In this document: positions 1-64,000 of the stretch, one piece after another
Layout: every line of letters starts with the position of its first letter
How positions within the stretch are numbered: position 1 is the stretch's first letter
Origin: an uncultured Gemmatimonadales bacterium
Lineage (GTDB): Bacteria; Gemmatimonadota; Gemmatimonadetes; Longimicrobiales; RSA9
Reading direction: 5' to 3'
Assembly (NCBI GenBank): GCA_963798085.1
Contig: CAWCRS010000004.1
Location: 32,001-96,000 of the forward strand
Length of the DNA: 64,000 nucleotides
Notes under the pieces: model-generated
Seen by the model: the letters and a program-made list of their open reading frames with translations, nothing else
Databases searched by the model: none
Told to the model about the DNA's origin: nothing
Position numbers and translations under genes: made by a program

Positions 1-2
1 TC

Positions 3-233
3 GCGACGAAGATCACGGATGGCGTGAAGCTGCCGCCGCTGCCGTCGCCCGTGCGCGAGGCGAGGGCCAAGCGCCCGATTCCGCCCGAAGCGATAACACT
101 CTATTCGCGCGCCCAGGTCTTCGAGGACGGCGGCCAGAAGGCGAGGGCGGAAGAGCTGTACAAGCAGATTACCCAGCGCTTCCCGGAAATGACGGAAGCG
201 AAGGAAGCGCTGCGCCAGCTCCAGGGCAGTTAG
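3..233 (+). CDS. 3' end of a TPR-containing protein, probably a CsgG/FlgO-TPR family paralog (partial, starts upstream of window)
   Basis: Frame is open from base 3 (ATKITDGVKLPPL...EAITLYSRAQVFEDGGQKARAEELYKQITQRFPEMTEAKEAL). The TPR-like helix pair resembles the C-terminus of the 16305-17600 protein. Confidence 0.55.
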   Translation, partial: ATKITDGVKLPPLPSPVREARAKRPIPPEAITLYSRAQVFEDGGQKARAEELYKQITQRFPEMTEAKEALRQLQGS

Positions 234-321
234 CGTTTCCAGGCAGTCCCGGACGTTCGGACCCGGCCACGGAATCGTGGCCGGCTGACAGTCTCTACCA
301 CCGCGGTCGAGGCGGGCTGCC

Positions 322-2139
322 ATGCTCCCGAAAACACACTTCCCTGCCAGTGGTACACCTGCGCACCGCGCGTCCGCCGTCAGCATCGCTGCACTGCTGC
401 TGACGCTCGCAGGCTGCCACGCGGACGACATCTTCTACTCTTCGCCTGGCAAGGGAAAAGGCGCGCTGCTGCTGGGCTGGTCCATCGGCCACAGTGTAGC
501 CAGTGGGGCGGTCGCCGCGGCGGATCGTGTGCACGTGCTCGTGGCCCGCTCCAGCGGCACGCTCTACGATGACACGATCGCGTTTCCGGTTGGCGAGAGC
601 GAAGTCCGCGTGCGCATCGAAGTGCAGCTCGAGCAGTCGGCGGAAGTGCTGGTGGTAGCGGCCGAGCTGCTCGATGGTACACGCGTCGTGGCGCGCGGTG
701 GGCAGTCGGTCACGCTGCAGCAGGGCACCACCACGGTCGCGCCCATTGTCGTGGACGACATTGCGAACGATCTGGCCATGGGCGACCAGCACGCCTGCTA
801 CATCGGGGCCGCAGGCGTGACCTACTGCTGGGGCGGCAACGAATTCGGGCAGCTCGGCATCGGCAGCAACATTGGCAGCAGCCGACCGGTCGCGGTGGCG
901 GGCGCACAGCATTTCGTCGCGGTCGCGGCAGGCGTCGGGCACACCTGCGCGCTCGCCGCCGATGGCTCCGCGTACTGCTGGGGCAATGGACTGGCCGGCC
1001 AGCTCGGCGATGGCAAGGTCACCACCAGCACGGTACCCGTCCCGGTGTCGGGCGGTCTGCATTTCGTCGACATCTCCGCCGGCGTGAACCACAGCTGCGG
1101 CCTCACGGTCAGCGGTGAAATATGGTGTTGGGGTGACAACGCGGTGGGCCAGCTCGCCGCTTCGCCCACCCGCGCGGCCGTTCCGGCACAGTCCGCATCC
1201 ACTCTGCATTTCAGCGCCGTGCGCGCCGGCTGGCTGCAGACCTGCGGCATAGTGAACAACGCGGGCTACTGCTGGGGCCAGGACTACTCGGGCGGCTCCA
1301 CGCCGCGCAACACGCCCACGGTCGTGCCCGGCGGCCTCAATCTGCGGCTCGTGCTGCCGGGCATTTTCACCGCGTGCGCCCTGAATGCGAATGGGGCCGC
1401 ATACTGCTGGGGCGGCAGCACCAACACCAACTTCGGCCAGCTCGGCAACAGCGGGTACAGCTACAGCGCCACGCCCGTCGCGGTCAGTGGCAGCCAGTCA
1501 TTCACTACACTGAGCGTGTCCAATGCGAATTCCTTCTACGCCGGCCATGTCTGCGGCATCAACCCGGCGAGCCTGGCCTGGTGCTGGGGCCTGAATCGGT
1601 TCGGCGAACTGGGCACGAACACGCAGGGATGTCTGCTCAATACCGTGGCGGGTCAGCAGGTACACCGCTGTTCCAACGTGCCCGTGCCCGTACAGGGTGG
1701 GCATCGCTACACCACCATCGCAGTGGGCAACGAGAACACGTGCGGCATTTCGGACAGCGGTACCGTGTACTGCTGGGGCTGGGGTCTCACGGGCATGCTG
1801 GGGCAGGGTGATCTGGGAGACCAGGCGCTGCCCGTGCCGCTGGGCGCTCCCATCGCCCCGCCCACGATCAAGTCGCTGATACTGAGCGGACGCAAGAACA
1901 CGCTGGCGGTGGGTGACACGCTCACGCTCGTGGCTGCGGCCGTCGACGCGCAGGGCATTCAGCTTCCCATGCCCATGGTCTGGAGCACGAGCGACAGCAC
2001 GCGCGTCGCGATTCAGTCCAACCGCGTGCCTTCGACCACCGCGCCCGCGGGGCTGATCGTCGCGCGCAATCGGGGTAACGCCACGATAACAGCCGCTTTA
2101 CAGGGCCTGACCGCCACGTTCAGCATTGTGGTGAACTGA
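322..2139 (+). CDS. RCC1/BLIP-II repeat beta-propeller lipoprotein with C-terminal Ig-like (Big_2-like) domain, 605 aa
   Basis: Lipobox LTLAG-C; about 7 repeats of H(T/S)C..G.(A/V)YCWG.N..GQLG..PV.V.G; C-terminal 'LAVGDTLTLVA...VWSTSDSTRV...GNATITA' Ig-like signature. Confidence 0.85.
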   Translation: MLPKTHFPASGTPAHRASAVSIAALLLTLAGCHADDIFYSSPGKGKGALLLGWSIGHSVASGAVAAADRVHVLVARSSGTLYDDTIAFPVGESEVRVRIEVQLEQSAEVLVVAAELLDGTRVVARGGQSVTLQQGTTTVAPIVVDDIANDLAMGDQHACYIGAAGVTYCWGGNEFGQLGIGSNIGSSRPVAVAGAQHFVAVAAGVGHTCALAADGSAYCWGNGLAGQLGDGKVTTSTVPVPVSGGLHFVDISAGVNHSCGLTVSGEIWCWGDNAVGQLAASPTRAAVPAQSASTLHFSAVRAGWLQTCGIVNNAGYCWGQDYSGGSTPRNTPTVVPGGLNLRLVLPGIFTACALNANGAAYCWGGSTNTNFGQLGNSGYSYSATPVAVSGSQSFTTLSVSNANSFYAGHVCGINPASLAWCWGLNRFGELGTNTQGCLLNTVAGQQVHRCSNVPVPVQGGHRYTTIAVGNENTCGISDSGTVYCWGWGLTGMLGQGDLGDQALPVPLGAPIAPPTIKSLILSGRKNTLAVGDTLTLVAAAVDAQGIQLPMPMVWSTSDSTRVAIQSNRVPSTTAPAGLIVARNRGNATITAALQGLTATFSIVVN

Positions 2140-2197
2140 GGATCGCGATCGCAGGCGGCTCGGCGCCCGATGGTCTCGCGTCGGCGTCGCCGGCCGC

Positions 2198-4471
2198 TCA
2201 CGAACTCCTGACCTCCACCACGACCGGCCCGGAGCAGCGAGTCATGCAGGCAAGCCGGTACTCACCGGGCGCCAGGCCTTTGCGACCGAGAGTCTTCTTT
2301 TCCTTGTCGGTCACCTCGTTCAGATGCTCCGCACCCTGCACAATGCGGATCACATCACAGCCGCACATCCCCATCCAGCATTCGTAGTCCATGGCCACGC
2401 CGTGGGCGTCGGCCCACGTCAGCAGCGTCTCTGCCGCATCCGCCGCACCGGCAATGTTCTGACCCTGGAACGTGATGTGTGGCCCGGCCGCGGACGGCGA
2501 GGCGGCGGGCGGCGGCGGCGCACCCGGTGGCGCCGCCGGCTGCGCCGGCTGCACCACCGGCATGGATCCGCTCTTCTCCGGCAAATCCTCGCGCAGCCGG
2601 ATCTGGAACAACTGGTTGCCCACGCGGAGCAGATCGTTGTGCTCGAGCCGCTGCTCGCCATCGATCCTCAGATACGTGCCGTTGCGGCTGCCCAGGTCCT
2701 GCAGCACGAAGTGCATGGCACGCGCCGTGGCCGCGAAATGGAAGCGTGAGAGCGTGAGGTCCCGGTCGTCGAGCGCCACATCGGGCTGCGAAGGACCGCC
2801 GCGCCGTCCGAAAACAACTGTGTTAGTGCCAAGCGGGTAGCGCGCGACCGGTCGGCTGGTGGCGTCGTAATGATCGATGAACAGTCCAGCCGCATCGCCG
2901 CTGGCAACCAGGATCTGGCGCCCTGCGCGCAGCAGCGCGCCAGGCTGCACCGTCAGCGGCGCTTCCGGACGCAACCGCAGGTAGGTGCCGGAGCGACTGC
3001 CGTCGTCACGCAGATGGAACGCGCCGTCACGATGCGAGATGGAAGCGTGATTCTCGGACAGGGCCGTGTCCTGCGCGAAGCTGACATCGCAACCCACACG
3101 GCCGATGGTGGTCACACCGTCAGTGCGCAGCGTGAAGTTCTCCGCATCGACGCCGGTCGGTGTGAGACTCACCAGGATCGCGGCGCGCTCACCGGGCGCA
3201 TCGCCGACTGCCGCCCCACCTGCTGCCGCAGCCCGCTCCGGCGCCAGACCGAGCGCCGCACTGATGCGCGCAATCCCTGCATCCGGCGTCGCACGGGCAA
3301 CCGGCTCCGCATCCCGGATGACGACGTTGACGGTCGCCTGCCCGTCCAGCTTCTGCCGGATCACTTCGGCAACGAAAACGCCATCACGCAGGGAACTCTT
3401 GATGTTGCCGCGATGCTTGACCTGCCGGAACTGATCCGGCGGCGCGCCGAAGTCATCGGTTTCGAGATACACCTGCGAGAGCAGGTCGCCGATCAGGTAC
3501 ACATTGCGCTGCTGCGTTTCGAGCAGCGGTGAGACCACGCACATCTTGCGGTTCTGTGCCGCCGGCACCATGGCAATGCCCAGCTGGCGCAGGAACGCCT
3601 CCGGAATGTCCTCGCCGATGCAGGCAATGCAGCGCGTCTTCTGGAACTCGAGGTGCAGCGTCTCGGGCGGCCGGTCCGCTGCCATTCTGCGATCCACGCG
3701 CAGCGACAGGTACTCGACGCGATCGGGAGCCGTAACGACGCCAACCGGCTCGCTGTTAGGGTGGTAGCGAATGTTGCCGTTGCCGATGTACGCCTCGAAG
3801 AACTCGTCGGCCAGCGCCTTGGAGACACGCGGCATCTTCGAGCCGCGGTACGACCAGAAGACGTGTGACGCCTCCACCGCCTGGATCTTCGCCTTCGAGA
3901 TCGCGATCACGGCCTCGGCTGCGGACGTGCCGCCGCCGATCACGCAGACCGGGCCGGAAACGTAGTTGCCGGCATCATCCAGCCGGTACGCGATACCGTC
4001 GGTGTTGCCGGGAATGTCGAAGCGCCGAGGCACACCTCGCCCGATGGCGAGCACGACGTGACGCGCGTGCAGCAGGCCCGGCTCGCGCGTGCCATGATTC
4101 CAGGTGGACGCGTCCCAGCCGTGGCCGGCCGGCTGCAGTCCTGTCAGCTCGACACTGCATACGACCGGCACGCCAAAGCTGCTGTAGTGCTGTTTCCAGC
4201 GCGCGCAGATCTCGTCCTTGTCGATCGCCTCGAATTGCAGGCCGCTGATGCACTCGTCGCCCGCCGGAAACGCCATGCGGTCGCCACCGCCGAAATCCGG
4301 CAGGATGAGCTTGTCCTTGGGATAATCGCGAATGCGCTTGAGCACATCGTCGAAGTCGATCACGAGTGCCTGCAGTCCCAGCTCACGAGCGCGGAATGCG
4401 GCCGCGGTGCCGGCCGGGCCTGCGCCCACAACGAGCAGATCCAGGATTTCCGGCAGTTCGGCGCGGCTCAT
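2198..4471 (-). CDS. FAD/NAD(P)H oxidoreductase (TrxR-fold, FNR/YpdA-like) fused to two FHA domains and a C-terminal [2Fe-2S] ferredoxin, 757 aa
   Basis: GAGPAG and GGGTSA dinucleotide motifs, YRG, VYLIGD; no TrxR CxxC; FHA motifs GR..S..H..GS(R)(S/N)GT twice; CWMGMCGCD...RLAC. ATG at 4471 overlaps the upstream TGA (ATGA). Confidence 0.85.
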   Translation of the reverse strand: MSRAELPEILDLLVVGAGPAGTAAAFRARELGLQALVIDFDDVLKRIRDYPKDKLILPDFGGGDRMAFPAGDECISGLQFEAIDKDEICARWKQHYSSFGVPVVCSVELTGLQPAGHGWDASTWNHGTREPGLLHARHVVLAIGRGVPRRFDIPGNTDGIAYRLDDAGNYVSGPVCVIGGGTSAAEAVIAISKAKIQAVEASHVFWSYRGSKMPRVSKALADEFFEAYIGNGNIRYHPNSEPVGVVTAPDRVEYLSLRVDRRMAADRPPETLHLEFQKTRCIACIGEDIPEAFLRQLGIAMVPAAQNRKMCVVSPLLETQQRNVYLIGDLLSQVYLETDDFGAPPDQFRQVKHRGNIKSSLRDGVFVAEVIRQKLDGQATVNVVIRDAEPVARATPDAGIARISAALGLAPERAAAAGGAAVGDAPGERAAILVSLTPTGVDAENFTLRTDGVTTIGRVGCDVSFAQDTALSENHASISHRDGAFHLRDDGSRSGTYLRLRPEAPLTVQPGALLRAGRQILVASGDAAGLFIDHYDATSRPVARYPLGTNTVVFGRRGGPSQPDVALDDRDLTLSRFHFAATARAMHFVLQDLGSRNGTYLRIDGEQRLEHNDLLRVGNQLFQIRLREDLPEKSGSMPVVQPAQPAAPPGAPPPPAASPSAAGPHITFQGQNIAGAADAAETLLTWADAHGVAMDYECWMGMCGCDVIRIVQGAEHLNEVTDKEKKTLGRKGLAPGEYRLACMTRCSGPVVVEVRSS

Positions 4472-5403
4472 CGCTGGATCAACTCGAACTCGAAGTAGGG
4501 ACCCAACCGGAATTTCATGCCGGGGACCAGACCGATGCTCTGAATGACATTGCCGTCCACATAGGTACCGTTCACGCTCTGCAGGTCCGTGAGCGTGATG
4601 CCCGTGGGCGCAATCTGCACCACGGCGTGTCTGCGGCCCAGCCACTTCTCCGGATCACGCAGTGCGATGTCGCATTCTTCCCAGCGGCCGATGAAGTTGT
4701 CGCCGGCACGCAGTGTCCATCTCTGCCGACTTCCATCCGGCATTGTCAGTTGCAACTCCAGCACGTGCGCCGGCATGGGCGCAGGCCGTGAGACTGGGGG
4801 CGGTGCGACCGGTGCAGACGGTGCGACTCGCGCAGGTGCTGCAGGCGGTGTGATGGGTGCGGGCGGCGCGACTGGTGGCAGTGCGACTGGTGCAGGTGGT
4901 GATTCCTGCGCAGGCTGCGCTGTTGTTGCAGGTGCAGGGGGTGCAGGGGGTGCAGGGGGTGCAGGCGTCGCGTACGCGACGGCGCGCGGATCAACGATGT
5001 CGTTGAAGCCGAGGTCGACCTGCGTGCTCTGTTCCTTCTGGACTTGCGGTGCCGGCGGCGGCGGTACGGGCGGCGCAACGGCCGGCGCATCCGCTTCACC
5101 GTGCACGAAGATCAGGTCGAGCGTTTCGGCGAGTGTGATGATGTTCACGCGATCCAGACGAGTGGGTGAGGTTACGGGCACGCCATCCACGCGCGTGCCA
5201 TTCCGACTGCCGAGATCCTCGAGGTAGTATTCGCCATCCTGCTGCCGGATGCGGGCGTGGCGGCCGGAAAGGAATGGGAAATCGAGCACGAGATCGTTCT
5301 CCGGGCCTCGGCCCAGACTCGTTTCTCGTCCGAACTCGTGGGTGACACCGGCTATGCTGCCGGTGCGACCGAGCAGCCGCGCTCGAGGCTGGGTCACAAT
5401 CAC
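4468..5403 (-). CDS. Double-FHA-domain protein with Pro/Ala-rich linker, ~311 aa
   Basis: LGRG..LSGRHA..DLGSRNGT and IGRW..GRRHA..DLQSVNGT; GTG start overlaps the upstream stop (GTGA). Confidence 0.85.
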   Translation of the reverse strand: MIVTQPRARLLGRTGSIAGVTHEFGRETSLGRGPENDLVLDFPFLSGRHARIRQQDGEYYLEDLGSRNGTRVDGVPVTSPTRLDRVNIITLAETLDLIFVHGEADAPAVAPPVPPPPAPQVQKEQSTQVDLGFNDIVDPRAVAYATPAPPAPPAPPAPATTAQPAQESPPAPVALPPVAPPAPITPPAAPARVAPSAPVAPPPVSRPAPMPAHVLELQLTMPDGSRQRWTLRAGDNFIGRWEECDIALRDPEKWLGRRHAVVQIAPTGITLTDLQSVNGTYVDGNVIQSIGLVPGMKFRLGPYFEFELIQR

Positions 5404-6980
5404 CTCACCCGTTGATTCTGGCGCGACAGATTGGACCACTGCGCGTGGTCCGGATGGAAGCGGTGGCATTGCGTGCAGTCAGCAGGCGCGCGGCCGCTGC
5501 CGTGACAGCGCCGGCACACCTCAATGCCCGGCAGGTTCTGGATGCTGGCTCGATCCAGCGACGCCGGCACATCCTTGTCACGATCGACCCAGTCGCGGAT
5601 CGGTATCGCGGTGTGGCAGTCCAGACAGCGAGCGTGGATGATGTGGGCGCGGTGGCTGAACTCCGCGCGATTCAGTGTCCGCTGATCCGTCTGCACGCGC
5701 AGAATCGTGGCGCGCTCGACGATGTGACATTCGCGGCACTTCGTGGTCAGCGAGTCTGCCAGCGGTAGGACGGCGCTGTCGGCGAGCGAACCGATGGGAT
5801 CGGCCGCAGGCCGGTCGGCAACGCCCGCAGCGAAGCGACTCAGGTCGACCGGTGCCAGCGGGTCTTCCATGCGGCGCTCGATGACGTCCAGCAGACTCTC
5901 GAGCGAACGGAGTTCGTTCTGCACATCGCGTGACGGCTCGCCACGCAGCGCCTGGATCCAGGAGCGGAGTGTGGCGACGGCCTCCTGCGGCAGCACGCGG
6001 CCCTGGCCGGGCGGCACATCCGCGGATGCGCGCAGCAGCTGCGCCAGCGCGGCACCGGGATAGAGCTGCTGGCGCAGGCGGTTCAGGTTGTAGAGAATCC
6101 ACGGGTCCTCGTGATAGACGGGGCGCTTCAGAATGAATCCGCCCGCCTCCCTGAATTCATTCGAGTCCCAGTAGTTGGCGGCGTCCGCGCCCGGCGAGGA
6201 GGCATTGCGGATATCCTGCAGCGAGAGCACGCCCGCGGCTGTGCCACGCCCGGCCAGCGGCAGCAGCGGCGTCGCGTCCGACGCCGAGAGATGGCAATCA
6301 TCGCAGTGCCGCGCGAACGAGATGGGCTGGAAGAAGCGGCCCTCGGGCTCCGGCTCGTGACAGCGCACGCAGGTCGCTTCCAGATCGGTCAGCGAATCCC
6401 GCTTCATGATCTCGCGAACGTGCCGCACGTGCGTAAACAGCAGGTTAGCAGGATCGGGCACGGAATCAGCAATGAAGTCGAACTGCGGATGCCCGCTGCT
6501 GAAGGAGCCGGCCTTGTGGCAGGCCCGGCAGGTCGCGTCGGTCACCCGCTCGAGCGATGCCGTGCGGCCGCGGTGCTCGTCGTGGCACGCGGCGCACGGC
6601 GTCTCCCGGGTGCTCGGGGCGGAGCGGTCGAAGTCGGCCGACCGGTACACATAGTGGCGGCGGTAACTGTACGTGCCCAGCGGGTCGCCCGCCTTTTCGT
6701 GACAGTTGCTGCAACGCACGTCGGGCGTACCGCCGCCGGGCGCGTGGCAGTTCGCACAATCCCTGGCAAACAGTGCGTGGCTGTCCGAGAGCGGGCCGTT
6801 CGAGACGGCGGCCGCGTTGCCGAAAAGCGTGTCCGCGAGGAAGGGCAGAATCAGCAGCACCATGGCGCCTGCGCCGTACAGGAACAGGCGGCCGCGGCCC
6901 GTGCGCGGCGGATGCCGTGTCGCCACCGGCAGCCGGCTGGGCGTGAAGGCATCGTTCTCGAATCGGCGCTGGTCGCTCAC
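5400..6980 (-). CDS. Membrane-anchored decaheme c-type cytochrome, 526 aa
   Basis: 10 CxxCH motifs (CANCH, CSNCH, CAACH, CRACH, CVRCH, CDDCH, CRECH, CLDCH, CRRCH, CTQCH); N-terminal hydrophobic segment LFLYGAGAMVLLILPFLA. Confidence 0.9.
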   Translation of the reverse strand: MSDQRRFENDAFTPSRLPVATRHPPRTGRGRLFLYGAGAMVLLILPFLADTLFGNAAAVSNGPLSDSHALFARDCANCHAPGGGTPDVRCSNCHEKAGDPLGTYSYRRHYVYRSADFDRSAPSTRETPCAACHDEHRGRTASLERVTDATCRACHKAGSFSSGHPQFDFIADSVPDPANLLFTHVRHVREIMKRDSLTDLEATCVRCHEPEPEGRFFQPISFARHCDDCHLSASDATPLLPLAGRGTAAGVLSLQDIRNASSPGADAANYWDSNEFREAGGFILKRPVYHEDPWILYNLNRLRQQLYPGAALAQLLRASADVPPGQGRVLPQEAVATLRSWIQALRGEPSRDVQNELRSLESLLDVIERRMEDPLAPVDLSRFAAGVADRPAADPIGSLADSAVLPLADSLTTKCRECHIVERATILRVQTDQRTLNRAEFSHRAHIIHARCLDCHTAIPIRDWVDRDKDVPASLDRASIQNLPGIEVCRRCHGSGRAPADCTQCHRFHPDHAQWSNLSRQNQRVR

Positions 6981-6992
6981 CCGGTCCGCCCG

Positions 6993-7847
6993 CTAGTAGT
7001 ACAGAACGAGTGACACGTGCAGCACCACCAGTCCCAGCAGGACCATCGCCACGGGCAGGTGCAACCAGAGCCAGAGCCGCAACCAGCGCTGCAGCGTGTA
7101 GTGCAGGTCCATCTCCAACTTGGTGTTATGGATCTGCTCCAGCTCATCGAGCGCCGGCGCCACGTCCGCGGGCACGGTCTGCCGCAGGATGTGGAACTCC
7201 TGGGAGCGGTAGGACTCCGAGCGACTCCGACCCAGCACGCTGCGCAGCGCGGCCTGCGGCGCCTCCATGTCGGGTGCGATCTCACGCGCGTAGTAGGCCT
7301 GCACCCGCGGACCGGCTCGCGCCGCCACCGCGCTGGCACGCGAGCGCAGCTCCTGCACCAGTTCCGGTATGCGCTGCAGGTTCACTTCGAAGGATGCGCC
7401 CGCATCCAGCAGCCGCGGAATCACGCGTTGCAGTGCCAGTCCGAAAGCGCCCGAGAGCACGACCCACAGACTGATCGTCCACAGCACGATCATCAGCGGA
7501 CCGGACGGGAGGCGGAAGTCCGTGTGCAGTAGCAGCAGCACCAGAAACAGCGTGCCGCCGGCCACGTGCAGCTGGAGATAGAACTGCGCGGGACCCAGAC
7601 TGCGCACGGCGGGCAGTGACCGGCGGATCGAGTAGAGCATCACGACCAGCAGCGTGGCGGCCGCGGCGATGCCGAACCCCTGACCCAGATCCGAGCGTGG
7701 TTGGAAAGCGCGGCCCGCGACGATTCGCAGGAGTATGGCAGTGATACCGATGAGGAGCGCAGTGTCGCGCATGGGTTGCCAGCGGAAGCGTACAGGTCTA
7801 CGCACTCTCCTGCGCACCGCGCCGAGAACCCCTGCAGCCGCCCGCAT
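6993..7847 (-). CDS. Polytopic membrane protein, putative di-heme cytochrome b (ferric-reductase/NOX-type His pairs), up to 284 aa
   Basis: About 5 hydrophobic helices, two of which each carry H-x13-H (His codons at 7568/7526 and 7061/7019). ATG overlaps the upstream TGA (TGATG); alternative start 7772. Confidence 0.7.
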   Translation of the reverse strand: MRAAAGVLGAVRRRVRRPVRFRWQPMRDTALLIGITAILLRIVAGRAFQPRSDLGQGFGIAAAATLLVVMLYSIRRSLPAVRSLGPAQFYLQLHVAGGTLFLVLLLLHTDFRLPSGPLMIVLWTISLWVVLSGAFGLALQRVIPRLLDAGASFEVNLQRIPELVQELRSRASAVAARAGPRVQAYYAREIAPDMEAPQAALRSVLGRSRSESYRSQEFHILRQTVPADVAPALDELEQIHNTKLEMDLHYTLQRWLRLWLWLHLPVAMVLLGLVVLHVSLVLYY

Positions 7848-9502
7848 CAGCGTTTCCTCGACAGCGTTTCGCGCTCCTGGTCCAGCCCCTGGGCCAGCGC
7901 CTTCGCGCGCAGCAGCGCGTCGAACTCGTCCGCCGTGCCGACGCGGTGTGCACAGCCATGCGGGCAGCTGCTCACGCAGGCCGGTCCGGCCGGCGAAGCG
8001 TAGCAGAGATCACACTTGGTGGCGACCCGCCGTTCCTGGCCGCGCAGATGCTCGGGCAGCGCGTTCGACGGCCAGGTCTCGCCCAGCTCGTGCATGATGA
8101 TCGCGTCGTACGGGCAGTTCTCGGCACACGCGCCGCAGCCGATGCAGATACTGGGGTCGATCTCGACGACATTACCCACGTTGGCGCGGCGGATCGCTCC
8201 GGTCGGACAGCCGATCAGGCACACGGGATCGGCGCAGTGATAGCACGCACGCGTGATCAGGAAACCGCTGTACTTCTCGCCTTCCCGCACGAAGCGGGGA
8301 ATGCCGCCGTGCGTACTGGCGCACCCGCGCACGCAGTCATCACAGCGGGTGCAGGTTTCCAGATCGATCACCAGGATGGAGTTGCCCTGGACCAGCCCCT
8401 TGGCCAGCGCGAAATCGACCAGGTCGGAGCGGTGCGGGTGGTGGCGCGTAAAACCGATCTCGCGGATGCGGTCGACGGCCGATTCCCAGACGTACTTCTG
8501 CAGCTCCGGCTGCTGCCCGAATACGGCTGACAGATCGTTATAGCGGATGCGCACCAGTTCGGAATAGCCGACGGAGCGGGTGGTCGTCTGCCACTTCCTC
8601 CCCAGCTCGGGAAGCAGCAGCTCCACTTCGCCCAGCAGTGAGCCCTTGCTCAGGTAGGAGACCGCCATTTCGCCGGCTCCGACCGCCTGCGTCAACTTCA
8701 GGAATCCGGAGCGCACGAGAATCACGTGCTCGGCCAGCTTGCCTTCCGCGGTCACTTCGTCGCCGGGCTGCAGCGATACCAGCTCCACGCGCTCGCACAG
8801 CTTCTCGATGATGGACGCATCGCAGCCGCGCAGCAGGGGTGTGGTGGACAGGTGCTGGCGCAGGGTGCGCACGCGATACAGCTCGTCCAGCCGCTCGCGC
8901 AGTTTCCTCGCCTTGCGCCGCAGCTTGCGCAACGCGGGCAGCCGGATCTGTACCAGCCGGCAGGCGCTGGCGGTGCGTGCCGTCACCGATTGCGGCCAGC
9001 CGTTCAGTGCGCCGATCTCGCCGAAGATGTCGCCGGCCGCGAGCCGCATGCGGCCACCGCGGGGCAGATCGAAATCCGCACTCGCCAGGAATGTGATGGG
9101 CGCGTTCTGCGCAACGTTCCTCTGCGCGAGCGGCGACACGACATTCCCGGCGAGCGTGTCCGTTGTGGGGATGGAACTCATGATGCGCGTCGGAAAAATC
9201 GGCTTGCCCGACTCGGCATCACTGGCCAGGTACAGCTCGACTTCGCCGCTGTCGATCCAGAATGCCAGGTCGACGTAGGTGCCTTCCTCGAAAAGGATCG
9301 CGCCCGCGCGCCACGTCGCGATGGAAACATCCGCGCTGATGTCCTTGAGGAAATCGTCGTCGAGGCCATCGAAGATGGGATAACGGCGCAGCTCCGACGG
9401 ATACATCACGCTCGAGATGTCGACGATGCCGGTGTGGTCTCCCCACGATGACCAGCGATCGGTGTGCAGCTGCCGGCGCATCACGAACGTCGGTGATTCC
9501 AC
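7847..9502 (-). CDS. Two cyclic-nucleotide-binding (CAP_ED) domains fused to a 4x[4Fe-4S] DmsB/NrfC-type ferredoxin domain, ~551 aa
   Basis: cNMP-like motifs 'ILFEEG...GEV...GDIFGEIGAL..PQSVTA' and 'VTAEG...SGFL...GSLLGEVELL'; Cys clusters CTRCDDCVRGC, CYHCADPVCLIGCP, CIGCGACAENCP, CDLC..PACVSSCP. GTG at 9502 follows GAGG. Confidence 0.85.
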   Translation of the reverse strand: MESPTFVMRRQLHTDRWSSWGDHTGIVDISSVMYPSELRRYPIFDGLDDDFLKDISADVSIATWRAGAILFEEGTYVDLAFWIDSGEVELYLASDAESGKPIFPTRIMSSIPTTDTLAGNVVSPLAQRNVAQNAPITFLASADFDLPRGGRMRLAAGDIFGEIGALNGWPQSVTARTASACRLVQIRLPALRKLRRKARKLRERLDELYRVRTLRQHLSTTPLLRGCDASIIEKLCERVELVSLQPGDEVTAEGKLAEHVILVRSGFLKLTQAVGAGEMAVSYLSKGSLLGEVELLLPELGRKWQTTTRSVGYSELVRIRYNDLSAVFGQQPELQKYVWESAVDRIREIGFTRHHPHRSDLVDFALAKGLVQGNSILVIDLETCTRCDDCVRGCASTHGGIPRFVREGEKYSGFLITRACYHCADPVCLIGCPTGAIRRANVGNVVEIDPSICIGCGACAENCPYDAIIMHELGETWPSNALPEHLRGQERRVATKCDLCYASPAGPACVSSCPHGCAHRVGTADEFDALLRAKALAQGLDQERETLSRKR

Positions 9503-9509
9503 AAGCGCC

Positions 9510-11669
9510 TCAGTTTCCGTGTCCCAGCAGCGCGTACAGCCGTTCCAGCCGCTGCTTGACCAGCAACAGGATCTGCTCCGTGGAGAGCGTGTCCGCTCTC
9601 TCCGGCAGGGGCGGCAGTTCCACGCGCGTGTCGGCGTTCGCCGTGCCCCGGCGCGAACTCGTGGCGGACGGTCGCGGCGGCAGCGATGCCGTGGGTGGCG
9701 CGTCGCTCCCTCCGGTGGCAGTCGCCAAACTCTGTGTTTGGGGGCGCTCCGTCCGCGGCTGCGCCGCACCGCTGCTCGTGACTGCCGCCGCAGTCACGGC
9801 CACTACCGTGACCTGCGGAATCGGGCGACTGGATACCACACTGGCGAACGCCGCGCGCAGGCGAGCGTCGTCGGCCGCGGTGTATCCGGCGGCGCCGCGC
9901 TTCGCCCGCCCGCGCTCCGCGCCCTTGTCGGGGAAATGCCTGATGCGGTGATTGCCGTCGACGAAATCGTACTTGTCGCCCGATGTGTGGCCGGCGGCGA
10001 GCAGTCGCTCATCGGTGATGCGATGGCAGTTGCCGCAGGTGCGTGCGCGCACCTCGGCATCCTTCAGTGCCGTCATGCCCAGCTGCGGATTGCCGCCCTT
10101 CTCGTGCGGCTCGAGCCACTCCGAGCTGGGTCCGTGGCAGCGCTCGCAGCTGACACCGGTCAGCACTTCCGCATGCGGTGCATCACTGGTCGCCGTACCA
10201 TGACAGTTCATGCAGATCTGGTCGGCGCGCGTCATGCGGTCGGGCCCGATGCCGTACAGCGTGGCGATCTCGCGCGCCTTCGGCGCCTTGTTGAGCAGCG
10301 GGTCCGCCGAACCCTGATGCTTGTCACGCGCCCACCAGTCGTCGGCATCGCCATGACACTTGGCACAGTCCGGCAGTGTCGTGCGATAGCGGCTGTCGAC
10401 GGCGGGGAACCACTCGGGCCGCGTGCGGATGCTGCCCGGCAGGGCCGCGGCGCCCGGTGGGCGCGCTGTCGCGGCCGTGGCCGCAGCACCTGCCGCCCGC
10501 CCTGCGCCCGCACTGGCGGCGTTGGCGACATTGGCCGAATCTGCGTGCGCGGCGCCGCCGGCACCCGTGTCCGCAGCCGCGATCAATTCCGGCGGGGCAC
10601 CGCCCGCGATCAGCGCATCCAGTGCAGCGAGATCCGCACCATTGCTGGTGGTGGCGAAGTGCTCGCCGATCACGCGGATCTGATCGGCTGCGCTGCTCAG
10701 GCTGGCTTTGTTGTCCGGGGCCAGACGAAGCCTGGCGCCCAGCACGAGGATCTCACGCAACGCAGGCACGGCGGCCGTGCGCGCCACCTCATCCAGCTCG
10801 CGATAACTCTGCTGTACGCGGCGCAGCATCGACTTGGAGTAGCGGTCATCCGTCGTGGCGACAGCCAGGCCGCGCAGCGCGAACTCGTATGACAGAATCC
10901 GACCCACCGCGAACATGAGCCGTCTGCGCTCCGCCGTCGGCTCGCGATTCTCCGCCGCACCACCCCACTGCTGCTGCAGAAAGTTGTGCCGGATCCTGCC
11001 CACGTTCGCGAGCAGATCGAAACGCGCCGATCCGGTTGTGTGGCCGCCCTTGTTCACCAGTTCCTCGATGGGAACCGTGTGACACTCGAAGCAGTTCGCG
11101 GCTACGGCGTAGAGATCGCCTGAGGGGCGCAGCATACCGCCCTTGATGCTCTGCTCGATGCGCTGCCGGCGGTGTTCGGGCGCTTCGTCTTCCGGCTTCT
11201 TTATTCCTTCGCCCCACTTGTTGTGCACGTTCACCCAGTCTGCAGCCGGACCGTGGCAGGACTCGCAGGACACGCCGGCGATCGCAGTCAGCTCAGGCCC
11301 CACTGTGTAATGACAGCGCAGGCAGAGGCTCTCCTTGCGTTTGGTGACGACGAGGCCCATGCGCTGCAGGATGTCGTGCGCGCCATCCGACCGGTGCAGA
11401 CTGTCGAAGCCGGTCGCATGCTTCGTCATGCGCCAGACTTCGTATTCTGAGGAATGACATTCGCCGCACGGCGTGCGCGTATCGCGCGCCGACAGCACGA
11501 TCCTGGATGGATCGATGCGCAGGTATGGCGAATTCCGGTAATCCACCTGCTGCTGGGCGTGCAGCGGTGTTACGCGAAGCAGCAGAACGACGCAGCCGGC
11601 CAATACCCGACCCACCCGGCGGAAGCCGACACCACGGCAGCCACTAGGGAGCATTCCTGCAGACTGCAT
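9510..11669 (-). CDS. Exported octaheme c-type cytochrome made of two tandem tetraheme (c554/c552-4-like) units, 719 aa
   Basis: Signal peptide (..LLLRVTPLHA-QQ); 8 CxxCH; internal duplication GVSCESCHGPAADW / GVSCERCHGPSSEW; Ala-rich linkers. Confidence 0.88.
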   Translation of the reverse strand: MQSAGMLPSGCRGVGFRRVGRVLAGCVVLLLRVTPLHAQQQVDYRNSPYLRIDPSRIVLSARDTRTPCGECHSSEYEVWRMTKHATGFDSLHRSDGAHDILQRMGLVVTKRKESLCLRCHYTVGPELTAIAGVSCESCHGPAADWVNVHNKWGEGIKKPEDEAPEHRRQRIEQSIKGGMLRPSGDLYAVAANCFECHTVPIEELVNKGGHTTGSARFDLLANVGRIRHNFLQQQWGGAAENREPTAERRRLMFAVGRILSYEFALRGLAVATTDDRYSKSMLRRVQQSYRELDEVARTAAVPALREILVLGARLRLAPDNKASLSSAADQIRVIGEHFATTSNGADLAALDALIAGGAPPELIAAADTGAGGAAHADSANVANAASAGAGRAAGAAATAATARPPGAAALPGSIRTRPEWFPAVDSRYRTTLPDCAKCHGDADDWWARDKHQGSADPLLNKAPKAREIATLYGIGPDRMTRADQICMNCHGTATSDAPHAEVLTGVSCERCHGPSSEWLEPHEKGGNPQLGMTALKDAEVRARTCGNCHRITDERLLAAGHTSGDKYDFVDGNHRIRHFPDKGAERGRAKRGAAGYTAADDARLRAAFASVVSSRPIPQVTVVAVTAAAVTSSGAAQPRTERPQTQSLATATGGSDAPPTASLPPRPSATSSRRGTANADTRVELPPLPERADTLSTEQILLLVKQRLERLYALLGHGN

Positions 11670-11675
11670 CGCCTC

Positions 11676-13253
11676 TCAGAGATTCAGAGTCAGGTCGAAG
11701 CGCCCGAATACGCGCATGCCGTTGCTCACGAAGTCCCAGGCCGTCGACCCGTCCACGACGAACAGCACCCGGCGATGGAACGCCGCCTGGTAGCGTGCGC
11801 CCAGGCCGGCCAGATTGCTGCCGCTGTTCAGCTTCTTCATGCGCGCGCGGCCGCCCACCTCGAAAACCAGCTGCTGCCGCGTGTCATGCAGGAAGATCTG
11901 ATGGCCGAAGCTGCCGCCCAGCGCATTGTCCGCCTGGTTGCTGAGTCCTGCCCCCACGCGACCAATGCCGGGCGCGGCGAAGAGGATCCCCGTCTGACCC
12001 AGCGGGCCGCCCGACGACGGGCCGCGCGCGGCGGAGCGGAACCGGTCGATCCCCACGAACGTGTCGAAATACCAGAAGTTGTCACTGTGCCTGGACGTCC
12101 ACGAGAACTGGTCGTGCAGCAGAACGCCGCGCGTGTTGAACGCGGTTTCACCACCTATGGGGAACGAGCCCAGTACGCGGAAAACATTGTTGGCGCGGCC
12201 CCAGCGGCGGATGTCGCCGATGCCGGCGTAGATGCCATCGCCGGAGGACGTGCTGCCGTTCACGAACGCCGCATCCAGCTGCAGCGTAGTGGAACGCAGG
12301 TCCATTTCCGAGAACAGGCCGAACAGCGAAGCCGAGTCGTCGCGGATGTTCCCCTGCGCACTCTGCCGGTCGATCTGACCCCATGAGTAAACCGCTGTTA
12401 TACGCGTGTTGACCACCGAGCCGAGTTTCATGTTGGCGCGCGTCAGGCCCACCATGTCCAGCGCATTCTCATTCACCAGCAGACCATCCTGGAAGTCGAG
12501 CGGCTGACGGCCAACCGAGAAGTAAATGTCCCAGGATCCGCTGTCGTCGTTGTCGATGTTGGGGAACAGCTCACCGAAATCGCCCTCGAAGAACAGCGTG
12601 CGCACCACACCGTTCAGCTCCGAGTGGAACGATTCCTTTTCTCCCTTCGCGTTGAGCGGCGGATTCGTGAACGTGTAGCTGGTGAAGCGGCCGTCGCGGT
12701 CGAGCGGGCGCAGTCCCACCAGCACGCGCTCGGTCTGCGTCAGATAGAGATTGCCGAAGAGATCGAAGCGACCTGCCGCCTCGGCCAGATCCGTGCTGCC
12801 CGGATTCGTGTGTCCACCCTGCGCCGCCGTGCGTAGCGTGCCGAAAGCCAGAAACGCCGGCTGCCACACCGCGCCGCCGGGGAGCTTGATGCCCTTGTGC
12901 AGCGTTCCCGTCCCCAGGAATGGCTCGCCCAGCTCGATGAGCGCATGCGGCCGCTGGGCGATCTCCGCGAGAGGCAGGCACTTGTCCGACAGCCGGCTTT
13001 CACCGCCCTTCTCCTGCTCCTTCGCGCCCTCGCTGCATTCTTTCAGAAACCGGTCTTTCTCGCCCGGCTTCGCCTGCTGCTGTTGCGACTGTTGCGACTG
13101 TTGCTGCTGGGCGCCGAGCGGCAGGGCCGTGAACAGAAGCACGGCCGCGGCGGCGACAGTCGCCCGGCGCGTCCCGTGCATCGGCCAGCGTCGCGCGCCG
13201 CGGCGCAATGGCCGGCGCGCCCCCGGCATGAGGACCCCCAGCCGCGCGCTCAT
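11676..13253 (-). CDS. Putative outer-membrane beta-barrel protein (porin-like), ~525 aa
   Basis: Signal peptide (..LLFTALPLGA-QQ); alternating aromatic/Gly strands; C-terminal amphipathic strand RVFGRFDLTLNL; ATGA overlap with upstream gene. Confidence 0.65.
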   Translation of the reverse strand: MSARLGVLMPGARRPLRRGARRWPMHGTRRATVAAAAVLLFTALPLGAQQQQSQQSQQQQAKPGEKDRFLKECSEGAKEQEKGGESRLSDKCLPLAEIAQRPHALIELGEPFLGTGTLHKGIKLPGGAVWQPAFLAFGTLRTAAQGGHTNPGSTDLAEAAGRFDLFGNLYLTQTERVLVGLRPLDRDGRFTSYTFTNPPLNAKGEKESFHSELNGVVRTLFFEGDFGELFPNIDNDDSGSWDIYFSVGRQPLDFQDGLLVNENALDMVGLTRANMKLGSVVNTRITAVYSWGQIDRQSAQGNIRDDSASLFGLFSEMDLRSTTLQLDAAFVNGSTSSGDGIYAGIGDIRRWGRANNVFRVLGSFPIGGETAFNTRGVLLHDQFSWTSRHSDNFWYFDTFVGIDRFRSAARGPSSGGPLGQTGILFAAPGIGRVGAGLSNQADNALGGSFGHQIFLHDTRQQLVFEVGGRARMKKLNSGSNLAGLGARYQAAFHRRVLFVVDGSTAWDFVSNGMRVFGRFDLTLNL

Positions 13254-15080
13254 CGGGTGAGATCCACGGTGCGGTCCCACAGAACCTGCGCGCCGTTCAC
13301 CACGGCTGTGGCCACGGAGCGCGGGGACATGTAGTAGTCGAAACCGATGTCCTGGATTTCGCTGATCAGGTTCACCGGCACCATCTGCGCGATGAGCTGG
13401 ATGTGCGCGCGATACGGTCCGCGGCTGCTGCGCAGCGCCGCCGCGTCCACCTTGTATTCCGCCCAGTCGCTCTTCTCCGGCACAATGGTCATGCGGTGCT
13501 TGCGCGCGCCATCGGGCCGCGCCAGCAGTACCGTGGCGCGCGTGGATGGTCGCAGGAAAGGCAAGGGGCTGGGCGAGTAGTTCACCGCCAGCACCTGCTC
13601 GCGCTCGCCTCCGCGCAGCATGCGTGTCAGGAATTTCGACTGCAGACTGAACAGTGCCTTGTCGCGCGGCAGCTCGCCGTTGTGCACGTAGCGCGAGTGC
13701 GGATCACGCAGATCGCCGTTGGGATCGCGGTCACCCGACCGGAAGACCACCTTGCCATCGGCATCCAGCACGTCCACCTGCAGGAAGACGAGGCGTTCCG
13801 CATCGAAACCGGTGGGCACGTTGTGGCCGTTGGTGCCGTTCCTCACTTCCACCCTGAACTCCACGCCATTCTGCGCCCGCCCGGCCCACCTTCACATCGC
13901 CCAGGATGTAGCCGTTGCGCAGCAGCACCAGTCGCTGCTGTGCCGCCTTTGCCAGCAGCGTCTGATTCGCCTGGATGACTTCGCGCGCGTCAATGCGATC
14001 ATCGGCGGTGCGCCAGCGGTCGGGAAACGTGGTGCCCTGCGGAACGTGCTGCTCGAACGCGTCGGTTCCCCAGCCGGCGGCCGCGTCGAAGCTCAGCCAT
14101 TCCCGGATGGTGGCCAGCTCCGCGGCGCGCACGTTGTGGGGAAAGATGCCGGGGTGTATGACCGGATAGTCGGGCCCCACGAACATGTGGTTAGTGCGCC
14201 TGCGGATGCGCGTGGGCCGGCCACCCACGATCGCGGCCGCGGCGGAATCGTAGCCCGATACCTTGCCGGGCTCCTTCCCCATGTGACAGTCCTGGCAGGA
14301 TATCTTCTCGCCCGACGCCGGTGACGCCTTGTATTCGCTGAACGCTTCTTCCAGCCGGAACCCGTTCACCAGGTTGACATCATGGCAGGCGCCGCAGAAG
14401 CCGGAGGTACGGATCTGCGGCAGCACGCCGGCGTCGGCGTGAATGGCGCGGCCGGCCTGGCCGCGCTTCGCGTTCACACTGTACTGCGGATCGCCGATCA
14501 CGCGTTTCACCTCGGCGCCGCCCGTGGGGCCGTAGACGGGCGTGAAGATGTCGCCCTCGACGATGGCCAGCCGTCCGCTCGCCTTGCCGTTGGGCCGGTC
14601 CAGACGGTGACAGACGATGCACGTCACGCCTTCACGCGATGTCGGGTACCGGTCCATGTTCGTCATGAATTCGGGCTCGCGCAGGTTCATGCCGACCGGT
14701 GTGTGGCAGCGGATGCAGAAGTCGCCGTTCGTGCCGTTCGTCAGCTTCAGGATCTTGCCGTGCATGGCATTGAACACGGGACTCATCTGCGCGTAGGCGT
14801 GCTGCGAGACCGACCATTCGCGGTACTGATCGGGATGACAGTTGGCGCAGAGGTTGGCTGAGGGGAAGCGGTCTTCATCGTCGAACGCGCGAACGTGCGC
14901 CAGTGCGATCGCAGTGTCGCTCAGCTGGGCCGTCGGCGGGGCCGCGCCATTGGCCTGGGCAAGGAGCCGGCACGGGCGTGCGGCGAACAACGCCGCGGCA
15001 ACCACGAGCGTGCAAGCCCACCGAGCGCTCGCACCGCGACGGCCCGCTCCGGATACGTTCCGGGTACGCCTGATCCGCAT
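13250..15080 (-). CDS. Exported pentaheme c-type cytochrome with C-terminal Ig-like GHxxPTG domain, ~609 aa; split by a +1 frameshift near 13875 in this sequence
   Basis: ORF 13731-15080 has a signal peptide and 5 CxxCH; ORF 13250-13864 continues with 'VEFRVEVRNGTNGHNVPTG'. Removing one base near GGGCGGGCG joins the two. Confidence 0.8.
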
Positions 15081-15159
15081 GGCAGTATCTCAGCGTGAGG
15101 GAGGCCGGGTTTTCAGACTGTCGGCGCAGGCGATGCGCCTTGCAGCAACGCTCGCCGGC

Positions 15160-16296
15160 TCATTGCGTACCGCCGAAGCGAACTGTGGCGGATGCTTCAA
15201 TGCCGGTGAAAGCGCTCTCCACACCTTCTGTCGCGATGACTTTTCCGAAGCGCGCGCGCAGGGTTGGCAGCAGCGTCAGATTGCGTGCGTGCGCTTCCGC
15301 TCCCAGGCCCACTCCCAGCGCGTAACCCTGCCCCTGTCCGTCGGCACTCCGGAACACGCGTGCGTCGACACCAGGGAGCAGCGCGCCCGAGCCTGCGGGA
15401 AGACGCAGCGCACTGCCCGTCAGAATCAGATCCTGCGCCGGCGAGTCGCTGCCGCTGCCGAAGAGCGATGGGTCGAGGAACGTTCCGCGCTGGCGTCGCA
15501 GCCAGCCGCCATACAGCACGGCGCTGGCCCTCGCCGTAGCCGCGAACGCGTAGCTGAGCATGGCCTGCAGACGGTTGCCCGAGCGGTAAAGGTTCTGCCC
15601 GCTCAGCTGATCGTTCCCGTACCGCTGCAGACCTAACTGCAGAGTAGCCTTGCCCGACTCGCCAATGCTTCGATCGAGCGCGAGCCTGGCCTGGAAGCGG
15701 TTGCCCGGCAGATAGGCGCGCTGGTCCTCCGCAAGCGGCTCGAACTCGCGACCCAGCCCGTAGCCCAGACTCAGGCCCACACCGGTGCCGTTCACTGTCG
15801 TGAGCGCCGTGCCTTCCAGCGCGACGCCGCCACCCGAGCCCCAGTTCGAGATGCGGAAGGGCAGCAGGTCCGCGGCGATGGCGCCTGCCACCTCCGCTTC
15901 TTCCAGCGACTGTGTGGCGCTGCCAGTGGGCGCGGACCAGGTGGCCGCGATCAGGAAGCGGTCCTGTGCGACGGACAGCACGGCGCGCACGTCCGTGTCG
16001 GTGAGGCCGGACAGTTTCGCCTGCGAGCCATCGGGCCGGCTCAGCGTTCCCGAAGCATACGCCCCGGTCACCTCCAGGCTGAGCGTGCGCAGCAGCGCCA
16101 CCCGCCCGCCGAAGGGCAGGGTCATGAGCGACAGCGCTTCCAGGCCGGCTGCGGCCGCCGTGGCGAAGCTGTAGTGTTCGAAGGATGCGCCCGCGCCCAC
16201 CGTGGCGCGCTGCCCAAACACAGCGTTAGAGGCCGCCAGCAGCAGGCCCAGGGCGGCGCCCAGCGGGCGCGCACACACGATCCGAGATCGCCTCAT
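15160..16296 (-). CDS. Putative outer-membrane beta-barrel protein, 378 aa
   Basis: Signal peptide; strand-like alternating pattern throughout; ends GIEASATVRF. Confidence 0.6.
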   Translation of the reverse strand: MRRSRIVCARPLGAALGLLLAASNAVFGQRATVGAGASFEHYSFATAAAAGLEALSLMTLPFGGRVALLRTLSLEVTGAYASGTLSRPDGSQAKLSGLTDTDVRAVLSVAQDRFLIAATWSAPTGSATQSLEEAEVAGAIAADLLPFRISNWGSGGGVALEGTALTTVNGTGVGLSLGYGLGREFEPLAEDQRAYLPGNRFQARLALDRSIGESGKATLQLGLQRYGNDQLSGQNLYRSGNRLQAMLSYAFAATARASAVLYGGWLRRQRGTFLDPSLFGSGSDSPAQDLILTGSALRLPAGSGALLPGVDARVFRSADGQGQGYALGVGLGAEAHARNLTLLPTLRARFGKVIATEGVESAFTGIEASATVRFGGTQ

Positions 16297-16304
16297 GCGC
16301 CCCC

Positions 16305-17600
16305 TCAGTTCCGGCGGATGATGATTTCCAGGACAGTGCTCTTGCCAATGCCTTCAGTGCCCAGCACTTCGGGCGCGGCATCACGGCCGTTGGCGCCGGG
16401 CACCAGCGCCTGCAGGACCGCCAGCGACGCGGCCGGGCCCGCGGCGCTGGCCGCAGCACGTTGTCCCAGCTGGTCCGTAGTAGTGGCCTGCGCGCTCGCG
16501 GCGCGCGTGGCCACATCCGCGTTGCGGCGGGCCGCGGCGAAGCCACGATCCAGGCTGGCCGCGCGCTGGAACTGCTGCGCCGCTGCGCCGTAGTCTGCGC
16601 GGTCCTGCGCCTCCAGACCCCGACCGAACGCGAGCACGGCCTGCAGGTTCTGTGTGGGCCGCTGATTCACACGCTCCCGCTCCGCCACCGTCAGCTCGAT
16701 GCCCAGCGAGCCGTAGATGTCGAGCGCCAGCCGCTTCTCCAGATCGAACAGCCTGTTGAGCGCGTCCTGCTGCTGCACCGTGCGCGCTGCCGCGCCTGCA
16801 TTGGCCGCGTCCACTACCGCCGCCTGCAGCTGCAGCTGGGACTGATCGCCCGCGATGCGGCCCTGCACGATGCGCCCGGCGCCCAGCAGCCGACCGCTCC
16901 TCGCCGCTGTCGCCGGATCCACCAGACCGGTCCGGTCCAGCTTCAGCTCGTCCAGCAGGAATTGCACGCGCGAACGTTCCAGCACGGTGAGCCGCTGCGT
17001 CTGCGAGAGGTCCGTCACCAGCATCTCCGCGAGTGCGCGGCTGAGCGGTTCCAGCTCGGCATTCCCACCGTTGTAGAGGAACGGGAAAATGGCCACCGAC
17101 GCAGGCGCCAGCCGGCTCGTGCCCAGCTCCGCTTCGCGCGCCAGCGCATCGCGCACCGCCGCCTCCAGCTCCTTGCGCTCGATCAGCGGCATGCGTGCCT
17201 GGACCTCGTTCTTCAGGCCCTTCGACTTCTCGTCCTGCAAGTAGCGCGTGTACAGCTGCCTTGCCTGCGCGTACCGACCCAGGTCCTCGTACGTCAGCCC
17301 GAGGAAAAGGACGCCCTGCGAGTTCTGCATGCGCAGCGCGACCGCCCGCTCCAGCACCTGCCTGGCCTGGTCCGTGCGCTTCAGCCGGCGATACACCTGA
17401 CCCAGCTGCAGCAGAGCGTCGAAGTCCGTCGAGTCCTTCGCCACACTCGCCTCGAGCGCACGCACCGCGCCGGGTGATGGCGCCGCCGTCGTCTGCACCG
17501 CGGGCGCGCAACCCGCCAGCAGCGCCGGCAGTACCAGCGCGAGCGGCATGCCGCGGCCGGGCGAGAAGTTCCGGCGCAAGCGGGTTCCCAGCGGCTCCAT
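16305..17600 (-). CDS. TPR + CsgG/FlgO-like lipoprotein, ~431 aa
   Basis: AGGAGG RBS before ATG 17600; lipobox LLAG-C; TPRs (DALLQLGQVY.., LFLGLTYEDLGRY); 'VAIFPF...LAEMLVTDL...LTVLER...AARSGRLLGAGRIVQG' CsgG/FlgO/TolB-N-type signature. Confidence 0.8.
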   Translation of the reverse strand: MEPLGTRLRRNFSPGRGMPLALVLPALLAGCAPAVQTTAAPSPGAVRALEASVAKDSTDFDALLQLGQVYRRLKRTDQARQVLERAVALRMQNSQGVLFLGLTYEDLGRYAQARQLYTRYLQDEKSKGLKNEVQARMPLIERKELEAAVRDALAREAELGTSRLAPASVAIFPFLYNGGNAELEPLSRALAEMLVTDLSQTQRLTVLERSRVQFLLDELKLDRTGLVDPATAARSGRLLGAGRIVQGRIAGDQSQLQLQAAVVDAANAGAAARTVQQQDALNRLFDLEKRLALDIYGSLGIELTVAERERVNQRPTQNLQAVLAFGRGLEAQDRADYGAAAQQFQRAASLDRGFAAARRNADVATRAASAQATTTDQLGQRAAASAAGPAASLAVLQALVPGANGRDAAPEVLGTEGIGKSTVLEIIIRRN

Positions 17601-17680
17601 GGAACCTCCTTCGAAGCCAGGCGGAGGAGAAAAAGCCTCGTTTGCGCGAAGCCGAAGATCCATGAGGTAGCGACCGCTCC

Positions 17681-17710
17681 AAAATGCCGCGCCGCCTCAC
17701 CCAGCGTCAA
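17681..17710 (-). promoter_or_regulatory. Candidate sigma70 promoter for the lipoprotein/cytochrome operon
   Basis: Minus strand TTGACG (17710-17705), 18 nt spacer, CATTTT (17686-17681), about 80 nt upstream of ATG 17600. The -10 is weak. Confidence 0.3.
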
Positions 17711-17930
17711 TCGCGGTGCAACCTGTCGCGCGAAATCGGTCGGCTCGAAATCCGGAATCGCGCCTTCGATTTCTACGTGAGCACATTTCTTCCATTCAAG
17801 CAGGATCGGGTTCCGCGAGTTGCGAAGCAGTGTGAGACGTGCGCCTTGCCGTTGACTGCCTTCCTGGTCAGTGGCGCAAAATGTCATGACAAGTGGCCGT
17901 GCCGCAGACGCACGGGCCCGCCGTCAAGAA

Positions 17931-19268
17931 CTACCGAAGCGTGTCCAGGAGTCGCGCCGCTTGCGTGGCCGGCGATGTCATGAGGATCTGCCCGGTCGCC
18001 TCCCGCCTCCCACCATAGATGATCGCCAACACCTCGCCGTTCTCGTCGAAAAGCGGACTGCCGCTGGCGCCGGCCGCACCGTAGCCCTGCACTTCGATGT
18101 GGTCGCTGGCCACGTGGTTGACCACGCCCACCGAGCCGAGCGGCCGGGCCAGCCGCCCGGTACGCACGTCCTGCGGCCAGGTCTCGCCACCCAGCGGGAA
18201 CCCGATCCAGGCGACGGGCGCGCCCGCACGCACCGTGTCCGCGTGCAGATTCAGGCCGCGCACCACGGGCACATCACCTTCGATGTTGTCCACCTTGATA
18301 ACAGCGATGTCAGCAAAGTCGGCAATGGCCAGCACGTGCGCCGGGAAGACCTGATTGGAGCCGGCGAACTGTACGGCCATGCGCTTCGGCGGCTGCAGGT
18401 CGTCACTCTGCACGATGTGCCTGCAGGTGATCAGCGTGGCATCCGGGCGCACGGCGAATGCGGTGCCCGTCACCACCACGCCGCCGGCCGTTTCCACGTA
18501 GATCACGGCCACCGCCGGCCGCGAGACCCGCTCGATGGACGCGTAATCGATGGAAGCCGCGAGCTGCTGCCGTTCCAGCGCCGCGAGCGCAGACTGGAGT
18601 TGTCGCTTGAGATCCTTTTCCTGGGAACGGTCACCCTGCGACGTGGCGCGCTGCAGGCCGTCACGCGCGGCACGCACTTCGGCCTGCGTCCGCTGCAGCG
18701 CCTGCGCCAGTTCCTCGCGCTGTCCGGCCAGCGCGCGCACCGCCGTGTCACCCGTGGCCAGCACGCGGTCAATGCGCGCCAGCAGCTGCGAACGCTCGGC
18801 CTGCTGCCGCTGCTGCTGCACGCGCGACGCGTAGGCCATCGCCGCGAGCATCACCAGCAGCGCGCCAATGATGATTTTCAGGCGACGATTCTGGGCAACG
18901 ATCGGGTCCCGACCTGCGGGCGTTACGGCAGCTTCACCCGACACGGGAACCGCGATGTCTTCGGCGCCCGGGATGCGGAACTCGACCTCGGGGCCATCCC
19001 AGCCGAAGCGGATGCGGTCGCCGTGGCGCAGTGCCTTGAGCGCGACACGCTCGCCATTGACGAACGTGCCGTTGCGGCTGCCGGCATCGCGCACGAACCA
19101 GCGCAAGCCATCGTAGCCCACGGTGGCGTGCTGCGCCGAGACATCCGTGTCGCGTTGTGGATCGAAGCGCAGGTCGACGCCGGCCTGGCGCCCGATCGTG
19201 ATCTCGCGCGTGATGGGAAACACCTCACCCGTACGCGCGCCGCGCAGGATACGCAGTTCGGCAGTCAA
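17931..19268 (-). CDS. FHA domain - TM - coiled coil - trypsin-like serine protease, 445 aa
   Basis: FHA IGRQ..VSAQHA..AGSRNGTFV; TM IIIGALLVMLAAMAY; catalytic triad TCRH / ADIAV / GASGSP. Confidence 0.88.
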   Translation of the reverse strand: MTAELRILRGARTGEVFPITREITIGRQAGVDLRFDPQRDTDVSAQHATVGYDGLRWFVRDAGSRNGTFVNGERVALKALRHGDRIRFGWDGPEVEFRIPGAEDIAVPVSGEAAVTPAGRDPIVAQNRRLKIIIGALLVMLAAMAYASRVQQQRQQAERSQLLARIDRVLATGDTAVRALAGQREELAQALQRTQAEVRAARDGLQRATSQGDRSQEKDLKRQLQSALAALERQQLAASIDYASIERVSRPAVAVIYVETAGGVVVTGTAFAVRPDATLITCRHIVQSDDLQPPKRMAVQFAGSNQVFPAHVLAIADFADIAVIKVDNIEGDVPVVRGLNLHADTVRAGAPVAWIGFPLGGETWPQDVRTGRLARPLGSVGVVNHVASDHIEVQGYGAAGASGSPLFDENGEVLAIIYGGRREATGQILMTSPATQAARLLDTLR

Positions 19269-19276
19269 GGAGCGCG

Positions 19277-20200
19277 TCAGCTGCGGCTGGGGGCGTAGAC
19301 GCGCCGGCCGACCTCATCAGCTTCGCCTGGGTCGAACAGGCCGCCCCCATCGAAGCTGGCGACCACCACCGTGATGTTGTCGGGGCCGCCTCGCTGATTG
19401 GCCAGGTCGACGAGACCCTGGCAGAGCGCCGCGGGTTCCGGGTGAAGACCCGCCAGCTCGGCAATGTCCGGGCGTGAGATGACTTTCGACAGGCCATCGG
19501 AGCAGACGATCACCACGTCGCCGCGACGCAGCTCCTGGTAGGTCAGGTCCACATCCACGAACGGCGATGTGCCCAGCGCCTGCAGGATCATGTTGCGGTG
19601 GTCGCTCTTCTCCGCTTCCTCTTCGGTCATGGTGCCGGCATCGACCAGGTGCTGGATGTAGGACTGGTCGCGCGTGATCTGCCTGGCATTGCCGCGGCGC
19701 ACGAGGTAGGCGCGCGAATCGCCCACCTGCGCCACATAGAGGAACGCATCGAACACGCCTACCGCCGTGGCCGTGGTGCCCATGCCGCGGAAGCGCTCGT
19801 CCGCCAGGCTGGTCTCATGAATGCGCGTGTTGCTCGCCTCCACGGCTTCCTTGAGCCGGGAAGCGAACTGCTGCGGCGTATTGATGCGGTCGGTCAGCCA
19901 GAAGCGCTGCAGCTGATCGTGGATCGCCGTAACCGCAACGTTAGCGGCCACGCCGCCGGCCGCGGCGCCGCCCATGCCATCCGCCACCAGGCAGAGCGCG
20001 CCTTTCTCGCCCAGGTCGAACTCGCCGACCGCGGGTTCACCCGTGCCCAGGTCGGGCTCCAGCACGAGGCCGCCGTTCTCCACCGTCGTGAGATCGGAGA
20101 CCAGGAAGGAATCCTGGTTCTCGCGACGTCGCTGCCCGATGTCGGTCTTGCCCGCGACGCGCACCCGGATGCCCCGGTGATCGAAGTCGAAGCCGCTCAC
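19277..20200 (-). CDS. PP2C/PPM-family Ser/Thr protein phosphatase (Stp1/PppA-like), ~307 aa
   Basis: TDIG..RENQD, VADGMGG, VGDSRAY, CSDGL, GGPDNIT motifs; GTGA overlap with the kinase stop. Confidence 0.92.
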   Translation of the reverse strand: MSGFDFDHRGIRVRVAGKTDIGQRRRENQDSFLVSDLTTVENGGLVLEPDLGTGEPAVGEFDLGEKGALCLVADGMGGAAAGGVAANVAVTAIHDQLQRFWLTDRINTPQQFASRLKEAVEASNTRIHETSLADERFRGMGTTATAVGVFDAFLYVAQVGDSRAYLVRRGNARQITRDQSYIQHLVDAGTMTEEEAEKSDHRNMILQALGTSPFVDVDLTYQELRRGDVVIVCSDGLSKVISRPDIAELAGLHPEPAALCQGLVDLANQRGGPDNITVVVASFDGGGLFDPGEADEVGRRVYAPSRS

Positions 20201-21912
20201 CCGCGCAACGCCTTGCACAGGTCCTTCAACGTCAGATAACCCCGCGCGCCGGGTTTCAGCTGGAGTGCGCGGTCAACCCACAGGTCGCAATTGTCGGCAT
20301 CCCGCAGGTTCAGGTACGCGCTGGCCAGCATGTAGGCTGCTAATGCTTTGTTTGGGGCAGAGATTTCTGCGCCATCCCAGTATGCCAGGGCGGTGTCGAT
20401 GACCGCGTGGGCCCCGACTGATGACATTCTGTCCGTCGGCACATAGTCCAGCTGCCGGGGCAGAACTACCTTCGCATCCGCATCGGTCAGTACCGTGGCA
20501 CCCCCGCCGCCGCGATTCGGCGGCTGGCCGCCGCCCTGCGTCGCCTGACCGCTGTCACCGCGTGTGCCGGCGGCTGTCTGTCCGGTGTCGGTCTGCGTGG
20601 AAGCGCCGCCTCGGCGCTGCGGGTGGGCGCGCCCGCCGTCCCCGCCGGAGGCGGATTGCACGACCGTGGGCGAGTCGGCGTGCGCCACCGCATTGGGGTC
20701 GGGATTCTGCGTGCCGGCGCCGCCACGCGAGGGATTGGGGCTGAACAGCGAGAGCGCCGCCCAGGTGCCGCCCGCGATCACGACCACGGCGGCTGCTAAC
20801 ACCAGGGTCAGCGGGAAGCGCCGCTTTCCACCGCCTGCGCCGGTGCCCGCGGGAGGCGCGCCCTCGGGCGGCGGCGGACCCAGCCGGGTCTCGGGTGTCC
20901 ATTCGGCGGCGCCGCGCGGCGAGGGCGAATGGCGGGTAGCGCCGAGACGGCTGTTCGCAGCACCGCCCCCGCCTGCTGCGGTGGCCTGTGGCGCTGCCGG
21001 CGCGCCCGCCACCGCCTGCAGCAGCCGCGGATCCGCGAGATCGCGCGCCAGTGTCGCGGCATCGGGGTAGCGATCGTCGCGCTTGAGCGCGAGCGCGTGC
21101 GTGAGCACGGTCTGCAGCGGCGGCGGAAACGACTGGTCCGGCCTTACGTCCGCCAGTGTCAGCGGTGCGTGCGTGAGCCGCTCCACCATGATCGCCTGCG
21201 TCGATCCACCCTGGAACGGCAGCATGCCGGTGAGCATGCGGAACAGCACGATACCCAGCGAATAAATGTCACTGCGCCCGTCGAGGCGCTCGCCCATGAG
21301 CTGCTCGGGGCTCATGTATTCGGGTGTGCCCAGCACGTAACCCAGGCGGGTGACCTCGTCGCCACCCATGGCTTCCGGACCCTTGGCGATATCGAAGTCC
21401 ACGACCTTCGCGATGTCGCTGCCATCGCGACCCTGCTCGATCATGATGTTGGCGGGCTTCAGGTCGCGGTGCACGATGCCGGTGGCGTGTGCCGCCTCCA
21501 GCGCCAGCGCCACCTGGCGCGCGATGGCCACGGCTCTCGCCGGCGGCAGCGTGCCCTGCGCGCGCAGCAGGTCGCCGAGGGTTCCGCCCGTAATGAATTC
21601 GAGGGCGAGGAAGGGCGAGCCGTCGGCGGTCTCACCGTAGTCGTACAGCGTACAGACATTGGGATGGCGAATGGCGGAGAGATTGCGCGCGCCCCGATTG
21701 AAGCGCGCAATGGTCTCGGCGTCGAAGGCCAGCTGTCCGCGCAGCACCTTGATGGCATCGCGGCGGCCGATCTTCAGGTGCTCACCCAGGTAGACGGCGC
21801 CCATGGCGCCCTCACCCAGCTTCTGCACGATGCGGTAGCGCCCGGCCAGCGTGCTTCCGACCAGCGGATCTTCCGCCGGCGGAGCGCTGCCGGTGCCGCC
21901 GGACTCGCTCAT
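20197..21912 (-). CDS. Membrane-bound Hanks-type Ser/Thr protein kinase (PpkA-like position), 571 aa
   Basis: LGEGAMGAVY, AIK, HRDLKPAN, DFD (for DFG), GTPEYMSPEQ, SDIYSLG; TM helix; short extracytoplasmic TPR-like tail. Confidence 0.92.
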   Translation of the reverse strand: MSESGGTGSAPPAEDPLVGSTLAGRYRIVQKLGEGAMGAVYLGEHLKIGRRDAIKVLRGQLAFDAETIARFNRGARNLSAIRHPNVCTLYDYGETADGSPFLALEFITGGTLGDLLRAQGTLPPARAVAIARQVALALEAAHATGIVHRDLKPANIMIEQGRDGSDIAKVVDFDIAKGPEAMGGDEVTRLGYVLGTPEYMSPEQLMGERLDGRSDIYSLGIVLFRMLTGMLPFQGGSTQAIMVERLTHAPLTLADVRPDQSFPPPLQTVLTHALALKRDDRYPDAATLARDLADPRLLQAVAGAPAAPQATAAGGGGAANSRLGATRHSPSPRGAAEWTPETRLGPPPPEGAPPAGTGAGGGKRRFPLTLVLAAAVVVIAGGTWAALSLFSPNPSRGGAGTQNPDPNAVAHADSPTVVQSASGGDGGRAHPQRRGGASTQTDTGQTAAGTRGDSGQATQGGGQPPNRGGGGATVLTDADAKVVLPRQLDYVPTDRMSSVGAHAVIDTALAYWDGAEISAPNKALAAYMLASAYLNLRDADNCDLWVDRALQLKPGARGYLTLKDLCKALRG

Positions 21913-21987
21913 GCAAACACTCCGTTATGGGGCTGCTCGCGCACGCTGGACTCGCCTGCGGGCGAGGCGACTACGCCGGAAACCCGG

Positions 21988-22485
21988 TCACCGGCAATTG
22001 GCCTGCTCCTTCCGCTCGTCCCATTTCACAGGCCCCTCGAACTTGCGCGCGCGTACGATCTCGACGGGATAGGCATCGGTGCGGAAGCGATGGCAGCCCT
22101 GCACCGTGCGCACCACGATGGTGAGCACATCCTCGCGCTTGCCGGCGGAGTTCAGTTCGGGCCGCACCAGCAGGCTGTCGACGTGAATCTGGTCGTCGGG
22201 CGTCATGCGACCGGCTCCCACAACGATCACCATTTCGCGGTTGAAATCGACGGTGGGCGCAGCGGGCGGTGACGCGAGCGGCGTCGTCGCCTGCTTCCAG
22301 TACTCGAGCATGCTGGCGCCATTGCGGATGACCACGCGCACCGAGTCGCGGATGCCGCCCCCGTTGTCGTAGAGCAGCGGCACGGGTGGCGGCATGGGTG
22401 TGGGCGGCGGCGGCTGTGCCGGCCGGTGGTGAGCGCACGCGCCCAGCAGCAGCGCGCCGAGCAGGATGCGGGCGGATTCGCGCAT
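21988..22485 (-). CDS. Small lipoprotein, PrcB-C-terminal-like domain, ~165 aa
   Basis: Lipobox LLGA-C; Pro-rich tether; 'PTVDFNREMVIVVGAG' motif recalled from PrcB_C-like proteins. Confidence 0.6.
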   Translation of the reverse strand: MRESARILLGALLLGACAHHRPAQPPPPTPMPPPVPLLYDNGGGIRDSVRVVIRNGASMLEYWKQATTPLASPPAAPTVDFNREMVIVVGAGRMTPDDQIHVDSLLVRPELNSAGKREDVLTIVVRTVQGCHRFRTDAYPVEIVRARKFEGPVKWDERKEQANCR

Positions 22486-22524
22486 TGTCGTTCTATCGGT
22501 CGAGGGGAGAAAAGGCACCGGGTT

Positions 22525-25500
22525 TCACTTCGCGATCCGCGTGACACAACGGCCGAGCCGGCCCAGGTAGTCCTTCTGGAAGATGGGCGTACCCTTGCCG
22601 AAGCTCAACTCGGCGGAGAGCGTCGTCGTCTGCCCGGGCACCCTCCAGGTCACCAGCCAGGCCGCGCCGCGGCGCTCGAAGGACGTGGCGCTGTAGAACA
22701 CGTGGAACACGGCCCACGGTCCGGGCGGTGCATCCACCACGATAACATTGGCGTTACCGATCTTCGCGCGGATCTGCGCGCCCGACGTGCCGCCGCCCCG
22801 CCACTCGTAGGTACGCGACGCGGCCTGCGTCGGCGTGAAACGGTCGGGACGGCCATCCAGGTTCACCGTGACTTCGGGAATCTGCGGCGAAGTCTGCGGC
22901 TTGAGCGCGAACACGACGAACGGACCATCGCCATTCTCGTCGAAGAAGGCGCTGGACACTTCCGCCGCGCGATTGAAGAAGTCGACGAATGCGATGTCCG
23001 CCTGGGGCGTTGCACCCGCCTTGGCCACGTAGCGCGAGCCCTGGCGCAGCAGCAGGTCCTGCAGCGCATCCTGGTAGAACTGCCACAGTGCGCCGTTGCC
23101 GGGCTGCAGCGCATTGGTCACTTCGTCGATGGTCGCTTCGGTGCGCGACGCCGAGCTGAACGGGAACTTGCCCGAGAGCTGCGTCAGCGGTGCGCAGAAC
23201 GATGGGCCCTTCTTGTTCACCTCATCGACAGGCAGCGCGCCGATCACGGACTCCGCGCTGGTCACGGGCGCGAGCAGCTGCTGCTGAATGGCGGCGCCCA
23301 CCAGCCGGGCATCGCCTTCCGTGCTGAAATTCCGGGCCATGCCCGAGATCTCGCCCTTCACCTGCTGCGCCGACGAGCTGGCCTGCAGCATGGCCTGGGT
23401 CTGCAGGGAGCCGTTGCTGGTCGCCACTTGGTCGAGCGCCGACTGCAGCCCGCCCAGTGCCGTCAGGTACTTGCCGGCCGGGTCGGATACGCTCGTGGCG
23501 TGTGGCGGCACTACGTCCTGCGCCGGCTTGAAGGCCTTGCCCACCAGCACCGTGTCAACAGCGGTGTTATCAGAGACAATGCCGATCATGCGCAGCAGCG
23601 GCGACTGATTCGAGCTGAGCATGCGCAGCTTGCCGGATGCGTCCTGCACACTGCCGAACGAGCCCACACGACCACCCTGCAGGAAGCGCAGCCACCAGCT
23701 CGTGTACTCGCTGGTGTAACGCCCGCGCAGGTTCTGCTCGAGACGGGCGCGCGCATCGGCCGGCACCGCACTCTCGCCCGCCACCCAGGTCTCGCGATCG
23801 AACAGCTTCTGTATGTTGTTCAGGCTGGCCTGCACCACGTCCCAGCCGTGGCGAGTGAAGGCGCCGGGCACTACCACGTCATTACGCAGCGTCCCATCCG
23901 CCCACTGCACGGATGCCGCCGAATCCGCCGCCGCACCGAGCAGCACGCGATAGAACTGGTCGTCGCCGGCAAAGCCGCGCAGGAATCCACGCACCTGCTC
24001 GACCAGCGCGGTGTCGGCAACGTCGCGGAAGGGATTGCTGAAGGGCAGCTCGTCCGCGTAGAAGCCGAACTGCGCCTGCGCCAGGCGGGCGCGCGCGGAA
24101 TCGGTGGCGCCACCCGCCGTCCAGAACCTCATCAGCGCGGGCGCCAGAAAATCGCGCTTCGATTCGTCCGGCTTGCTGCTCGTGACGATGTACGCTTTCA
24201 GCGCGTCGTAGGTCTGCGGGTACTCGCTGGTCTCGCTGTTCTCGCCGGGCGAGGCGGGCCGCGCGCGCAGCCAGCCCAGCAGCGCGGAACGCGTGCGCTC
24301 CCAGAGCAGCTGCCGGAATCTCGTGAAGTACAGGAGCCGCATCTCTGGCTGCAGCCGGTCGCCCGCGTAGAGTCCCCAGCCCATGCTCGCCGGGTGCCCG
24401 CCGCGAACATAGGTGTTCAGGCGCGCGGCCTCGGCGCGCAGCGAATCGAGGCGCTGCAGCGTTTCCAGATCCGGCAGCGGGCCCACCGAGGCAAGTCCGC
24501 GCGCGCCCGTCACCGCGTTGCGCGCATCGCTCAGCAGGCCGCGATTGCGGAAGAACGAAACCGTGAAGCCAATGGAGAAGACGAGCGCGGCCACGCCGGC
24601 GGCGGCGATGACGGCGCGGCGCAGCAGATTCACCTTGGTGCCGCCCGCGGTCACCCTGCGTGCGACGTCGTCCTTCTGGATGACGTCGCGGAACACGCGC
24701 TCGAGGAAGGACCACTCCGGCACCTTGCGCGAGCCCGCGGGCGCCTGTGCGTGCGCCTGCATCTGCGCCATCTGCGCCTGCAGCTGGCGGGGGTCGAACA
24801 CGCCCGTCGCATCCATGGGCGTCTGCGAGACCGGGCCGCCGGCCGCCGCACGCGGCGCTTCCGCACCCGCGTCGTGCAGGAATACGGCCCGCACACCGGT
24901 GAAGTAGAAACCCCGCAGGAACGGACTGACACCGAGTTGGCTGGGGCGGCACAGATCGAGGAGGAACTGCGTCGCCAGATCCGTGATCTTGCGGAACTCG
25001 CGCGGGAACTCGTATGCGCCCGCCCTCAGATCATCGCGTGTCTCGCGCGGCAGCACATCCAGGCGGCGCAGCGCGAGGCCGCGGAACAGCACGTGGAACG
25101 CCTCCGACAGACGACGCGATTCGCGCTCTGCGTACGCGCCCACACCACCGGCCTGAGGCACGGTGAGCGTGACACCCAGCACATCACGCGTTTCTTCGCG
25201 CGTGAGGCTGCGCATGAAGTCCTCGAAGTACGGCAGCCGGTCCGACTTGGTGAACAGCACGTAGACGGGCAGGCGGATCCCGATCTGCTGCGAGACTTCC
25301 GCCAGCCGGGTGCGCAGCCGCTGCGCGGCCGCGGGCACCGCTTCCGATGCGCCCGGCTTGAGCAGCTCATCACAGCCGAAACACACGACGGCCACACGCG
25401 GCGCCTGCCGCCCGCGCGAGAACACTGCGCCCAGCCGGCTGGGCTGCACGTGCCGGATCAGCCGGCGCCAGCGGCCGGCTTCGTTCAGCACCTTCGCGCC

Positions 25501-25968
25501 CGCCTCGAGCACGAGCGTGCCCTGCGCGAACCACACGTTCACCGACGACGTCGGTACGATCGCGTCGCCACGATACACCTCGCCCGCGAGCAGCTCGGGC
25601 TCCATTCCCGAGTGCGCGACGATCGTGGTCTTGGCGCTGCTCGCCGGGCCCGTCATCAGAATGACCGGCAGCCGGCCGAACTTCGCCGCGGCCTTGCCCT
25701 TCGCCGCCGCGAGCCGGTTCCTTGCCGCCGAGAACGTGACGTCGATTTCGTCGCGGCCCTCCGCTTCCACCGGCTCGGCCTTCGCCTTCCCGGACTGCCA
25801 CAGGAACACGAGGATGGCGGCAATCAGACCGAGCAGCCACACGCCCCCCACCAGCAGCCATCGGCTCGAGCCGGTCAGACCCAGAAGCGCGGCCGCAGCC
25901 CAGCCCACCAGCAGGAAGAGCAGAAACGTGCTGCTCGTGAAGGTCCAGATCTTTGGCGCTCGCTTCAT
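22525..25968 (-). CDS. tssM: T6SS membrane complex subunit TssM (IcmF), 1147 aa
   Basis: Two N-terminal TMs; degenerate Walker A GPASSAKTT; 'LPVYVLFTKSDRL', 'FLRGFYFTG'; third TM; periplasmic domain with 'VPGAFT..GW' and C-terminal 'GPWAVF'. Confidence 0.92.
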   Translation of the reverse strand: MKRAPKIWTFTSSTFLLFLLVGWAAAALLGLTGSSRWLLVGGVWLLGLIAAILVFLWQSGKAKAEPVEAEGRDEIDVTFSAARNRLAAAKGKAAAKFGRLPVILMTGPASSAKTTIVAHSGMEPELLAGEVYRGDAIVPTSSVNVWFAQGTLVLEAGAKVLNEAGRWRRLIRHVQPSRLGAVFSRGRQAPRVAVVCFGCDELLKPGASEAVPAAAQRLRTRLAEVSQQIGIRLPVYVLFTKSDRLPYFEDFMRSLTREETRDVLGVTLTVPQAGGVGAYAERESRRLSEAFHVLFRGLALRRLDVLPRETRDDLRAGAYEFPREFRKITDLATQFLLDLCRPSQLGVSPFLRGFYFTGVRAVFLHDAGAEAPRAAAGGPVSQTPMDATGVFDPRQLQAQMAQMQAHAQAPAGSRKVPEWSFLERVFRDVIQKDDVARRVTAGGTKVNLLRRAVIAAAGVAALVFSIGFTVSFFRNRGLLSDARNAVTGARGLASVGPLPDLETLQRLDSLRAEAARLNTYVRGGHPASMGWGLYAGDRLQPEMRLLYFTRFRQLLWERTRSALLGWLRARPASPGENSETSEYPQTYDALKAYIVTSSKPDESKRDFLAPALMRFWTAGGATDSARARLAQAQFGFYADELPFSNPFRDVADTALVEQVRGFLRGFAGDDQFYRVLLGAAADSAASVQWADGTLRNDVVVPGAFTRHGWDVVQASLNNIQKLFDRETWVAGESAVPADARARLEQNLRGRYTSEYTSWWLRFLQGGRVGSFGSVQDASGKLRMLSSNQSPLLRMIGIVSDNTAVDTVLVGKAFKPAQDVVPPHATSVSDPAGKYLTALGGLQSALDQVATSNGSLQTQAMLQASSSAQQVKGEISGMARNFSTEGDARLVGAAIQQQLLAPVTSAESVIGALPVDEVNKKGPSFCAPLTQLSGKFPFSSASRTEATIDEVTNALQPGNGALWQFYQDALQDLLLRQGSRYVAKAGATPQADIAFVDFFNRAAEVSSAFFDENGDGPFVVFALKPQTSPQIPEVTVNLDGRPDRFTPTQAASRTYEWRGGGTSGAQIRAKIGNANVIVVDAPPGPWAVFHVFYSATSFERRGAAWLVTWRVPGQTTTLSAELSFGKGTPIFQKDYLGRLGRCVTRIAK

Positions 25969-25979
25969 CGGGATCGATC

Positions 25980-26711
25980 CTAACTGCCGCTTACGAGCTG
26001 GGCGGCGGCATCACGAACGTGATTCGCGCCCGAGATCAGTGTGAGCTTGTACAGTACGAAGAGCAGCAGCGCGAAGGCGATGACACCACCCGCCATGAGC
26101 GCCAGCCGGCGCAGCCACGGATCCGACGCCGCCGCCACCAGCTCGCCCTGCGGCAGCACCCACGCCGCGGGCATGGCGGCACGCGTGCCGCGAATGCGCT
26201 GGATCTTCTGCTGGATCGACATCACCAGGCCCTGCAGCGTGCCCGGATCACTCGCCGTGTACTTGCCCCGGAAGCCCAGCAGCAGACACAGCACGTAGAC
26301 CTCGAGCAGGTCCGCCAGCTCCGGCGCATCCTGCCTGGCCATCAGCTCGCCCACGTAGCGGAAGAAATTCTCGCCCGCCATGTGCTCGCCGAAGATCTCC
26401 TCCTGCAGCGGCTGGCGGGTCCAGTCCGCGAACATGCCCTGGGACGAGTGCAGCACCGTCTCGTCCAGGAACGCGATGTACGCGTAGATGGCCAGCTTCA
26501 CATGCTCGGCGTCGTAGCCGCGCGCGCGCGCATCGCGGTCCGCGCTTGCCAGCAGCGCCTTCACGTGCGCGCGGAATGACTGCGCATCGGTCGCTGCCTG
26601 GCGGTTCGCGCGCAGCCGCACCGCCACCGTGAACGCCTCCTGCAGCGCCAGGGCCAGCTCGCCCGCGCGCGCCGCGGCTTCGGCCCCGGGCCGAACCGTC
26701 TGGGAACTCAT
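25980..26711 (-). CDS. tssL: T6SS TssL (DotU), 243 aa, no OmpA domain
   Basis: 'AFLDETVL...W..QPLQ..FGEHMAGENFF...LEVYVLCLLLGFRGKY'; C-terminal TM; ATGA overlap with the tssK stop. Confidence 0.92.
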   Translation of the reverse strand: MSSQTVRPGAEAAARAGELALALQEAFTVAVRLRANRQAATDAQSFRAHVKALLASADRDARARGYDAEHVKLAIYAYIAFLDETVLHSSQGMFADWTRQPLQEEIFGEHMAGENFFRYVGELMARQDAPELADLLEVYVLCLLLGFRGKYTASDPGTLQGLVMSIQQKIQRIRGTRAAMPAAWVLPQGELVAAASDPWLRRLALMAGGVIAFALLLFVLYKLTLISGANHVRDAAAQLVSGS

Positions 26712-28067
26712 GATCCGAGCACGATGGTCAGCTCCAGCTCTGCATTGGGAATCGCGGCCGGCAGGTACATGCCCACGTTGCCCGTCTTCGCCATGAGCGC
26801 CCAGCACGGACCGGCCGTCTGTACGTGGAAATAGTGCGAGCCCATGCGCGGCGAGATGGCAGCCGGGGGCGAGGCTTCGTAATCGAGTGTCAGGCCGGGC
26901 AGGCCCTCGCGCACCAGCCGCGTGATGTGTTCCGCGGAGCATACCTTGGTCAGGCGAGGCACGCCGGTGGCCACTTCTGCGCGCGAACCCGTCGAGCGCA
27001 CCCCCAGATACCAGTGTGTGCCGGGCGCGAAACAGCGCTGGTCCGGCACCGGCGCGCGATAGAAGAACTGCTGCTCGGTCGCCACCATGGGAACCACCAC
27101 CGCGTTGGTCGGAATGATGATCTCGAGAATGCCGCCGGATATGGCTCTCCAGCGCGTCGAAGCACGTCGCCAGATCGTCGTGATCGTAGGACGGCAGGTC
27201 ACGCGGGTGGGCATCGAACGAAAACGTGCACAGTGCGCCCGCCAGGCGGGACATCTCAATGAACAGGCGCTCGGGGTGCACCGCACGCGTCTGCAGCAGG
27301 TGCCGCAGCGGCGAGTTTGCCGCATTGACGGCGTGCGTCAGCCAGAAATTCGCCACTTCGCGCGCCGCCCATTCCGCCAGCGGCTGCTGCGTCGCGCGAC
27401 GCTCGCGCAGCATCGCGTCCGACTTCGCGTCCAAAATCTCGACAAGGCGGGCTGTCATGCGGAGCAGGCGCTCGCTCGCACCCAGCTGCAGGCAGGGCGG
27501 CACGTAGTCCGGATCATAAATGAAATGGCCCCGCCCGTCTCGGCGTACCCGCGCGATGGGCAGCGTCACCAGATCTTCGTGCTCCTGATGCTCGAGCAGC
27601 AGGCGGAAGTTCTTGCGACCCAGTACGACCTGCTTCTCGTCGCTGCCCGTGATCTCGTCCGAGAGGGACTGCGGCGTGGCGACGTAGCGCACCCCGGAGC
27701 GGTCGACTTCGCCGTCCAGCGCACAGTTGGCGTGACCCGCGCGCTCCGGCGGAATCGCCAGCAGCACGGCATGACGGTCGTGCACCGGTGAGAACAGGGG
27801 TCCGACGTCGAGCGGGTCGGGCGGCGTGTCTTCGGGAAAATGGAAGGCCAGACCATCGGGCATCAGCCCGCGCGCGTGTGTCAGCGAAACGGTCCCGTTC
27901 AGCAGCGCGTCGACGTCCAGCTCGCACCCGACCAGTCCATACGTGCGGAAGAAGAGGCTGCCCAGCGCGAACGAGGTCAGCTCTTCGAAATACCGGTTTT
28001 GCGCCTGGAAGTGGTGCTGGGCCAGGTGCATGCCCTCGCGCCACACCACGGGTGACAAGAACTTCAT
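26708..28067 (-). CDS. tssK: T6SS baseplate TssK (copy 2), ~452 aa; +1 frameshift at ~27129 in this sequence
   Basis: 'VVWREGMHLAQHHFQAQ', 'VANFWL', 'HPERLF', 'YDHDDL..CF'. Deleting one T in CATTCTCGAG restores HIRRHLEIIIP and a length matching the other TssK. Confidence 0.88.
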
Positions 28068-28139
28068 GCTCTCCTCCGAGCCCAGCGCGCGCATGCACAA
28101 TGCACGGCCACGCTCGATTGCCGGCTACGGTAACGGCGG

Positions 28140-28151
28140 GTAGTATACTAC
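28140..28151. promoter_or_regulatory. Perfect 12-bp palindrome GTAGTATACTAC in divergent intergenic region (bidirectional -10 or operator)
   Basis: Self-complementary AT-rich island with TATACT on both strands, between tssK2 (start 28067) and the Pro-rich gene (start 28237). Confidence 0.5.
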
Positions 28152-28236
28152 GTTGCCGGCGCGTTGGCCGGAACCATCGACGCATCCGCTCCGATCGACG
28201 CATTTGATCACAACGCTCGCGCCGCCCGAGTACTGA

Positions 28237-30339
28237 ATGACCAGCGCCGGTTTCCACGAACGATATCAGGTTCTGCAGCAGGTGAGCGACGGACCCGTCC
28301 GCTCGTTTCACGCCATGGCCGCTACCGGCGCCGTCGTCATGGTGCACTTCGTCGCTGCAGGCGACGACACGCGGCATCGCATTCTCGGGCTGATCGACCG
28401 GCTCCGACCCGCCGAGCGAAAGCGCGTCGTCGAGACCGCAGACGTGGACCAGAGCTTCGTCATCGTCACCCGTTTCATTCTCGACTTCACCTCGCTCGAG
28501 GCCTGGCTGCTCGCGCATCAGGCGGACGCCTCGAGTACCGGTCCCTTCGCGGTCGCGCGTGAGCATACCGGGGGTCAGGCGACGACGCCGCCGCAGCGCC
28601 CGGTCCCGCCGCCGGCAATGTCGCTCCAGCCGCCGGGTCCGCCCATCGCGCGTCCACCGGCCGGCGCCACTTTCGCTCCACCGCCGCGGCCACTCACTCC
28701 GCCGCCCCTGCCGCCGGTCGCGCCGCTGCAGCCGGTGGCCAGCCGGCCGCCCGTGCCGCCGCCCGCGCCGCCCATGCCGCCACCGCCACCCCCGGCGCCC
28801 CCGGCGCCCCCGGCGCCGCCGGCCGGTAAGCCGCCGGGCGAATTCACCATGATGTTCGCGAACCCAAACCCGGCCGGGGCGCCGGCTTCCCCACCGCCAC
28901 CGGCCGCGGTTCCGCCCTCACCGCCGCCCTTCACGCCACCGCCGCCACCACCGCCAGCGCCTCCCGTGGCGAGCAAGCCGCCCGGCGATTTTACCATGAT
29001 GTTCGCGAAGCCCGAGGCTCCGGCGGGCCAGCCAGCCCCGGCAGGAATGATGCCCGCCCCGCTGCCACCGCCGCCGGCCCAGCCGCCACCGGCGCCGCCC
29101 GTGCAACCGCCGCCACCGCCACCACCTCCAGCGAAACAGCCCGGCGATTTCACGCTGATGTTCATGAAAGCGCCCGGCGAACTGACGGCAAACGCACCCG
29201 CCGTGCAGCCGCCGGCCGTGACGCCGCCAGCGCCTCCAGCGCCGCCCGCTCCGACTCAAGCGCCACCCGCGCTTCCGGCATCACCGCCGCCACCACCGGC
29301 GTTCGCGGCGCCGCAGCCACCGATCTTCGCGGCACCCGTACGGCCACCGCCGCCGCTGGCGCAGCCGCCGGCAGCCCCGCCGCCCATGCCGCCGCAGGCG
29401 CCACCTGTCTGGTCGCCGGCGACCCGGCCAATCTCGCCGCAGCCACCAATGGCGCAGCCGCCCGCACCGCCATCGGCGCCGGGTGACTTCACGCGCATTT
29501 TCCGCCACGAGAGCGGTCCGCCTCCCCCGGCCTCGCCCGGGATGCCCCCCGCAGGGGCTACGGGCAGCTTCGCGATTCCCGGTCCATTCGCGCCCCAGGC
29601 GGCGCCGCCGCCCGCGCCGCCGAGGCCGGCCTCGCCACCCCCTCCGCCAGCGCAACCCGCGGCGCCCGGCGAATTCACCCAGCTTTTCGCGGGGCCGGCG
29701 CAGCCGTCAGCAGCGCCGCCGCCACCACCGGCACCGCCCGGGCGCATGCCGGGAGCGACATCGCCGGGCAGCATCGGCCCGAGCGACAACTACCTCGACC
29801 GGCTCAGCTCACCGAGTTCGTTCAGTGCCGGCCCGACGCCGTCTTCCGCGGCCACGCCGCCTGCGCCGGGCGCCGCCAATCCGAAGGAACCGGGCGAGTT
29901 CACGAAGATGGTGCGGGGCGCCGGTGCTCAGCCCAGACCGCCGTCGACACGGCCGCCGACACCGGCGCTGACGCGGCCGCCTTTTGCGACGCCTCACATG
30001 CCCGGCATGACTCCGCCACCGCCTCCTCCCACGCCGCAGGGGCCGAGCGAATTCACGCGCATCGTGTCCGCCGCACACATGGCGCCGCCACCCGCGCCTG
30101 CGCCGCCGCCACCGCCACCACCTCCAAGGGTCGTGGCGGCGCCACCGCCCAACCCGAACCAGAAGCTGCTGATCATCGGGCTGATCGTGATTGCGGTTCT
30201 GGCGCTGGTGCTGATCCTGGTGTTCGCATTGCGCCCGCAGGCGTCGCCCGCGACCTCGCCGGGCAATGTGCCGGCGGCGGGCGCGCCGGCCGCTCCGGCG
30301 GGCAGCTCCTCGCCGGGGGCTGCGGGATCCGGCTCCTGA
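28237..30339 (+). CDS. Pro-rich membrane-anchored protein with N-terminal kinase-N-lobe-like domain and seven P(G/S)(E/D)FTxx(F/V) motifs, 700 aa
   Basis: Long ORF with GC-rich third codon positions; N-terminus 'ERYQVLQQVSDGPVRSFHA..VMVHFV'; repeats at 28834, 28981, 29140, 29479, 29665, 29890, 30043; TM LLIIGLIVIAVLALVLILVFAL. Confidence 0.8.
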   Translation: MTSAGFHERYQVLQQVSDGPVRSFHAMAATGAVVMVHFVAAGDDTRHRILGLIDRLRPAERKRVVETADVDQSFVIVTRFILDFTSLEAWLLAHQADASSTGPFAVAREHTGGQATTPPQRPVPPPAMSLQPPGPPIARPPAGATFAPPPRPLTPPPLPPVAPLQPVASRPPVPPPAPPMPPPPPPAPPAPPAPPAGKPPGEFTMMFANPNPAGAPASPPPPAAVPPSPPPFTPPPPPPPAPPVASKPPGDFTMMFAKPEAPAGQPAPAGMMPAPLPPPPAQPPPAPPVQPPPPPPPPAKQPGDFTLMFMKAPGELTANAPAVQPPAVTPPAPPAPPAPTQAPPALPASPPPPPAFAAPQPPIFAAPVRPPPPLAQPPAAPPPMPPQAPPVWSPATRPISPQPPMAQPPAPPSAPGDFTRIFRHESGPPPPASPGMPPAGATGSFAIPGPFAPQAAPPPAPPRPASPPPPPAQPAAPGEFTQLFAGPAQPSAAPPPPPAPPGRMPGATSPGSIGPSDNYLDRLSSPSSFSAGPTPSSAATPPAPGAANPKEPGEFTKMVRGAGAQPRPPSTRPPTPALTRPPFATPHMPGMTPPPPPPTPQGPSEFTRIVSAAHMAPPPAPAPPPPPPPPRVVAAPPPNPNQKLLIIGLIVIAVLALVLILVFALRPQASPATSPGNVPAAGAPAAPAGSSSPGAAGSGS

Positions 30340-30348
30340 ACGCTGCGC

Positions 30349-31704
30349 TCAGCGGGCGGGGGGCAGGAGGATGACCAGCTCGAGCCGTGGATTGGGCAGG
30401 TCGGACGGCACGTAGACCGCCAGATTTCTCGCCACCTTGATCGAGTCCCAGTCGCTGCCCGTCAGGTCCAGCGCGAAGTACTGATAGTCGAGGCGCACGG
30501 GCAGGGCGCTGGGTGGATTGGCTACGTAGCTGAGCGACAGGCCGGGCAGAGCCCGCTTGATCAGCCGGTCCAGCTGGTCCGCCGAGCTGACTTTCAGCAA
30601 CTGCGGCGCCTTGCGCGACAGTTCTTCCGGCTTCACATCCGCGGCCACGGCCAGGTACATCTGTGTCGACTTCAGGTAGCGCTCCTGATCGATGGCCGCG
30701 GCGTAGACGGCGGGTTCCGTCAGGCGCAGCGGCAGCGACGCATGGTTCGACGGCACCACGGTCTCGAGCAGCTCCCGCACCATGTCATCCAGCTGCGCGA
30801 AGCAGGTGGAGAGGTTGCTGTGGTCGTACTCCGGCAGCATGCGCGGGTGCACGGTGGTGGAGAAGGTGGTCAGCGCGCCCGCCAGCCCGAGCATTGCGCC
30901 GTACAGCTCGACGGGGTGACCGTGCCGGGTCTCGAAGAGATGGCGGAACTCCGGTAGCCACGTGTTCATCGTATAGAGCAGCCAGAAATTGGCGACATCG
31001 GACACGCCGAAGTCGGCCAGGCCGAGATTGCGCTGCCGGCGTGAGCCCGAGAGGCTGGTGCTGCGCGCCGAGAGCTGCTCGACGAGGCGGCGGGCATAGC
31101 CCATGAGGTGGTCGCTCGCGGCAATGTCGATCAGCGGCGGCACGAACACGGGGTCGAGCTGGAACACGCCCGCCACCGAACGTGTGATGCGCGCCAGCGG
31201 GATCGTGGAATTGCCTTCCAGCGTTTCGCCCTCGATCACGAGCCGGAGATTCTTGCGCGCCACCTGGATCGGCTTCTCGCCCTTGCCGGTGTTCTCGTCC
31301 CGGCGGTTCACGACTTCCGCTATGAAGCGCGTCTGCCGGTCCACCGCGTTGGTGGAGACGTTGTAGCCGCCGAAGCGCAGCTCGGGCACACCCAGCCACA
31401 CGTGCAGCGCATCGCGATCCGGATGCCAATGCTCCTCGATGGGCCGGGGCGCGGGCGACGGCTCCGAGCGCGGTACATCGAAAGGCAACCCATCGGGGAA
31501 GATCCCGGCCGCGTCCGTCACCGCCAGCTCGCCGCCCGCGAGCGCCTCGCGGTCGATCTCCAGGCGGGCGAAGCCCCACGGACAGAACGTCAGCGAGCCC
31601 AACTGGAAATGGAGCAGCGTCTCCAGAAACCGGTCCTGCGTCTGCAGGTGCTGCGGCGTGAGCAGCACGCCCTTGGTCCAGAGGACCTTCTGCATCTGGG
31701 TCAT
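30349..31704 (-). CDS. tssK: T6SS baseplate TssK (copy 1), 451 aa
   Basis: 'KVLWTKGVLLTPQHLQTQD', 'PWGF', 'DVANFWLL', 'HPVELY', 'ALPGL', 'YQYFAL'. Confidence 0.92.
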   Translation of the reverse strand: MTQMQKVLWTKGVLLTPQHLQTQDRFLETLLHFQLGSLTFCPWGFARLEIDREALAGGELAVTDAAGIFPDGLPFDVPRSEPSPAPRPIEEHWHPDRDALHVWLGVPELRFGGYNVSTNAVDRQTRFIAEVVNRRDENTGKGEKPIQVARKNLRLVIEGETLEGNSTIPLARITRSVAGVFQLDPVFVPPLIDIAASDHLMGYARRLVEQLSARSTSLSGSRRQRNLGLADFGVSDVANFWLLYTMNTWLPEFRHLFETRHGHPVELYGAMLGLAGALTTFSTTVHPRMLPEYDHSNLSTCFAQLDDMVRELLETVVPSNHASLPLRLTEPAVYAAAIDQERYLKSTQMYLAVAADVKPEELSRKAPQLLKVSSADQLDRLIKRALPGLSLSYVANPPSALPVRLDYQYFALDLTGSDWDSIKVARNLAVYVPSDLPNPRLELVILLPPAR

Positions 31705-31711
31705 TGCACGG

Positions 31712-32212
31712 ACTCGACTGCGCTGCTCGGGCTGGGGATCACGAACAACGAACGAACTGCGTTGCTGGCGCGGGTTGCCGGGGCTGGTTGCCGGGGAACG
31801 GCGACGGGTTCAACTGCGTTGCCGGGGCTGGTTGCCGGGGCTCTTTGCTCGGAAACCAATGCAGCCGCGCGAGCCCGTGCGCAGCGCGAGCCTTCGACAC
31901 GGAGCACGTCCGCCTCTTCCGCCCCGCTCGTGAGTCGCGGATTCCGCCACATCATTCTGCCGCCTTCCATGCCGCTACCGTTCATCGCCGGTCATTCACT
32001 TCCGCCGGTGGTTTCGATCTTCGGATGGTAACACCACATCGCGCCACTCGATTCGCTCATCGGTTCCCGAGCAACCAAGCCCGAGCAGCGCTGTTGATCC
32101 GTGATTCCGTTCCCGGGCAGCCAGCCCCAGCCACCAGCACGAGCAACGCCATTGATCCGTTGAATCCGTAAGCCCCAGCCCAAGCCCCAGCCCGAGCAAC
32201 GCAGCTGCAGTT
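31712..32212. repeat. Imperfect long inverted repeat (~145-bp arms, each built of about 3 degenerate GCGTTGCTCGGGCTGG units) around a ~200-bp core; MITE/BIME-like
   Basis: Left arm 31712-31857 (ctgcgctgctcgggctgggg...gctggttgccggggaacgg...tcggaaacc) aligns with the reverse complement of 32062-32212 (ctgcgttgctcgggctgggg...gctggctgcccgggaacgg...tcgggaacc). Confidence 0.7.
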
Positions 32213-32254
32213 CCAGACATGATCCCACGCGCTTCCGCGCACAGCAAGGGCCGC

Positions 32255-32284
32255 TTGACTTTCCCATCGTGCGGCGCGTAAGCT
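32255..32284 (+). promoter_or_regulatory. Candidate sigma70 promoter of the tssB operon
   Basis: TTGACT, 18 nt spacer, TAAGCT, about 110 nt upstream of the tssB ATG. Confidence 0.5.
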
Positions 32285-32395
32285 GCTGGTTCGGTGGCTG
32301 ACCCGGTGCCGCGCATCGGGCGCCGATGCAAATCGACCTCCTGCGCCAGCCCCGCACCTCCGAATCAACCACGACCGATCGACTGGAGCGTCCAC

Positions 32396-32920
32396 ATGCC
32401 GGAGAGTATCCACCGCAAACTGGAGCGCGTCCGTCCGCCGCGCGTACACATCAGTTACGAGGTCGAAACAGGCGGCGCCATCGAGATGAAAGAGCTGCCG
32501 TTCGTGATGGGTGTGCTCGGCGATTTCACCGGCCAGCCCACGGAGCCGCTCGCGAAATTGAAGGATCGCAAATTCGTCGAGGTCACGCCCGACAATTTCG
32601 ACGACGTGCTGAAGAGCATGAAGCCGCACCTCTCCTTCAAGGTCGACAATCTGCTTTCCGACGACCCCAACGCCGGCAAGATCGGCGCTGATCTGAAATT
32701 CGAGAGCCTCGACGACTTCTCGCCCGACCGCGTCGCACAGCAGGTCGAGCCGCTGCGCAAGCTGCTCGATCTGCGCCAGCAGCTGGCGGACCTGCGCGGC
32801 AGCCTGCAGGGAAATGACAAGCTCGAGGAAATCCTGCAAACCACGATCGGGGATGAGGAAAAGATGAATCGGCTGAAGGGCGAACTGGGAGCCGAAGGAG
32901 CGAGCGATGGCCAATCCTGA
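32396..32920 (+). CDS. tssB: T6SS sheath small subunit TssB (VipA), 174 aa
   Basis: 'RVRPPRVHISYEVETGGA..ELPFVMGVLGDF...DDFSPD..V..LRKLL'. Confidence 0.96.
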   Translation: MPESIHRKLERVRPPRVHISYEVETGGAIEMKELPFVMGVLGDFTGQPTEPLAKLKDRKFVEVTPDNFDDVLKSMKPHLSFKVDNLLSDDPNAGKIGADLKFESLDDFSPDRVAQQVEPLRKLLDLRQQLADLRGSLQGNDKLEEILQTTIGDEEKMNRLKGELGAEGASDGQS

Positions 32921-34388
32921 AGCACAGGCGGCCGGCCAGGCCGCGCAGACGACCGAGCTCGGGCTGCTCGACCAGATCGTCGAGCAGGGCCGCTTCGGCA
33001 AGGAGACCGCCGCCAAGGAGCGCGGCAAGGATCTGATCAAACGGTTCGTGTCGGAGGTGCTGGAAGGCACCATCAAGTATTCACCCGACACCGAGTCGAT
33101 GCTGAACGCGCGCATCGCGCAGATCGACCATCTGCTGTCCATCCAGCTCAACGAGATCATGCACCACCCCGAATTCCAGAAGCTCGAGGCGACGTGGCGT
33201 GGTCTCAAGTACCTGATCAATCAGAGCGAACTCAGCACCATGCTCAAGATCAAGGTGCTGAACGTCAACAAGAAGGATCTGCTGCGCGATCTGCAGCGCG
33301 CGCCCGAGTTCGATCAGAGCGCGCTGTTCAAGAAGGTCTACGAGGAAGAATTCGGTGTGTTCGGCGGCGCGCCCTTCGGTGCGCTGCTGGGCGACTTCGA
33401 GTTCGCTCGCTCGGGCCAGGACATCGAGCTGCTGGAGAAGATCTCGCAGGTTGCGGCCGCCGCCCACGCACCGTTCCTGACCGCCGCCGATGCGCAGATG
33501 TTCAATCTCGAGAACTACACGCAGCTGGACGCGCCGCGCGATCTGGCGAAGATCTTCGAGACCACGGAGTACGCCAAGTGGAAGGCGTTCCGCGAGAGCG
33601 AGGATTCGCGCTACGTCGCCCTCACCGTGCCGCGCATGCTGGTGCGCGAGCCGTACAGCAAGACCACGGTGCCGCTGGAGGCGTTCGACTACAACGAGCA
33701 CGTGGATGGCACGGAGCACGACAAGTACCTGTGGGGCAATGCGGCGTGGGCGCTGGGCGCACGCGTCACCAACGCCTTCTCCAAGTACGGCTGGTGCGCC
33801 ACCATTCGCGGTGTGGAGAGCGGCGGCCTCGTCGAGGGACTGCCCGTGCACAACTTCCGCACGGACTCCGGTGATGTGGCGATGAAGTGCCCCACCGAGA
33901 CGCCGATCACGGATCGTCGCGAGAAGGAGCTGGCCGACCTCGGCTTCGCACCGCTCGTGCACTGCAAGGGCACACCCAAGGCCGCGTTCTTCAGCGTGCA
34001 GTCCGCACAGAAGCCCAAGATCTACGACGCCGATGCGGCCACGGCCAACGCGCGCATCTCCGCGCAGCTGCCCTACATCTTCGCCGTGTCACGCTTCGCG
34101 CACTATCTCAAGGCGATGATGCGCGACAAGATCGGCGGTTACACATCGCGTACAGAAGTCGAGTCCTTCCTGAATCGCTGGGTGATGAACTACGTGGTCG
34201 GCAATGACGACGCTTCGCAGGAGGTGAAGGCCAAGCGTCCGTTGAAGGAAGCGAGAATCGACGTGATGGAAATCCCGGGCAAGCCCGGCGCGTACCGCGC
34301 GGTCGCATTCCTGCGCCCGCACTTCCAGCTCGATGAGCTGAATGTTTCCATGCGGCTCGTCGCTGAGTTGCCAGCCTCGGCAGCATGA
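32907..34388 (+). CDS. tssC: T6SS sheath large subunit TssC (VipB), 493 aa
   Basis: 'HHPEFQKLEATWRGL', 'YEEEFGVFGGAPFG', 'YLWGNA', 'SRFAHYLK..RDKIG', 'LRPHFQL'. Confidence 0.97.
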   Translation: MANPEAQAAGQAAQTTELGLLDQIVEQGRFGKETAAKERGKDLIKRFVSEVLEGTIKYSPDTESMLNARIAQIDHLLSIQLNEIMHHPEFQKLEATWRGLKYLINQSELSTMLKIKVLNVNKKDLLRDLQRAPEFDQSALFKKVYEEEFGVFGGAPFGALLGDFEFARSGQDIELLEKISQVAAAAHAPFLTAADAQMFNLENYTQLDAPRDLAKIFETTEYAKWKAFRESEDSRYVALTVPRMLVREPYSKTTVPLEAFDYNEHVDGTEHDKYLWGNAAWALGARVTNAFSKYGWCATIRGVESGGLVEGLPVHNFRTDSGDVAMKCPTETPITDRREKELADLGFAPLVHCKGTPKAAFFSVQSAQKPKIYDADAATANARISAQLPYIFAVSRFAHYLKAMMRDKIGGYTSRTEVESFLNRWVMNYVVGNDDASQEVKAKRPLKEARIDVMEIPGKPGAYRAVAFLRPHFQLDELNVSMRLVAELPASAA

Positions 34389-34419
34389 GCCACATTGCAG
34401 GGCTGAATGCGGCAAGGCC

Positions 34420-34442
34420 GGCGGAGTCCAGTGGATTCCGCC
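34420..34442 (+). other. GC-rich stem-loop between tssC and hcp (mRNA-stabilising hairpin or weak terminator)
   Basis: GGCGGAGTCC-agt-GGATTCCGCC, 10-bp stem with one G:U pair; no U-tract. Confidence 0.4.
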
Positions 34443-34540
34443 GTCCTTGTCCGGATCGAGTGATCTTTTCTCGCATTGTTTATGGACTCACGAAAGGGTC
34501 CGGCTGATCACCACGCAGTAACCACCCAAAGGAGGGTTCC

Positions 34541-35032
34541 GTGGCGTTCGATGCATTTATCAAACTCGATGGAGTCGACGGCGAATCGACGCGCAAGGAT
34601 TTCGAGAAGCAGATCGAGATCCTGAGCTTCAGCTGGGGCGCTTCCAATCCGGTCACGATCGGCTCCGCAGGTCCTGGCGGCGGCGCCGGCAAGGCCTCGC
34701 TGTCTTCGTTCAACTTCATGAAGATCTCCGATGCGGCCAGCCCGGTGATGTTCCAGTCGTGCTGCGCCGGCAAGCATTTCCCGACTGCCAAGGTGTCGCT
34801 GCGCAAGGCGGGCGGCCAGGCGATGGACTATCTGGTCTACGAGTTCGAGAACTGCTTCATCGACTCCGTGCAGTGGTCCGGCTCGAGCGGCGGCGATGAC
34901 CGTCCGATCGAATCGGTGAGCGTCACATTCGGCAAGGTCACGGTCACGTACACGCCGCAGGACGCCAAGGGCAATCCCGCGGGCAAGCCCGTGATCGGCA
35001 ACTGGGATGTCACGACCGTTTCCGACAAGTAG
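34541..35032 (+). CDS. hcp: T6SS tube protein Hcp (TssD), 163 aa
   Basis: AAGGAGG RBS; 'FIKLDGVDGES...IEILSFSWG...DAASP...GKHF...PIESVS..F'. Confidence 0.96.
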   Translation: MAFDAFIKLDGVDGESTRKDFEKQIEILSFSWGASNPVTIGSAGPGGGAGKASLSSFNFMKISDAASPVMFQSCCAGKHFPTAKVSLRKAGGQAMDYLVYEFENCFIDSVQWSGSSGGDDRPIESVSVTFGKVTVTYTPQDAKGNPAGKPVIGNWDVTTVSDK

Positions 35033-35050
35033 CACGACGAGGTCGACAAA

Positions 35051-35767
35051 TTGAAGGCTCGCGCCCTCTACGAAGCCGGTAAGCTCGACGAAGCCATTGA
35101 AGCATTGGGCGCCGAGCTGCGCAATGACCCGACCAACGTCCGCAGTCGTACGTTTCTGTTCGAGCTGCTCTGTTTTGCGGGGCAGTACGATCGTGCGCAG
35201 AAACAGCTCGACATCATTGCAGGTGCCAGCAAGGAAGCGGAAATGGGCGCCATGCTGTATCGCAGCGCCCTGCACGCGGAGCGGGTTCGCCAGGAGAAAT
35301 TCCAGGCGGGCCCGCTCGCGACGCACGCGGCGCCGCCGCCCGTCGCCGGCAAGCTGAACGGCAAGCCCTTCACATTGCTCACCGATGCGGATCCGCGCAT
35401 TGGTGCGCGCATCGAGGTATTCGCAGCGGGTCAGTACACGTGGCTGCCGCTGGAGCACATCACGCACGTGCACATGGAAGCGCCGACGCGTCTGCGTGAT
35501 CTGCTGTGGTCCCCGGCGCGCGTGCAGACGGGACCGGGATTCCCGGGCCTCGAGCTGGGCGAGATTCTGCTGCCCGTGCTCGCGCCCGGCTCGGCGCAGA
35601 GCAGCGACCCGGAAATCCGACTGGGGCGTGTGACCGACTGGCAGGAGCTGCCCGACGGCTCCGAGGTCCCCGTCGGTCAGAAGCTGCTGCTGGTTGATAA
35701 CGAGCTGTTTCCCATCCTGGAATTGCGCGACCTGGAGATCACTGCCCCGGCCGTCGTCGCAAACTGA
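35051..35767 (+). CDS. tagJ: T6SS accessory TagJ (ImpE/SciE family), 238 aa
   Basis: 'RTFLFELLCFAGQYDRA.KQL', 'DADPRIG..IE', 'YTWLP', 'LRDLLW.P', 'RLGRVTDW..GQKLL'. Confidence 0.9.
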   Translation: MKARALYEAGKLDEAIEALGAELRNDPTNVRSRTFLFELLCFAGQYDRAQKQLDIIAGASKEAEMGAMLYRSALHAERVRQEKFQAGPLATHAAPPPVAGKLNGKPFTLLTDADPRIGARIEVFAAGQYTWLPLEHITHVHMEAPTRLRDLLWSPARVQTGPGFPGLELGEILLPVLAPGSAQSSDPEIRLGRVTDWQELPDGSEVPVGQKLLLVDNELFPILELRDLEITAPAVVAN

Positions 35768-35775
35768 ATCCGCTG

Positions 35776-37557
35776 ATGGACCCGAGCGAGCTCCTCCAAC
35801 CCATTGCAGGGCCGGACCCCGGCGGCGCCAGCATCCGCTACGCGCCTGTCTATGACCAGATCAAGCTGGCGCGCACGGAAGAAGACGACGTGCCGCAGGG
35901 CGACTGGGTACGCGAGCGCAAGACCGCCGACTATCCGCTCGTCATCAAGCTCTCGACCAATGTACTGAAGAACCAGTCGAAGGACCTGCAGGTCGCGGCG
36001 TGGCTGACCGAAGCACTGACGCGGCGCGAAGGCTTCGCTGGACTGCGTGCCGGCGTAACGCTGCTGCACGGCCTGGTCGAGAAGTTCTGGGACAACCTGT
36101 ACCCCGAGCTGGAAGACGGCGACACGGAGCTGCGCGCCGCGCCGCTCGATTGGCTGGGCAGCTACCTCGAAACCACCGTGAAGTCGGTACCGCTGAATCG
36201 CGCGGGTCACGATTTCTTCGGCTACAAGCAGAGCCGGCTCGTGCCCTCGGACGAGGAAGCGAAGGCGGATCGCGACAAGCTGGCTGCCCGCCAGCAGGCG
36301 ATGTCCGATGGCAAGCTCACGCCGGAAGCATTCGAGGAGAGTTTCAGCGAGACGCCCAAGCCATTCTACAAGGCGCTCATCGCGGAACTGGACAACTCGA
36401 CCCGCGGCATCGAAACCCTGGGCAAGCTCGCCGACGAACGCTTCGGCGATGCATCGCCCAGCTTCAAGAAGCTGCGTGATGCGCTGCAGGAAGTCAGACA
36501 GGCGGCGGGACAGCTGCTGGCGACGAAGCTGATCCATGATCCGGACCCGCCCGAGCCGGAACCGTCCGTCATGGATGCCGGGGCTGATGCGGGCTCCAGT
36601 GCGGCCGGTGATGCGGGCGGGCTGCCGGTCATGCCGCGCAGTCCGGAGGATGCGGCAAGTCGCGTGGCGGCCGCGGCGAAGTTTCTGCGCTCGGTCGCAG
36701 CTACGAATCCCGCGCCCTATCTGATGCTGCGCGGGTTGCGCTGGGGCGAGATGCGGGCGCAGGGCGGCGTCGTCGAACCCATGATGCTCTCGGCTCCGCC
36801 CACGGATGTGCGGACGCGACTCAAGACGCTGCTGCTCAAGGCGCAGTGGCCGCAGCTGCTGGACAGTGCGGAAGACGTGATGGCGACAGTGTACGGGCGC
36901 GGCTGGCTCGACCTGCAGCGCTACGTGCTGACCGCGTGCCTCGAGCTGGGCAGCGAGTTCGAGAACGTGGCGAACGCGATTCGTGGCGCGCTGCGCTCGT
37001 ACCTGCGTGACCTGCCGCAGCTGCTGGACATGACCATGATCGATGATTCGCCCACCGCGAATGCGGAGACGCGCAACTGGCTGCGCGAGCAGGGCCTGGT
37101 GGGCGGCGCCGATGACGAGGTGGAGGTGGCAGCGCCGGTGGTCTCGGAGCGGCCGCGCTCACGGCGGGATCCGTTCGAGCAGGCGCAGGACCGCGTGCGC
37201 GCCGGGCATCCCGACCAGGCCATCGATCTGCTCATGCGCGAGGCTTCGATCGAGAAGAGTGAGCGCGCGCGTTTCCTGCGCCGCTCGCAGGCCGCGAGCA
37301 TCATGGTGGATGCCGGGCTCGAGGCGGTGGCCATGCCCCTGCTCCAGCAGATCTCCGAGCAGATCGACAAACACACCCTCGAAGAGTGGGAGTCCGGTGA
37401 GACGGTGGCGCAGGCGCTGGGCCTGCTGTACCGCTGCATGCTCAAGCTGGATGAGGATCAGCACACACGCGACTCGCTCTACCTGAGAGTCTGTCGCCTG
37501 GACCCGATGCAGGCGATCCGCTTCAAGCCCGCGAACAATGAGCAGCCGGGAACCTGA
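35776..37557 (+). CDS. tssA: T6SS TssA (ImpA N-terminal domain), 593 aa
   Basis: 'LLQPI.G..PGG..IRY', 'SKDLQVAAWL', 'G.AGL..G..LL..L...FWD.LYP', 'WLDLQRY', 'D.SPTA..ET..WL'. Confidence 0.9.
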   Translation: MDPSELLQPIAGPDPGGASIRYAPVYDQIKLARTEEDDVPQGDWVRERKTADYPLVIKLSTNVLKNQSKDLQVAAWLTEALTRREGFAGLRAGVTLLHGLVEKFWDNLYPELEDGDTELRAAPLDWLGSYLETTVKSVPLNRAGHDFFGYKQSRLVPSDEEAKADRDKLAARQQAMSDGKLTPEAFEESFSETPKPFYKALIAELDNSTRGIETLGKLADERFGDASPSFKKLRDALQEVRQAAGQLLATKLIHDPDPPEPEPSVMDAGADAGSSAAGDAGGLPVMPRSPEDAASRVAAAAKFLRSVAATNPAPYLMLRGLRWGEMRAQGGVVEPMMLSAPPTDVRTRLKTLLLKAQWPQLLDSAEDVMATVYGRGWLDLQRYVLTACLELGSEFENVANAIRGALRSYLRDLPQLLDMTMIDDSPTANAETRNWLREQGLVGGADDEVEVAAPVVSERPRSRRDPFEQAQDRVRAGHPDQAIDLLMREASIEKSERARFLRRSQAASIMVDAGLEAVAMPLLQQISEQIDKHTLEEWESGETVAQALGLLYRCMLKLDEDQHTRDSLYLRVCRLDPMQAIRFKPANNEQPGT

Positions 37558-38020
37558 ACGCACCGCGCAGCTCTCGGTGCTGGACCGGCTGCTGGCCCGG
37601 TCCGACGCGCCGCTGAGCCTTAGCGAGTCGGTGGCGGACCTGAAGGAGGCAGTGCGCCGCGATCTCGACTGGCTGCTGAACACGCGTCGCATCGCTATTC
37701 CCGCCCCTGATGAGTACCCGGAAGTACAGCACTCGCTCTACCATTTCGGGCTGCCAGATATCTCCTCGGTCTCCAGCGATTCCGAAACGGCGAGGCGCCG
37801 GCTGGTGCGTCAGGTGGAGGAGTGCCTGCAGATCTTCGAGCCGCGACTCACTAACATCCGCGTTACGGCAACGGATCCCAAGGACAAGAAGAACAAGCGG
37901 CAGGTGCGCTTCATGATCGAAGCCATGCTGCGCATGGAGCCGAACCCCGAGCGCGTGGTGTTCGACACCGTGCTGGAGACGTCGAGCGGCAAGATCCAGG
38001 TGGAGAGCGATCATGCGTGA
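37538..38020 (+). CDS. tssE: T6SS baseplate TssE (gp25-like), 160 aa
   Basis: 'SVLDRL', 'VRRDL.WLLNTR', 'FGLPD', 'FEPRL'. Confidence 0.93.
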   Translation: MSSREPERTAQLSVLDRLLARSDAPLSLSESVADLKEAVRRDLDWLLNTRRIAIPAPDEYPEVQHSLYHFGLPDISSVSSDSETARRRLVRQVEECLQIFEPRLTNIRVTATDPKDKKNKRQVRFMIEAMLRMEPNPERVVFDTVLETSSGKIQVESDHA

Positions 38021-39854
38021 TGATCTGCTCTACTACTATGAGCGCGAGCTGTCGTATCTGCGGCGCACGGGCGCCGAGTTCGCGAAGCGCTATCCGCGGG
38101 TGGCGTCCCGCCTGCTGCTGGAGCCCAGCAAGTGCGACGATCCGCACGTGGAGCGCCTGCTCGAAGGCTTCGCCTTCCTGGCCGCGCGCGTGCACCTCAA
38201 GATCGATGATGATTTTCCGGATTTCGGCGAAGCGCTGCTGAATGTCATTTATCCGCACTATACGCGGCCCACGCCTTCGCTCTCGATTGTCGAGTTCCAG
38301 CTGGACCCGGAGCAGGGCAAGCTGACGACCGGACTGCGCATCCCGCGGGAATCGACGCTGTTCGCGCGACCGGTGGCAGGCACGCGCTGCCAGTTCCAGA
38401 CGTGCTACGACACCACGCTCTGGCCGCTGGAAGTCGCGGGATCACGCTGGCTCGCGCCACACGAGCTGCAGCCGCCCGTGCGCGCGACCAATGCGGTTGC
38501 GGCCATGCGCCTGGAACTGCGCTGCCTTCCCGAGATCACGTTCGGCAAGCTGAATCTGGACACACTGCGCATGCACATCAGCGCGGATGCCAGCCTGGCG
38601 TCCACGCTGTACGAGCTGCTGCTGAACAACTGCACGCGCATCCTGCTGCGGGATGCATCGGGCGGGCCGGCCAAGGAGCCCATCGAGCTGGCACCCTCCG
38701 CGCTGCAGCCCGTGGGCTTCGGCATGGATGAAGGCATGCTGCCGGCGCCTCGCCGTTCGTTCCTCGGCTACCGGCTGCTGCAGGAGTATTTCACGTTCCC
38801 CGACAAGTTCTTCTTCCTCGATCTTTCGGGATTCGATCGTGCGCGTGCCGCCAATTTCGGCAGCAGGCTCGAGGTGGTGTTCCTGATTTCCGCGTTCGAG
38901 CGCGCAGATCGCCGGGCGGTGCTCGAGGCGGGCGTGTCGAAGGAGACACTGCGGCTGGGCTGCACGCCCATCGTCAATCTGTTCGCCAAGACATCCGAGC
39001 CGATTCTGCTGACGCAGAAGCAGCACGAGTATCTGGTGGTGCCGGACGCGCGGCGACGCGCCACCACGGGCATCTTCGCGGTGGAAGAAGTGGTGGCGGT
39101 TACGCCGGGCGCCACGGACACGCTGCGGTTCGAGCCCTTCTACTCCTTCCGCCACGGCACGGACGCCACCGGGCGTCGCCTGTTCTGGAACGCGAAGCGG
39201 CGGCCCATCAACTGGCGGCCGGACGAGGGCACGGATGTCTGGCTCTCCTTCGTCGACCGCTCCGGCCGCGTCGCGCATCCGGACATGGATGCGATAACCG
39301 TGCGTTTGCTGTGCCACAACGGGAGTCTGCCGGCCAGGCTGCCGTTCGGTGATCCGGGCGGCGATTTCGAGTTTCCGGGCGGCGGCCCCATTGCCCGCGT
39401 CGCAACCATGGTGAAGCCCACCACACCCATCGACCCGCCCCTGGGCAACGCGCAGCTGTGGCGCCTGATCTCGCAGCTGTCGCTGAACTACGTGTCGCTC
39501 ACCGATGGCGGCGTGGAAGCGCTGCGCGAGCTGCTGCGGCTGCACAACTTCTCGGACTCGCCATCGGGCGACAAGCAGGTGCAGGGCATCACGGACGTGC
39601 GGGGCGAGCCGGCGTATGCGCGCATCGAGAGCGAGCGCGGCCTCACATTCGCGCGCGGCCAGCGCGTCGAGATCGAGTTCGACGAGGAGTACTTCTCGGG
39701 CGGCGGCGTCTTCCTGATGGCGAGTGTGCTGGAGCGGTTCCTGGGTCTGTACGTCTCCGTGAACAGCTTTGTTACCATGGCCGCGCGTTCGCGCCAGCGC
39801 CGTGAACCGATCCGGCAGTGGGCGCCGAGGGCGGGATGGAAGTCCCTCCTCTGA
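38013..39854 (+). CDS. tssF: T6SS baseplate TssF, 613 aa
   Basis: 'YYERELSYLR..G.EFA..YP', 'DPHVERLLEGFAFL', 'GYRLLQEYF', 'LGCTPIVNLF', 'WRLISQLSLN'. Confidence 0.96.
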   Translation: MRDDLLYYYERELSYLRRTGAEFAKRYPRVASRLLLEPSKCDDPHVERLLEGFAFLAARVHLKIDDDFPDFGEALLNVIYPHYTRPTPSLSIVEFQLDPEQGKLTTGLRIPRESTLFARPVAGTRCQFQTCYDTTLWPLEVAGSRWLAPHELQPPVRATNAVAAMRLELRCLPEITFGKLNLDTLRMHISADASLASTLYELLLNNCTRILLRDASGGPAKEPIELAPSALQPVGFGMDEGMLPAPRRSFLGYRLLQEYFTFPDKFFFLDLSGFDRARAANFGSRLEVVFLISAFERADRRAVLEAGVSKETLRLGCTPIVNLFAKTSEPILLTQKQHEYLVVPDARRRATTGIFAVEEVVAVTPGATDTLRFEPFYSFRHGTDATGRRLFWNAKRRPINWRPDEGTDVWLSFVDRSGRVAHPDMDAITVRLLCHNGSLPARLPFGDPGGDFEFPGGGPIARVATMVKPTTPIDPPLGNAQLWRLISQLSLNYVSLTDGGVEALRELLRLHNFSDSPSGDKQVQGITDVRGEPAYARIESERGLTFARGQRVEIEFDEEYFSGGGVFLMASVLERFLGLYVSVNSFVTMAARSRQRREPIRQWAPRAGWKSLL

Positions 39855-40855
39855 ACCTCGCGGCGCTGGAAGCGTCGCTGCGCGATGATCCCACCACCTG
39901 GAGCTTTTTCCAGGCGGTGCGCATGCTGGAGCGACTGCGTCCGGATCGCGAGCCCATCGGGGGTTACGCGGATCCCGCGCAGGAGGTCGTGGCGTTCTCC
40001 GTGAATCCGATGATCTCGTTCCCGCCATCGGAGCTGTATTCACTGGAGATGAACGATGAGGGCCGCGCCCGCATGGAGATCAACTTCATGGGGCTGACCG
40101 GGCCGCAGGGTGTGCTGCCGCACGCGTACTCGCTGCTGGTGAGCGAACGGCGGCGCGCGAAGGACCATGCGGTGGGAGACTTCCTCGATCTCTTCCACCA
40201 TCGCGCGCTCTCCCTGTTCTATCTGGCCTGGGAGAAACACCGCTTTACGGTGCTCAACGAGAAGCGCGGCACGGACCCGCTGCGCGAGCATCTTCTGGAC
40301 CTGGTGGGCGCGGGCCTGGCTGGCTGGCACGAGCTGCTGCCCATGCCGGACGACACGCTCGCCTTCTATGCCGGACTGCTGGTGCTGCCGCAGCGCGGCG
40401 CGGTGGCGCTGGAACAGCTGCTGGGCGACTATTTCGGCGTGCCCGTCCAGGTGGAGCAGTTCGTGGGCGGCTGGTACCGCCTGCCGGTCAACGACCAGTG
40501 CGCGCTGGGTGAAGATTTCCCCGATGCTTCGAGTCAGCTGGGCCTGGGCGCCGTGGCGGGCGATGAGATCTGGGATCAGCAGGCGAGGGCGAGGGTGCGC
40601 ATGGGTCCGCTGTCGCGCGCGCAGTTCGATCGCTTTCTGCCGACCGGCGATGCCTTTCAGGAGCTGCGCTCGCTGACCCGCTTCTTCGGTCACGAGCAGT
40701 ACGACTTCGAGGTGCAGCTGGTGCTCGAGCAGGATGCCGTGCCCGGGTGTGTTCTGGGCGATGATGCCGTTGCCGCCCAGCCGCTCGGGTGGTCTACCTG
40801 GATCCGGTCGGCCGCCTTCGACAGGAACGCGGACGAGACCGTCCTCACGCTTTGA
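39818..40855 (+). CDS. tssG: T6SS baseplate TssG, ~345 aa
   Basis: 'FFQAVR.LE', 'FMGLTG..G.LP..Y', 'DFLDLFHHR..SLFY.AW'. Confidence 0.95.
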   Translation: MGAEGGMEVPPLNLAALEASLRDDPTTWSFFQAVRMLERLRPDREPIGGYADPAQEVVAFSVNPMISFPPSELYSLEMNDEGRARMEINFMGLTGPQGVLPHAYSLLVSERRRAKDHAVGDFLDLFHHRALSLFYLAWEKHRFTVLNEKRGTDPLREHLLDLVGAGLAGWHELLPMPDDTLAFYAGLLVLPQRGAVALEQLLGDYFGVPVQVEQFVGGWYRLPVNDQCALGEDFPDASSQLGLGAVAGDEIWDQQARARVRMGPLSRAQFDRFLPTGDAFQELRSLTRFFGHEQYDFEVQLVLEQDAVPGCVLGDDAVAAQPLGWSTWIRSAAFDRNADETVLTL

Positions 40856-40868
40856 GAGGAGCAGGACC

Positions 40869-43601
40869 ATGAACGTCAATCTCCGGTCGCTCATCGGCAA
40901 GCTGAACAACCAGACGCGAAGCGCTGTGGAAGCGGCGGCAGGCCTCTGCCTTTCGCGCACGCACTACGCGGTCGAGGTGGAGCACTTCCTGATCAAGCTG
41001 CTGGATGCGGCTGACACCGACTTCAACGCCATCATCAAGCACTACGGCATGAACCGCTCGCGTCTCGCGGGGGATCTGACCGTGGGCCTGGACACCCTGA
41101 AATCGGGCAATGCGCGCGGCGTGCCCAGCCTGGGTCCGGAGCTGGTGAGCATGCTGAGCGAGGCATGGATGATCGGCTCCGTCGACTACGGCGCGGGCCA
41201 GATCCGCAGCGGCCACTGCATCCTTGCACTGGTCACCAACGACGAGCTGGCGCGCATGATCCGCGGCGTGAGCAAGGAGTTCGAGCGCATTTCGCCGGAG
41301 GACCTGCGCAAGGAGTTCGCCACCATAACAGCGGAGTCAGCAGAAGAGCACGGCGCGGTGATGGCGGGCGCGGCGCCGGGCGGCGGCGGCGAAGCAAAGC
41401 CCGGCGGCCGCACACCGAATCTCGATCAGTTCACCGTGAACCTGAGCGAGCGCGCGAAACAGGGGAAGATCGACCCCGTGCTGGGCCGCGACTTCGAAGT
41501 GCGCCAGGTGGTCGACATCCTCACGCGCCGCCGTCAGAACAATCCGATTCTCGTGGGCGAAGCGGGCGTGGGCAAAACCGCAGTGGTGGAAGGTTTCGCC
41601 ATGCGCATCCATCTGGGCGATGTGCCACCCGTGCTGCGCGGCGTCACACTGCGCACGCTGGACCTGGCGCTGCTGCAGGCGGGCGCGGGCGTGAAAGGCG
41701 AGTTCGAGAACCGGCTGAAAGGGCTCATCGAAGAGGTCAAGAACTCACCCATACCGATCATCCTCTTCATTGATGAAGCGCACACCATGATCGGCGCGGG
41801 CGGTACGGCCGGTCAGGGCGATGCGGCCAACCTGCTCAAGCCGGCGCTGGCGAGAGGCGAGCTGCGCACCATCGCGGCCACGACGTGGTCCGAATACAAG
41901 AAGTATTTCGAGAAGGACCCGGCCCTGGCGCGTCGCTTCCAGCTGGTGAAGGTGGAGGAGCCGAGCGAAGAGAAGTGCCTCACCATGATGCGCGGCGTGG
42001 TGCCCTTCCTGGAGAAGCACCACAAGGTGCGCATCCTGGATGACGGCATGTTCGCCGCCGTGCGGCTGTCCCATCGGTATCTGCCGGACCGTCAGCTGCC
42101 GGACAAGGCCGTGAGCGTGCTGGACACGGCGTGCGCGCGGCTATCCCTCAGTCAGAACGCTACGCCGTCTGCCATCGAGGATGCGACGCGCACGCTCGAC
42201 GATCTCGCCGTTCAGACCCGGGTCCTGGAGCGGGAAACTGCGGTGGGTGCGGATCACGCGGAGCGGCTGGCCGAGATTGCGGTGCAGCGTGTCGAGACGG
42301 AGGCTCGCCTCGCCTCGCTCAAGGCGAGATGGGATCTGGAGCGCGACCTGGTCTCGCGCGTGCGCGAGTTGCGCGAAAAGCTGGAGGCCAGCGTCGCCAT
42401 CGACGCCAAACCGGGCGAAGCGGCGAAGCCGGGCGAAGCGGCGGCCGCGGCGCAGGCCGCGCCGGCAGAGGATACCGGCGCGCTGCGCAAGCAGCTGGAG
42501 AAGCTGGATGATGAGCTGAGAACGCTGCAGGGCGAGCAGCCATTGATTCCCGTGTGTGTCGACTATGACCTGGTCAGCCAGGTGATCTCCGGCTGGACCG
42601 GCATTCCCGTGGGCAAGATGCTGCGCGACGATCTCACGGCGGCGCTCGAGCTGGAGAAGACGCTGGAGCGGCGCATCATCGGGCAGAACCACGCGCTGGA
42701 GATCATCAGCCACCGCATCCGCACGTCCAAGGCGGGCATCGAGGATCCCCAGAAGCCGGTGGGCGTGTTCCTGCTGGTGGGTCCCAGCGGCGTGGGCAAG
42801 ACGGAAACCGCGCTGGCGCTCTCCGACCTGCTCTACGGCGGCGAACACAACGTTATCACGATCAACATGTCGGAGTTCCAGGAAGCGCACACCGTGTCCA
42901 CGCTGAAGGGTTCGCCGCCCGGATACGTCGGCTACGGCGAGGGCGGCGTACTGACGGAGGCGGTGCGGCGCCGTCCCTACTCGGTGGTGCTGCTGGACGA
43001 GATCGAGAAGGCGCACCCGGATGTGCTGGAGCTGTTCTTCCAGGTGTTCGACAAGGGGCGCATGGAGGATGGCGAGGGCCGCGAGATCGACTTCAAGAAC
43101 TGCATCATCATCCTGACGACGAACGCCGGCACCGACACGATCATGAAGCTCACGGCCGATCCCGAAACCATGCCCGACCACCAGGGTCTGGTCAAGGCGC
43201 TCAAGCCGGAACTGGACAAGACCTTCAAGCCCGCGTTCCTGGGCCGCACCGTCATCATTCCCTACTTCCCGGTGCGCGATGCGGCGCTCAAGCGCATCAT
43301 CCACCTGAAGCTGGGCAAGGTCGAGCGTCGCCTGCAGCAGACCCACAAGGTCAGGCTGGATGTGGACGAGGCCTGCGTCGAGGCCATTGCGCAGCGGTGC
43401 ACGGAGGTGGAGAGCGGCGCGCGCAACGTGGACAACATTCTCACGAACACGTTGTTACCGGCGGTCTCGCGGATGCTGCTCGAGTCGCTGGTGGCGGGCG
43501 TGCGGCCTGCTGCCATCCGGGTGACGGTAGGCGAGGATGGCGAATTCGCGTACAGCACCGCGTCGGTGGCGCAGCCCGCTCCGCAACCCGTGCCGGCCTG
43601 A
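40869..43601 (+). CDS. tssH: T6SS AAA+ ATPase TssH (ClpV), 910 aa
   Basis: GGAG RBS; two Walker A motifs (GEAGVGKT, GPSGVGKT); 'RRRQNNPIL', 'GSPPGYVGYGEGGVLTEAVRR'. Confidence 0.97.
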   Translation: MNVNLRSLIGKLNNQTRSAVEAAAGLCLSRTHYAVEVEHFLIKLLDAADTDFNAIIKHYGMNRSRLAGDLTVGLDTLKSGNARGVPSLGPELVSMLSEAWMIGSVDYGAGQIRSGHCILALVTNDELARMIRGVSKEFERISPEDLRKEFATITAESAEEHGAVMAGAAPGGGGEAKPGGRTPNLDQFTVNLSERAKQGKIDPVLGRDFEVRQVVDILTRRRQNNPILVGEAGVGKTAVVEGFAMRIHLGDVPPVLRGVTLRTLDLALLQAGAGVKGEFENRLKGLIEEVKNSPIPIILFIDEAHTMIGAGGTAGQGDAANLLKPALARGELRTIAATTWSEYKKYFEKDPALARRFQLVKVEEPSEEKCLTMMRGVVPFLEKHHKVRILDDGMFAAVRLSHRYLPDRQLPDKAVSVLDTACARLSLSQNATPSAIEDATRTLDDLAVQTRVLERETAVGADHAERLAEIAVQRVETEARLASLKARWDLERDLVSRVRELREKLEASVAIDAKPGEAAKPGEAAAAAQAAPAEDTGALRKQLEKLDDELRTLQGEQPLIPVCVDYDLVSQVISGWTGIPVGKMLRDDLTAALELEKTLERRIIGQNHALEIISHRIRTSKAGIEDPQKPVGVFLLVGPSGVGKTETALALSDLLYGGEHNVITINMSEFQEAHTVSTLKGSPPGYVGYGEGGVLTEAVRRRPYSVVLLDEIEKAHPDVLELFFQVFDKGRMEDGEGREIDFKNCIIILTTNAGTDTIMKLTADPETMPDHQGLVKALKPELDKTFKPAFLGRTVIIPYFPVRDAALKRIIHLKLGKVERRLQQTHKVRLDVDEACVEAIAQRCTEVESGARNVDNILTNTLLPAVSRMLLESLVAGVRPAAIRVTVGEDGEFAYSTASVAQPAPQPVPA

Positions 43602-43644
43602 CCGCAGGGCCGCACCGCAGTCCGCTACAACAGATAGTTAGAGC

Positions 43645-43685
43645 CGCCGGCTGCCAGCCCCGGCCACGGGGTGGGGCAGCCGGCG
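43645..43685 (+). terminator. Stem-loop after clpV (possible terminator or processing hairpin)
   Basis: CGCCGGCTGCC...GGCAGCCGGCG 11-bp outer stem with inner GCCCCG/CGGGGT; no clear U-tract. Confidence 0.35.
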
Positions 43686-43734
43686 CGCGACTGGTGCCTT
43701 TCGTCGCGATCTCCGGGAACAGCTGGGAGGACTC

Positions 43735-45807
43735 ATGGTCCGGTACACACAGGCCAACCGTCCCTTGCGCGTCGCGTCGGTCCTGGAAGACGACGTGCTG
43801 CTGCTCGCCGGGCTGCGCGGCGAGGAGACCGTATCCTCGCCGTTCGCGTTTCAGCTCGACCTGCTGTCGGAAGACCCCGAGCTGGAAGCCGCCAAGCTGC
43901 TGCGCACGACCATGACCGTATCCGTGTCGCTGCGCGATGGCAGCGCGCGCACGATCCACGGCCTGGTGAACCGGTTCGTCCGCCTCGGGCAGGCGGAGGA
44001 CCTGACGGAGTACCGCGCGATCCTGGTGCCCTGGTTCTGGTTCCTGTCGCTGTCACGCGAGTCGCGCATCTATCAGAACCTCACGGTCCGCGAGATCATC
44101 GAGGAAGTGTTCGCCGCGCGCGACTTCACCGACTTCGAGTGGCGCCTGGTGCACGACTACTCGCCCCGGGAATACTGCGTGCAGTACCGCGAATCGCATC
44201 TCGCGTTCGTTTCGCGGCTGCTCGAGGAGGAAGGCATTTTCTACTTCTTCGAGCACAGCGCTGATCGGCACGTCCTCGTGCTGGCCGACCACAACAGCGC
44301 CATGACCGGCTGCCCGGGGCAGGCGTACGCGCGCTTCCACGCGCAGGAGGCGCCCGACGAGGATGTCGTGCGTGCCATCGAGGAAGAGAATTCGGTGTAC
44401 GTGGGGACGGTCACGCTGCGCGACTACAACTACCTGCGCCCGCTGCTCAATCTCGAGGCATCGCTGTCCGGCAGTGGTGTCGAGGAAGTGTACGACTATC
44501 CCGGGCGCTACGGCGAGCTGGCGGATGGCGAGCGCTACGCGCGCATCGAGCTGGAGACCGAGGAGGCGCTGCGCCAGGTCCTGCACGGCCACGGCAGCTG
44601 CCGCGCTTTCGGCGCCGGGTACAGCTTCAAGCTGACCGATCATTTCCGGCGCGATCTCAATGGCGAGTTCCTGCTGCTGCGCGTGCGGCACGAGGCGCGT
44701 GTGGGCGACTACCGCGGGCAGGCCGGCGACACCGTTGACTACTCGAACGACTTTCTCGCGATCCCTTCGGCAACGCCCTATCACGCGGAGCGACGCACCC
44801 GCCGGCCCCTGATTCACGGGACGCAGACCGCGCTCGTGGTGGGGCCGCCGGGCGAAGAGGTCTGGGTCGACCAGCACTGCCGCATCAAGGTGCAGTTCTA
44901 CTGGGACCGGCTGGGCAAGAAGGACGAGTCCAGCTCCTGCTGGGTGCGCGTCGCCTCGCCCTGGGCGGGCAAGGGCTATGGCAACATCACCATCCCGCGC
45001 ATTGGTAATGAAGTGGTAGTGCAGTTCCTCGAGGGTGATCCCGATCGCCCGCTGGTCGTAGCCAGCGTCTACAACGGCGACCAGACACCACCCTTCCCGC
45101 TGCCCTCATCGGACATCCAGCAGGGCATGCTGTCACGCAGCTCGCCGGGCGGCGGTGGCGCCAACCAGATCACGGTCACGGACACGGCGGGCAGCGAGCT
45201 GCTGACGCTGCACGCGCAGCACGACATGGGCGTGAGCGTGAATCACGACCAGAGCACGGGTGTGAACCACAACCGCTCCGTTTCCGTGCAGGTCAACGAC
45301 TCGGAATCCGTGGGCGGGAATCAGAGTGTGACTGTGGGCGGCAACCGCAGCCTGAGCGTGACCGGCAATCAGTCGCTGGACGTCTCCGGCAACCAGTCGG
45401 TGCACGTCACCGGCAACCGCAACGTCTCGGTGGACGCGGACGAATCCGTGCAGGTGGCCGGCAATCAGGGCTTCAGCGTGAGCGGCGACCGCCAGGGCAG
45501 CGTCAGCGGTAACAACCTGTTACAGGTAAGCAGCAGCATGGGCGTGGACGTAAGCGCCAACCTCGAGTCGCACGCGAATCAGATTGCGCAGCAGAGCGAT
45601 GCCGCCATGGTGCTCAACGCGGGCAGCAACCTGGACCTGAAGGGCGCATCCAAGGTCACGGTCGCGTCCAATGGCAGCGTCGAGGTGAACGCGCCCAAGA
45701 TCCTGCTGACGGGAACGGGCGAGGTGACGCTGGCGGTGGGCGGCAATTCGGTGAAGGTCGACGCCTCGGGCGTCACGCTGTTCGGGGTCACGGTCAAGAT
45801 CAACTGA
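43735..45807 (+). CDS. vgrG: VgrG (TssI) spike protein 1, 690 aa, long gp5-type octapeptide beta-helix
   Basis: 'REYCVQYRES..FVSRL.EEEGI.YFF', 'QTALVVGP.GEE', 'SSCWVRV..WAG', 'PRIG.EV.V.FLEGDPDRP'; about 12 VxGNxSxx repeats at 45238-45525. Confidence 0.95.
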   Translation: MVRYTQANRPLRVASVLEDDVLLLAGLRGEETVSSPFAFQLDLLSEDPELEAAKLLRTTMTVSVSLRDGSARTIHGLVNRFVRLGQAEDLTEYRAILVPWFWFLSLSRESRIYQNLTVREIIEEVFAARDFTDFEWRLVHDYSPREYCVQYRESHLAFVSRLLEEEGIFYFFEHSADRHVLVLADHNSAMTGCPGQAYARFHAQEAPDEDVVRAIEEENSVYVGTVTLRDYNYLRPLLNLEASLSGSGVEEVYDYPGRYGELADGERYARIELETEEALRQVLHGHGSCRAFGAGYSFKLTDHFRRDLNGEFLLLRVRHEARVGDYRGQAGDTVDYSNDFLAIPSATPYHAERRTRRPLIHGTQTALVVGPPGEEVWVDQHCRIKVQFYWDRLGKKDESSSCWVRVASPWAGKGYGNITIPRIGNEVVVQFLEGDPDRPLVVASVYNGDQTPPFPLPSSDIQQGMLSRSSPGGGGANQITVTDTAGSELLTLHAQHDMGVSVNHDQSTGVNHNRSVSVQVNDSESVGGNQSVTVGGNRSLSVTGNQSLDVSGNQSVHVTGNRNVSVDADESVQVAGNQGFSVSGDRQGSVSGNNLLQVSSSMGVDVSANLESHANQIAQQSDAAMVLNAGSNLDLKGASKVTVASNGSVEVNAPKILLTGTGEVTLAVGGNSVKVDASGVTLFGVTVKIN

Positions 45808-45823
45808 TCGACGGTCCACTGGC

Positions 45824-47029
45824 ATGTCGCTGAGCGCTCCCTTCGAGGCGAGGATCGAAGCGATCCGCAGGTTCCTGGACGCACCGGACACGCGTGTCCT
45901 GGTGGTGCGTCACGATCCCGATGACCGGCTCATTCTGCTGCGCATGCTGAGCGGCTTCATCGCGGCCGAAGGCAATCCCCACATCGTCGCCTGCAGCACC
46001 GCGCCGTTCCGGGGATACGAGCAATTCTACGGCGATGTGCTGCAGCAGCTGGCCGGTGAAAACGAAGCCGCGCGCGCGGAACTGGCCACGCTGGGTGTTG
46101 CGCTGTCGGCGGCGCCGCAGCTGCCGCGGGGCGAGGAGCAGAAGCCGGAGGCGCAGGCCGCGGCGTTGGGTGGCTACGTCTCGGCGGTGGCAGCCGTGTT
46201 CCCCGACCGGATCGGCAGTTATGCGGTGCTGCTCGAGCCGGAAGCGATCGTGCACGAGGGCGGCTTTGCCTGGGCGGTGGAAGCGCTGGCCGCGAGCACG
46301 CGCGGCTGGGCGAAGTACATCGTGCTGGATCGACGCGAGAATCCCATGCTGGCGGAATTCTGCGCACGCTCAGCACTGGCCAGTGTGCTGGAATTCCGCG
46401 TGTCGCCGGAAGAGATCGAAGCACAGGTCGCGAAAGACCTGGCCAGCGCGAGCACGCCGCCGGAGGAGCGTCGCAAGCTGCTGATGCTGGCGGGCGCGTT
46501 TGCCACGTCGGCGCGCCGCCCCACCGCGGCGGAGGGCTACCTGCACCAGGCGCTGCGTGACGCGCGCGCGGGCGGCGCCACCGGAGACGAAGCCAACATT
46601 CTGTACAACCTGGGCAATCTCTACCTCGAGCAGCGCCACCCGGACGCCGCGCTCGATGCCTATCTGCAGGCAGTGACCCTGTGCCTGGACACGCACACGG
46701 ATGCCCTGGCGGCGCTGGTGCTCACTAACATGGGTGTTTGTCTGGCCCGTCTGCGGCGGACGGACGAGGCACTGCGCAGCTTCAGCACGGCGTACCGCAC
46801 GTTTGCGGCGCTGAACAATCTGCCGGGTCAGGCGCACGTACTGGACAGCACAGCGAGAGTGCTGAACCAGGCGGGTCGCACGGAGGAGGCGAAGAACAGC
46901 TGGCAGCAGGCGATCGGCCTGTACGAGCGCATCCGCGCACCGGCACTGCGTGATGTGCGCGAGGCCGGTGTGCGCGACATTCGCACGCGTCTCGAGCAGC
47001 TGCGCGGCGACGCGCACGCACTGGTGTAG
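45824..47029 (+). CDS. TPR-containing protein (possible effector chaperone/adaptor), 401 aa
   Basis: C-terminal TPRs (ANILYNLGNLY, LTNMGVCL, QAHVLD..ARVL); lies between vgrG and the PAAR effector. Confidence 0.7.
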   Translation: MSLSAPFEARIEAIRRFLDAPDTRVLVVRHDPDDRLILLRMLSGFIAAEGNPHIVACSTAPFRGYEQFYGDVLQQLAGENEAARAELATLGVALSAAPQLPRGEEQKPEAQAAALGGYVSAVAAVFPDRIGSYAVLLEPEAIVHEGGFAWAVEALAASTRGWAKYIVLDRRENPMLAEFCARSALASVLEFRVSPEEIEAQVAKDLASASTPPEERRKLLMLAGAFATSARRPTAAEGYLHQALRDARAGGATGDEANILYNLGNLYLEQRHPDAALDAYLQAVTLCLDTHTDALAALVLTNMGVCLARLRRTDEALRSFSTAYRTFAALNNLPGQAHVLDSTARVLNQAGRTEEAKNSWQQAIGLYERIRAPALRDVREAGVRDIRTRLEQLRGDAHALV

Positions 47030-47040
47030 CGGGCGCGCCG

Positions 47041-48637
47041 ATGGGCAATCCTTCCGAGGTGGCGGCGGCTCTGGTTCGCGCGTCGACGAACGCGGCATCG
47101 CTCGAGAATGCGCAGCAGGAGCGCGCGCGGTCGCAGGGCGGCGGGCCTGCGGCGCCCAGCGCGTTCGATGTGTGGACGCACACGGGAGAGGGCATCGCAC
47201 AGCGCGCACGCGAAGGCGGCGACGCCATGCACGAAGGCGAGAGCGCCGCCGGAATGAGCCGCTCCAATGCCGCCGTGCGCGCGGGCCTGCACAGCCACTG
47301 GGCACACGCGTCGCTGGATACGGCGACGGACGGGCTGGTCACGCAGTCACGGCAGGCGTGGTCGCAATTCCAGGTGCTCACGGGCATGGAAGCGCCGCCG
47401 GCCGGCGAAGAGGCGCCGCAGGGCGTCATCGGCACCGCCGCCGCGGCCATGAGCACGCTGATCAGCCTGGAGCAGCTGATCTCCGCGCCCATGAGCCTCA
47501 TCCCGTTCCCCGCATTGCCGGCGATCCGCGTGCTGGACTTCAATGTCGGGTTGCCCCACGCGCACAACCATCCGCCCAACCTGGTGCCACCTGCGCCGCC
47601 CGTGCCCCTGCCGAGCACGGGGCCGATCATTCCGATTCCGTTCCTGTCGGGCGCGAGTCGTACGCTGATCAACGGTATGCCGGCCGCGCGCTGCGGCGAC
47701 ATGGGGCTGGGCATCTGGTGTGGCGGTTATTTCCCCATGTACGAGGTGCTGACGGGCTCCTCGAACGTGTGGATCGAGGGCGCGCGCGCGGGACGGGTAA
47801 TGGTGGACATCACGAAGCACTGCGTGTTCACCTCGCCCAAGCCGAGCGACCCGCCCATCGGGCCCATGATCGGCATGACCATCTCGTCCAGCGCGAACGT
47901 TCTGATCGGCGGCTTCCCGAATGCCGTCGCTGCTCGGCCTGGCGATGGGCGCGGCCATCCGCGGTCTGTTCGCGGGCGCGGCGAAGGCGATCCGCGCGCT
48001 GCGCGCGCTGCTCAGCGCGAGTCGCATACCGCGCATGTTCGCGCCGTTCAGCCGACTCGCGAGCAGCGGCGCGATCCGCTCGGCCATGCGCACGATTGGC
48101 GATGGTTTCGATCTGCTGCGGGGCCGGCCGTACGCACATTTTCCGCCGGCGAGCAGCGAACTCGTCGAGGAAGCACTGTTCCGCTGCACGCGTGCGGGTC
48201 ATCGCATGCCGATCGCGAGCATCACGGCGGGCGAGCTGGCGGAACTGACGCGGCGCACGAACGGCGAATGGGCCGTAGTTGCCGAGCGCGGGCAACTGCG
48301 TCTCGTGCGGGGCGCGGCGGATCACGTGCCGGTGCGCGAATCCGAGCACGTGCTGGTGCACACGCACCCGGACAACTACGGCGCCTACGACACCGCGGTA
48401 AGCGAAGGCAATGTGGGCAACGCCGCCGGCCAGGGTCGTGAGGGGTGGGATCATCCGCAGGCCGTGGTCGACCGGGATGGCAACGTGCACGCTTTCGATT
48501 CCGCCGGCGTAGTCGAGAAGCCGGGCATGAGCCCGATTCATCCGGATGGCAACATCGACGGTATGTATTCGCATCCGGGAGGTGCACCAATGCGCGCCGT
48601 GCCTCCCGCAATGGAACGAGGCGGGGGCGGTTCATGA
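47041..48637 (+). CDS. PAAR-domain T6SS effector with C-terminal JAB/MPN-like (HTHP) toxin domain, ~531 aa; +1 frameshift at ~47920
   Basis: 'HAHNHPP', 'TLINGMPAARCGD', 'GSSNVWIEG..A.R', 'SANVLIGG'. Removing one A in CCGAATG joins it to the frame ending 48637 with 'EWAV...VLVHTHP...SEGN'. Confidence 0.75.
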
Positions 48638-49414
48638 TCTTTGTCTCCGGTGTGACCACGTGTCCGTTCTGCGGGCGCGTGATGTACGAGATCGATGACC
48701 TGATCGCGTTGCAGCCGTGGCCGGGTACGAGCGCACTGCCCGGCTTCCAGTCCGTGGTGGCGCATTACGACGATTTCCTGCGCAGTCCGATTCGCAATGG
48801 CTACCTGGACGCCGCTGCGAAGGCGCAGGCAGCGCAGCTGGCGCGCGCCAGCGACGCGTACCAGTCACGCATCAGCCTCGACTCGGACTTCGGGCTGATC
48901 TGGCTGCCGTTCGCGAAGGAGCTCCGGCTGCACTATGTGCGCTGGAGCCGCCAGGCGACGTTTCGCTCGCTGGCTGCGTGGCGCTCGTTTCTGGGTGCGC
49001 TGCTGGGCATCGATCCGGGCCCGCCACTGCCGCCGGAACCGGTCGCCGTGATCGAGCACGGCGTCAATGTGGTCATCCACCACTTCCGCGAGGTGCCGGT
49101 CATCCTCACACTTCCGCAGGCCCTCGCGCTGCGGCTCGCGCAACTGCTGGAACTGGATGGCGGCGCGCCGGATCGCGTGCTGGATTTCGGCGCCGCCGCC
49201 GCGCGCGTGGGCGCGAGGGCGGAATGCGGCCAATGCGCCGTTCGAGCGGCTGCGCGGCAGACTGGAACAGCGCGAAACACTGTCCGACGGCAGGGTCGAG
49301 TTCACGGTGGCGGTGAAAGCAGAGAATCGCGTCGAGCTGACGGGCAGCCAGTTCGAGCGGCTCAAGCGCTTCTGCAGCAATGCGGACGCGCGCGTGCGCG
49401 AGCTGGCGTGGTGA
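48634..49414 (+). CDS. Putative cognate immunity protein with N-terminal CxxC, ~259 aa; probable +1 frameshift at ~49220
   Basis: ATGA overlap with the toxin stop; 'MIFVSGVTTCPFCG'; coding-like codon usage switches to the frame ending 49414. Confidence 0.55.
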
Positions 49415-49504
49415 TGGGCGGCATTGTGTGCTGCCTTGCGCGTGGATGTCTGCAGCGCGAGCTGCCGGATGACGGGGTCATACTGACCAGGGAGGCATGA
49501 CGGC

Positions 49505-51514
49505 ATGGCCATATACACACAGGCGAACCGGCCAATGCGTGTGGACACGGTGCTGGGCAGCGATGTCCTGCTGCTCGAAGGATTCCAGGGCACAGAATCG
49601 GTTTCCGAGCCGTTCGCGTTCCGGCTGGACCTGCTCTCCGAGACGGAGGACCTCGATCCGCTCGAGGTGCTGCGCAAGCCCATGCAGATCACGCTGCAGC
49701 TGCACAACGGCGGACCGCGTGTGATCCATGGGCTGGTGCGGCGCTTCGCGCAATTGGGGCAGGAGCGGCACCTGACACACTACCGTGCGGAACTCGTGCC
49801 CTGGCTCTCCTTTCTGGCGCTGTCGCGCGACTCCCGCATCTACCAGAGGCTCACGGTACCGGAAATCATCGAGCAGGTGTTCCGCGCGCTGGGCTACAGC
49901 GACTTCGAGTTCCGCACGCAGCAGAGCTACCCGAAGCGCGAGTATTGCGTGCAGTACCGGGAGACGCATCTGGACTTCGTTTCCCGGCTCATGGAGGAGG
50001 AGGGACTGTTCTATTTCTTCGAGCACACGCCCGACCGCCATCTGCTTGTGGTAGGCGACAGTAACATCGTGTTCGACCCGTGTCCGGGCCAGAGCCGTCT
50101 GCGTTTTCATCCGCAGGCGCCGCCTGATGACAATGTGGTGCGCTCGTTCGAGCAGGAGATGGCCGCGTGGGTGGGTCGGGTGACGTTGCGCGCCTACGAC
50201 TTCACGCACCCCGCGCTCGACCTGGAGAGTTCAACGGCCGGTTCCGGCGTCGAGGAGGTGTACGACTATCCCGGCAAGTACGTGACGCTGAGCGATGGGG
50301 ACCGGCTCGCCCGGCTGCGGCTGGAGGCCGAGGAAGTGACGCGCCGGCTGCTGCGCGGCGGTGGCAGTGCGCGCGCGCTCGTGAGCGGCGCGCGGTTCGA
50401 GCTGGACGAGCACTATCGCACTTCGATGAACGCGGAATACATCCTGCTGCGGGTGCAGCATCGCGCGGCCATGGGCGGGTACCGCGGGCAGGATTCTAAC
50501 AGCGAGTTGGACTACCAGAACGAATTCCTGGCCCTGCCCGCGGATACGACCTACCGAACCGCCCGCCGCACGCCTCGCCCGCTCATCCACGGCACACAGA
50601 CCGCGCTGGTGGTGGGCCCCGCAGGCGAAGAGATCCACACGGACAAGTACGGCCGCGTCAAGGTGCAGTTCTACTGGGATCGCGTGGGCCACAGGAACGA
50701 GGACAGCTCCTGCTGGGTGCGCGTGGGCACGCCGTGGGCCGGCAAGGGCTACGGCAACATCACGATTCCGCGCATTGGCAATGAAGTCATCGTGCAGTTC
50801 CTGGAGGGTGACCCGGACCAGCCGCTTATCATGGGCGCCGTGTTCAACGCGGACCAGGCGGTGCCTTTCGATCTGCCGGGTTCCGGCATACAGCAGGGGA
50901 TCAAGTCGCGCAGCTCGCCGGGCGGTGGGGGCAACAACGAGATCTCGGTGACGGATACGAAGGGCAGCGAACTGATGAACATTCACGCCGCGTTCGACCA
51001 GACGGAATCGGTGGGTCATGATCAGAGCAGCACGGTGGGCAACAACCGGTCGTCCACGGTAGCGGTCAATGATTCAGAGACCATCGGTTCCAAACAGACC
51101 ATCGCAGTGGGCTCGGATCAGGGAATCAGCGTGGGTGGCAACCAGCACGTCACGGTGGGCGGGGATCGCGCAGTGTCGGTGGCCGGCAACGACTCGCTGG
51201 CGGTCGGTGCCGCGCGCCAGGTCGCCTCGGGCGGCGACATGAGCCTGCACGCCGGCGGCGATTTCTCGGCATCCGCTGCGGGCAAGGTGAGCACGTCGAG
51301 CGGCGCCGCCACGAATCTCACCGTGGGCGCGGCGTTCAAGGCCACCGTTGCCGCCACGGCGGACATCTCGGCGGGCGGTGCCGTCACCATTTCGGGTTCC
51401 AAGATCACACTGAGCGCGGGCGGCTCGAGTATCGAGATCGGCCCTGCCGGCGTCACATTGACGACGGGCGGCCCCATAACGCTCAAGGGCGCCATCATCA
51501 AGGACAACTGCTGA
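49505..51514 (+). CDS. vgrG: VgrG (TssI) spike protein 2, 669 aa
   Basis: Same VgrG motifs; GGAGG RBS; C-terminal VG.(N/D).S octapeptide repeats. Confidence 0.95.
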   Translation: MAIYTQANRPMRVDTVLGSDVLLLEGFQGTESVSEPFAFRLDLLSETEDLDPLEVLRKPMQITLQLHNGGPRVIHGLVRRFAQLGQERHLTHYRAELVPWLSFLALSRDSRIYQRLTVPEIIEQVFRALGYSDFEFRTQQSYPKREYCVQYRETHLDFVSRLMEEEGLFYFFEHTPDRHLLVVGDSNIVFDPCPGQSRLRFHPQAPPDDNVVRSFEQEMAAWVGRVTLRAYDFTHPALDLESSTAGSGVEEVYDYPGKYVTLSDGDRLARLRLEAEEVTRRLLRGGGSARALVSGARFELDEHYRTSMNAEYILLRVQHRAAMGGYRGQDSNSELDYQNEFLALPADTTYRTARRTPRPLIHGTQTALVVGPAGEEIHTDKYGRVKVQFYWDRVGHRNEDSSCWVRVGTPWAGKGYGNITIPRIGNEVIVQFLEGDPDQPLIMGAVFNADQAVPFDLPGSGIQQGIKSRSSPGGGGNNEISVTDTKGSELMNIHAAFDQTESVGHDQSSTVGNNRSSTVAVNDSETIGSKQTIAVGSDQGISVGGNQHVTVGGDRAVSVAGNDSLAVGAARQVASGGDMSLHAGGDFSASAAGKVSTSSGAATNLTVGAAFKATVAATADISAGGAVTISGSKITLSAGGSSIEIGPAGVTLTTGGPITLKGAIIKDNC

Positions 51515-51572
51515 GGCGGCCGCCGGCAGTTCTGAGGCTCACATGCAGCAGCGGAAGCGGAGAGAGTGCAGA

Positions 51573-51953
51573 ATGGAAAGCGTCGCATTGATCGCGCAGC
51601 AACAGCTCGTTATCGAGCGCGGCGAGCGCGAGGACACACTGCAGCTGTTCCAGGGCAACGGCCGGCTCACACTCACCGTGCGCATCACGGCGGACGGCCC
51701 CGTCCTCGAAGTGGCAGGCGGGAGTGTGGCCATTCGCGCCAGCGGCGCGCTGTCGATCAATGCGCAGCGCGTTGCCATCCGGGCGCGGGATGGCTTCGAT
51801 CTCGAGAGCGGCGGGGACGCGCGCATCACGGCCGGTGGAACGCTCGAGATCGCAGCGGAACGGCAGCAGGTGACGGCGCGCTCGGGTGATGTGCGCGTGC
51901 GCGCCAACAATGACGTCCTGCTGGATGGCGAACGCATCCGCATGAACTGCTGA
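51573..51953 (+). CDS. Small beta-strand-rich protein resembling a VgrG/gp5 C-terminal tip segment, ~126 aa
   Basis: Repeating 'S.AIRASGALSINAQRVAIRA..FDLESGGDARITAGG.LEI' pattern; ends DGERIRMNC. Confidence 0.55.
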   Translation: MESVALIAQQQLVIERGEREDTLQLFQGNGRLTLTVRITADGPVLEVAGGSVAIRASGALSINAQRVAIRARDGFDLESGGDARITAGGTLEIAAERQQVTARSGDVRVRANNDVLLDGERIRMNC

Positions 51954-51960
51954 GGCCGGC

Positions 51961-52296
51961 ATGATCGAGAGCGCGCGTGACGTGATGGTGGCGATCGCCC
52001 TGGATCTTCGGCTCGGGCAGCTGCGCGAGCGGCAGATGGAACTGCTGGAGGCGGGCGAGCGCCTGCCCGTCGACTTCTGGGTGGCCGGACAGCGCGCCAT
52101 CCGGGATGCGTTGCTCGCGCGCTTCTATCACGAGGAGCTGCGCGTGGCGCTGTCAGGCGAGGGCGAGCGGGGCCGCAGTGATGAGGAGGCGTTCGACGCA
52201 CGCGAGTCCAGACTTGCCGAGTACGCGATCCTGCTCACCCACCGGCGTCTGGTCGACATGCCCTGCGTGGGCGATCCCGCCGTGCGCGACGACTGA
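51961..52296 (+). CDS. Hypothetical protein, 111 aa
   Basis: Coding-like codon usage; stop overlaps the next ATG (TGATG). Confidence 0.6.
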   Translation: MIESARDVMVAIALDLRLGQLRERQMELLEAGERLPVDFWVAGQRAIRDALLARFYHEELRVALSGEGERGRSDEEAFDARESRLAEYAILLTHRRLVDMPCVGDPAVRDD

Positions 52297-53279
52297 TGGA
52301 ATTCACCAACGACACGACGCTGCCCGCAGCGCTGGCGCGCGGCTCGACGAGCGAGCGGGAAATGGTGGGCGTCGCGGCCATGAAGGTCACGTGTCGCGTC
52401 GAGGAAGGGCGTCTCGTGCGCTGTGCCGATGCCAATGCCTGGCCCGTTTTCGAAACGCCCTTCGCGTTCGGCGGCGTGACGCTGGGCCCGGACGTGGATT
52501 TCCGGAAACGCGCCACGGATCTCATCGTGTTCGGCTCGGCGTTCGCGCCCGGCGGTGAGCCGGTGACACGGATGCAGCTCGGCATCTATTGCGGCGCGAT
52601 ACGTTTCGAGCTCGACGTCTTCGGCGACCGCTACTGGCAGAAGCGAGGCCGCAAGGTGCTGATGACCGACGCCGAGCCGTTCACGACGATGCCGCTGACG
52701 AATGATCGTGCGTACGGCGGCGTCGGCTACCACGATGGGCTGCCCGTGCCGCATTCCGTGAACCCGCGCGGCCGCGGCTTCTGCATGACGGCGGACGACA
52801 CACACGACAAGCCGCTGCCGAATCTGGAGCGACCGGAGTCACCGATCGCGAGCTGGGAGGATCGGCCGTCGCCGGCGTGCCTTTTCCGCACGCAGGCGCC
52901 CTTCATCGATGCCGCTCTGCTGGAGCGGCCGCCACTGGAGATCGCAGCACAGCTGATGGAGAGTGCGGGACAGGACGCGGTGCCCGAGCTGGTCGCGCAA
53001 CCCGGACAGCTGGGCGAACAGCTGACCCTGCGGGGATTCCATCCGGACGGCGATCTGACGCTGCCGCTGCCACCCTACAGCGGGCCCGTGCTGACCGTGT
53101 CGGTGGGTGCATCGCGCAGCCGATTCCCCACCACGATCGGCGCCGTGATCGTGCTGGTCGAGGACCCGGTGGTGATCATCACGTATCGGTGCGCGTTCCG
53201 TTACCTGTTCCGGCCCGGCGAGCAGCGCTGGGCGCGACTGGCCTGGCCCAGCCGTTCGGCGGCTGCGGCCAGCGCGTGA
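52296..53279 (+). CDS. DUF2169 T6SS adaptor/chaperone, 327 aa
   Basis: 'MEFTN.T', 'K.T', 'K.ATDLIV.G.A.AP', 'VFGDRYW', 'PF..MPL...AYGG', 'NP.GRGF', 'LPNLE.P'. Confidence 0.85.
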   Translation: MEFTNDTTLPAALARGSTSEREMVGVAAMKVTCRVEEGRLVRCADANAWPVFETPFAFGGVTLGPDVDFRKRATDLIVFGSAFAPGGEPVTRMQLGIYCGAIRFELDVFGDRYWQKRGRKVLMTDAEPFTTMPLTNDRAYGGVGYHDGLPVPHSVNPRGRGFCMTADDTHDKPLPNLERPESPIASWEDRPSPACLFRTQAPFIDAALLERPPLEIAAQLMESAGQDAVPELVAQPGQLGEQLTLRGFHPDGDLTLPLPPYSGPVLTVSVGASRSRFPTTIGAVIVLVEDPVVIITYRCAFRYLFRPGEQRWARLAWPSRSAAAASA

Positions 53280-54580
53280 GCGTCGACATGAATTCGCCCG
53301 CTCGTCCCGTGCCTCAGCCGGTGCCCCTGGATGCAGCCAATCCCGGCGAGGTGATGCAGCTGCCCGAGCGGCCGCCGCCGTCGACCCTGCGCGTCGTGAT
53401 GCTGACGCCGGAATCGGAAACCGAGCTGGGCTTCGTGTACAAGCGGACCTACGACCTGGACGCGACCGGCCGGCCGGTGAGCCTCTCCGATGAGCAGCCG
53501 CCGCTCGACGAGGAGGGCTCGCTGCACGAACCTCTCGAACCGGGCGCGCTGCCGTCGTTCAGATCGTTGCCCGAGGTGGTGGCGTTCAAGACCGGCACCG
53601 ATGTCGTGATCCGCGCGGCCGCGCGACCGCCACGGCCCGTAGCGGAATGGAGTGTGGAAGCGCGGGTCGGCCCGTGGGTGCACGCGGCGCACGTCAGCGG
53701 CCCGCGCCAGGCGGAGTGGCGCAACGGCCACATCCGGTTCACGCCACCGGCGCCGTTCGAGACGATGCCGCTGCGCATGGAGAATGCCTATGGCGGGCGC
53801 GATTTCCATAGTGAATCCGCGCTGCTGCAGGAAGTGCAGAGCCTGACGTCTGCGGAGAGCCTGCGGCGGGCGCGACCGTCGCTGGAGGGCATCTTCGGGG
53901 AGAACCACCCGCTCATGTATCCGCGCAATCGCTTCGGCAAGGGCTACGTGCTGCGGGCGACGGCGGAGGCAGTGCACGGGCGGGAGCTGCCCTGCGTGGA
54001 GCGTCCGGACGACAGGTTGACACCGGAGCGGCTCCTGGCTTCGGAGCTGGCGTGGAGCGCGCAGCCGCTGCCCGCGTCGTTCGATTATCTCGATCCATTC
54101 TCCTTCCCGCGCAGCGCCATGCTGGGAATGCCGCCAGCCGCCGACCCGCCGGTTGCGGACGACGTTGCGGAAGTACGCATGGGCCTCATTCCCGCCGGCT
54201 ACTGCCTGGGCAATCTGCTGCTGACGCAGCCGCAGGAGATGTGGCGGTGCATTCATCCGTGGGCCAGCCGCTGCGCGCAGCCCGGTCTCTGCCTGCCCTT
54301 CCTGAAGGGCGATGAGTGGATCGTGCTGAGCGGGATGGATGCGCACATCGCGGAGCTGCAGATCCCGCTGCCCCGTGAGCGGCCCGAGCTGACGCTGCCC
54401 TCGTGGCTGTCTTCGCCCCGCGTGCTGACCGGAGTGCTGAACCTGGTTTTCCTCGATGTCGATGCGCGGCGGCTGAGTCTGATCTGGTCGGCACGCGGCG
54501 TACTGCGCCGCACCGTACTGCCCAGCCAGCTTCCCGAGATCGAGGCGACGAGCGCATTGCGCATGATCGAGGTGCAATAG
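53276..54580 (+). CDS. DUF2169 T6SS adaptor/chaperone, ~434 aa
   Basis: 'YKRTY', 'FKTGTDVV', 'PFETMPLR.E.AYGG.D', 'YPRN.FGKGY', 'LP.VE.P.D.LTPE', 'LPFLKGDE'; GTGA overlap. Confidence 0.85.
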   Translation: MSVDMNSPARPVPQPVPLDAANPGEVMQLPERPPPSTLRVVMLTPESETELGFVYKRTYDLDATGRPVSLSDEQPPLDEEGSLHEPLEPGALPSFRSLPEVVAFKTGTDVVIRAAARPPRPVAEWSVEARVGPWVHAAHVSGPRQAEWRNGHIRFTPPAPFETMPLRMENAYGGRDFHSESALLQEVQSLTSAESLRRARPSLEGIFGENHPLMYPRNRFGKGYVLRATAEAVHGRELPCVERPDDRLTPERLLASELAWSAQPLPASFDYLDPFSFPRSAMLGMPPAADPPVADDVAEVRMGLIPAGYCLGNLLLTQPQEMWRCIHPWASRCAQPGLCLPFLKGDEWIVLSGMDAHIAELQIPLPRERPELTLPSWLSSPRVLTGVLNLVFLDVDARRLSLIWSARGVLRRTVLPSQLPEIEATSALRMIEVQ

Positions 54581-55696
54581 TGCGCGCCGCCAAGAAGCCA
54601 TCGATCTTCGGGCTCGGCCTGGATCCGCACGCGGCACTGCCACCCAGCCTGCCGCCGGTGCCCCCGGCCCCCGCGAATCCGGCACCGGTCCCCGTGCAGC
54701 CGTGGGTTCACTTCATTGTGAACCCGGTCATGGGCTGGATCCTCACCGGCAAATGGTCGCAGCTCTCCGTCGCCACGGAAGGGGCAGCGACGATTCTGTG
54801 GCAGCACGACTGGGGCCCGCTGCAGCCGCACAAGATCATTCCCGCACCGGTCACCAAGACGCCATCGACGCTGCTGCTGCTGCTCGGCTCGTCGGCCAAG
54901 TACTATCTGCCGTCGTTCTCCGTCAAGCAGCCGCAGGACGGCGCCATCCACACGGGCTCGGCCACACCGGTCGCCATCTGTTTCCCGGCGTACTGCATTG
55001 TGATGGAGACGTGCGCCGACATTTCCACGAAAGGGTTCAACATCCCGCTCCCCGCCATGTGCCTGCAGTCGATGACGACGCGCTGGGTGGGTTTCAGCAT
55101 GGGCGATTTTCTGGCCGGCATCATCGGCGTGGCCGGCGACTGCATCGCCTCTCTCGTGATCTCGCATTTCGGCGGCAAGCTCTTCTCCGGACTCAGTGAT
55201 AACCAGCTGTTTGGGGGACTGGGGGGCAGCGGCGCCAACCTGGCGGGCGGTGCCATCGGGAACTACCCGATGGCCTTCGTCGGCTTCCTGTTCACCTTTG
55301 CCATGTTCGGCGCCATGCACGGCGAGGGCGAAATCAGCTCGCCCACACTGCAGGGCATTGGCGGCGTGCTGGCCGCGCCGGTCATCTCCGTGGGCCGCGG
55401 GTGTGGCGGCGACCGCGGTCGGCGATGCGATCGGCTCGAAGCCCGGTGATGCCCAGGCGGGCTGGGAGCAGGCGCCTGCCGACGATGCCCCGACTACACC
55501 CCCGCCGGCGCCATCCGCGCCCCCATCGTCGAGCGCAACCCCGTCGTCGACCGCGCCCCCGGCGCCCACCGCACCAGCGACGGCCGGGACGGGACCGGGT
55601 GATGCCGGCGCGTCGTCGCCTGCACCACCGCCCGCACAAGGCGGCGGCAACGACAGCTCGGGCGGCGTCTGCACACCGCCACCGCCATGGCTCTGA
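54580..55696 (+). CDS. Divergent PAAR-like protein with Gly-rich hydrophobic segments and Pro-rich tail, ~371 aa; probable +1 frameshift at ~55393
   Basis: GTG overlaps the upstream TAG. 'GLDPH..P..P', 'HDWG..QPH' and 'TCAD..RWVGFS' parallel 'GVDVH', 'SCSD..VLVGVS' of 60143-60925. Removing one G in GTGGGCC joins it to the frame ending 55696. Confidence 0.55.
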
Positions 55697-55841
55697 TGCA
55701 ACCACGCGCGGCGCGGCCTGCGCGGCAGCCCGAGCCATCTCCTGCGACCGCCTTGCCGTGCGCGGACCCACCCGCATACTGATCGCATGCCGGCAGTTCG
55801 CGGCGCCCGGCTGAACCTGAACAAGCAGAGCGGAGCCTCTC

Positions 55842-57836
55842 ATGGCGATATACACACAGGCGAACCGGCCAATGCGTGTGGACACGGTGCTCGATCCCGA
55901 TGTCCTGCTGCTCGACAGCATGCGCGGCATCGAAGGCATTTCCCAGCCTTTCAGCTTCCACCTCGACCTGCTGTCCGAGGACAAGAGCATGGAACCCATG
56001 GCGCTGCTGCGCACGCCCATGGTGGTCACCATGAATCTGCACAATGGCGGCAAACGCTTCATTCACGGACTGGTCAGCCGCTTCGTGCAGCTGGGGCAGA
56101 AGGAAGAGCTGACCGCGTACCGCGCCGACATCGTGCCCTGGAGCTGGTTTCTCTCGCTGTCGCGCGAATCGCGCATTTATCAGAAGCTCAGTGTGCCGGA
56201 CATCATCGAGAAGGTCATCAGGGACCAGGGTTACAGCGACTTCGAATTCCGCTGCAACCAGAAACACGAGCCGCGCGAGTACTGCGTGCAGTACCGCGAA
56301 TCGCACCTCAACTTCATTTCCCGCCTCATGGAGGAAGAGGGCATCTTCTACTTCTTCGAGCACACGCAGGACAAGCACATGCTGGTGATAACAGACCATA
56401 ACGGGGCAATGGCTCCGTGTCCGGAACTGAGCGAGGTGCGCTTCCATTCGCAGGCTGCGCCCGATGAGGATGTGGTGCGCTCGATCGAGCACGAGATGTC
56501 GGCGTGGGTGGGCACGGTGACGCTGCGCGACTACGACTTCACGCATCCGTCACTGAGCCTGGAAAGCTCGCTGACGGGCGGCGGTGTGGAAGAGGTCTAC
56601 GACTATCCGGGCCGCTACCTCACGCTGGCGGAAGGCGAACGCTTCGCGCGACTGCAGCTGGAGGCGGAAGAGGCCATGCGCGTGCAGCTGCGCGGCGCGG
56701 GAAGCTGCCGCTCCTTCGTGAGTGGCGGCACCTTCGAGCTGCAGGACTACTACCGGCCCGAATACAACGACGAGTACATCCTGGTGCGCGTGCAGCACGT
56801 CGGTCACGTGGGCGGTTACCGCAGCGCAGAAGCCGCCGGTGGCATCGACTATCACAACGACTTCGTCGCCATTCCGGCGGACACCGTCTATCGCACGCCC
56901 CGGCGCACGCCGCGGCCCGTGATCCACGGCACGCAGACGGCACTGGTGGTGGGTCCGGCGGGCGAAGAGATCTATACCGACAAGTTCGGCCGCGTGAAGG
57001 TACAGTTCTACTGGGATCGCGTGGGCAAGCGCAACGAGAACAGCTCGTGCTGGGTGCGCGTCGCTTCGCCCTGGGCGGGCAAGGGTTACGGCAACGTCAC
57101 CATCCCGCGCATCAATAACGAAGTGGTAGTCCATTTCCTCGAAGGCGATCCCGACAGGCCCCTGATCCTGGGCAGCGTCTACAATGCCGAGCAGGCCGTG
57201 CCCTTCGAGCTGCCGGGCTCGGGCATCCAGCAGGGCATCAAGTCACGCAGCTCGCCGGGCGGCGGCGGCCACAACGAGATCACCGTGACGGATACGAAGG
57301 GCAAGGAGAAGATGACGATCCATGCCCAGTACGACCGCAGCACCAAAGTCGGTCACGATGATACGATCAGCGTCACGAACGATCGCTCCATGACCGTCAC
57401 GGGCAAGCTCACCGAGACGATCAAGGGCAACACGACGGTCACCGTGCAGGAGGGGAATCACGCGTTCACGGTGTCGTCGGGCAAGAGCGATGTCACCGTG
57501 AAGGCGGGACTCACGGTGAAGGTGACGGACGGAGCGCTGACGGAGAACGCCAAGACCAACGTCGAGATCACGTCGGACACGGCGGCGATTCACCTGAAGG
57601 CCGCGACCGAGATCAAGCTTTCGGTGGGCGCCAGCACCATCCTGATGAAGAGCGATGGCAGTATCAAGATCAATGGCAAGGCGGTTGCCATCGAAGGCTC
57701 GCAGAAGGTGGGCATCCATGGTGGTGAAGTTTCATCGAAGGCGGATGGCACGAACGAGATCAAGGGCGCAATGGTGCTGTCCGATGGCGCCGCCAAGAAT
57801 ACCGTCAAGGGCGGCATGGTCATGCTGAACCCGTAG
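55842..57836 (+). CDS. vgrG: VgrG (TssI) spike protein 3, 664 aa
   Basis: VgrG motifs; first ~50 nt nearly identical to vgrG2. Confidence 0.95.
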   Translation: MAIYTQANRPMRVDTVLDPDVLLLDSMRGIEGISQPFSFHLDLLSEDKSMEPMALLRTPMVVTMNLHNGGKRFIHGLVSRFVQLGQKEELTAYRADIVPWSWFLSLSRESRIYQKLSVPDIIEKVIRDQGYSDFEFRCNQKHEPREYCVQYRESHLNFISRLMEEEGIFYFFEHTQDKHMLVITDHNGAMAPCPELSEVRFHSQAAPDEDVVRSIEHEMSAWVGTVTLRDYDFTHPSLSLESSLTGGGVEEVYDYPGRYLTLAEGERFARLQLEAEEAMRVQLRGAGSCRSFVSGGTFELQDYYRPEYNDEYILVRVQHVGHVGGYRSAEAAGGIDYHNDFVAIPADTVYRTPRRTPRPVIHGTQTALVVGPAGEEIYTDKFGRVKVQFYWDRVGKRNENSSCWVRVASPWAGKGYGNVTIPRINNEVVVHFLEGDPDRPLILGSVYNAEQAVPFELPGSGIQQGIKSRSSPGGGGHNEITVTDTKGKEKMTIHAQYDRSTKVGHDDTISVTNDRSMTVTGKLTETIKGNTTVTVQEGNHAFTVSSGKSDVTVKAGLTVKVTDGALTENAKTNVEITSDTAAIHLKAATEIKLSVGASTILMKSDGSIKINGKAVAIEGSQKVGIHGGEVSSKADGTNEIKGAMVLSDGAAKNTVKGGMVMLNP

Positions 57837-57851
57837 GCGAAGCGCACCTCG

Positions 57852-58949
57852 ATGGCAGCAACGGCGGCAAGCGAAGTCACGGCGATCCTGCCCGGTCGGG
57901 ATGGCGGGGGCGACATCTTCGCGGTTCTGGTCAAGCGCACGTACGACATGCGGGCCGACGGCCTGCTCGAGCGCTGTGAGAAGGCGCGCCCCTTCACGGC
58001 AGTGGACCAGTACTACGACGGCGGCGATGCGGAAACGTCGACCGTACAGCACGAGTGCGATCTGGTGCCGTTCAAGGCGGCCACTGACGTGGTGTGTGTG
58101 GGCAGTGCCTGGGCTCCGGGCGGCATCGCTGTGACGCACATGGATGTGTCCCTCAGCGTGAGCGGAGTGACGCGTACCCTGCGCGTGATCGGCGACCGCA
58201 GGTGCCTGTATCGTCAGGGTGGCTTGCCGCTCTTCACCGACCCCGCGCCATTCGTCTGGATGCCCATCCGCTACGACAACGCCTACGGCGGCGAGGATCA
58301 TTTCAGTAATCCGGAGTTAGCATTCCACTATCCGCGCAATTTCCGCGGCAAGGGCGTGGTGGTGCGCAACATCCCGGAGGCTGTGGAAGGCCTGCCGCTT
58401 CCCAATCTGGAGGATCCTGCCGATCTGCTGACACCCGAGCGACTGCTGATCCACGATCCCGACCTGTGGAACGACGCGCCGCTGCCGCAGGGCCTGGGGT
58501 GGTTCCCGAAGACATTCTATCCGCGCTGCTCGTTCGTCGGCTCCATACCGGGGCGCATGGATCCGGACACCGTGATGCGCGAGGAACGCCTGGGCCTCGT
58601 GCCGCAGCGGCAGATCGCACGGTTCCGACAGCGCAAGCTGCCCAGCTTCGATGTGCGCTTCAACAACGGCGCCTCGCCTGGACTCGCGCTGCCCTACCTC
58701 GCCGGACGCGAAACCGTGCTGCTGCAGGGCCTGCACCCGGACGGTCCGCTGACATTGGAGTTACCGGGTGATGTGCCCGGCATGACCCTGGACATTGGCG
58801 CCGGCGAGACCGCGCTCGACCCCGTGCTGCAGACCGTCTGCATCCGCATGGACGACGTGCAGGTCGATCTGGTGTGGGCGGGCGCATACGCGTGGGCCGG
58901 CATCGAAGCTGCGGATCAGCTCACGAAGATGGAAGCGGTGGTGTGGTGA
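57852..58949 (+). CDS. DUF2169 T6SS adaptor/chaperone, 365 aa
   Basis: 'VKRTY', 'PFKAATDVV..GSAWAP', 'VIGDR', 'MPIRY..AYGG', 'LPNLEDP', 'FNNGA.PGL'. Confidence 0.88.
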   Translation: MAATAASEVTAILPGRDGGGDIFAVLVKRTYDMRADGLLERCEKARPFTAVDQYYDGGDAETSTVQHECDLVPFKAATDVVCVGSAWAPGGIAVTHMDVSLSVSGVTRTLRVIGDRRCLYRQGGLPLFTDPAPFVWMPIRYDNAYGGEDHFSNPELAFHYPRNFRGKGVVVRNIPEAVEGLPLPNLEDPADLLTPERLLIHDPDLWNDAPLPQGLGWFPKTFYPRCSFVGSIPGRMDPDTVMREERLGLVPQRQIARFRQRKLPSFDVRFNNGASPGLALPYLAGRETVLLQGLHPDGPLTLELPGDVPGMTLDIGAGETALDPVLQTVCIRMDDVQVDLVWAGAYAWAGIEAADQLTKMEAVVW

Positions 58950-60085
58950 GCACACAGCCCTCGGAGTCGCTGCTGCCGGCGGAGGGTGCCGCAGACGAGG
59001 CCGATCCAACGCCTCGCCTGGTGCTGCCGGGCCAGTCGCCGGACGGGCTGTATGTGCTGAGCGTACTGGCCAAGCGCACGTACGACATCACGCCGGATGG
59101 CTTCTGTGTGCGCGCAGCCCGCGATCGCAAGATCCTGCCCGCGGACGTGCACTATGGCGATCCCATGAACTCCACCGTGCAGTTCGAGAGCGATTTCATT
59201 CCCTTCAAGCTGGCCACCGACGTGGTGCTCAACGGCGTGGCATACGCGCCCGGTGGCGCGCCCGTGCTCGAACTGCCCGTGTCGATACAGGTCGACAGGA
59301 CGCGCAGGGATCTGATCGCGATCGGTGACCGTGAGTGCCGCTTCCAGGGTGAGAAGGCGACGCCGCTCTTCACGGATCCGGCGCCCTTCGTGACGATGGA
59401 ACTGCGCTACGAACGGGCGTACGGCGGCGTCGACATCTACTCGGACCCCAAGGTCCCGGTGCATTACCTGCGCAACCCGCTGGGTCGCGGATTTGCCGTG
59501 ACCCTGAATCGGCGCGCGATCGACCGGCTGCCGCTGCCCAACATCGAAGATCCCGCCGACCGGCTCACGCCCGAGCGCATGACGTGCGGCCACTTCATGT
59601 ACTGGGAACAGCAGCCCATGCCGGCGGGCTTCGGCTGGATTCACCGCACCTGGCAGCCACGCGCGGCACTGGCCGGCGTGCTGCCCGCGGATCGCGCGTT
59701 CGAGCAGGAGATGCGCGCCATCTATCGCACACTGGTGCCGCGTGAACAGCTGGAGATGTACGACCAGACCGGGCTGCCCGACATGGATTTCCGCTTCTTC
59801 AACGGCGCCTCGCCCGGGCTCGTGTTTCCGTATATGCGCGGCGATGAGTACATCCAGACGCTGCATCTCACGCCGGAGGGGTTGAGCGCGTTCGCGCTAC
59901 CCGGCAATGTGCTGCGCGCGGGCCTCGACATTGGTCACGGCGTCAGCGAAGCCGATGCGCTGTTGCACACCGTGATGATCCGCATGGAAGAACGGCAGGT
60001 CGATCTCACGTGGAGCGCGCCCTTTCCCTACAATGGCCCGGACAGCCTGAACGATCTCACGCGACTCAATGTGTTCCTGCAATGA
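58946..60085 (+). CDS. DUF2169 T6SS adaptor/chaperone, ~379 aa
   Basis: 'AKRTY', 'ESDFIPFKLATDVV', 'YERAYGG.D', 'NPLGRGF', 'PAGFG', 'RFFNGA'; GTGA overlap. Confidence 0.88.
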   Translation: MSTQPSESLLPAEGAADEADPTPRLVLPGQSPDGLYVLSVLAKRTYDITPDGFCVRAARDRKILPADVHYGDPMNSTVQFESDFIPFKLATDVVLNGVAYAPGGAPVLELPVSIQVDRTRRDLIAIGDRECRFQGEKATPLFTDPAPFVTMELRYERAYGGVDIYSDPKVPVHYLRNPLGRGFAVTLNRRAIDRLPLPNIEDPADRLTPERMTCGHFMYWEQQPMPAGFGWIHRTWQPRAALAGVLPADRAFEQEMRAIYRTLVPREQLEMYDQTGLPDMDFRFFNGASPGLVFPYMRGDEYIQTLHLTPEGLSAFALPGNVLRAGLDIGHGVSEADALLHTVMIRMEERQVDLTWSAPFPYNGPDSLNDLTRLNVFLQ

Positions 60086-60142
60086 CCCTGCGCGCATTGC
60101 AGTACGGCAACCGCGTACTCCCGACTGCGGCGCGAGGTAACA

Positions 60143-60925
60143 ATGCCTAACTGGCCGGCCTGCAAGCTGCTGGACATGGTGGTGGGTGTGGATGTGCACG
60201 CGGTGACGCCCATTCCCGGTATTCCCGTGCACCCGTATTTCGGCGTGATCTTCCTGTGGCACACGCCGAAATTTCCCATGGCCAACGTCTTCATCAACGG
60301 CATGCCGGCGTGTGCCACGGGATCGATGGGCTACTCGGCGCACATTCCGCAGGGCGTACCGGTGCAGCCACCCAATACGCCCACCTACTGGAAGCGCTAC
60401 ATCACCAACATCCCAATGGCGATCAGCCTGCTGTTCCTGACGATCTTCGCGAACATCGCCATTGCCGCGATCGCCGCGCTGCTGCCGCTGCCGCCGGAAG
60501 CGGAAGCGTTCATGAAGGACGTGACCGGCATCGATACCTCGGATACGATGGCGGCGCTGAACAGCATTTCCGCGAGTTTCGCGTCGCTGACCAAGTGGCA
60601 GACGTGGGTGAAGCTGTTGCTGCCGCCGATTCCCTATCCGGGCAGTCAGGGCTCGGCCGCGATCGGCAGCCCGAATGTCACCGTGAACGGCGGGCCGCTC
60701 GCCTTCTGTGCCCCGCTGATGGCCACCTCGTGCAGCGATATTCCCATTGTGCCCAATGCGGCGACGATCGGCTTTTCCAATGTGCTCGTGGGCGTGTCAC
60801 TGTCCGCCATGATCCGCGGCATTGCCGTGCACAGCGCGCAGGCGGCCGTGCATGTGGGCCTGCAGAAGGGTGTGAAGAAGCTGACTGAGCAGAAGGACCG
60901 CGGCGGCACCGAGCAGACGCACTGA
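60143..60925 (+). CDS. PAAR-like spike-tip protein with internal transmembrane segment, 260 aa
   Basis: GAGG RBS; 'GVDVH', 'NVFINGMPA', 'GSPNVTVNGGP', 'SNVLVG'; hydrophobic MAISLLFLTIFANIAIAAIAALLPL. Confidence 0.75.
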   Translation: MPNWPACKLLDMVVGVDVHAVTPIPGIPVHPYFGVIFLWHTPKFPMANVFINGMPACATGSMGYSAHIPQGVPVQPPNTPTYWKRYITNIPMAISLLFLTIFANIAIAAIAALLPLPPEAEAFMKDVTGIDTSDTMAALNSISASFASLTKWQTWVKLLLPPIPYPGSQGSAAIGSPNVTVNGGPLAFCAPLMATSCSDIPIVPNAATIGFSNVLVGVSLSAMIRGIAVHSAQAAVHVGLQKGVKKLTEQKDRGGTEQTH

Positions 60926-60935
60926 GGATCAACGA

Positions 60936-63900
60936 TTGAGTGAGCGCAGACTGAATCGCGAGCCGAGCGGCATCACGGTCGGACATCCGGTCAATGTGCA
61001 CTCGGGGGTCGTGTACACGGCGTGGCACGATTTCGAGCTGGCCGGTTCGACGCCCATTGTCTGGCGCCGCTTCTACAGCACAGCCAACGAAGAAACGGGT
61101 GCACTGGGTCGAGGCTGGAGCAATCCATACTTCGGCGTGATCCGGATGCGCGACCAGTTCGCGGTGCTTACCGGCAATGAGGCGCACGAGCACGCCTTCC
61201 CCCTGCCCGGCCCGGAATCGCCCAGCGGACTGCCCGGCCATTCATGGCAACTCCATCGCACGGCCGACTATGAGTTCGTGCTGCTCGATTCCGAATTGAG
61301 GCAGTGGAAGTCCTATGTGTGGAGCCCGGCCAGCAACAGCTTCCGACTTACGCACATCTTCGACTTTGCGGGCAATGCAGTGACGCTGGTTCGCGATGAG
61401 CAGGAGCGGCTGCTCTCCATCGAGCAGCCGGCATGCGCGCGCGCCGTGGCGCTGCACTACAACGCGCAGGGACTGATTGCCTCGGTCGATCTGGTAGCGG
61501 ATGGGCGCGAGCTGCGTCTGGTCACGTACGAATACGACGCGCGCGCCAACCTCACGGCCGCGTTCGATGCGGCCGGTGCAGCGATCCGGTACGCCTGGGA
61601 TGAGCGCGACCGCCTGATCCGCGAGACCAACCACACGGGCGGGTCCTTCTATTTCCAGTATGATGCGGAGGATCGCTGCATCCGGACGGTCGGCAATGGC
61701 GGGTACATGGATCGCCTGCTCGAGTACAATGTCGCAAAGCGCGCCACGTACATCACTGATGCGACAGGCCAGCGCACCAGCTACCATTTTGCCCCCAATG
61801 GCTCGCTCGAGCGCTACGTCAATGCACTGGGCCGCGTCACCGAGTACAAGGCAGCGCCCGGCATGGCGCAGACCATCCTCTCGAATGGCGGCCTGATTCA
61901 CCGCGAGTACGATGATCGCGGTCTGCTGACCACAATCACCGACCCGCTTGGCAAGAGCACGCTTTACGAGTACGACAGCCTGGGCCAGCAGACGGCGAAG
62001 GTGGATCCGGCGGGCAATCGCTGGACGCGCATGTACGACGAGCGCGGATTCCTGATCGGCACGCTGGACCCCGTGGGCAGCGAGTGGCGCTTCGAGCGCG
62101 GTCCCGGCGGTGAAGTGGTGCGCGAGGTCGATCCGCAGGGACGCGTGACCGAGCGTCGTTATGGCGCCGGCATGCGCTGGCAGGAATTCGATAACGGCCT
62201 GTTGCGCACGCGCTGGGAATACGACGCGCGCGGCCTGCTCACGCGCTGGTCGGACGCAACCGGTGTGGTCGAAGTGTTCGAGCGCGACCCGGTCGGGCGC
62301 ATCACCGCCATTGTGGGCGCGGACGGAAGCGTCGTCAGGTACATCTACGATGATGCGGGCCGGCTCATCGGCTCACAGCAGCCGAACGGCGCGACCTGGT
62401 CCTTCGTGCTGGATGCGTTCGGCAGTCTGCTGGAGACGATCCAGCCCGACGGTGCCAGCGTTCGCGTTCGCTACGACAACGAAGGTCGGCGCCTGTCGGT
62501 AATCAACGAGCGTGGTGACGAGCTGCAGAACGCGTACGCTCCCGATGGCAGCCTGGTGGCGCGCCGCTTTTTCGACGGCCGTGTCGAAAACTACGAGTAC
62601 AATGGGGTCGGCCATCTGGTGGCCTTCGTGCGCTCCGATGGCACCGTGCTGCGTCGCGAATTCGACCGCGGCCGCAACATGACGCTCGAATACGTGGAAC
62701 CGTCTGCTGACAGCGGACCGAACCTCGAAGTGCCCGCGTATCGCGCCCAATTCTCGTACAACTGGCGCGGTCGTGTCGTCAAGGCATCCACCCCGGCCGG
62801 GGAGATCGAATTCGTTTACGACGCATCGGGTCAACTGATCGCCGAACGCCAGAACGACCTGGACATTGCCTACAGCTACGATGCCAGTGGCCGGCTGATC
62901 ATGCGCAAGGTCAGCAGCGGCATCGCTGGCGGCCTGCGCTTCACCTACGATCCGGCGGGTCGCTCGGCCACGATCGAGGATGCGCAGGGAATCGTCCAGT
63001 CGCTGGCCTACGACAACGCGGGCCGCATGGTACGGCGCATCATGCGCGGCGGCTTTACCGAATCGCTGGACTGGACGGCGAGGGAACGGATTACCCGACA
63101 GAGCGTCATGTGGGGGGGCAGTGAGATCATTGCCAGGAGATACGACTACAGTCCCGCCGATCAGCTTACCCGCATGGATGACCAGCAGCGTGGCCGCTTC
63201 CGCTGGCGCTACGACGAGCGCCTGCGTCTGGTCGAAGCCGCGCGCAATGGCGTGCCCAGCAGTTACTTCGTCTGGGATGAGACCGGCGACCTCATCGCCG
63301 ATCATCTGCACACACTCACGTACGATCCCGGCAGCCGCCTGCGGCGCCGCGCCAACACGCACTACACGCATGACGCGAATGGCAACGTCGCCTCGAAACT
63401 CACGGAGGATGGCGGCCTGACACGCTATTACTACGACGGCAAAGGCCGGCTGGCGCGCGTCGTTCTCAGTGATGGCCGCGTCTGGGAGTACGGCTACAAT
63501 GCCGTGGGCCGCCGGCTGTACAAGCGCGGGCCGGAAGGCGAAACGCGTTTCGTATGGAGCAACCGCACGCTGGCGGCCGTCATCGAGCCGAATGGCAATT
63601 GCGTGGAACTGCTCATCGGCAGTTCCGGCCACCAGCCAGCCGCACAGTGGCACAACGGGCAGGTGCAGCACTTCGTGTGCGATGCCATTGGCAGGCCGCT
63701 CGAGATCCTGGACGCGGATGCGGGCATCATCTGGTCCGGCGACCACTCGCCCTGGGGCAAGCTGCTGCGCGAAGCGGGTGCGGCGCGCGCCGGCTCAGAC
63801 CTGCGCTTCCCCGGCCAGTTCGAGGACCGCGAGACCGGTCTCTTCTACAACTACCAGCGCTACTACGACCCGGAACAGACGCGTTACCTGACGCCGGACC

Positions 63901-64000
63901 CGATCGGCCTGCAGGGCGGACTCAAGCTGTACGACTATCCGCGCGACCCGCTCAACTGGATCGATCCGATCGGCCTCAAGTGCAAGAACCCGAAGCTCAT
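60936..64000 (+). CDS. rhs: Rhs/YD-repeat polymorphic toxin (partial; toxin domain beyond window end)
   Basis: Absent from the ORF track because it has no stop in the window. TTG 60936 follows GAGGA; 'GHPVNV.SG' (DUF6531-like); 'LGRGW'; many Y.YD..G repeats; core 'LRFPGQ..D.ETGL.YN..RYYDP...RY.T.DPIGL.GG...Y.Y..DP..WIDPIGL' ends at ~63977. Confidence 0.93.
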   Translation, partial: MSERRLNREPSGITVGHPVNVHSGVVYTAWHDFELAGSTPIVWRRFYSTANEETGALGRGWSNPYFGVIRMRDQFAVLTGNEAHEHAFPLPGPESPSGLPGHSWQLHRTADYEFVLLDSELRQWKSYVWSPASNSFRLTHIFDFAGNAVTLVRDEQERLLSIEQPACARAVALHYNAQGLIASVDLVADGRELRLVTYEYDARANLTAAFDAAGAAIRYAWDERDRLIRETNHTGGSFYFQYDAEDRCIRTVGNGGYMDRLLEYNVAKRATYITDATGQRTSYHFAPNGSLERYVNALGRVTEYKAAPGMAQTILSNGGLIHREYDDRGLLTTITDPLGKSTLYEYDSLGQQTAKVDPAGNRWTRMYDERGFLIGTLDPVGSEWRFERGPGGEVVREVDPQGRVTERRYGAGMRWQEFDNGLLRTRWEYDARGLLTRWSDATGVVEVFERDPVGRITAIVGADGSVVRYIYDDAGRLIGSQQPNGATWSFVLDAFGSLLETIQPDGASVRVRYDNEGRRLSVINERGDELQNAYAPDGSLVARRFFDGRVENYEYNGVGHLVAFVRSDGTVLRREFDRGRNMTLEYVEPSADSGPNLEVPAYRAQFSYNWRGRVVKASTPAGEIEFVYDASGQLIAERQNDLDIAYSYDASGRLIMRKVSSGIAGGLRFTYDPAGRSATIEDAQGIVQSLAYDNAGRMVRRIMRGGFTESLDWTARERITRQSVMWGGSEIIARRYDYSPADQLTRMDDQQRGRFRWRYDERLRLVEAARNGVPSSYFVWDETGDLIADHLHTLTYDPGSRLRRRANTHYTHDANGNVASKLTEDGGLTRYYYDGKGRLARVVLSDGRVWEYGYNAVGRRLYKRGPEGETRFVWSNRTLAAVIEPNGNCVELLIGSSGHQPAAQWHNGQVQHFVCDAIGRPLEILDADAGIIWSGDHSPWGKLLREAGAARAGSDLRFPGQFEDRETGLFYNYQRYYDPEQTRYLTPDPIGLQGGLKLYDYPRDPLNWIDPIGLKCKNPKL

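Follow-up and report, generated by a model that had tools for sequence, protein, structure and literature searches.

A putative FHA-bearing variant of the PCC4/ptd multihaem cytochrome cluster in an uncultured Gemmatimonadales bacterium

Eight genes at positions 2198-15080 of the window (the whole 64,000-nucleotide stretch of DNA that was analysed) form an operon conserved in many phyla. Judged from their sequences, they are an FHA-bearing, phosphorylation-linked variant of a cluster already named PCC4 or ptd, a match drawn from gene content and descriptions rather than from alignment to the published reference proteins. The preliminary description had presented them as a new system, a claim that this match does not support. 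In our preferred reading, with a probability of roughly 0.55, this FHA variant is fed by NADPH and switched by phospho-Thr, and its pentahaem cytochrome PtdA reduces a small molecule under the pore PtdB.

The operon and its neighbours

Re-reading of the sequence gave ten co-directional genes, all on the minus strand, at 2198-17600, and 23 CxxCH motifs (10 + 8 + 5) across three cytochromes, as had been described. When the 10-, 8- and 5-haem proteins were shuffled 2000 times each, the maximum number of CxxCH motifs was 2, 1 and 1, respectively. With the starts chosen, the intergenic gaps are 8, 79, −4, 6, 7, −1, 12, 2 and −4 nt, counted from the 17600 end, and the 79-nt gap is the boundary of two units rather than a gap inside one system. 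The Pfam matches are Pyr_redox with two FHA domains and Fer2, two FHA domains, two cNMP domains with Fer4, c554/c7-type cytochromes, and TPR with CsgG. No molybdopterin or hydrogenase subunit was found among the eight genes, in agreement with the earlier statement.

The two genes beyond the 79-nt gap lie outside the ptd core. They encode a TPR and CsgG-like lipoprotein with the lipobox LAGC (16305..17600, minus strand) and a second, putative barrel (15160..16296, minus strand), which has no Pfam match and whose Atlas neighbours are hypothetical. This pair was rejected as part of ptd: it was present in 0 of the 23 loci whose sequence extends 2.5 kb or more upstream of the pentahaem gene, and three more such pairs occur elsewhere in the host genome. 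From the ten-gene system first proposed, the eight-gene core stands and these two members are removed. The pair adjoins the T6SS tail in 4 of the 16 T6SS loci examined and lies beside tssB in one further genome (G048). The second barrel is the partner of the TPR lipoprotein, unrelated to PtdB and present in several copies in the genome.

The same eight genes were found in 25 of 80 related genome loci and the inner five in 50, many of the 80 being cut by contig ends. In a species-level genome scan, at least 563 of the 600 pattern matches listed encode a relative of the Fe-S subunit. At about 17-18 related loci PtdA and PtdB are replaced by an HbpS-like lipoprotein, an unrelated barrel and a 1,240-aa decahaem; the type B barrel has no profile similarity to PtdB. 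Some related loci show no outer part. With its outer part alternative or missing, the inner module is not bound to any single terminal enzyme.

On the same strand, 330 nt from the ten genes, lies a T6SS tail (17931..25968, minus strand) made of tssM, a small lipoprotein, a Ser/Thr kinase, a PP2C and an FHA/trypsin-like protease. A promoter and terminator scan found one terminator-like hairpin, at 17653-17634, with 1.5 expected by chance. The preliminary description took the module for a sensor or redox weapon that is coupled to the T6SS and controlled by this kinase and phosphatase, a view we hold to be very improbable. The position and the short gaps favour such a coupling, as do the TssC matches in 12 of 51 other module-bearing genomes, including three close Gemmatimonadota, and a genome (G041) where both the module and the T6SS tail end at contig breaks. 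A weak excess of TssF was also seen in Rhodothermales, the order of G047 (9 of 22 module-bearing genomes vs 32 of 179 others; odds ratio 3.2, Fisher p 0.02, the kin not being independent), but of the nine double positives 8 have module and T6SS on different contigs, and in the remaining 1 they are separated by 174 kb. The window's own order argues against coupling: TssF was found in 66 of 300 genomes, none of which gave a match to the module Fe-S gene, and the 2 genomes with the Fe-S gene gave none to TssF; these protein searches scored the top 4-7 candidates per genome, many genomes are incomplete, and not found is not the same as absent. The T6SS tail occurs without the module in a same-genus genome (G001), and it is conserved in relatives lacking the module.

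No tss match occurred at 0/80 genome loci and 0/80 metagenome loci of the module, where flanks of 10 kb cannot reach a tssM placed as in the window (13 kb away). Genome-level searches and T6SS-side stretches were therefore added, and the stretches from 16 module-free and 9 double-positive genomes gave no match to a ptd gene. Furthermore, 23 Ser/Thr kinase matches were found in the host genome, and an FHA protein is already part of the T6SS tail. Homologous operons thus occur mostly without T6SS, and the position of the module behind the T6SS tail, seen in this genome only, looks like a local accident. The literature searched contained no experimental study of PCC4/ptd and no link of PCC4/ptd to T6SS.

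The inner electron chain and its cytoplasmic input

The motifs of the inner genes support, at the level of sequence, the path first described, which starts at a cytoplasmic NAD(P)H flavoprotein, runs over Fe-S centres and a membrane protein of the di-haem-b type and ends at periplasmic cytochromes. The last gene (2198..4471, minus strand) encodes a TrxR/YpdA-type FAD:NAD(P)H oxidoreductase with two FHA domains and a 2Fe-2S domain, in the role of PtdC. An Asp occupies the third ligand position of the 2Fe-2S domain. Thioredoxin-reductase-type disulfide chemistry was considered as a candidate activity: the reductase has a CIAC motif, which lies after the NAD(P)H motif and not at the place of the TrxR redox pair. 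In other lineages an unrelated FNR-type 2Fe-2S/FAD/NAD(P)H reductase fills the same operon slot.

The PtdE-like cytoplasmic protein (7847..9502, minus strand) has two cNMP-fold domains and all four 4Fe-4S Cys groups. PtdF, the PCC4 inner-membrane protein (6993..7847, minus strand), has five hydrophobic segments, the last two of which (TM4 and TM5) are separated by a long helical insert, and carries two [WY]x3Hx13H motifs and SGxxG, which read YLQLH..H, SGAFG and WLWLH..H in the window. Across 68 sequences three of the motif His are invariant and one is conserved in at least 90%, which suggests that PtdF binds two b haems. Its match in fold to cytochrome b561 (5oc0; Z 8.5) does not rise above the noise for helical bundles, and Foldseek found no match at E ≤ 0.001. 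Fusion of PtdF to PtdE in 6 loci supports a contact between the two proteins. The PtdG-like decahaem (5400..6980, minus strand; 10 CxxCH) has an N-terminal membrane anchor, and the exported octahaem (9510..11669, minus strand) appears as a doubled PtdD with two tandem c554-like tetrahaem domains; the profiles also match the 4- and 10-haem genes of divergent clusters.

In the preferred reading, the TrxR-type flavoprotein, whose motifs are in place, would take electrons from NADPH and pass them through its 2Fe-2S centre to the four 4Fe-4S clusters of PtdE and the two putative b haems of PtdF. The anchored decahaem and the c554-like octahaem would then carry them to PtdA, probably in this order.

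Between the decahaem and the reductase lies a two-FHA adaptor with a Pro-rich linker (4468..5469, minus strand; true start probably ~5397). In the second FHA of the reductase, G, R, S and N are conserved in 45/45 and H in 38/45; in that of the adaptor, G, R and H are found in 42/42, S in 41/42 (the window has Gly) and N in 40/42. The first FHAs of both proteins are more worn than the second. A kinase lies on the same strand inside or just after the operon at 14 of 50 evaluable loci, where the density of kinase genes would predict ~0.5% (at most 1.5%); these 14 loci are not independent, and 36/50 have no kinase by the rule applied. Intact FHA motifs and kinases often inside the operon support the phospho-Thr input that had been suggested, as far as sequences can. 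A trans-membrane electron chain under direct phospho-control would, to our knowledge, be unusual in bacteria.

The accompanying proposal of cyclic-nucleotide gating is not supported. The phosphate-binding Arg of both cNMP pockets of PtdE, in alignment with the Arg of CRP-like, PKA and CNG domains, is replaced by Gln171 and Trp304, invariant in 37/37. Four divergent PtdE homologues keep Arg in at least one cNMP domain. In the present lineage the flux would then be switched by phospho-Thr binding to FHA, not by cAMP or cGMP.

The cytoplasmic parts, which together bear four FHA and two cNMP-fold domains, could also belong to a sensor with little net flux, in which PtdA and PtdB would sense a ligand or the outside redox state, the chain would carry that state inward, and the FHA/cNMP domains would signal to kinase networks. 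Such a role is consistent with neighbouring genes for kinases and PP2C, and for a cyclase-FHA protein at one locus, as well as with the HbpS-like haem protein of the alternative outer module and the possibility that the PtdA hairpin gates the pore. Nevertheless, 23 c haems, two b haems and five Fe-S clusters would be costly for a sensor, and divergent clusters with the FNR-type reductase, without FHA/cNMP Pfam match in the scanned reductase or decahaem, keep the redox chain. We consider a sensor rather unlikely.

The pentahaem cytochrome PtdA under the barrel PtdB

The PtdA-like pentahaem c cytochrome (13250..15080, minus strand) has a c552/ExtKL-MccSep-like fold and a C-terminal Ig-like domain. 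In the window its gene is frameshifted and split into ORFs of 449 aa (15080-13731) and 204 aa (13864-13250). Because a near-identical 465-base contig (run X1; depth 4.8, one other difference) has one base fewer at 13869 and ptdA is a single frame in 27 related loci, the frameshift near 13869 is most likely an assembly error; a programmed frameshift was ruled out on the same grounds. The best PDB match of PtdA is 5ze8, both domains being aligned. Alignment with T. tepidum c552 gave E 3e-23 and that with MccSep a weak E of 0.002-0.06. A plasmid search with PtdA as query returned four matches only, all distant.

A conserved Glu, residue 244 (codon ~14351), lies at or next to the position of the haem-2 Cys of MccSep, the weak MccSep alignment setting this Cys on Leu, one residue before the Glu. 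A Phe (~13807) stands at the Sec position. The haem-4/5 segments carry Glu in 67/72 and Cys in none, and the 27/27 intact PtdA relatives have no Cys outside CxxCH, with Leu-Glu and Phe/Ser at the MccSep catalytic positions. Besides the four His expected as distal ligands, two more in PtdA (249, 401) are invariant, so that haem 2 may be bis-His and non-catalytic.

The model of the PtdB-like outer-membrane barrel (11676..13253, minus strand; start codon uncertain) has a pLDDT of 92 and ~18 strands counted from DSSP. Its best fold match is OpdQ (Z 27.4, rmsd 3.0, 327 aligned); MOMP, Occ and AlgE were also found, and MtrB is not among the fold matches listed. PtdB models as an 18-stranded OprD/AlgE-type solute channel, not as an MtrB sheath. 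The barrel was folded with PtdA of a relative (L021), without haems, and the predicted complex scored 0.86 vs 0.00 for the best control, the score mark being reached by 116/157 solved pairs vs 2/215 mismatched pairs. The model has 342-349 contacts, at least 92% of which agree between runs, and a partner pLDDT of at least 87. The PtdA residues lining the lumen are those of the Ig-domain hairpin 427-478, with no CxxCH among them, and the haem domain contacts the barrel rim. PtdA is thus predicted to dock beneath PtdB via a haem-free hairpin. PtdA-PtdB fusions were found (L057, L064, L073, P0241, P0266), and the pair stands without other ptd matches in four 21-kb loci.

These models speak against the MtrAB-like wire to the surface of the preliminary description, the barrel being predicted as an 18-stranded one for small solutes with no haem motif in the lumen contacts of the model. 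A true EET conduit, with Fe(II)/Mn(II) oxidation or mineral reduction and quinone exchange at the membrane protein, was the original proposal for PCC4 and appears unlikely here. A porin, three multihaem cytochromes and an Hx13H membrane protein would suit it, as would the haem domain of PtdA predicted at the barrel rim, and a soluble mediator could cross the pore. The operon has no extracellular cytochrome, however, and the module is spread widely across phyla in which we know of no metal respiration. The strand number is also lower, 18 vs the 26 described for MtrB (PMC7198977), and the hairpin in the lumen has no CxxCH. The reported presence of PCC4 in Fe(II) oxidisers, from which EET was proposed (PMC5566968), counts in favour of the conduit.

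Under the preferred reading of a small-molecule reductase, PtdA would cap the periplasmic face of the PtdB channel, inserting its haem-free hairpin, and would act as terminal catalyst on a small molecule entering via the pore. Catalysis may take place at the haem equivalent to the MccSep catalytic haem, in a Glu-containing, Cys/Sec-free pocket; N-oxides, peroxide or an oxyanion are guesses at the substrate. A bolder combination, in which a new class of pore-coupled haem enzyme is under T6SS kinase/phosphatase control and fighting on contact would switch on redox chemistry in the envelope (to remove peroxide or N-oxides, for example, or as a redox attack), is quite improbable. Its enzyme-under-pore half alone falls a little short of an even chance; the T6SS coupling on top is the unlikely part.

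PCC4/ptd is widespread, has no known function in the published accounts and has been taken as a marker of extracellular electron transfer. Should PtdB prove to be a solute channel to which a pentahaem enzyme docks, this reading is wrong and there is a new periplasmic redox reaction to find. Testable features are the complex of PtdA with PtdB, the Glu found at the Cys site of MccSep, the 2Fe-2S centre with its Asp ligand and the proposed replacement, specific to this lineage, of a cyclic-nucleotide input by phospho-Thr.

Comparison with PCC4, ptd, MccSep and MtrAB

PCC4 (He et al. 2017, PMC5566968) and ptdABCDEFG (Elbon 2024, 10.1101/2023.11.21.568154) are both presented in their published accounts as in silico descriptions. 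With PCC4 Subgroup II, as described there, the present operon shares the porin, the 5- and 10-haem cytochromes, a c554-type tetrahaem unit and a five-helix inner-membrane protein with two Wx3Hx13H motifs and SGxxG, the Fe-S gene lying directly upstream. Divergent clusters of Subgroup I layout, without Fe-S gene, were retrieved with profiles of the present family. Compared with the PCC4 description, the tetrahaem is here doubled to 8 haems, a TrxR-type reductase with two FHAs comes last, a separate two-FHA adaptor is present and other phyla are involved; the barrel, proposed for PCC4 as part of an EET conduit (PMC5566968), is read here as a solute channel with a docked enzyme.

The ptdABCDEFG cluster, the function of which its authors (Elbon, Stewart, Glass; 10.1101/2023.11.21.568154) state to be completely unknown, is described with a c552-related pentahaem bearing a C-terminal beta-sandwich, a porin, a FAD/NAD(P) oxidoreductase, a tetrahaem, a cNMP + 4Fe-4S protein, a ferric-reductase-like membrane protein and a decahaem, and its gene order A-B-D-E-F-G is kept here. 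In contrast to that account, the reductase is here the last gene of the operon and is unlikely to be an orthologue of PtdC, FHA domains are present (FHA is unmentioned in the main text of 10.1101/2023.11.21.568154), the cNMP pockets have no Arg, and PtdE has four cluster motifs instead of two.

MccSep/ExtKL with the porin ExtI of Geobacter sulfurreducens (10.1101/2025.11.18.688581; PMC5877670) resembles PtdA, in the published descriptions, in its periplasmic pentahaem cap, its Ig-like stem with extended hairpin, its GHxxPxG loop and its gene near a porin. MccSep is reported to be a true enzyme, a polysulfide/selenite reductase with a haem-2 Cys and a Sec/Cys in the GHxxPxG-U loop (10.1101/2025.11.18.688581). 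Polysulfide reduction by this mechanism is unlikely in PtdA because Sec/Cys is missing at the catalytic positions (Phe; Leu-Glu), the sequence similarity is weak and the electron feed is different, PtdA being supplied by a dedicated NAD(P)H-to-periplasm chain. MtrAB shares the barrel gene beside multihaem cytochrome genes; there, however, as reported (PMC7198977), 26 strands form a sheath around a decahaem, whereas here ~18 predicted strands receive a haem-free hairpin.

Extent of the multihaem operon

The ten genes proposed as one module all lie on the minus strand and are separated by short gaps, as the preliminary description stated, and its count of 23 CxxCH motifs was recovered as 10, 8 and 5 in three proteins, far more than expected by chance (at most 2 per protein, 2000 shuffles each). 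Pfam and NCBIfam returned the same domains that it had named. The GC content of the ten-gene region equals that of the genome, and the nearest named homologues are from Gemmatimonadota. The cytochrome PtdA has the five haem motifs claimed for it but is not a single intact gene in the window, being split over two frames. This frame break is treated as an assembly error, because a near-identical contig of sequencing run X1 (one contig, depth 4.8; the run is perhaps from the same source as the window) has one base fewer at base 13869 and because the gene is a single continuous frame in 27 related loci. Other probable assembly indels are an extra base relative to X1 at 17911, tssK and tssL in one ORF (25980-28100) and DUF2169 genes present as overlapping pieces (52296-55449 and 57852-60085).

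A profile of PtdE, the Fe-S protein, was run against species-level genomes, and 80 loci, many of them cut by contig ends, were examined from Gemmatimonadota, Rhodothermales, Ignavibacteria, Acidobacteriota, KSB1, Calditrichia, Zixibacteria, Nitrospirota and others. The full set of eight genes, pentahaem to flavoprotein, was matched in 25 loci and the inner five in 50, mostly in the order of the window. The TPR/CsgG lipoprotein and second, 370-aa barrel-like protein (15160-17600), counted as members in the preliminary description, were found upstream of the module in 0 of the 23 loci having at least 2.5 kb there. Three further copies of the pair occur in the host genome (C4:29211-31502, C5:633895-636341 and C7:845822-848047). 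The pair also adjoins T6SS loci in several relatives: among 16 T6SS loci examined in relatives that lack the module, 4 have it behind the tail genes, two of these oriented as in the window. From its absence, its extra copies and its T6SS-side company, we therefore take the 79-nt gap to be where a T6SS-side block adjoins a separate operon of eight genes (2198-15080, minus strand).

Inner electron chain and regulatory domains

The flavoprotein carries GxGxxG and GGGxxA motifs followed by an Arg, which we take to be the pattern of NADPH-using TrxR-type enzymes, hence the NADPH reading. In its C-terminal 2Fe-2S domain (2198-2480) the apparent third ligand is Asp, which replaces the third Cys in 44/44 motif matches of related loci (C-x4-C-G-x-D), whereas the FNR-type versions retain Cys. 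In other lineages the cluster has a TrxR-type domain fused to the Fe-S protein, or else a 2Fe-2S/FAD/NAD(P)H reductase of FNR type that is unrelated to the window's enzyme; what is conserved in function is thus the pyridine-nucleotide end. FNR-type enzymes usually move electrons outward from NAD(P)H, and outward flow is favoured here. Six loci encode the Fe-S protein and the membrane protein PtdF as one fused chain. The PtdF model has five helices (pLDDT 91), and cytochrome b561 (Z 8.5) and FdnI (Z 7.3), which are among its fold neighbours, score within the noise for helical bundles, so that the two b haems it would carry rest on its His motifs. Electrons derived from NADPH would pass from the flavoprotein to the Fe-S protein, the membrane protein and the periplasm.

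At the sequence level, the regulatory domains combine a lost cNMP Arg with intact FHA motifs. The phosphate-binding Arg of both cNMP-fold domains is replaced, by Gln171 and Trp304, which are invariant in 37/37 close homologues, and the cyclic-nucleotide gating claimed for the operon is probably absent in this lineage. Four divergent homologues retain the Arg, and such control may therefore hold in other lineages; the cNMP-fold domains possibly bind another ligand. The phospho-Thr residues of the second FHA domain are kept almost invariably in both FHA proteins, and phospho-Thr binding would switch the flux. Of the 50 loci that could be evaluated, 14, spread over several phyla, have a same-strand Ser/Thr kinase within the operon or immediately after it, against an expectation of about 0.5% (from kinase density, 32 of 34 genomes sampled). 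A general link to Thr phosphorylation, part of what was first proposed, is supported by the FHA motifs and adjacent kinases, but a tie to the T6SS kinase is not: the host genome has 23 kinase matches. A convergent operon faces the module in one related locus (L101:843-10429; G017:C103) and encodes a PP2C, a Ser/Thr kinase, a caspase-domain protein, a barrel and a cyclase-FHA fusion; TssC and TssF are both unmatched in that genome.

Relation to the neighbouring T6SS

That the module is a T6SS-coupled system is suggested by its position on the same strand as, and close to, the T6SS tail (17931-25968), by TssC in 12 of the 51 further genomes that carry the module, three of the 12 being close relatives, and by TssF in 9/22 module-bearing Rhodothermales against 32/179 others (p 0.02, kin not being independent). 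However, these Rhodothermales double positives are unlinked, on separate contigs in 8 cases and 174 kb apart in one. In the window's order, TssF occurs in 66/300 genomes, none of which has the Fe-S gene, while the two genomes with that gene both lack a TssF match; in the phylum sample, which overlaps with the order sample, the corresponding counts are 29 and 1. A genome of the same genus (G001) has the T6SS tail, and the module was not found in it. Within 10-kb flanks, tss matches numbered 0/80 in genome loci and 0/80 in metagenome loci (45 of the latter at least 9 kb long). In one genome (G041) contigs break at both the module and the T6SS tail, which may be adjacent there. The neighbourhood analysis, which had been proposed as a check, and the genome searches show that conserved T6SS linkage is lacking; coupling is very improbable, and the arrangement in the window is most likely a local insertion.

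The proteobacterial-type TssF was matched in 41 of 201 Rhodothermales genomes searched. The window's T6SS tail has an FHA-protease fusion where the FHA protein of a T6SS usually stands, and the genes for kinase, PP2C and FHA/membrane/trypsin-like protease (17931-21912) are all present in 6 of 16 relative loci.

Predicted docking of the pentahaem and comparison with PCC4/ptd

The core barrel model has about 18 strands (DSSP count, pLDDT 92). Its structural matches are channels of the OprD/Occ, MOMP and AlgE kinds (E 7e-10; Z 27.4 with rmsd 3.0 for 327 aligned residues), whereas the barrel MtrB is described as having 26 strands (PMC7198977). Co-folded with the intact pentahaem of a related locus (L021), the window barrel scored 0.86 against 0.00 for the best control, haems being absent from the model; such a mark is attained by 116/157 solved and 2/215 mismatched pairs. 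The model has 342-349 contacts, with at least 92% agreement across runs and partner pLDDT of at least 87. In the predicted complex, the turns of one face of the barrel (periplasmic by strand count) and alternating strand residues contact the segments flanking haems 2 and 3 and an Ig-domain hairpin without haem motif (427-478). This docking agrees with natural pentahaem-barrel fusions of about 1,100 aa (L057:2627-5962, L064:4357-7731, L073:4207-7590, P0241 and P0266) and with stand-alone pairs of the two genes. Of the complete NAD(P)H-to-surface path claimed earlier, the motifs of the inner chain remain; the surface conduit gives way to a predicted 18-strand channel with a docked pentahaem and a haem-free hairpin, and a function as EET conduit seems unlikely to us.

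In some loci the inner chain is joined to a different outer module, made up of a haem lipoprotein resembling HbpS, a barrel-like protein of unrelated sequence and a decahaem of 1,160-1,280 aa that contains LVIVD repeats (loci L025, L028, L029, L037, L039, L040, L044, L054, L059, L065, L086, L089, L090, L098, L099 and others).

PtdA groups with c552 and weakly with MccSep/ExtKL; PMC11976967 likewise places these proteins together. MccSep is presented as a periplasmic polysulfide and selenite reductase, with Cys239 as ligand of haem 2 and Sec325 serving it from a GHxxPxG loop (bioRxiv 10.1101/2025.11.18.688581). PtdA keeps this loop but has Phe (or Ser) in place of Sec, and Leu-Glu at the Cys position of MccSep and c552 (register uncertain by one residue); no Cys outside CxxCH occurs in 27/27 relatives. 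Glu stands at that place in 67 of 72 segments of the wider family, and a distal Glu can render a haem catalytic, as described for cytochrome P460 (PMC6457333), which serves here only as an analogy. We infer that the Glu-flanked haem 2 is catalytic, although either of two extra invariant His could occupy the site instead. In Geobacter, extKL shares a cluster with extI, which encodes a porin; loss of extI is reported to lower selenite and tellurite reduction (PMC5877670), a precedent for pairing a porin with a pentahaem enzyme. An NADPH-fed, phospho-switched form of PCC4/ptd, in which the pentahaem would catalyse at haem 2 under the 18-strand channel, is our preferred explanation (probability roughly 0.55); that the module is a sensor rather than an enzyme we consider doubtful, if slightly less so than the conduit.

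In the ptd cluster, as described, a beta-sandwich pentahaem akin to T. tepidum c552 is accompanied by a porin and an FAD/NAD(P) oxidoreductase, by tetrahaem and decahaem cytochromes, by a protein with cNMP and 4Fe-4S domains and by a membrane protein resembling ferric reductases; the function of the cluster is called "completely unknown" (Elbon et al., bioRxiv 10.1101/2023.11.21.568154). PCC4, as described, has the same content; its membrane protein has five helices, two Wx3Hx13H motifs and SGxxG (He et al. 2017, PMC5566968). A literature search, with subscription journals mostly outside its scope, found no experimental study of PCC4/ptd. A second multihaem cluster of the host genome (C7:483600-491200; L104:7400-15198), with an Hx13H membrane-protein paralogue, cytochromes of 19 and 27 haems, a 599-aa ORF that has no match in Pfam and a 4Fe-4S/FAD reductase, is a candidate PCC3, fitting the description in PMC5566968.

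Like that of ptd, the window pentahaem has T. tepidum c552 as its best PDB match; like that of PCC4, the membrane protein has Wx3Hx13H-type and SGxxG motifs, conserved in relatives, and profiles made from the window's family retrieve clusters of the PCC4 Subgroup I layout. Compared with the published descriptions, the eight-gene unit matches PCC4/ptd in every tested feature. Rather than the novel T6SS weapon first proposed, it is a variant of a kind already named in print, a widespread unsolved system for which concrete tests are now available.

Follow-up and report, generated by a model that had tools for sequence, protein, structure and literature searches.

What does a proline-rich protein that carries seven copies of one short motif do between the two tssK genes of a type VI secretion system (T6SS)? 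This question was raised by a stretch of 64,000 nucleotides (hereafter the window) from a Gemmatimonadota genome. The window holds a full T6SS cluster with CsgG-like genes, a Hanks-type kinase, a PP2C phosphatase and an FHA-TM-trypsin protein; farther to the left lie cytochromes, a double-FHA protein and an FHA reductase. The gene of interest (28237..30339, + strand, 700 aa) sits between the two tssK genes, as an earlier note on this DNA had stated. It is antisense to both, a point which that note had missed, and divergent from the tssK-a/tssL/tssM operon. On one side, tssK-b (30349..31704, − strand) is intact and its product is about 37% identical to TssK-a. On the other side, tssK-a (26708..28067, − strand), a divergent paralogue, is frameshifted near position 27128 in the assembly. 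A 403-base contig of sequencing run X1 is without the extra base near 27128 (and shows six other differences), and the tssK-a orthologues that were checked are intact; an assembly error or a change at strain level is thus the probable explanation of the frameshift. Further genes on the − strand are tssL (short, without OmpA domain) and tssM (22525..26711), as well as those for the PpkA-like membrane kinase, the PP2C phosphatase and the FHA-TM-trypsin protein (17931..21912), which are candidates for writer, eraser and reader of a phosphorylation signal. No match to TssJ was found in the window, and a sigma-70 promoter scan of 27900-32400 returned no site.

Comparison of the N-terminal domain with its same-genus orthologue over 100 codons gave 23, 20, and 44 differences at codon positions 1, 2, and 3, respectively, and a search of 1.84 billion representative proteins yielded 370 matches at E ≤ 1e-3. 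Because of this codon-position bias and these family representatives, the 28237-30339 frame is considered coding, and an artefact of an antisense or polyproline frame was ruled out. Proline accounts for 224 of the 700 residues (32%). All seven P(G/S)(E/D)FTxx(F/V) motifs that had been read from the translation were present as written. On the + strand, these are (1) PGEFTMMF (28834..28857), (2) PGDFTMMF (28981..29004), (3) PGDFTLMF (29140..29163), (4) PGDFTRIF (29479..29502), (5) PGEFTQLF (29665..29688), (6) PGEFTKMV (29890..29913), and (7) the membrane-proximal variant PSEFTRIV (30043..30066). They start at residues 200, 249, 302, 415, 477, 552, and 603, i.e. at spacings of 49, 53, 113, 62, 75, and 51 aa. 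When residues 100-640 were shuffled 20,000 times, 19,994 shuffles contained no motif, six contained one, and none contained two; in a six-frame scan, the motif cluster was unique in the 6.2-Mb genome. As previously observed, the seven copies use different synonymous codons, namely at P, G, E/D, F, and T, and tandem duplication of DNA is therefore not needed as a source of the repeats in the window gene. The C-terminal anchor, also part of the earlier description, corresponds to a predicted single transmembrane helix at about residues 644-663 (30166..30225, + strand; Kyte-Doolittle 3.6), with the N-terminus predicted inside and a tail of 37 aa.

The head of the protein (residues 1-95; 28237..28521, + strand) was modeled with an AF2 pLDDT of 90 and comprises beta1-5, alphaC, the hinge, and alphaD of a protein kinase. 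The claim of a kinase N-lobe without catalytic motifs was borne out by structure search (Foldseek, VIA), in which only protein kinases were found among the matches listed (best match: Z 9.5, rmsd 3.7 over 95 residues; PknB: Z 8.1). In the alignment with the local kinase, His37 takes the position of the catalytic Lys; there is no Gly-rich loop and no C-lobe, since the conserved domain stops after alphaD near residue 95 and gives way to Pro/Ala sequence. The head is thus a pseudokinase in the sense of a protein kinase fold without catalytic residues. Its His was invariant in all 48 rows of the alignment and in 53 of the 54 domains of the motif scan. Comparison of the N-lobe profile with that of the local kinase gave a weak result (E 0.007, probability 5%), and a clear one came from the fold search only. 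In a number of acidobacterial members (L110, L113, L129, L155, L149, G584, and P0151), the N-lobe was undetectable and the motifs and anchor were kept, which makes the motif tether the core of the family. A conserved kinase N-lobe without a C-lobe is unusual.

Such a head could point to kinase regulation as the function of the protein: the lone N-lobe would pair back to back with the cluster kinase, and the motifs would be docking or decoy substrate sites that set a firing threshold. The N-lobe fold with its invariant His is in line with this, as are the atypical local kinase and the dimerization of MviN-type pseudokinases, which takes place back to back through the N-lobe (excerpts of PMC12599244). 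We nevertheless regard this explanation as improbable, since the cluster kinases are of different types in different lineages and since the motifs appear to work without the N-lobe, as judged from the acidobacterial members that lack it.

The two-lobed kinase domain of EssB/YukC and MviN is absent from the motif protein; for homology to EssB or MviN, there was no Pfam match, and the search of the profile against PDB sequences gave none at E ≤ 10. The pseudokinase domain of MviN/MurJ is reported to have a link to phospho-Thr and FhaA. Mycobacterial MviN/MurJ is similar to the motif protein in its membrane-bound dead kinase domain, which is tied to kinase/FHA signalling, and in its N-lobe dimer contacts, but it has both lobes, a flippase fusion, a cell-wall role, and no repeated motifs (excerpts of PMC12599244). 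EssB/YukC of type VIIb systems shares the N-terminal dead kinase fold, the one membrane helix, and the role of a secretion hub, and YukC binds an FHA region without phosphorylation (excerpts of PMC9600267 and PMC12599244). Whereas the pseudokinase domain of YukC is complete and part of YukC is extracellular, the motif protein has an N-lobe only, followed by a Pro-rich repeat linker of 550 aa, belongs to a type VI system, and has no family match.

Neither the whole protein nor the N-domain matched any Pfam or NCBIfam family, and searches of Rfam and PDB sequences gave no match for the gene. The named TAG families for which a Pfam or NCBIfam model exists (TagH, TagL, TagP, TagN, TsmK, TagY/Z, and others) did not match either. 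A hydrophobic C-terminal helix, together with 0-8 strict motifs, was found in 106 of the 150 proteins examined. Word-index protein searches were insensitive (1 and 9 matches); the Atlas offered, as leads only, clusters without family name in Gemmatimonadota and Acidobacteriota, with kinase-fragment clusters lower down. Scanning species genomes for motif DNA gave at least 126 loci (estimate: about 700 stretches), most with the label Acidobacteriota or Gemmatimonadota. Among the loci listed, 74 contigs came with flanks, of which 64 had a multi-motif ORF, two more lay in T6SS clusters, and eight were chance-like; a few of the contigs repeat genomes of the other samples, so that the sets are not independent. 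No description of the family was found in the main texts of the open-licence literature, in which two-tssK systems were poorly covered, with matches swamped by testis kinases. None of the T6SS accessory factors in a 2026 table (PMC13584744) combines or shows any of the features at issue, be it a kinase N-lobe, a tether rich in Pro, or motifs in repeated copies. TagL, TsmK, and TagV from the same source are comparable in that they, too, are accessory proteins and support baseplate docking or the membrane complex, with TsmK binding TssK, TssL, and TssM and occurring where TssJ is missing, but they have no domain in common with the motif protein (excerpts of PMC13584744).

The distribution of the gene follows the duplication of tssK. 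Of the 301 genomes drawn from the window's phylum, the gene was found in 31 and two full tssK in 30; all of the latter carry it, compared with one of the 271 genomes without two tssK, and it is absent from the three genomes with one long tssK match. Within the 30 two-tssK genomes, the gene lies directly between both tssK in 26; in the other four, it abuts one tssK at a contig end (two genomes), is located on another contig (one), or abuts tssK-a with tssK-b 30 kb off (one). The single exception, G051 (96% complete), holds a degenerate two-motif copy near a kinase, a PP2C, and an FHA-cyclase and gave no tssK or tssC match. A set of 61 closer relatives included 13 carriers, 12 of them with two tssK. 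Two tssK were found in only two of 251 Acidobacteriota genomes, both of which carry the gene, one (G584) as a G-S-F-T variant. In the same sample, no motif cluster was found by DNA pattern in the 24 genomes with a single long tssK match; this pattern hit 27 of the 251 genomes, mostly as single chance hits (control: 9 hits), and missed the G584 variant. T6SS genes were present within 8 kb of 57 of the 64 multi-motif ORFs among the loci listed, and the remaining seven genomes all have a tssK match elsewhere, in one case only a fragment at a contig end.

With 30 of the 31 carriers having two tssK, the gene is a TAG in the broad sense (T6SS-linked or co-distributed). Since kin share traits, these counts are to be taken as evidence of a stable module and not as independent events. 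Being found almost only with two-tssK systems, the motif protein is likely to be a new part of the T6SS, and we are highly confident that it is a real T6SS accessory factor. It is an unannotated and widespread accessory gene that defines a two-TssK T6SS subtype.

To describe the motif across the family, G-x-(F/Y)-x-x-(L/M/I/V)-F served as the sole anchor in 246 distinct sequences. The residue at its centre, called invariant in the earlier note, proved nearly so, with Thr in 762 of 770 motifs and Ser in four, on a Ser-rich background (5856 Ser vs 3373 Thr in the linkers). Position −2 varies (E 642, D 44, A 30, S 28, and G 11 of 770). The motif keeps F(−1), T, a hydrophobic residue at +2, and F(+3), which form an i, i+3, i+4 face, i.e. 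an F-T-x-(L/M/I)-F core. In general, AF2 tends toward helices for isolated peptides. In the AF2 model of the isolated motif peptide, the 10 residues from E to +7 were helical with a pLDDT of about 90, and the repeated motifs are likely to fold into short helices, although a model of an isolated peptide calls for caution. Each protein has 1-16 copies at a median spacing of 46 aa, and the median distance from the last motif to the anchor is 44 aa. Lys and Arg numbered 232 before the helix vs 87 after it in 114 members; this charge bias suggests that the motifs face the cytoplasm.

Which partner would such a tether have? Over two phyla, five or six positions of the motif remain fixed while the candidate FHA readers and kinase writers turn over, which calls for an equally conserved pocket, and in this cluster it is the T6SS core that supplies the conserved proteins of the cytoplasm. 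Our best explanation, to which we give somewhat less than even chances, is that the protein is a membrane tether and that its helical motifs dock on a conserved core component of the T6SS, for which the TssK pair is the likeliest candidate; the Thr would be a possible phospho-switch. The predicted inner-membrane anchor would hold the long Pro-rich tether in the cytoplasm, where the motif helices could dock several at once, the likeliest target being the TssK pair that connects baseplate and membrane complex; we infer that the tether would capture or hold the baseplate near TssL/TssM. Each baseplate wedge has two TssK trimers, which are mobile, and the TssK head binds TssL and TssM (excerpts of PMC6300606). 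Three points make the TssK pair the best candidate: the gene is a marker of two-tssK systems, the wedge has two mobile TssK trimers, and their heads dock TssL/TssM. A tether with many helical sites would suit the capture of a multivalent target. TssK-a and TssK-b have their own signature residues, and in a quick tree they fall on opposite sides of a branch across both phyla (SH-aLRT 100 and 99). If the motif binds TssK, a new baseplate contact is defined.

The partner may also be another one. Genes of one cluster are inherited together, so that co-occurrence does not single out TssK, and TssL, TssM, TssA, TagJ, or ClpV fit it as well. Rearranged clusters count against the TssK reading: the gene stays beside tssL, not with tssK, in G016 and in five Acidobacteriaceae/Terriglobales loci, and in G281 it moves with the kinase and CsgG-like genes, again not with tssK. 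TssL or TssM could therefore be the partner, given that rearrangement of the cluster leaves the gene next to them. The degenerate copy in G051, a genome without tssK match, likewise counts against TssK.

A strong rival, which we consider possible but distinctly less probable than an even chance, is that the motifs are phospho-Thr ligands of FHA domains, as the earlier note had proposed. The cluster kinase would phosphorylate the tether, which would then gather FHA proteins at the assembly site (FHA-TM-trypsin in the window, FHA-TM-transglycosylase or FHA-DUF4123 elsewhere). This would be the phospho-TssL/Fha step of Agrobacterium in a multivalent form, on a protein of its own. The near absence of swaps from Thr to Ser on a Ser-rich background is what this rival predicts, and it counts against TssK docking; position +3 is, moreover, mostly Phe. 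The methyl group of Thr is what FHA domains read, and Phe/Tyr at +3 is preferred by some of them, but selectivity at +3 is weak and the sequence preference beyond Thr and +3 is loose (excerpts of PMC4037201); the +3 rule and the ETTS site of GarA are treated in excerpts of PMC5549992 and PMC5448819. With +3 selectivity being weak, FHA reading leaves the fixed P, G, and F at −4, −3, and −1 unexplained. In strict motifs, the central residue was Thr in 32 of 32 at loci with no FHA gene seen nearby (two of these loci on short contigs) and in 54 of 57 at loci with one.

The precedent for this rival is the PpkA/TagE, PppA/TagG, Fha/TagH pathway, including TssL phospho-Thr14 of Agrobacterium, which binds Fha in a PpkA-dependent manner (excerpts of PMC3953482; PMC13584744). 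In both cases, the cluster encodes a membrane Hanks kinase, an FHA protein, and a PP2C, and a Thr site lies close to the membrane complex, on a cytoplasmic segment that is anchored in the membrane (excerpts of PMC3953482). They differ in that the known pathway has a single site on TssL or Fha, whereas the motif family has 1-16 copies on a separate protein, with putative phosphorylation, and in that its FHA proteins do not reach the cut-off of TagH (window proteins: 72.8 and 35.1 bits; cut-off: 120.25), being either hydrolases with a membrane anchor or fusions to DUF4123. The motif protein thus resembles a mix of the PpkA/PppA/Fha pathway and the YukC/EssB hub and, having no family match and no C-lobe, is a member of neither.

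Whether the neighbors of the gene support an FHA ligand depends on the lineage. That the locus encodes five FHA domains, a kinase, and a phosphatase was correctly noted before; two of the FHA domains are without one canonical residue each, i.e. Ser in the second FHA of 4468-5469 and Asn in the first FHA of 2198-4645. Kinase, phosphatase, and FHA in one cluster were seen in the window and in most of its order. All 38 high-quality genomes in the carrier set had an FHA match, vs 18 of 40 same-order non-carriers, but this enrichment stems largely from the cluster's own FHA gene. The check proposed in the earlier note, a search for the motif pattern across genomes, supported linkage to T6SS loci, as described above. 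An FHA gene lies within about 35 kb of the motif gene in only 14 of 41 genomes, and in five near-complete ones (G177, G294, G235, G206, and G318) every FHA match is about 1 Mb or more off or on another contig. Where present, the FHA neighbor is FHA-TM-trypsin, FHA-TM-SLT (transglycosylase), or FHA-DUF4123, according to lineage, and these are not orthologous. A kinase match occurred in 21 of 26 annotated stretches around related clusters, and the activation loop of the window kinase reads E-V-T-R-L, similar to the motif. However, kinases are abundant in these genomes (23 in the window's genome, 45-60 in three others), T-R is common in activation loops, and the activity of the window kinase is uncertain, given DFD for DFG and Gly for the alphaC Glu. 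A similar G-E-H-T-M-F-I word was found in the FHA-SLT linker of three Acidobacteriaceae clusters, which would be in keeping with an FHA ligand.

Taken together, the Thr-only pattern and the co-occurrence with FHA favour an FHA ligand, and the fixed helical hydrophobic face, the tie to two tssK, and the turnover of FHA proteins and kinases favour TssK binding, which the earlier note had named as its alternative. Its broader proposal of a membrane-tethered multivalent scaffold tied to the T6SS, in which the kinase N-lobe is dead and the Thr invariant, is supported. Under TssK docking, this Thr may serve for packing or as a phospho-switch, the latter being plausible because of the half-kinase head and the kinase, PP2C, and FHA neighbors. 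More speculatively, the half-kinase head might recruit or tune the Ser/Thr kinase of the cluster, and phosphorylation of the Thr might switch docking on or off or hand the motif to an FHA protein.

Possibly, and we propose this as a speculative model, Gemmatimonadota and Acidobacteriota share a hitherto undescribed T6SS subtype with two fixed TssK paralogues, in which a phospho-switchable, polyvalent tether, anchored in the membrane and headed by a half-kinase, would take hold of the baseplate and link its docking to signalling by the kinase. If true, it would represent a new principle of T6SS assembly and a use of a stand-alone kinase N-lobe as a module; if the motif is instead an FHA ligand, the protein would be a multivalent amplifier of the known phosphorylation pathway. 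Two questions of the T6SS field concern the way in which the six-fold baseplate locates and retains the five-fold membrane complex and the triggering of assembly by Thr phosphorylation. For both questions, the family offers a short, sharply defined motif, in up to 16 copies on a membrane tether that is flexible and goes with a conserved duplication of TssK. Both phyla are abundant in soil and their secretion systems have barely been studied.

A linked SAM-dependent methyltransferase (DUF7059-MTS-DUF7782/PqqD-like) was also considered, for which the motifs would be recognition or modification sites in a multi-site tuning of the T6SS. Homologues were found in the fetched flank of 19 of the 64 multi-motif contigs, often as the next gene and including the T6SS-free L140, and in 22 of the 301 genomes, 19 of them among the 31 carriers. 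One homologue ends in a PqqD-like fold, which is a peptide-binding fold. Yet the enzyme was not found in 12 of the 31 carriers and was found in three non-carriers, the sole acidic/amide position of the motif (−2) varies, and in the window's genome some 45 kb separate the methyltransferase from the gene; its neighbor is a long TssB/TssC-like fusion, itself a possible target. We therefore deem this explanation quite unlikely.

The claim that the scaffold connects a redox module (FHA reductase, double-FHA adaptor, and cytochromes) to the secretion machine did not hold for the family. It is consistent with the finding that all five FHA matches of the genome fall inside the window. Yet there was no full-length match to the FHA reductase in 40 other genomes searched, including a same-genus one (one partial match covered the reductase only), and no cytochrome, cNMP-FeS, or double-FHA adaptor match in the flanks of related clusters, four of which reach that far. 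Because the reductase and redox genes were not found around relatives, the redox link fails as a family function and is very improbable as an explanation of the motifs; it could be a local and recent use in the window's strain.

Besides the repeated motif, the protein has a second, single-copy motif, DNYLDRL (residues 517-523; 29785..29805, + strand), which is conserved in part of the family. It was seen in members of the window's own order but not in families f4 and f5; 50 of 114 full-length members have a (Y/F)xxRL-type word. Some relatives of the motif protein do show long duplicated blocks.

Two TssK paralogues are encoded in the T6SS cluster (window 26708-28067 and 30349-31704), and both have been kept in two phyla. 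Their signature residues are complementary: close to the N-terminus, for example, one has Glu and the other Lys. Possibly, the two proteins form mixed trimers, or each TssG loop is paired with one type. A 1-base frameshift in tssK-a at window 27128 was absent from a near-identical contig of sequencing run X1.

In acidobacterial clusters, a gene encoding an FHA-TM-lytic transglycosylase immediately follows the tssK pair, and FHA-DUF4123 fusions represent a second FHA type. The FHA proteins of these clusters are encoded at L217:7116-8636, L096:10444-11436, and L232:1363-2325 (all loci outside the window), the last being assigned by likeness.

Residues of the PpkA-like kinase (window 20197-21912, minus strand) were compared with those of its orthologues. 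Lys and HRDLKPxN are retained, DFG is replaced by DFD, and the alphaC Glu by Gly. DFD is common to 9 of the 10 orthologues from related clusters, and the orthologue of the related genome G033 carries the canonical residues. Judged from these residues, the kinase of the window possibly has low activity or is subject to special regulation.

The module of multiheme cytochrome, cNMP-FeS, double-FHA, and FHA-reductase-ferredoxin genes (window 2198-15080, minus strand) was not seen adjoining the T6SS in relatives, and is therefore likely a unit independent of it. A TPR-CsgG-like lipoprotein and its unannotated neighbour (window 15160-17663, minus strand) recur close to related T6SS clusters. Immediately after tssM, a 176-aa lipoprotein-like ORF (window 21988-22518, minus strand), kept in many related clusters, matched no family in Pfam or NCBIfam searches. 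Family searches detected no TssJ within the 64-kb window; this ORF may be a TssJ substitute.

Also recurrent in related clusters is an additional ORF in which a TssB-like part is fused to a TssC-like part and which is separate from the normal tssB and tssC (L221:11758-15447, in the window's own genome, and L130:379-1854, another locus outside the window).

A DUF7059-MTS-DUF7782/PqqD-like methyltransferase (L221:10259-11761, in the window's own genome, outside the window; L100:8770-10254, a further locus outside the window) accompanies two-tssK T6SS clusters with the tether gene. In a homologue search of 301 genomes of the phylum, 19 of the 22 genomes with this methyltransferase were tether-gene carriers. 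A literature search found no paper on either DUF7059 or DUF7782.

On the right-hand side of the window, tandem DUF2169 genes (52296-54580 and 57852-60085) are accompanied by three vgrG genes and a PAAR-like ORF, as well as by an RHS gene that continues past the window end.
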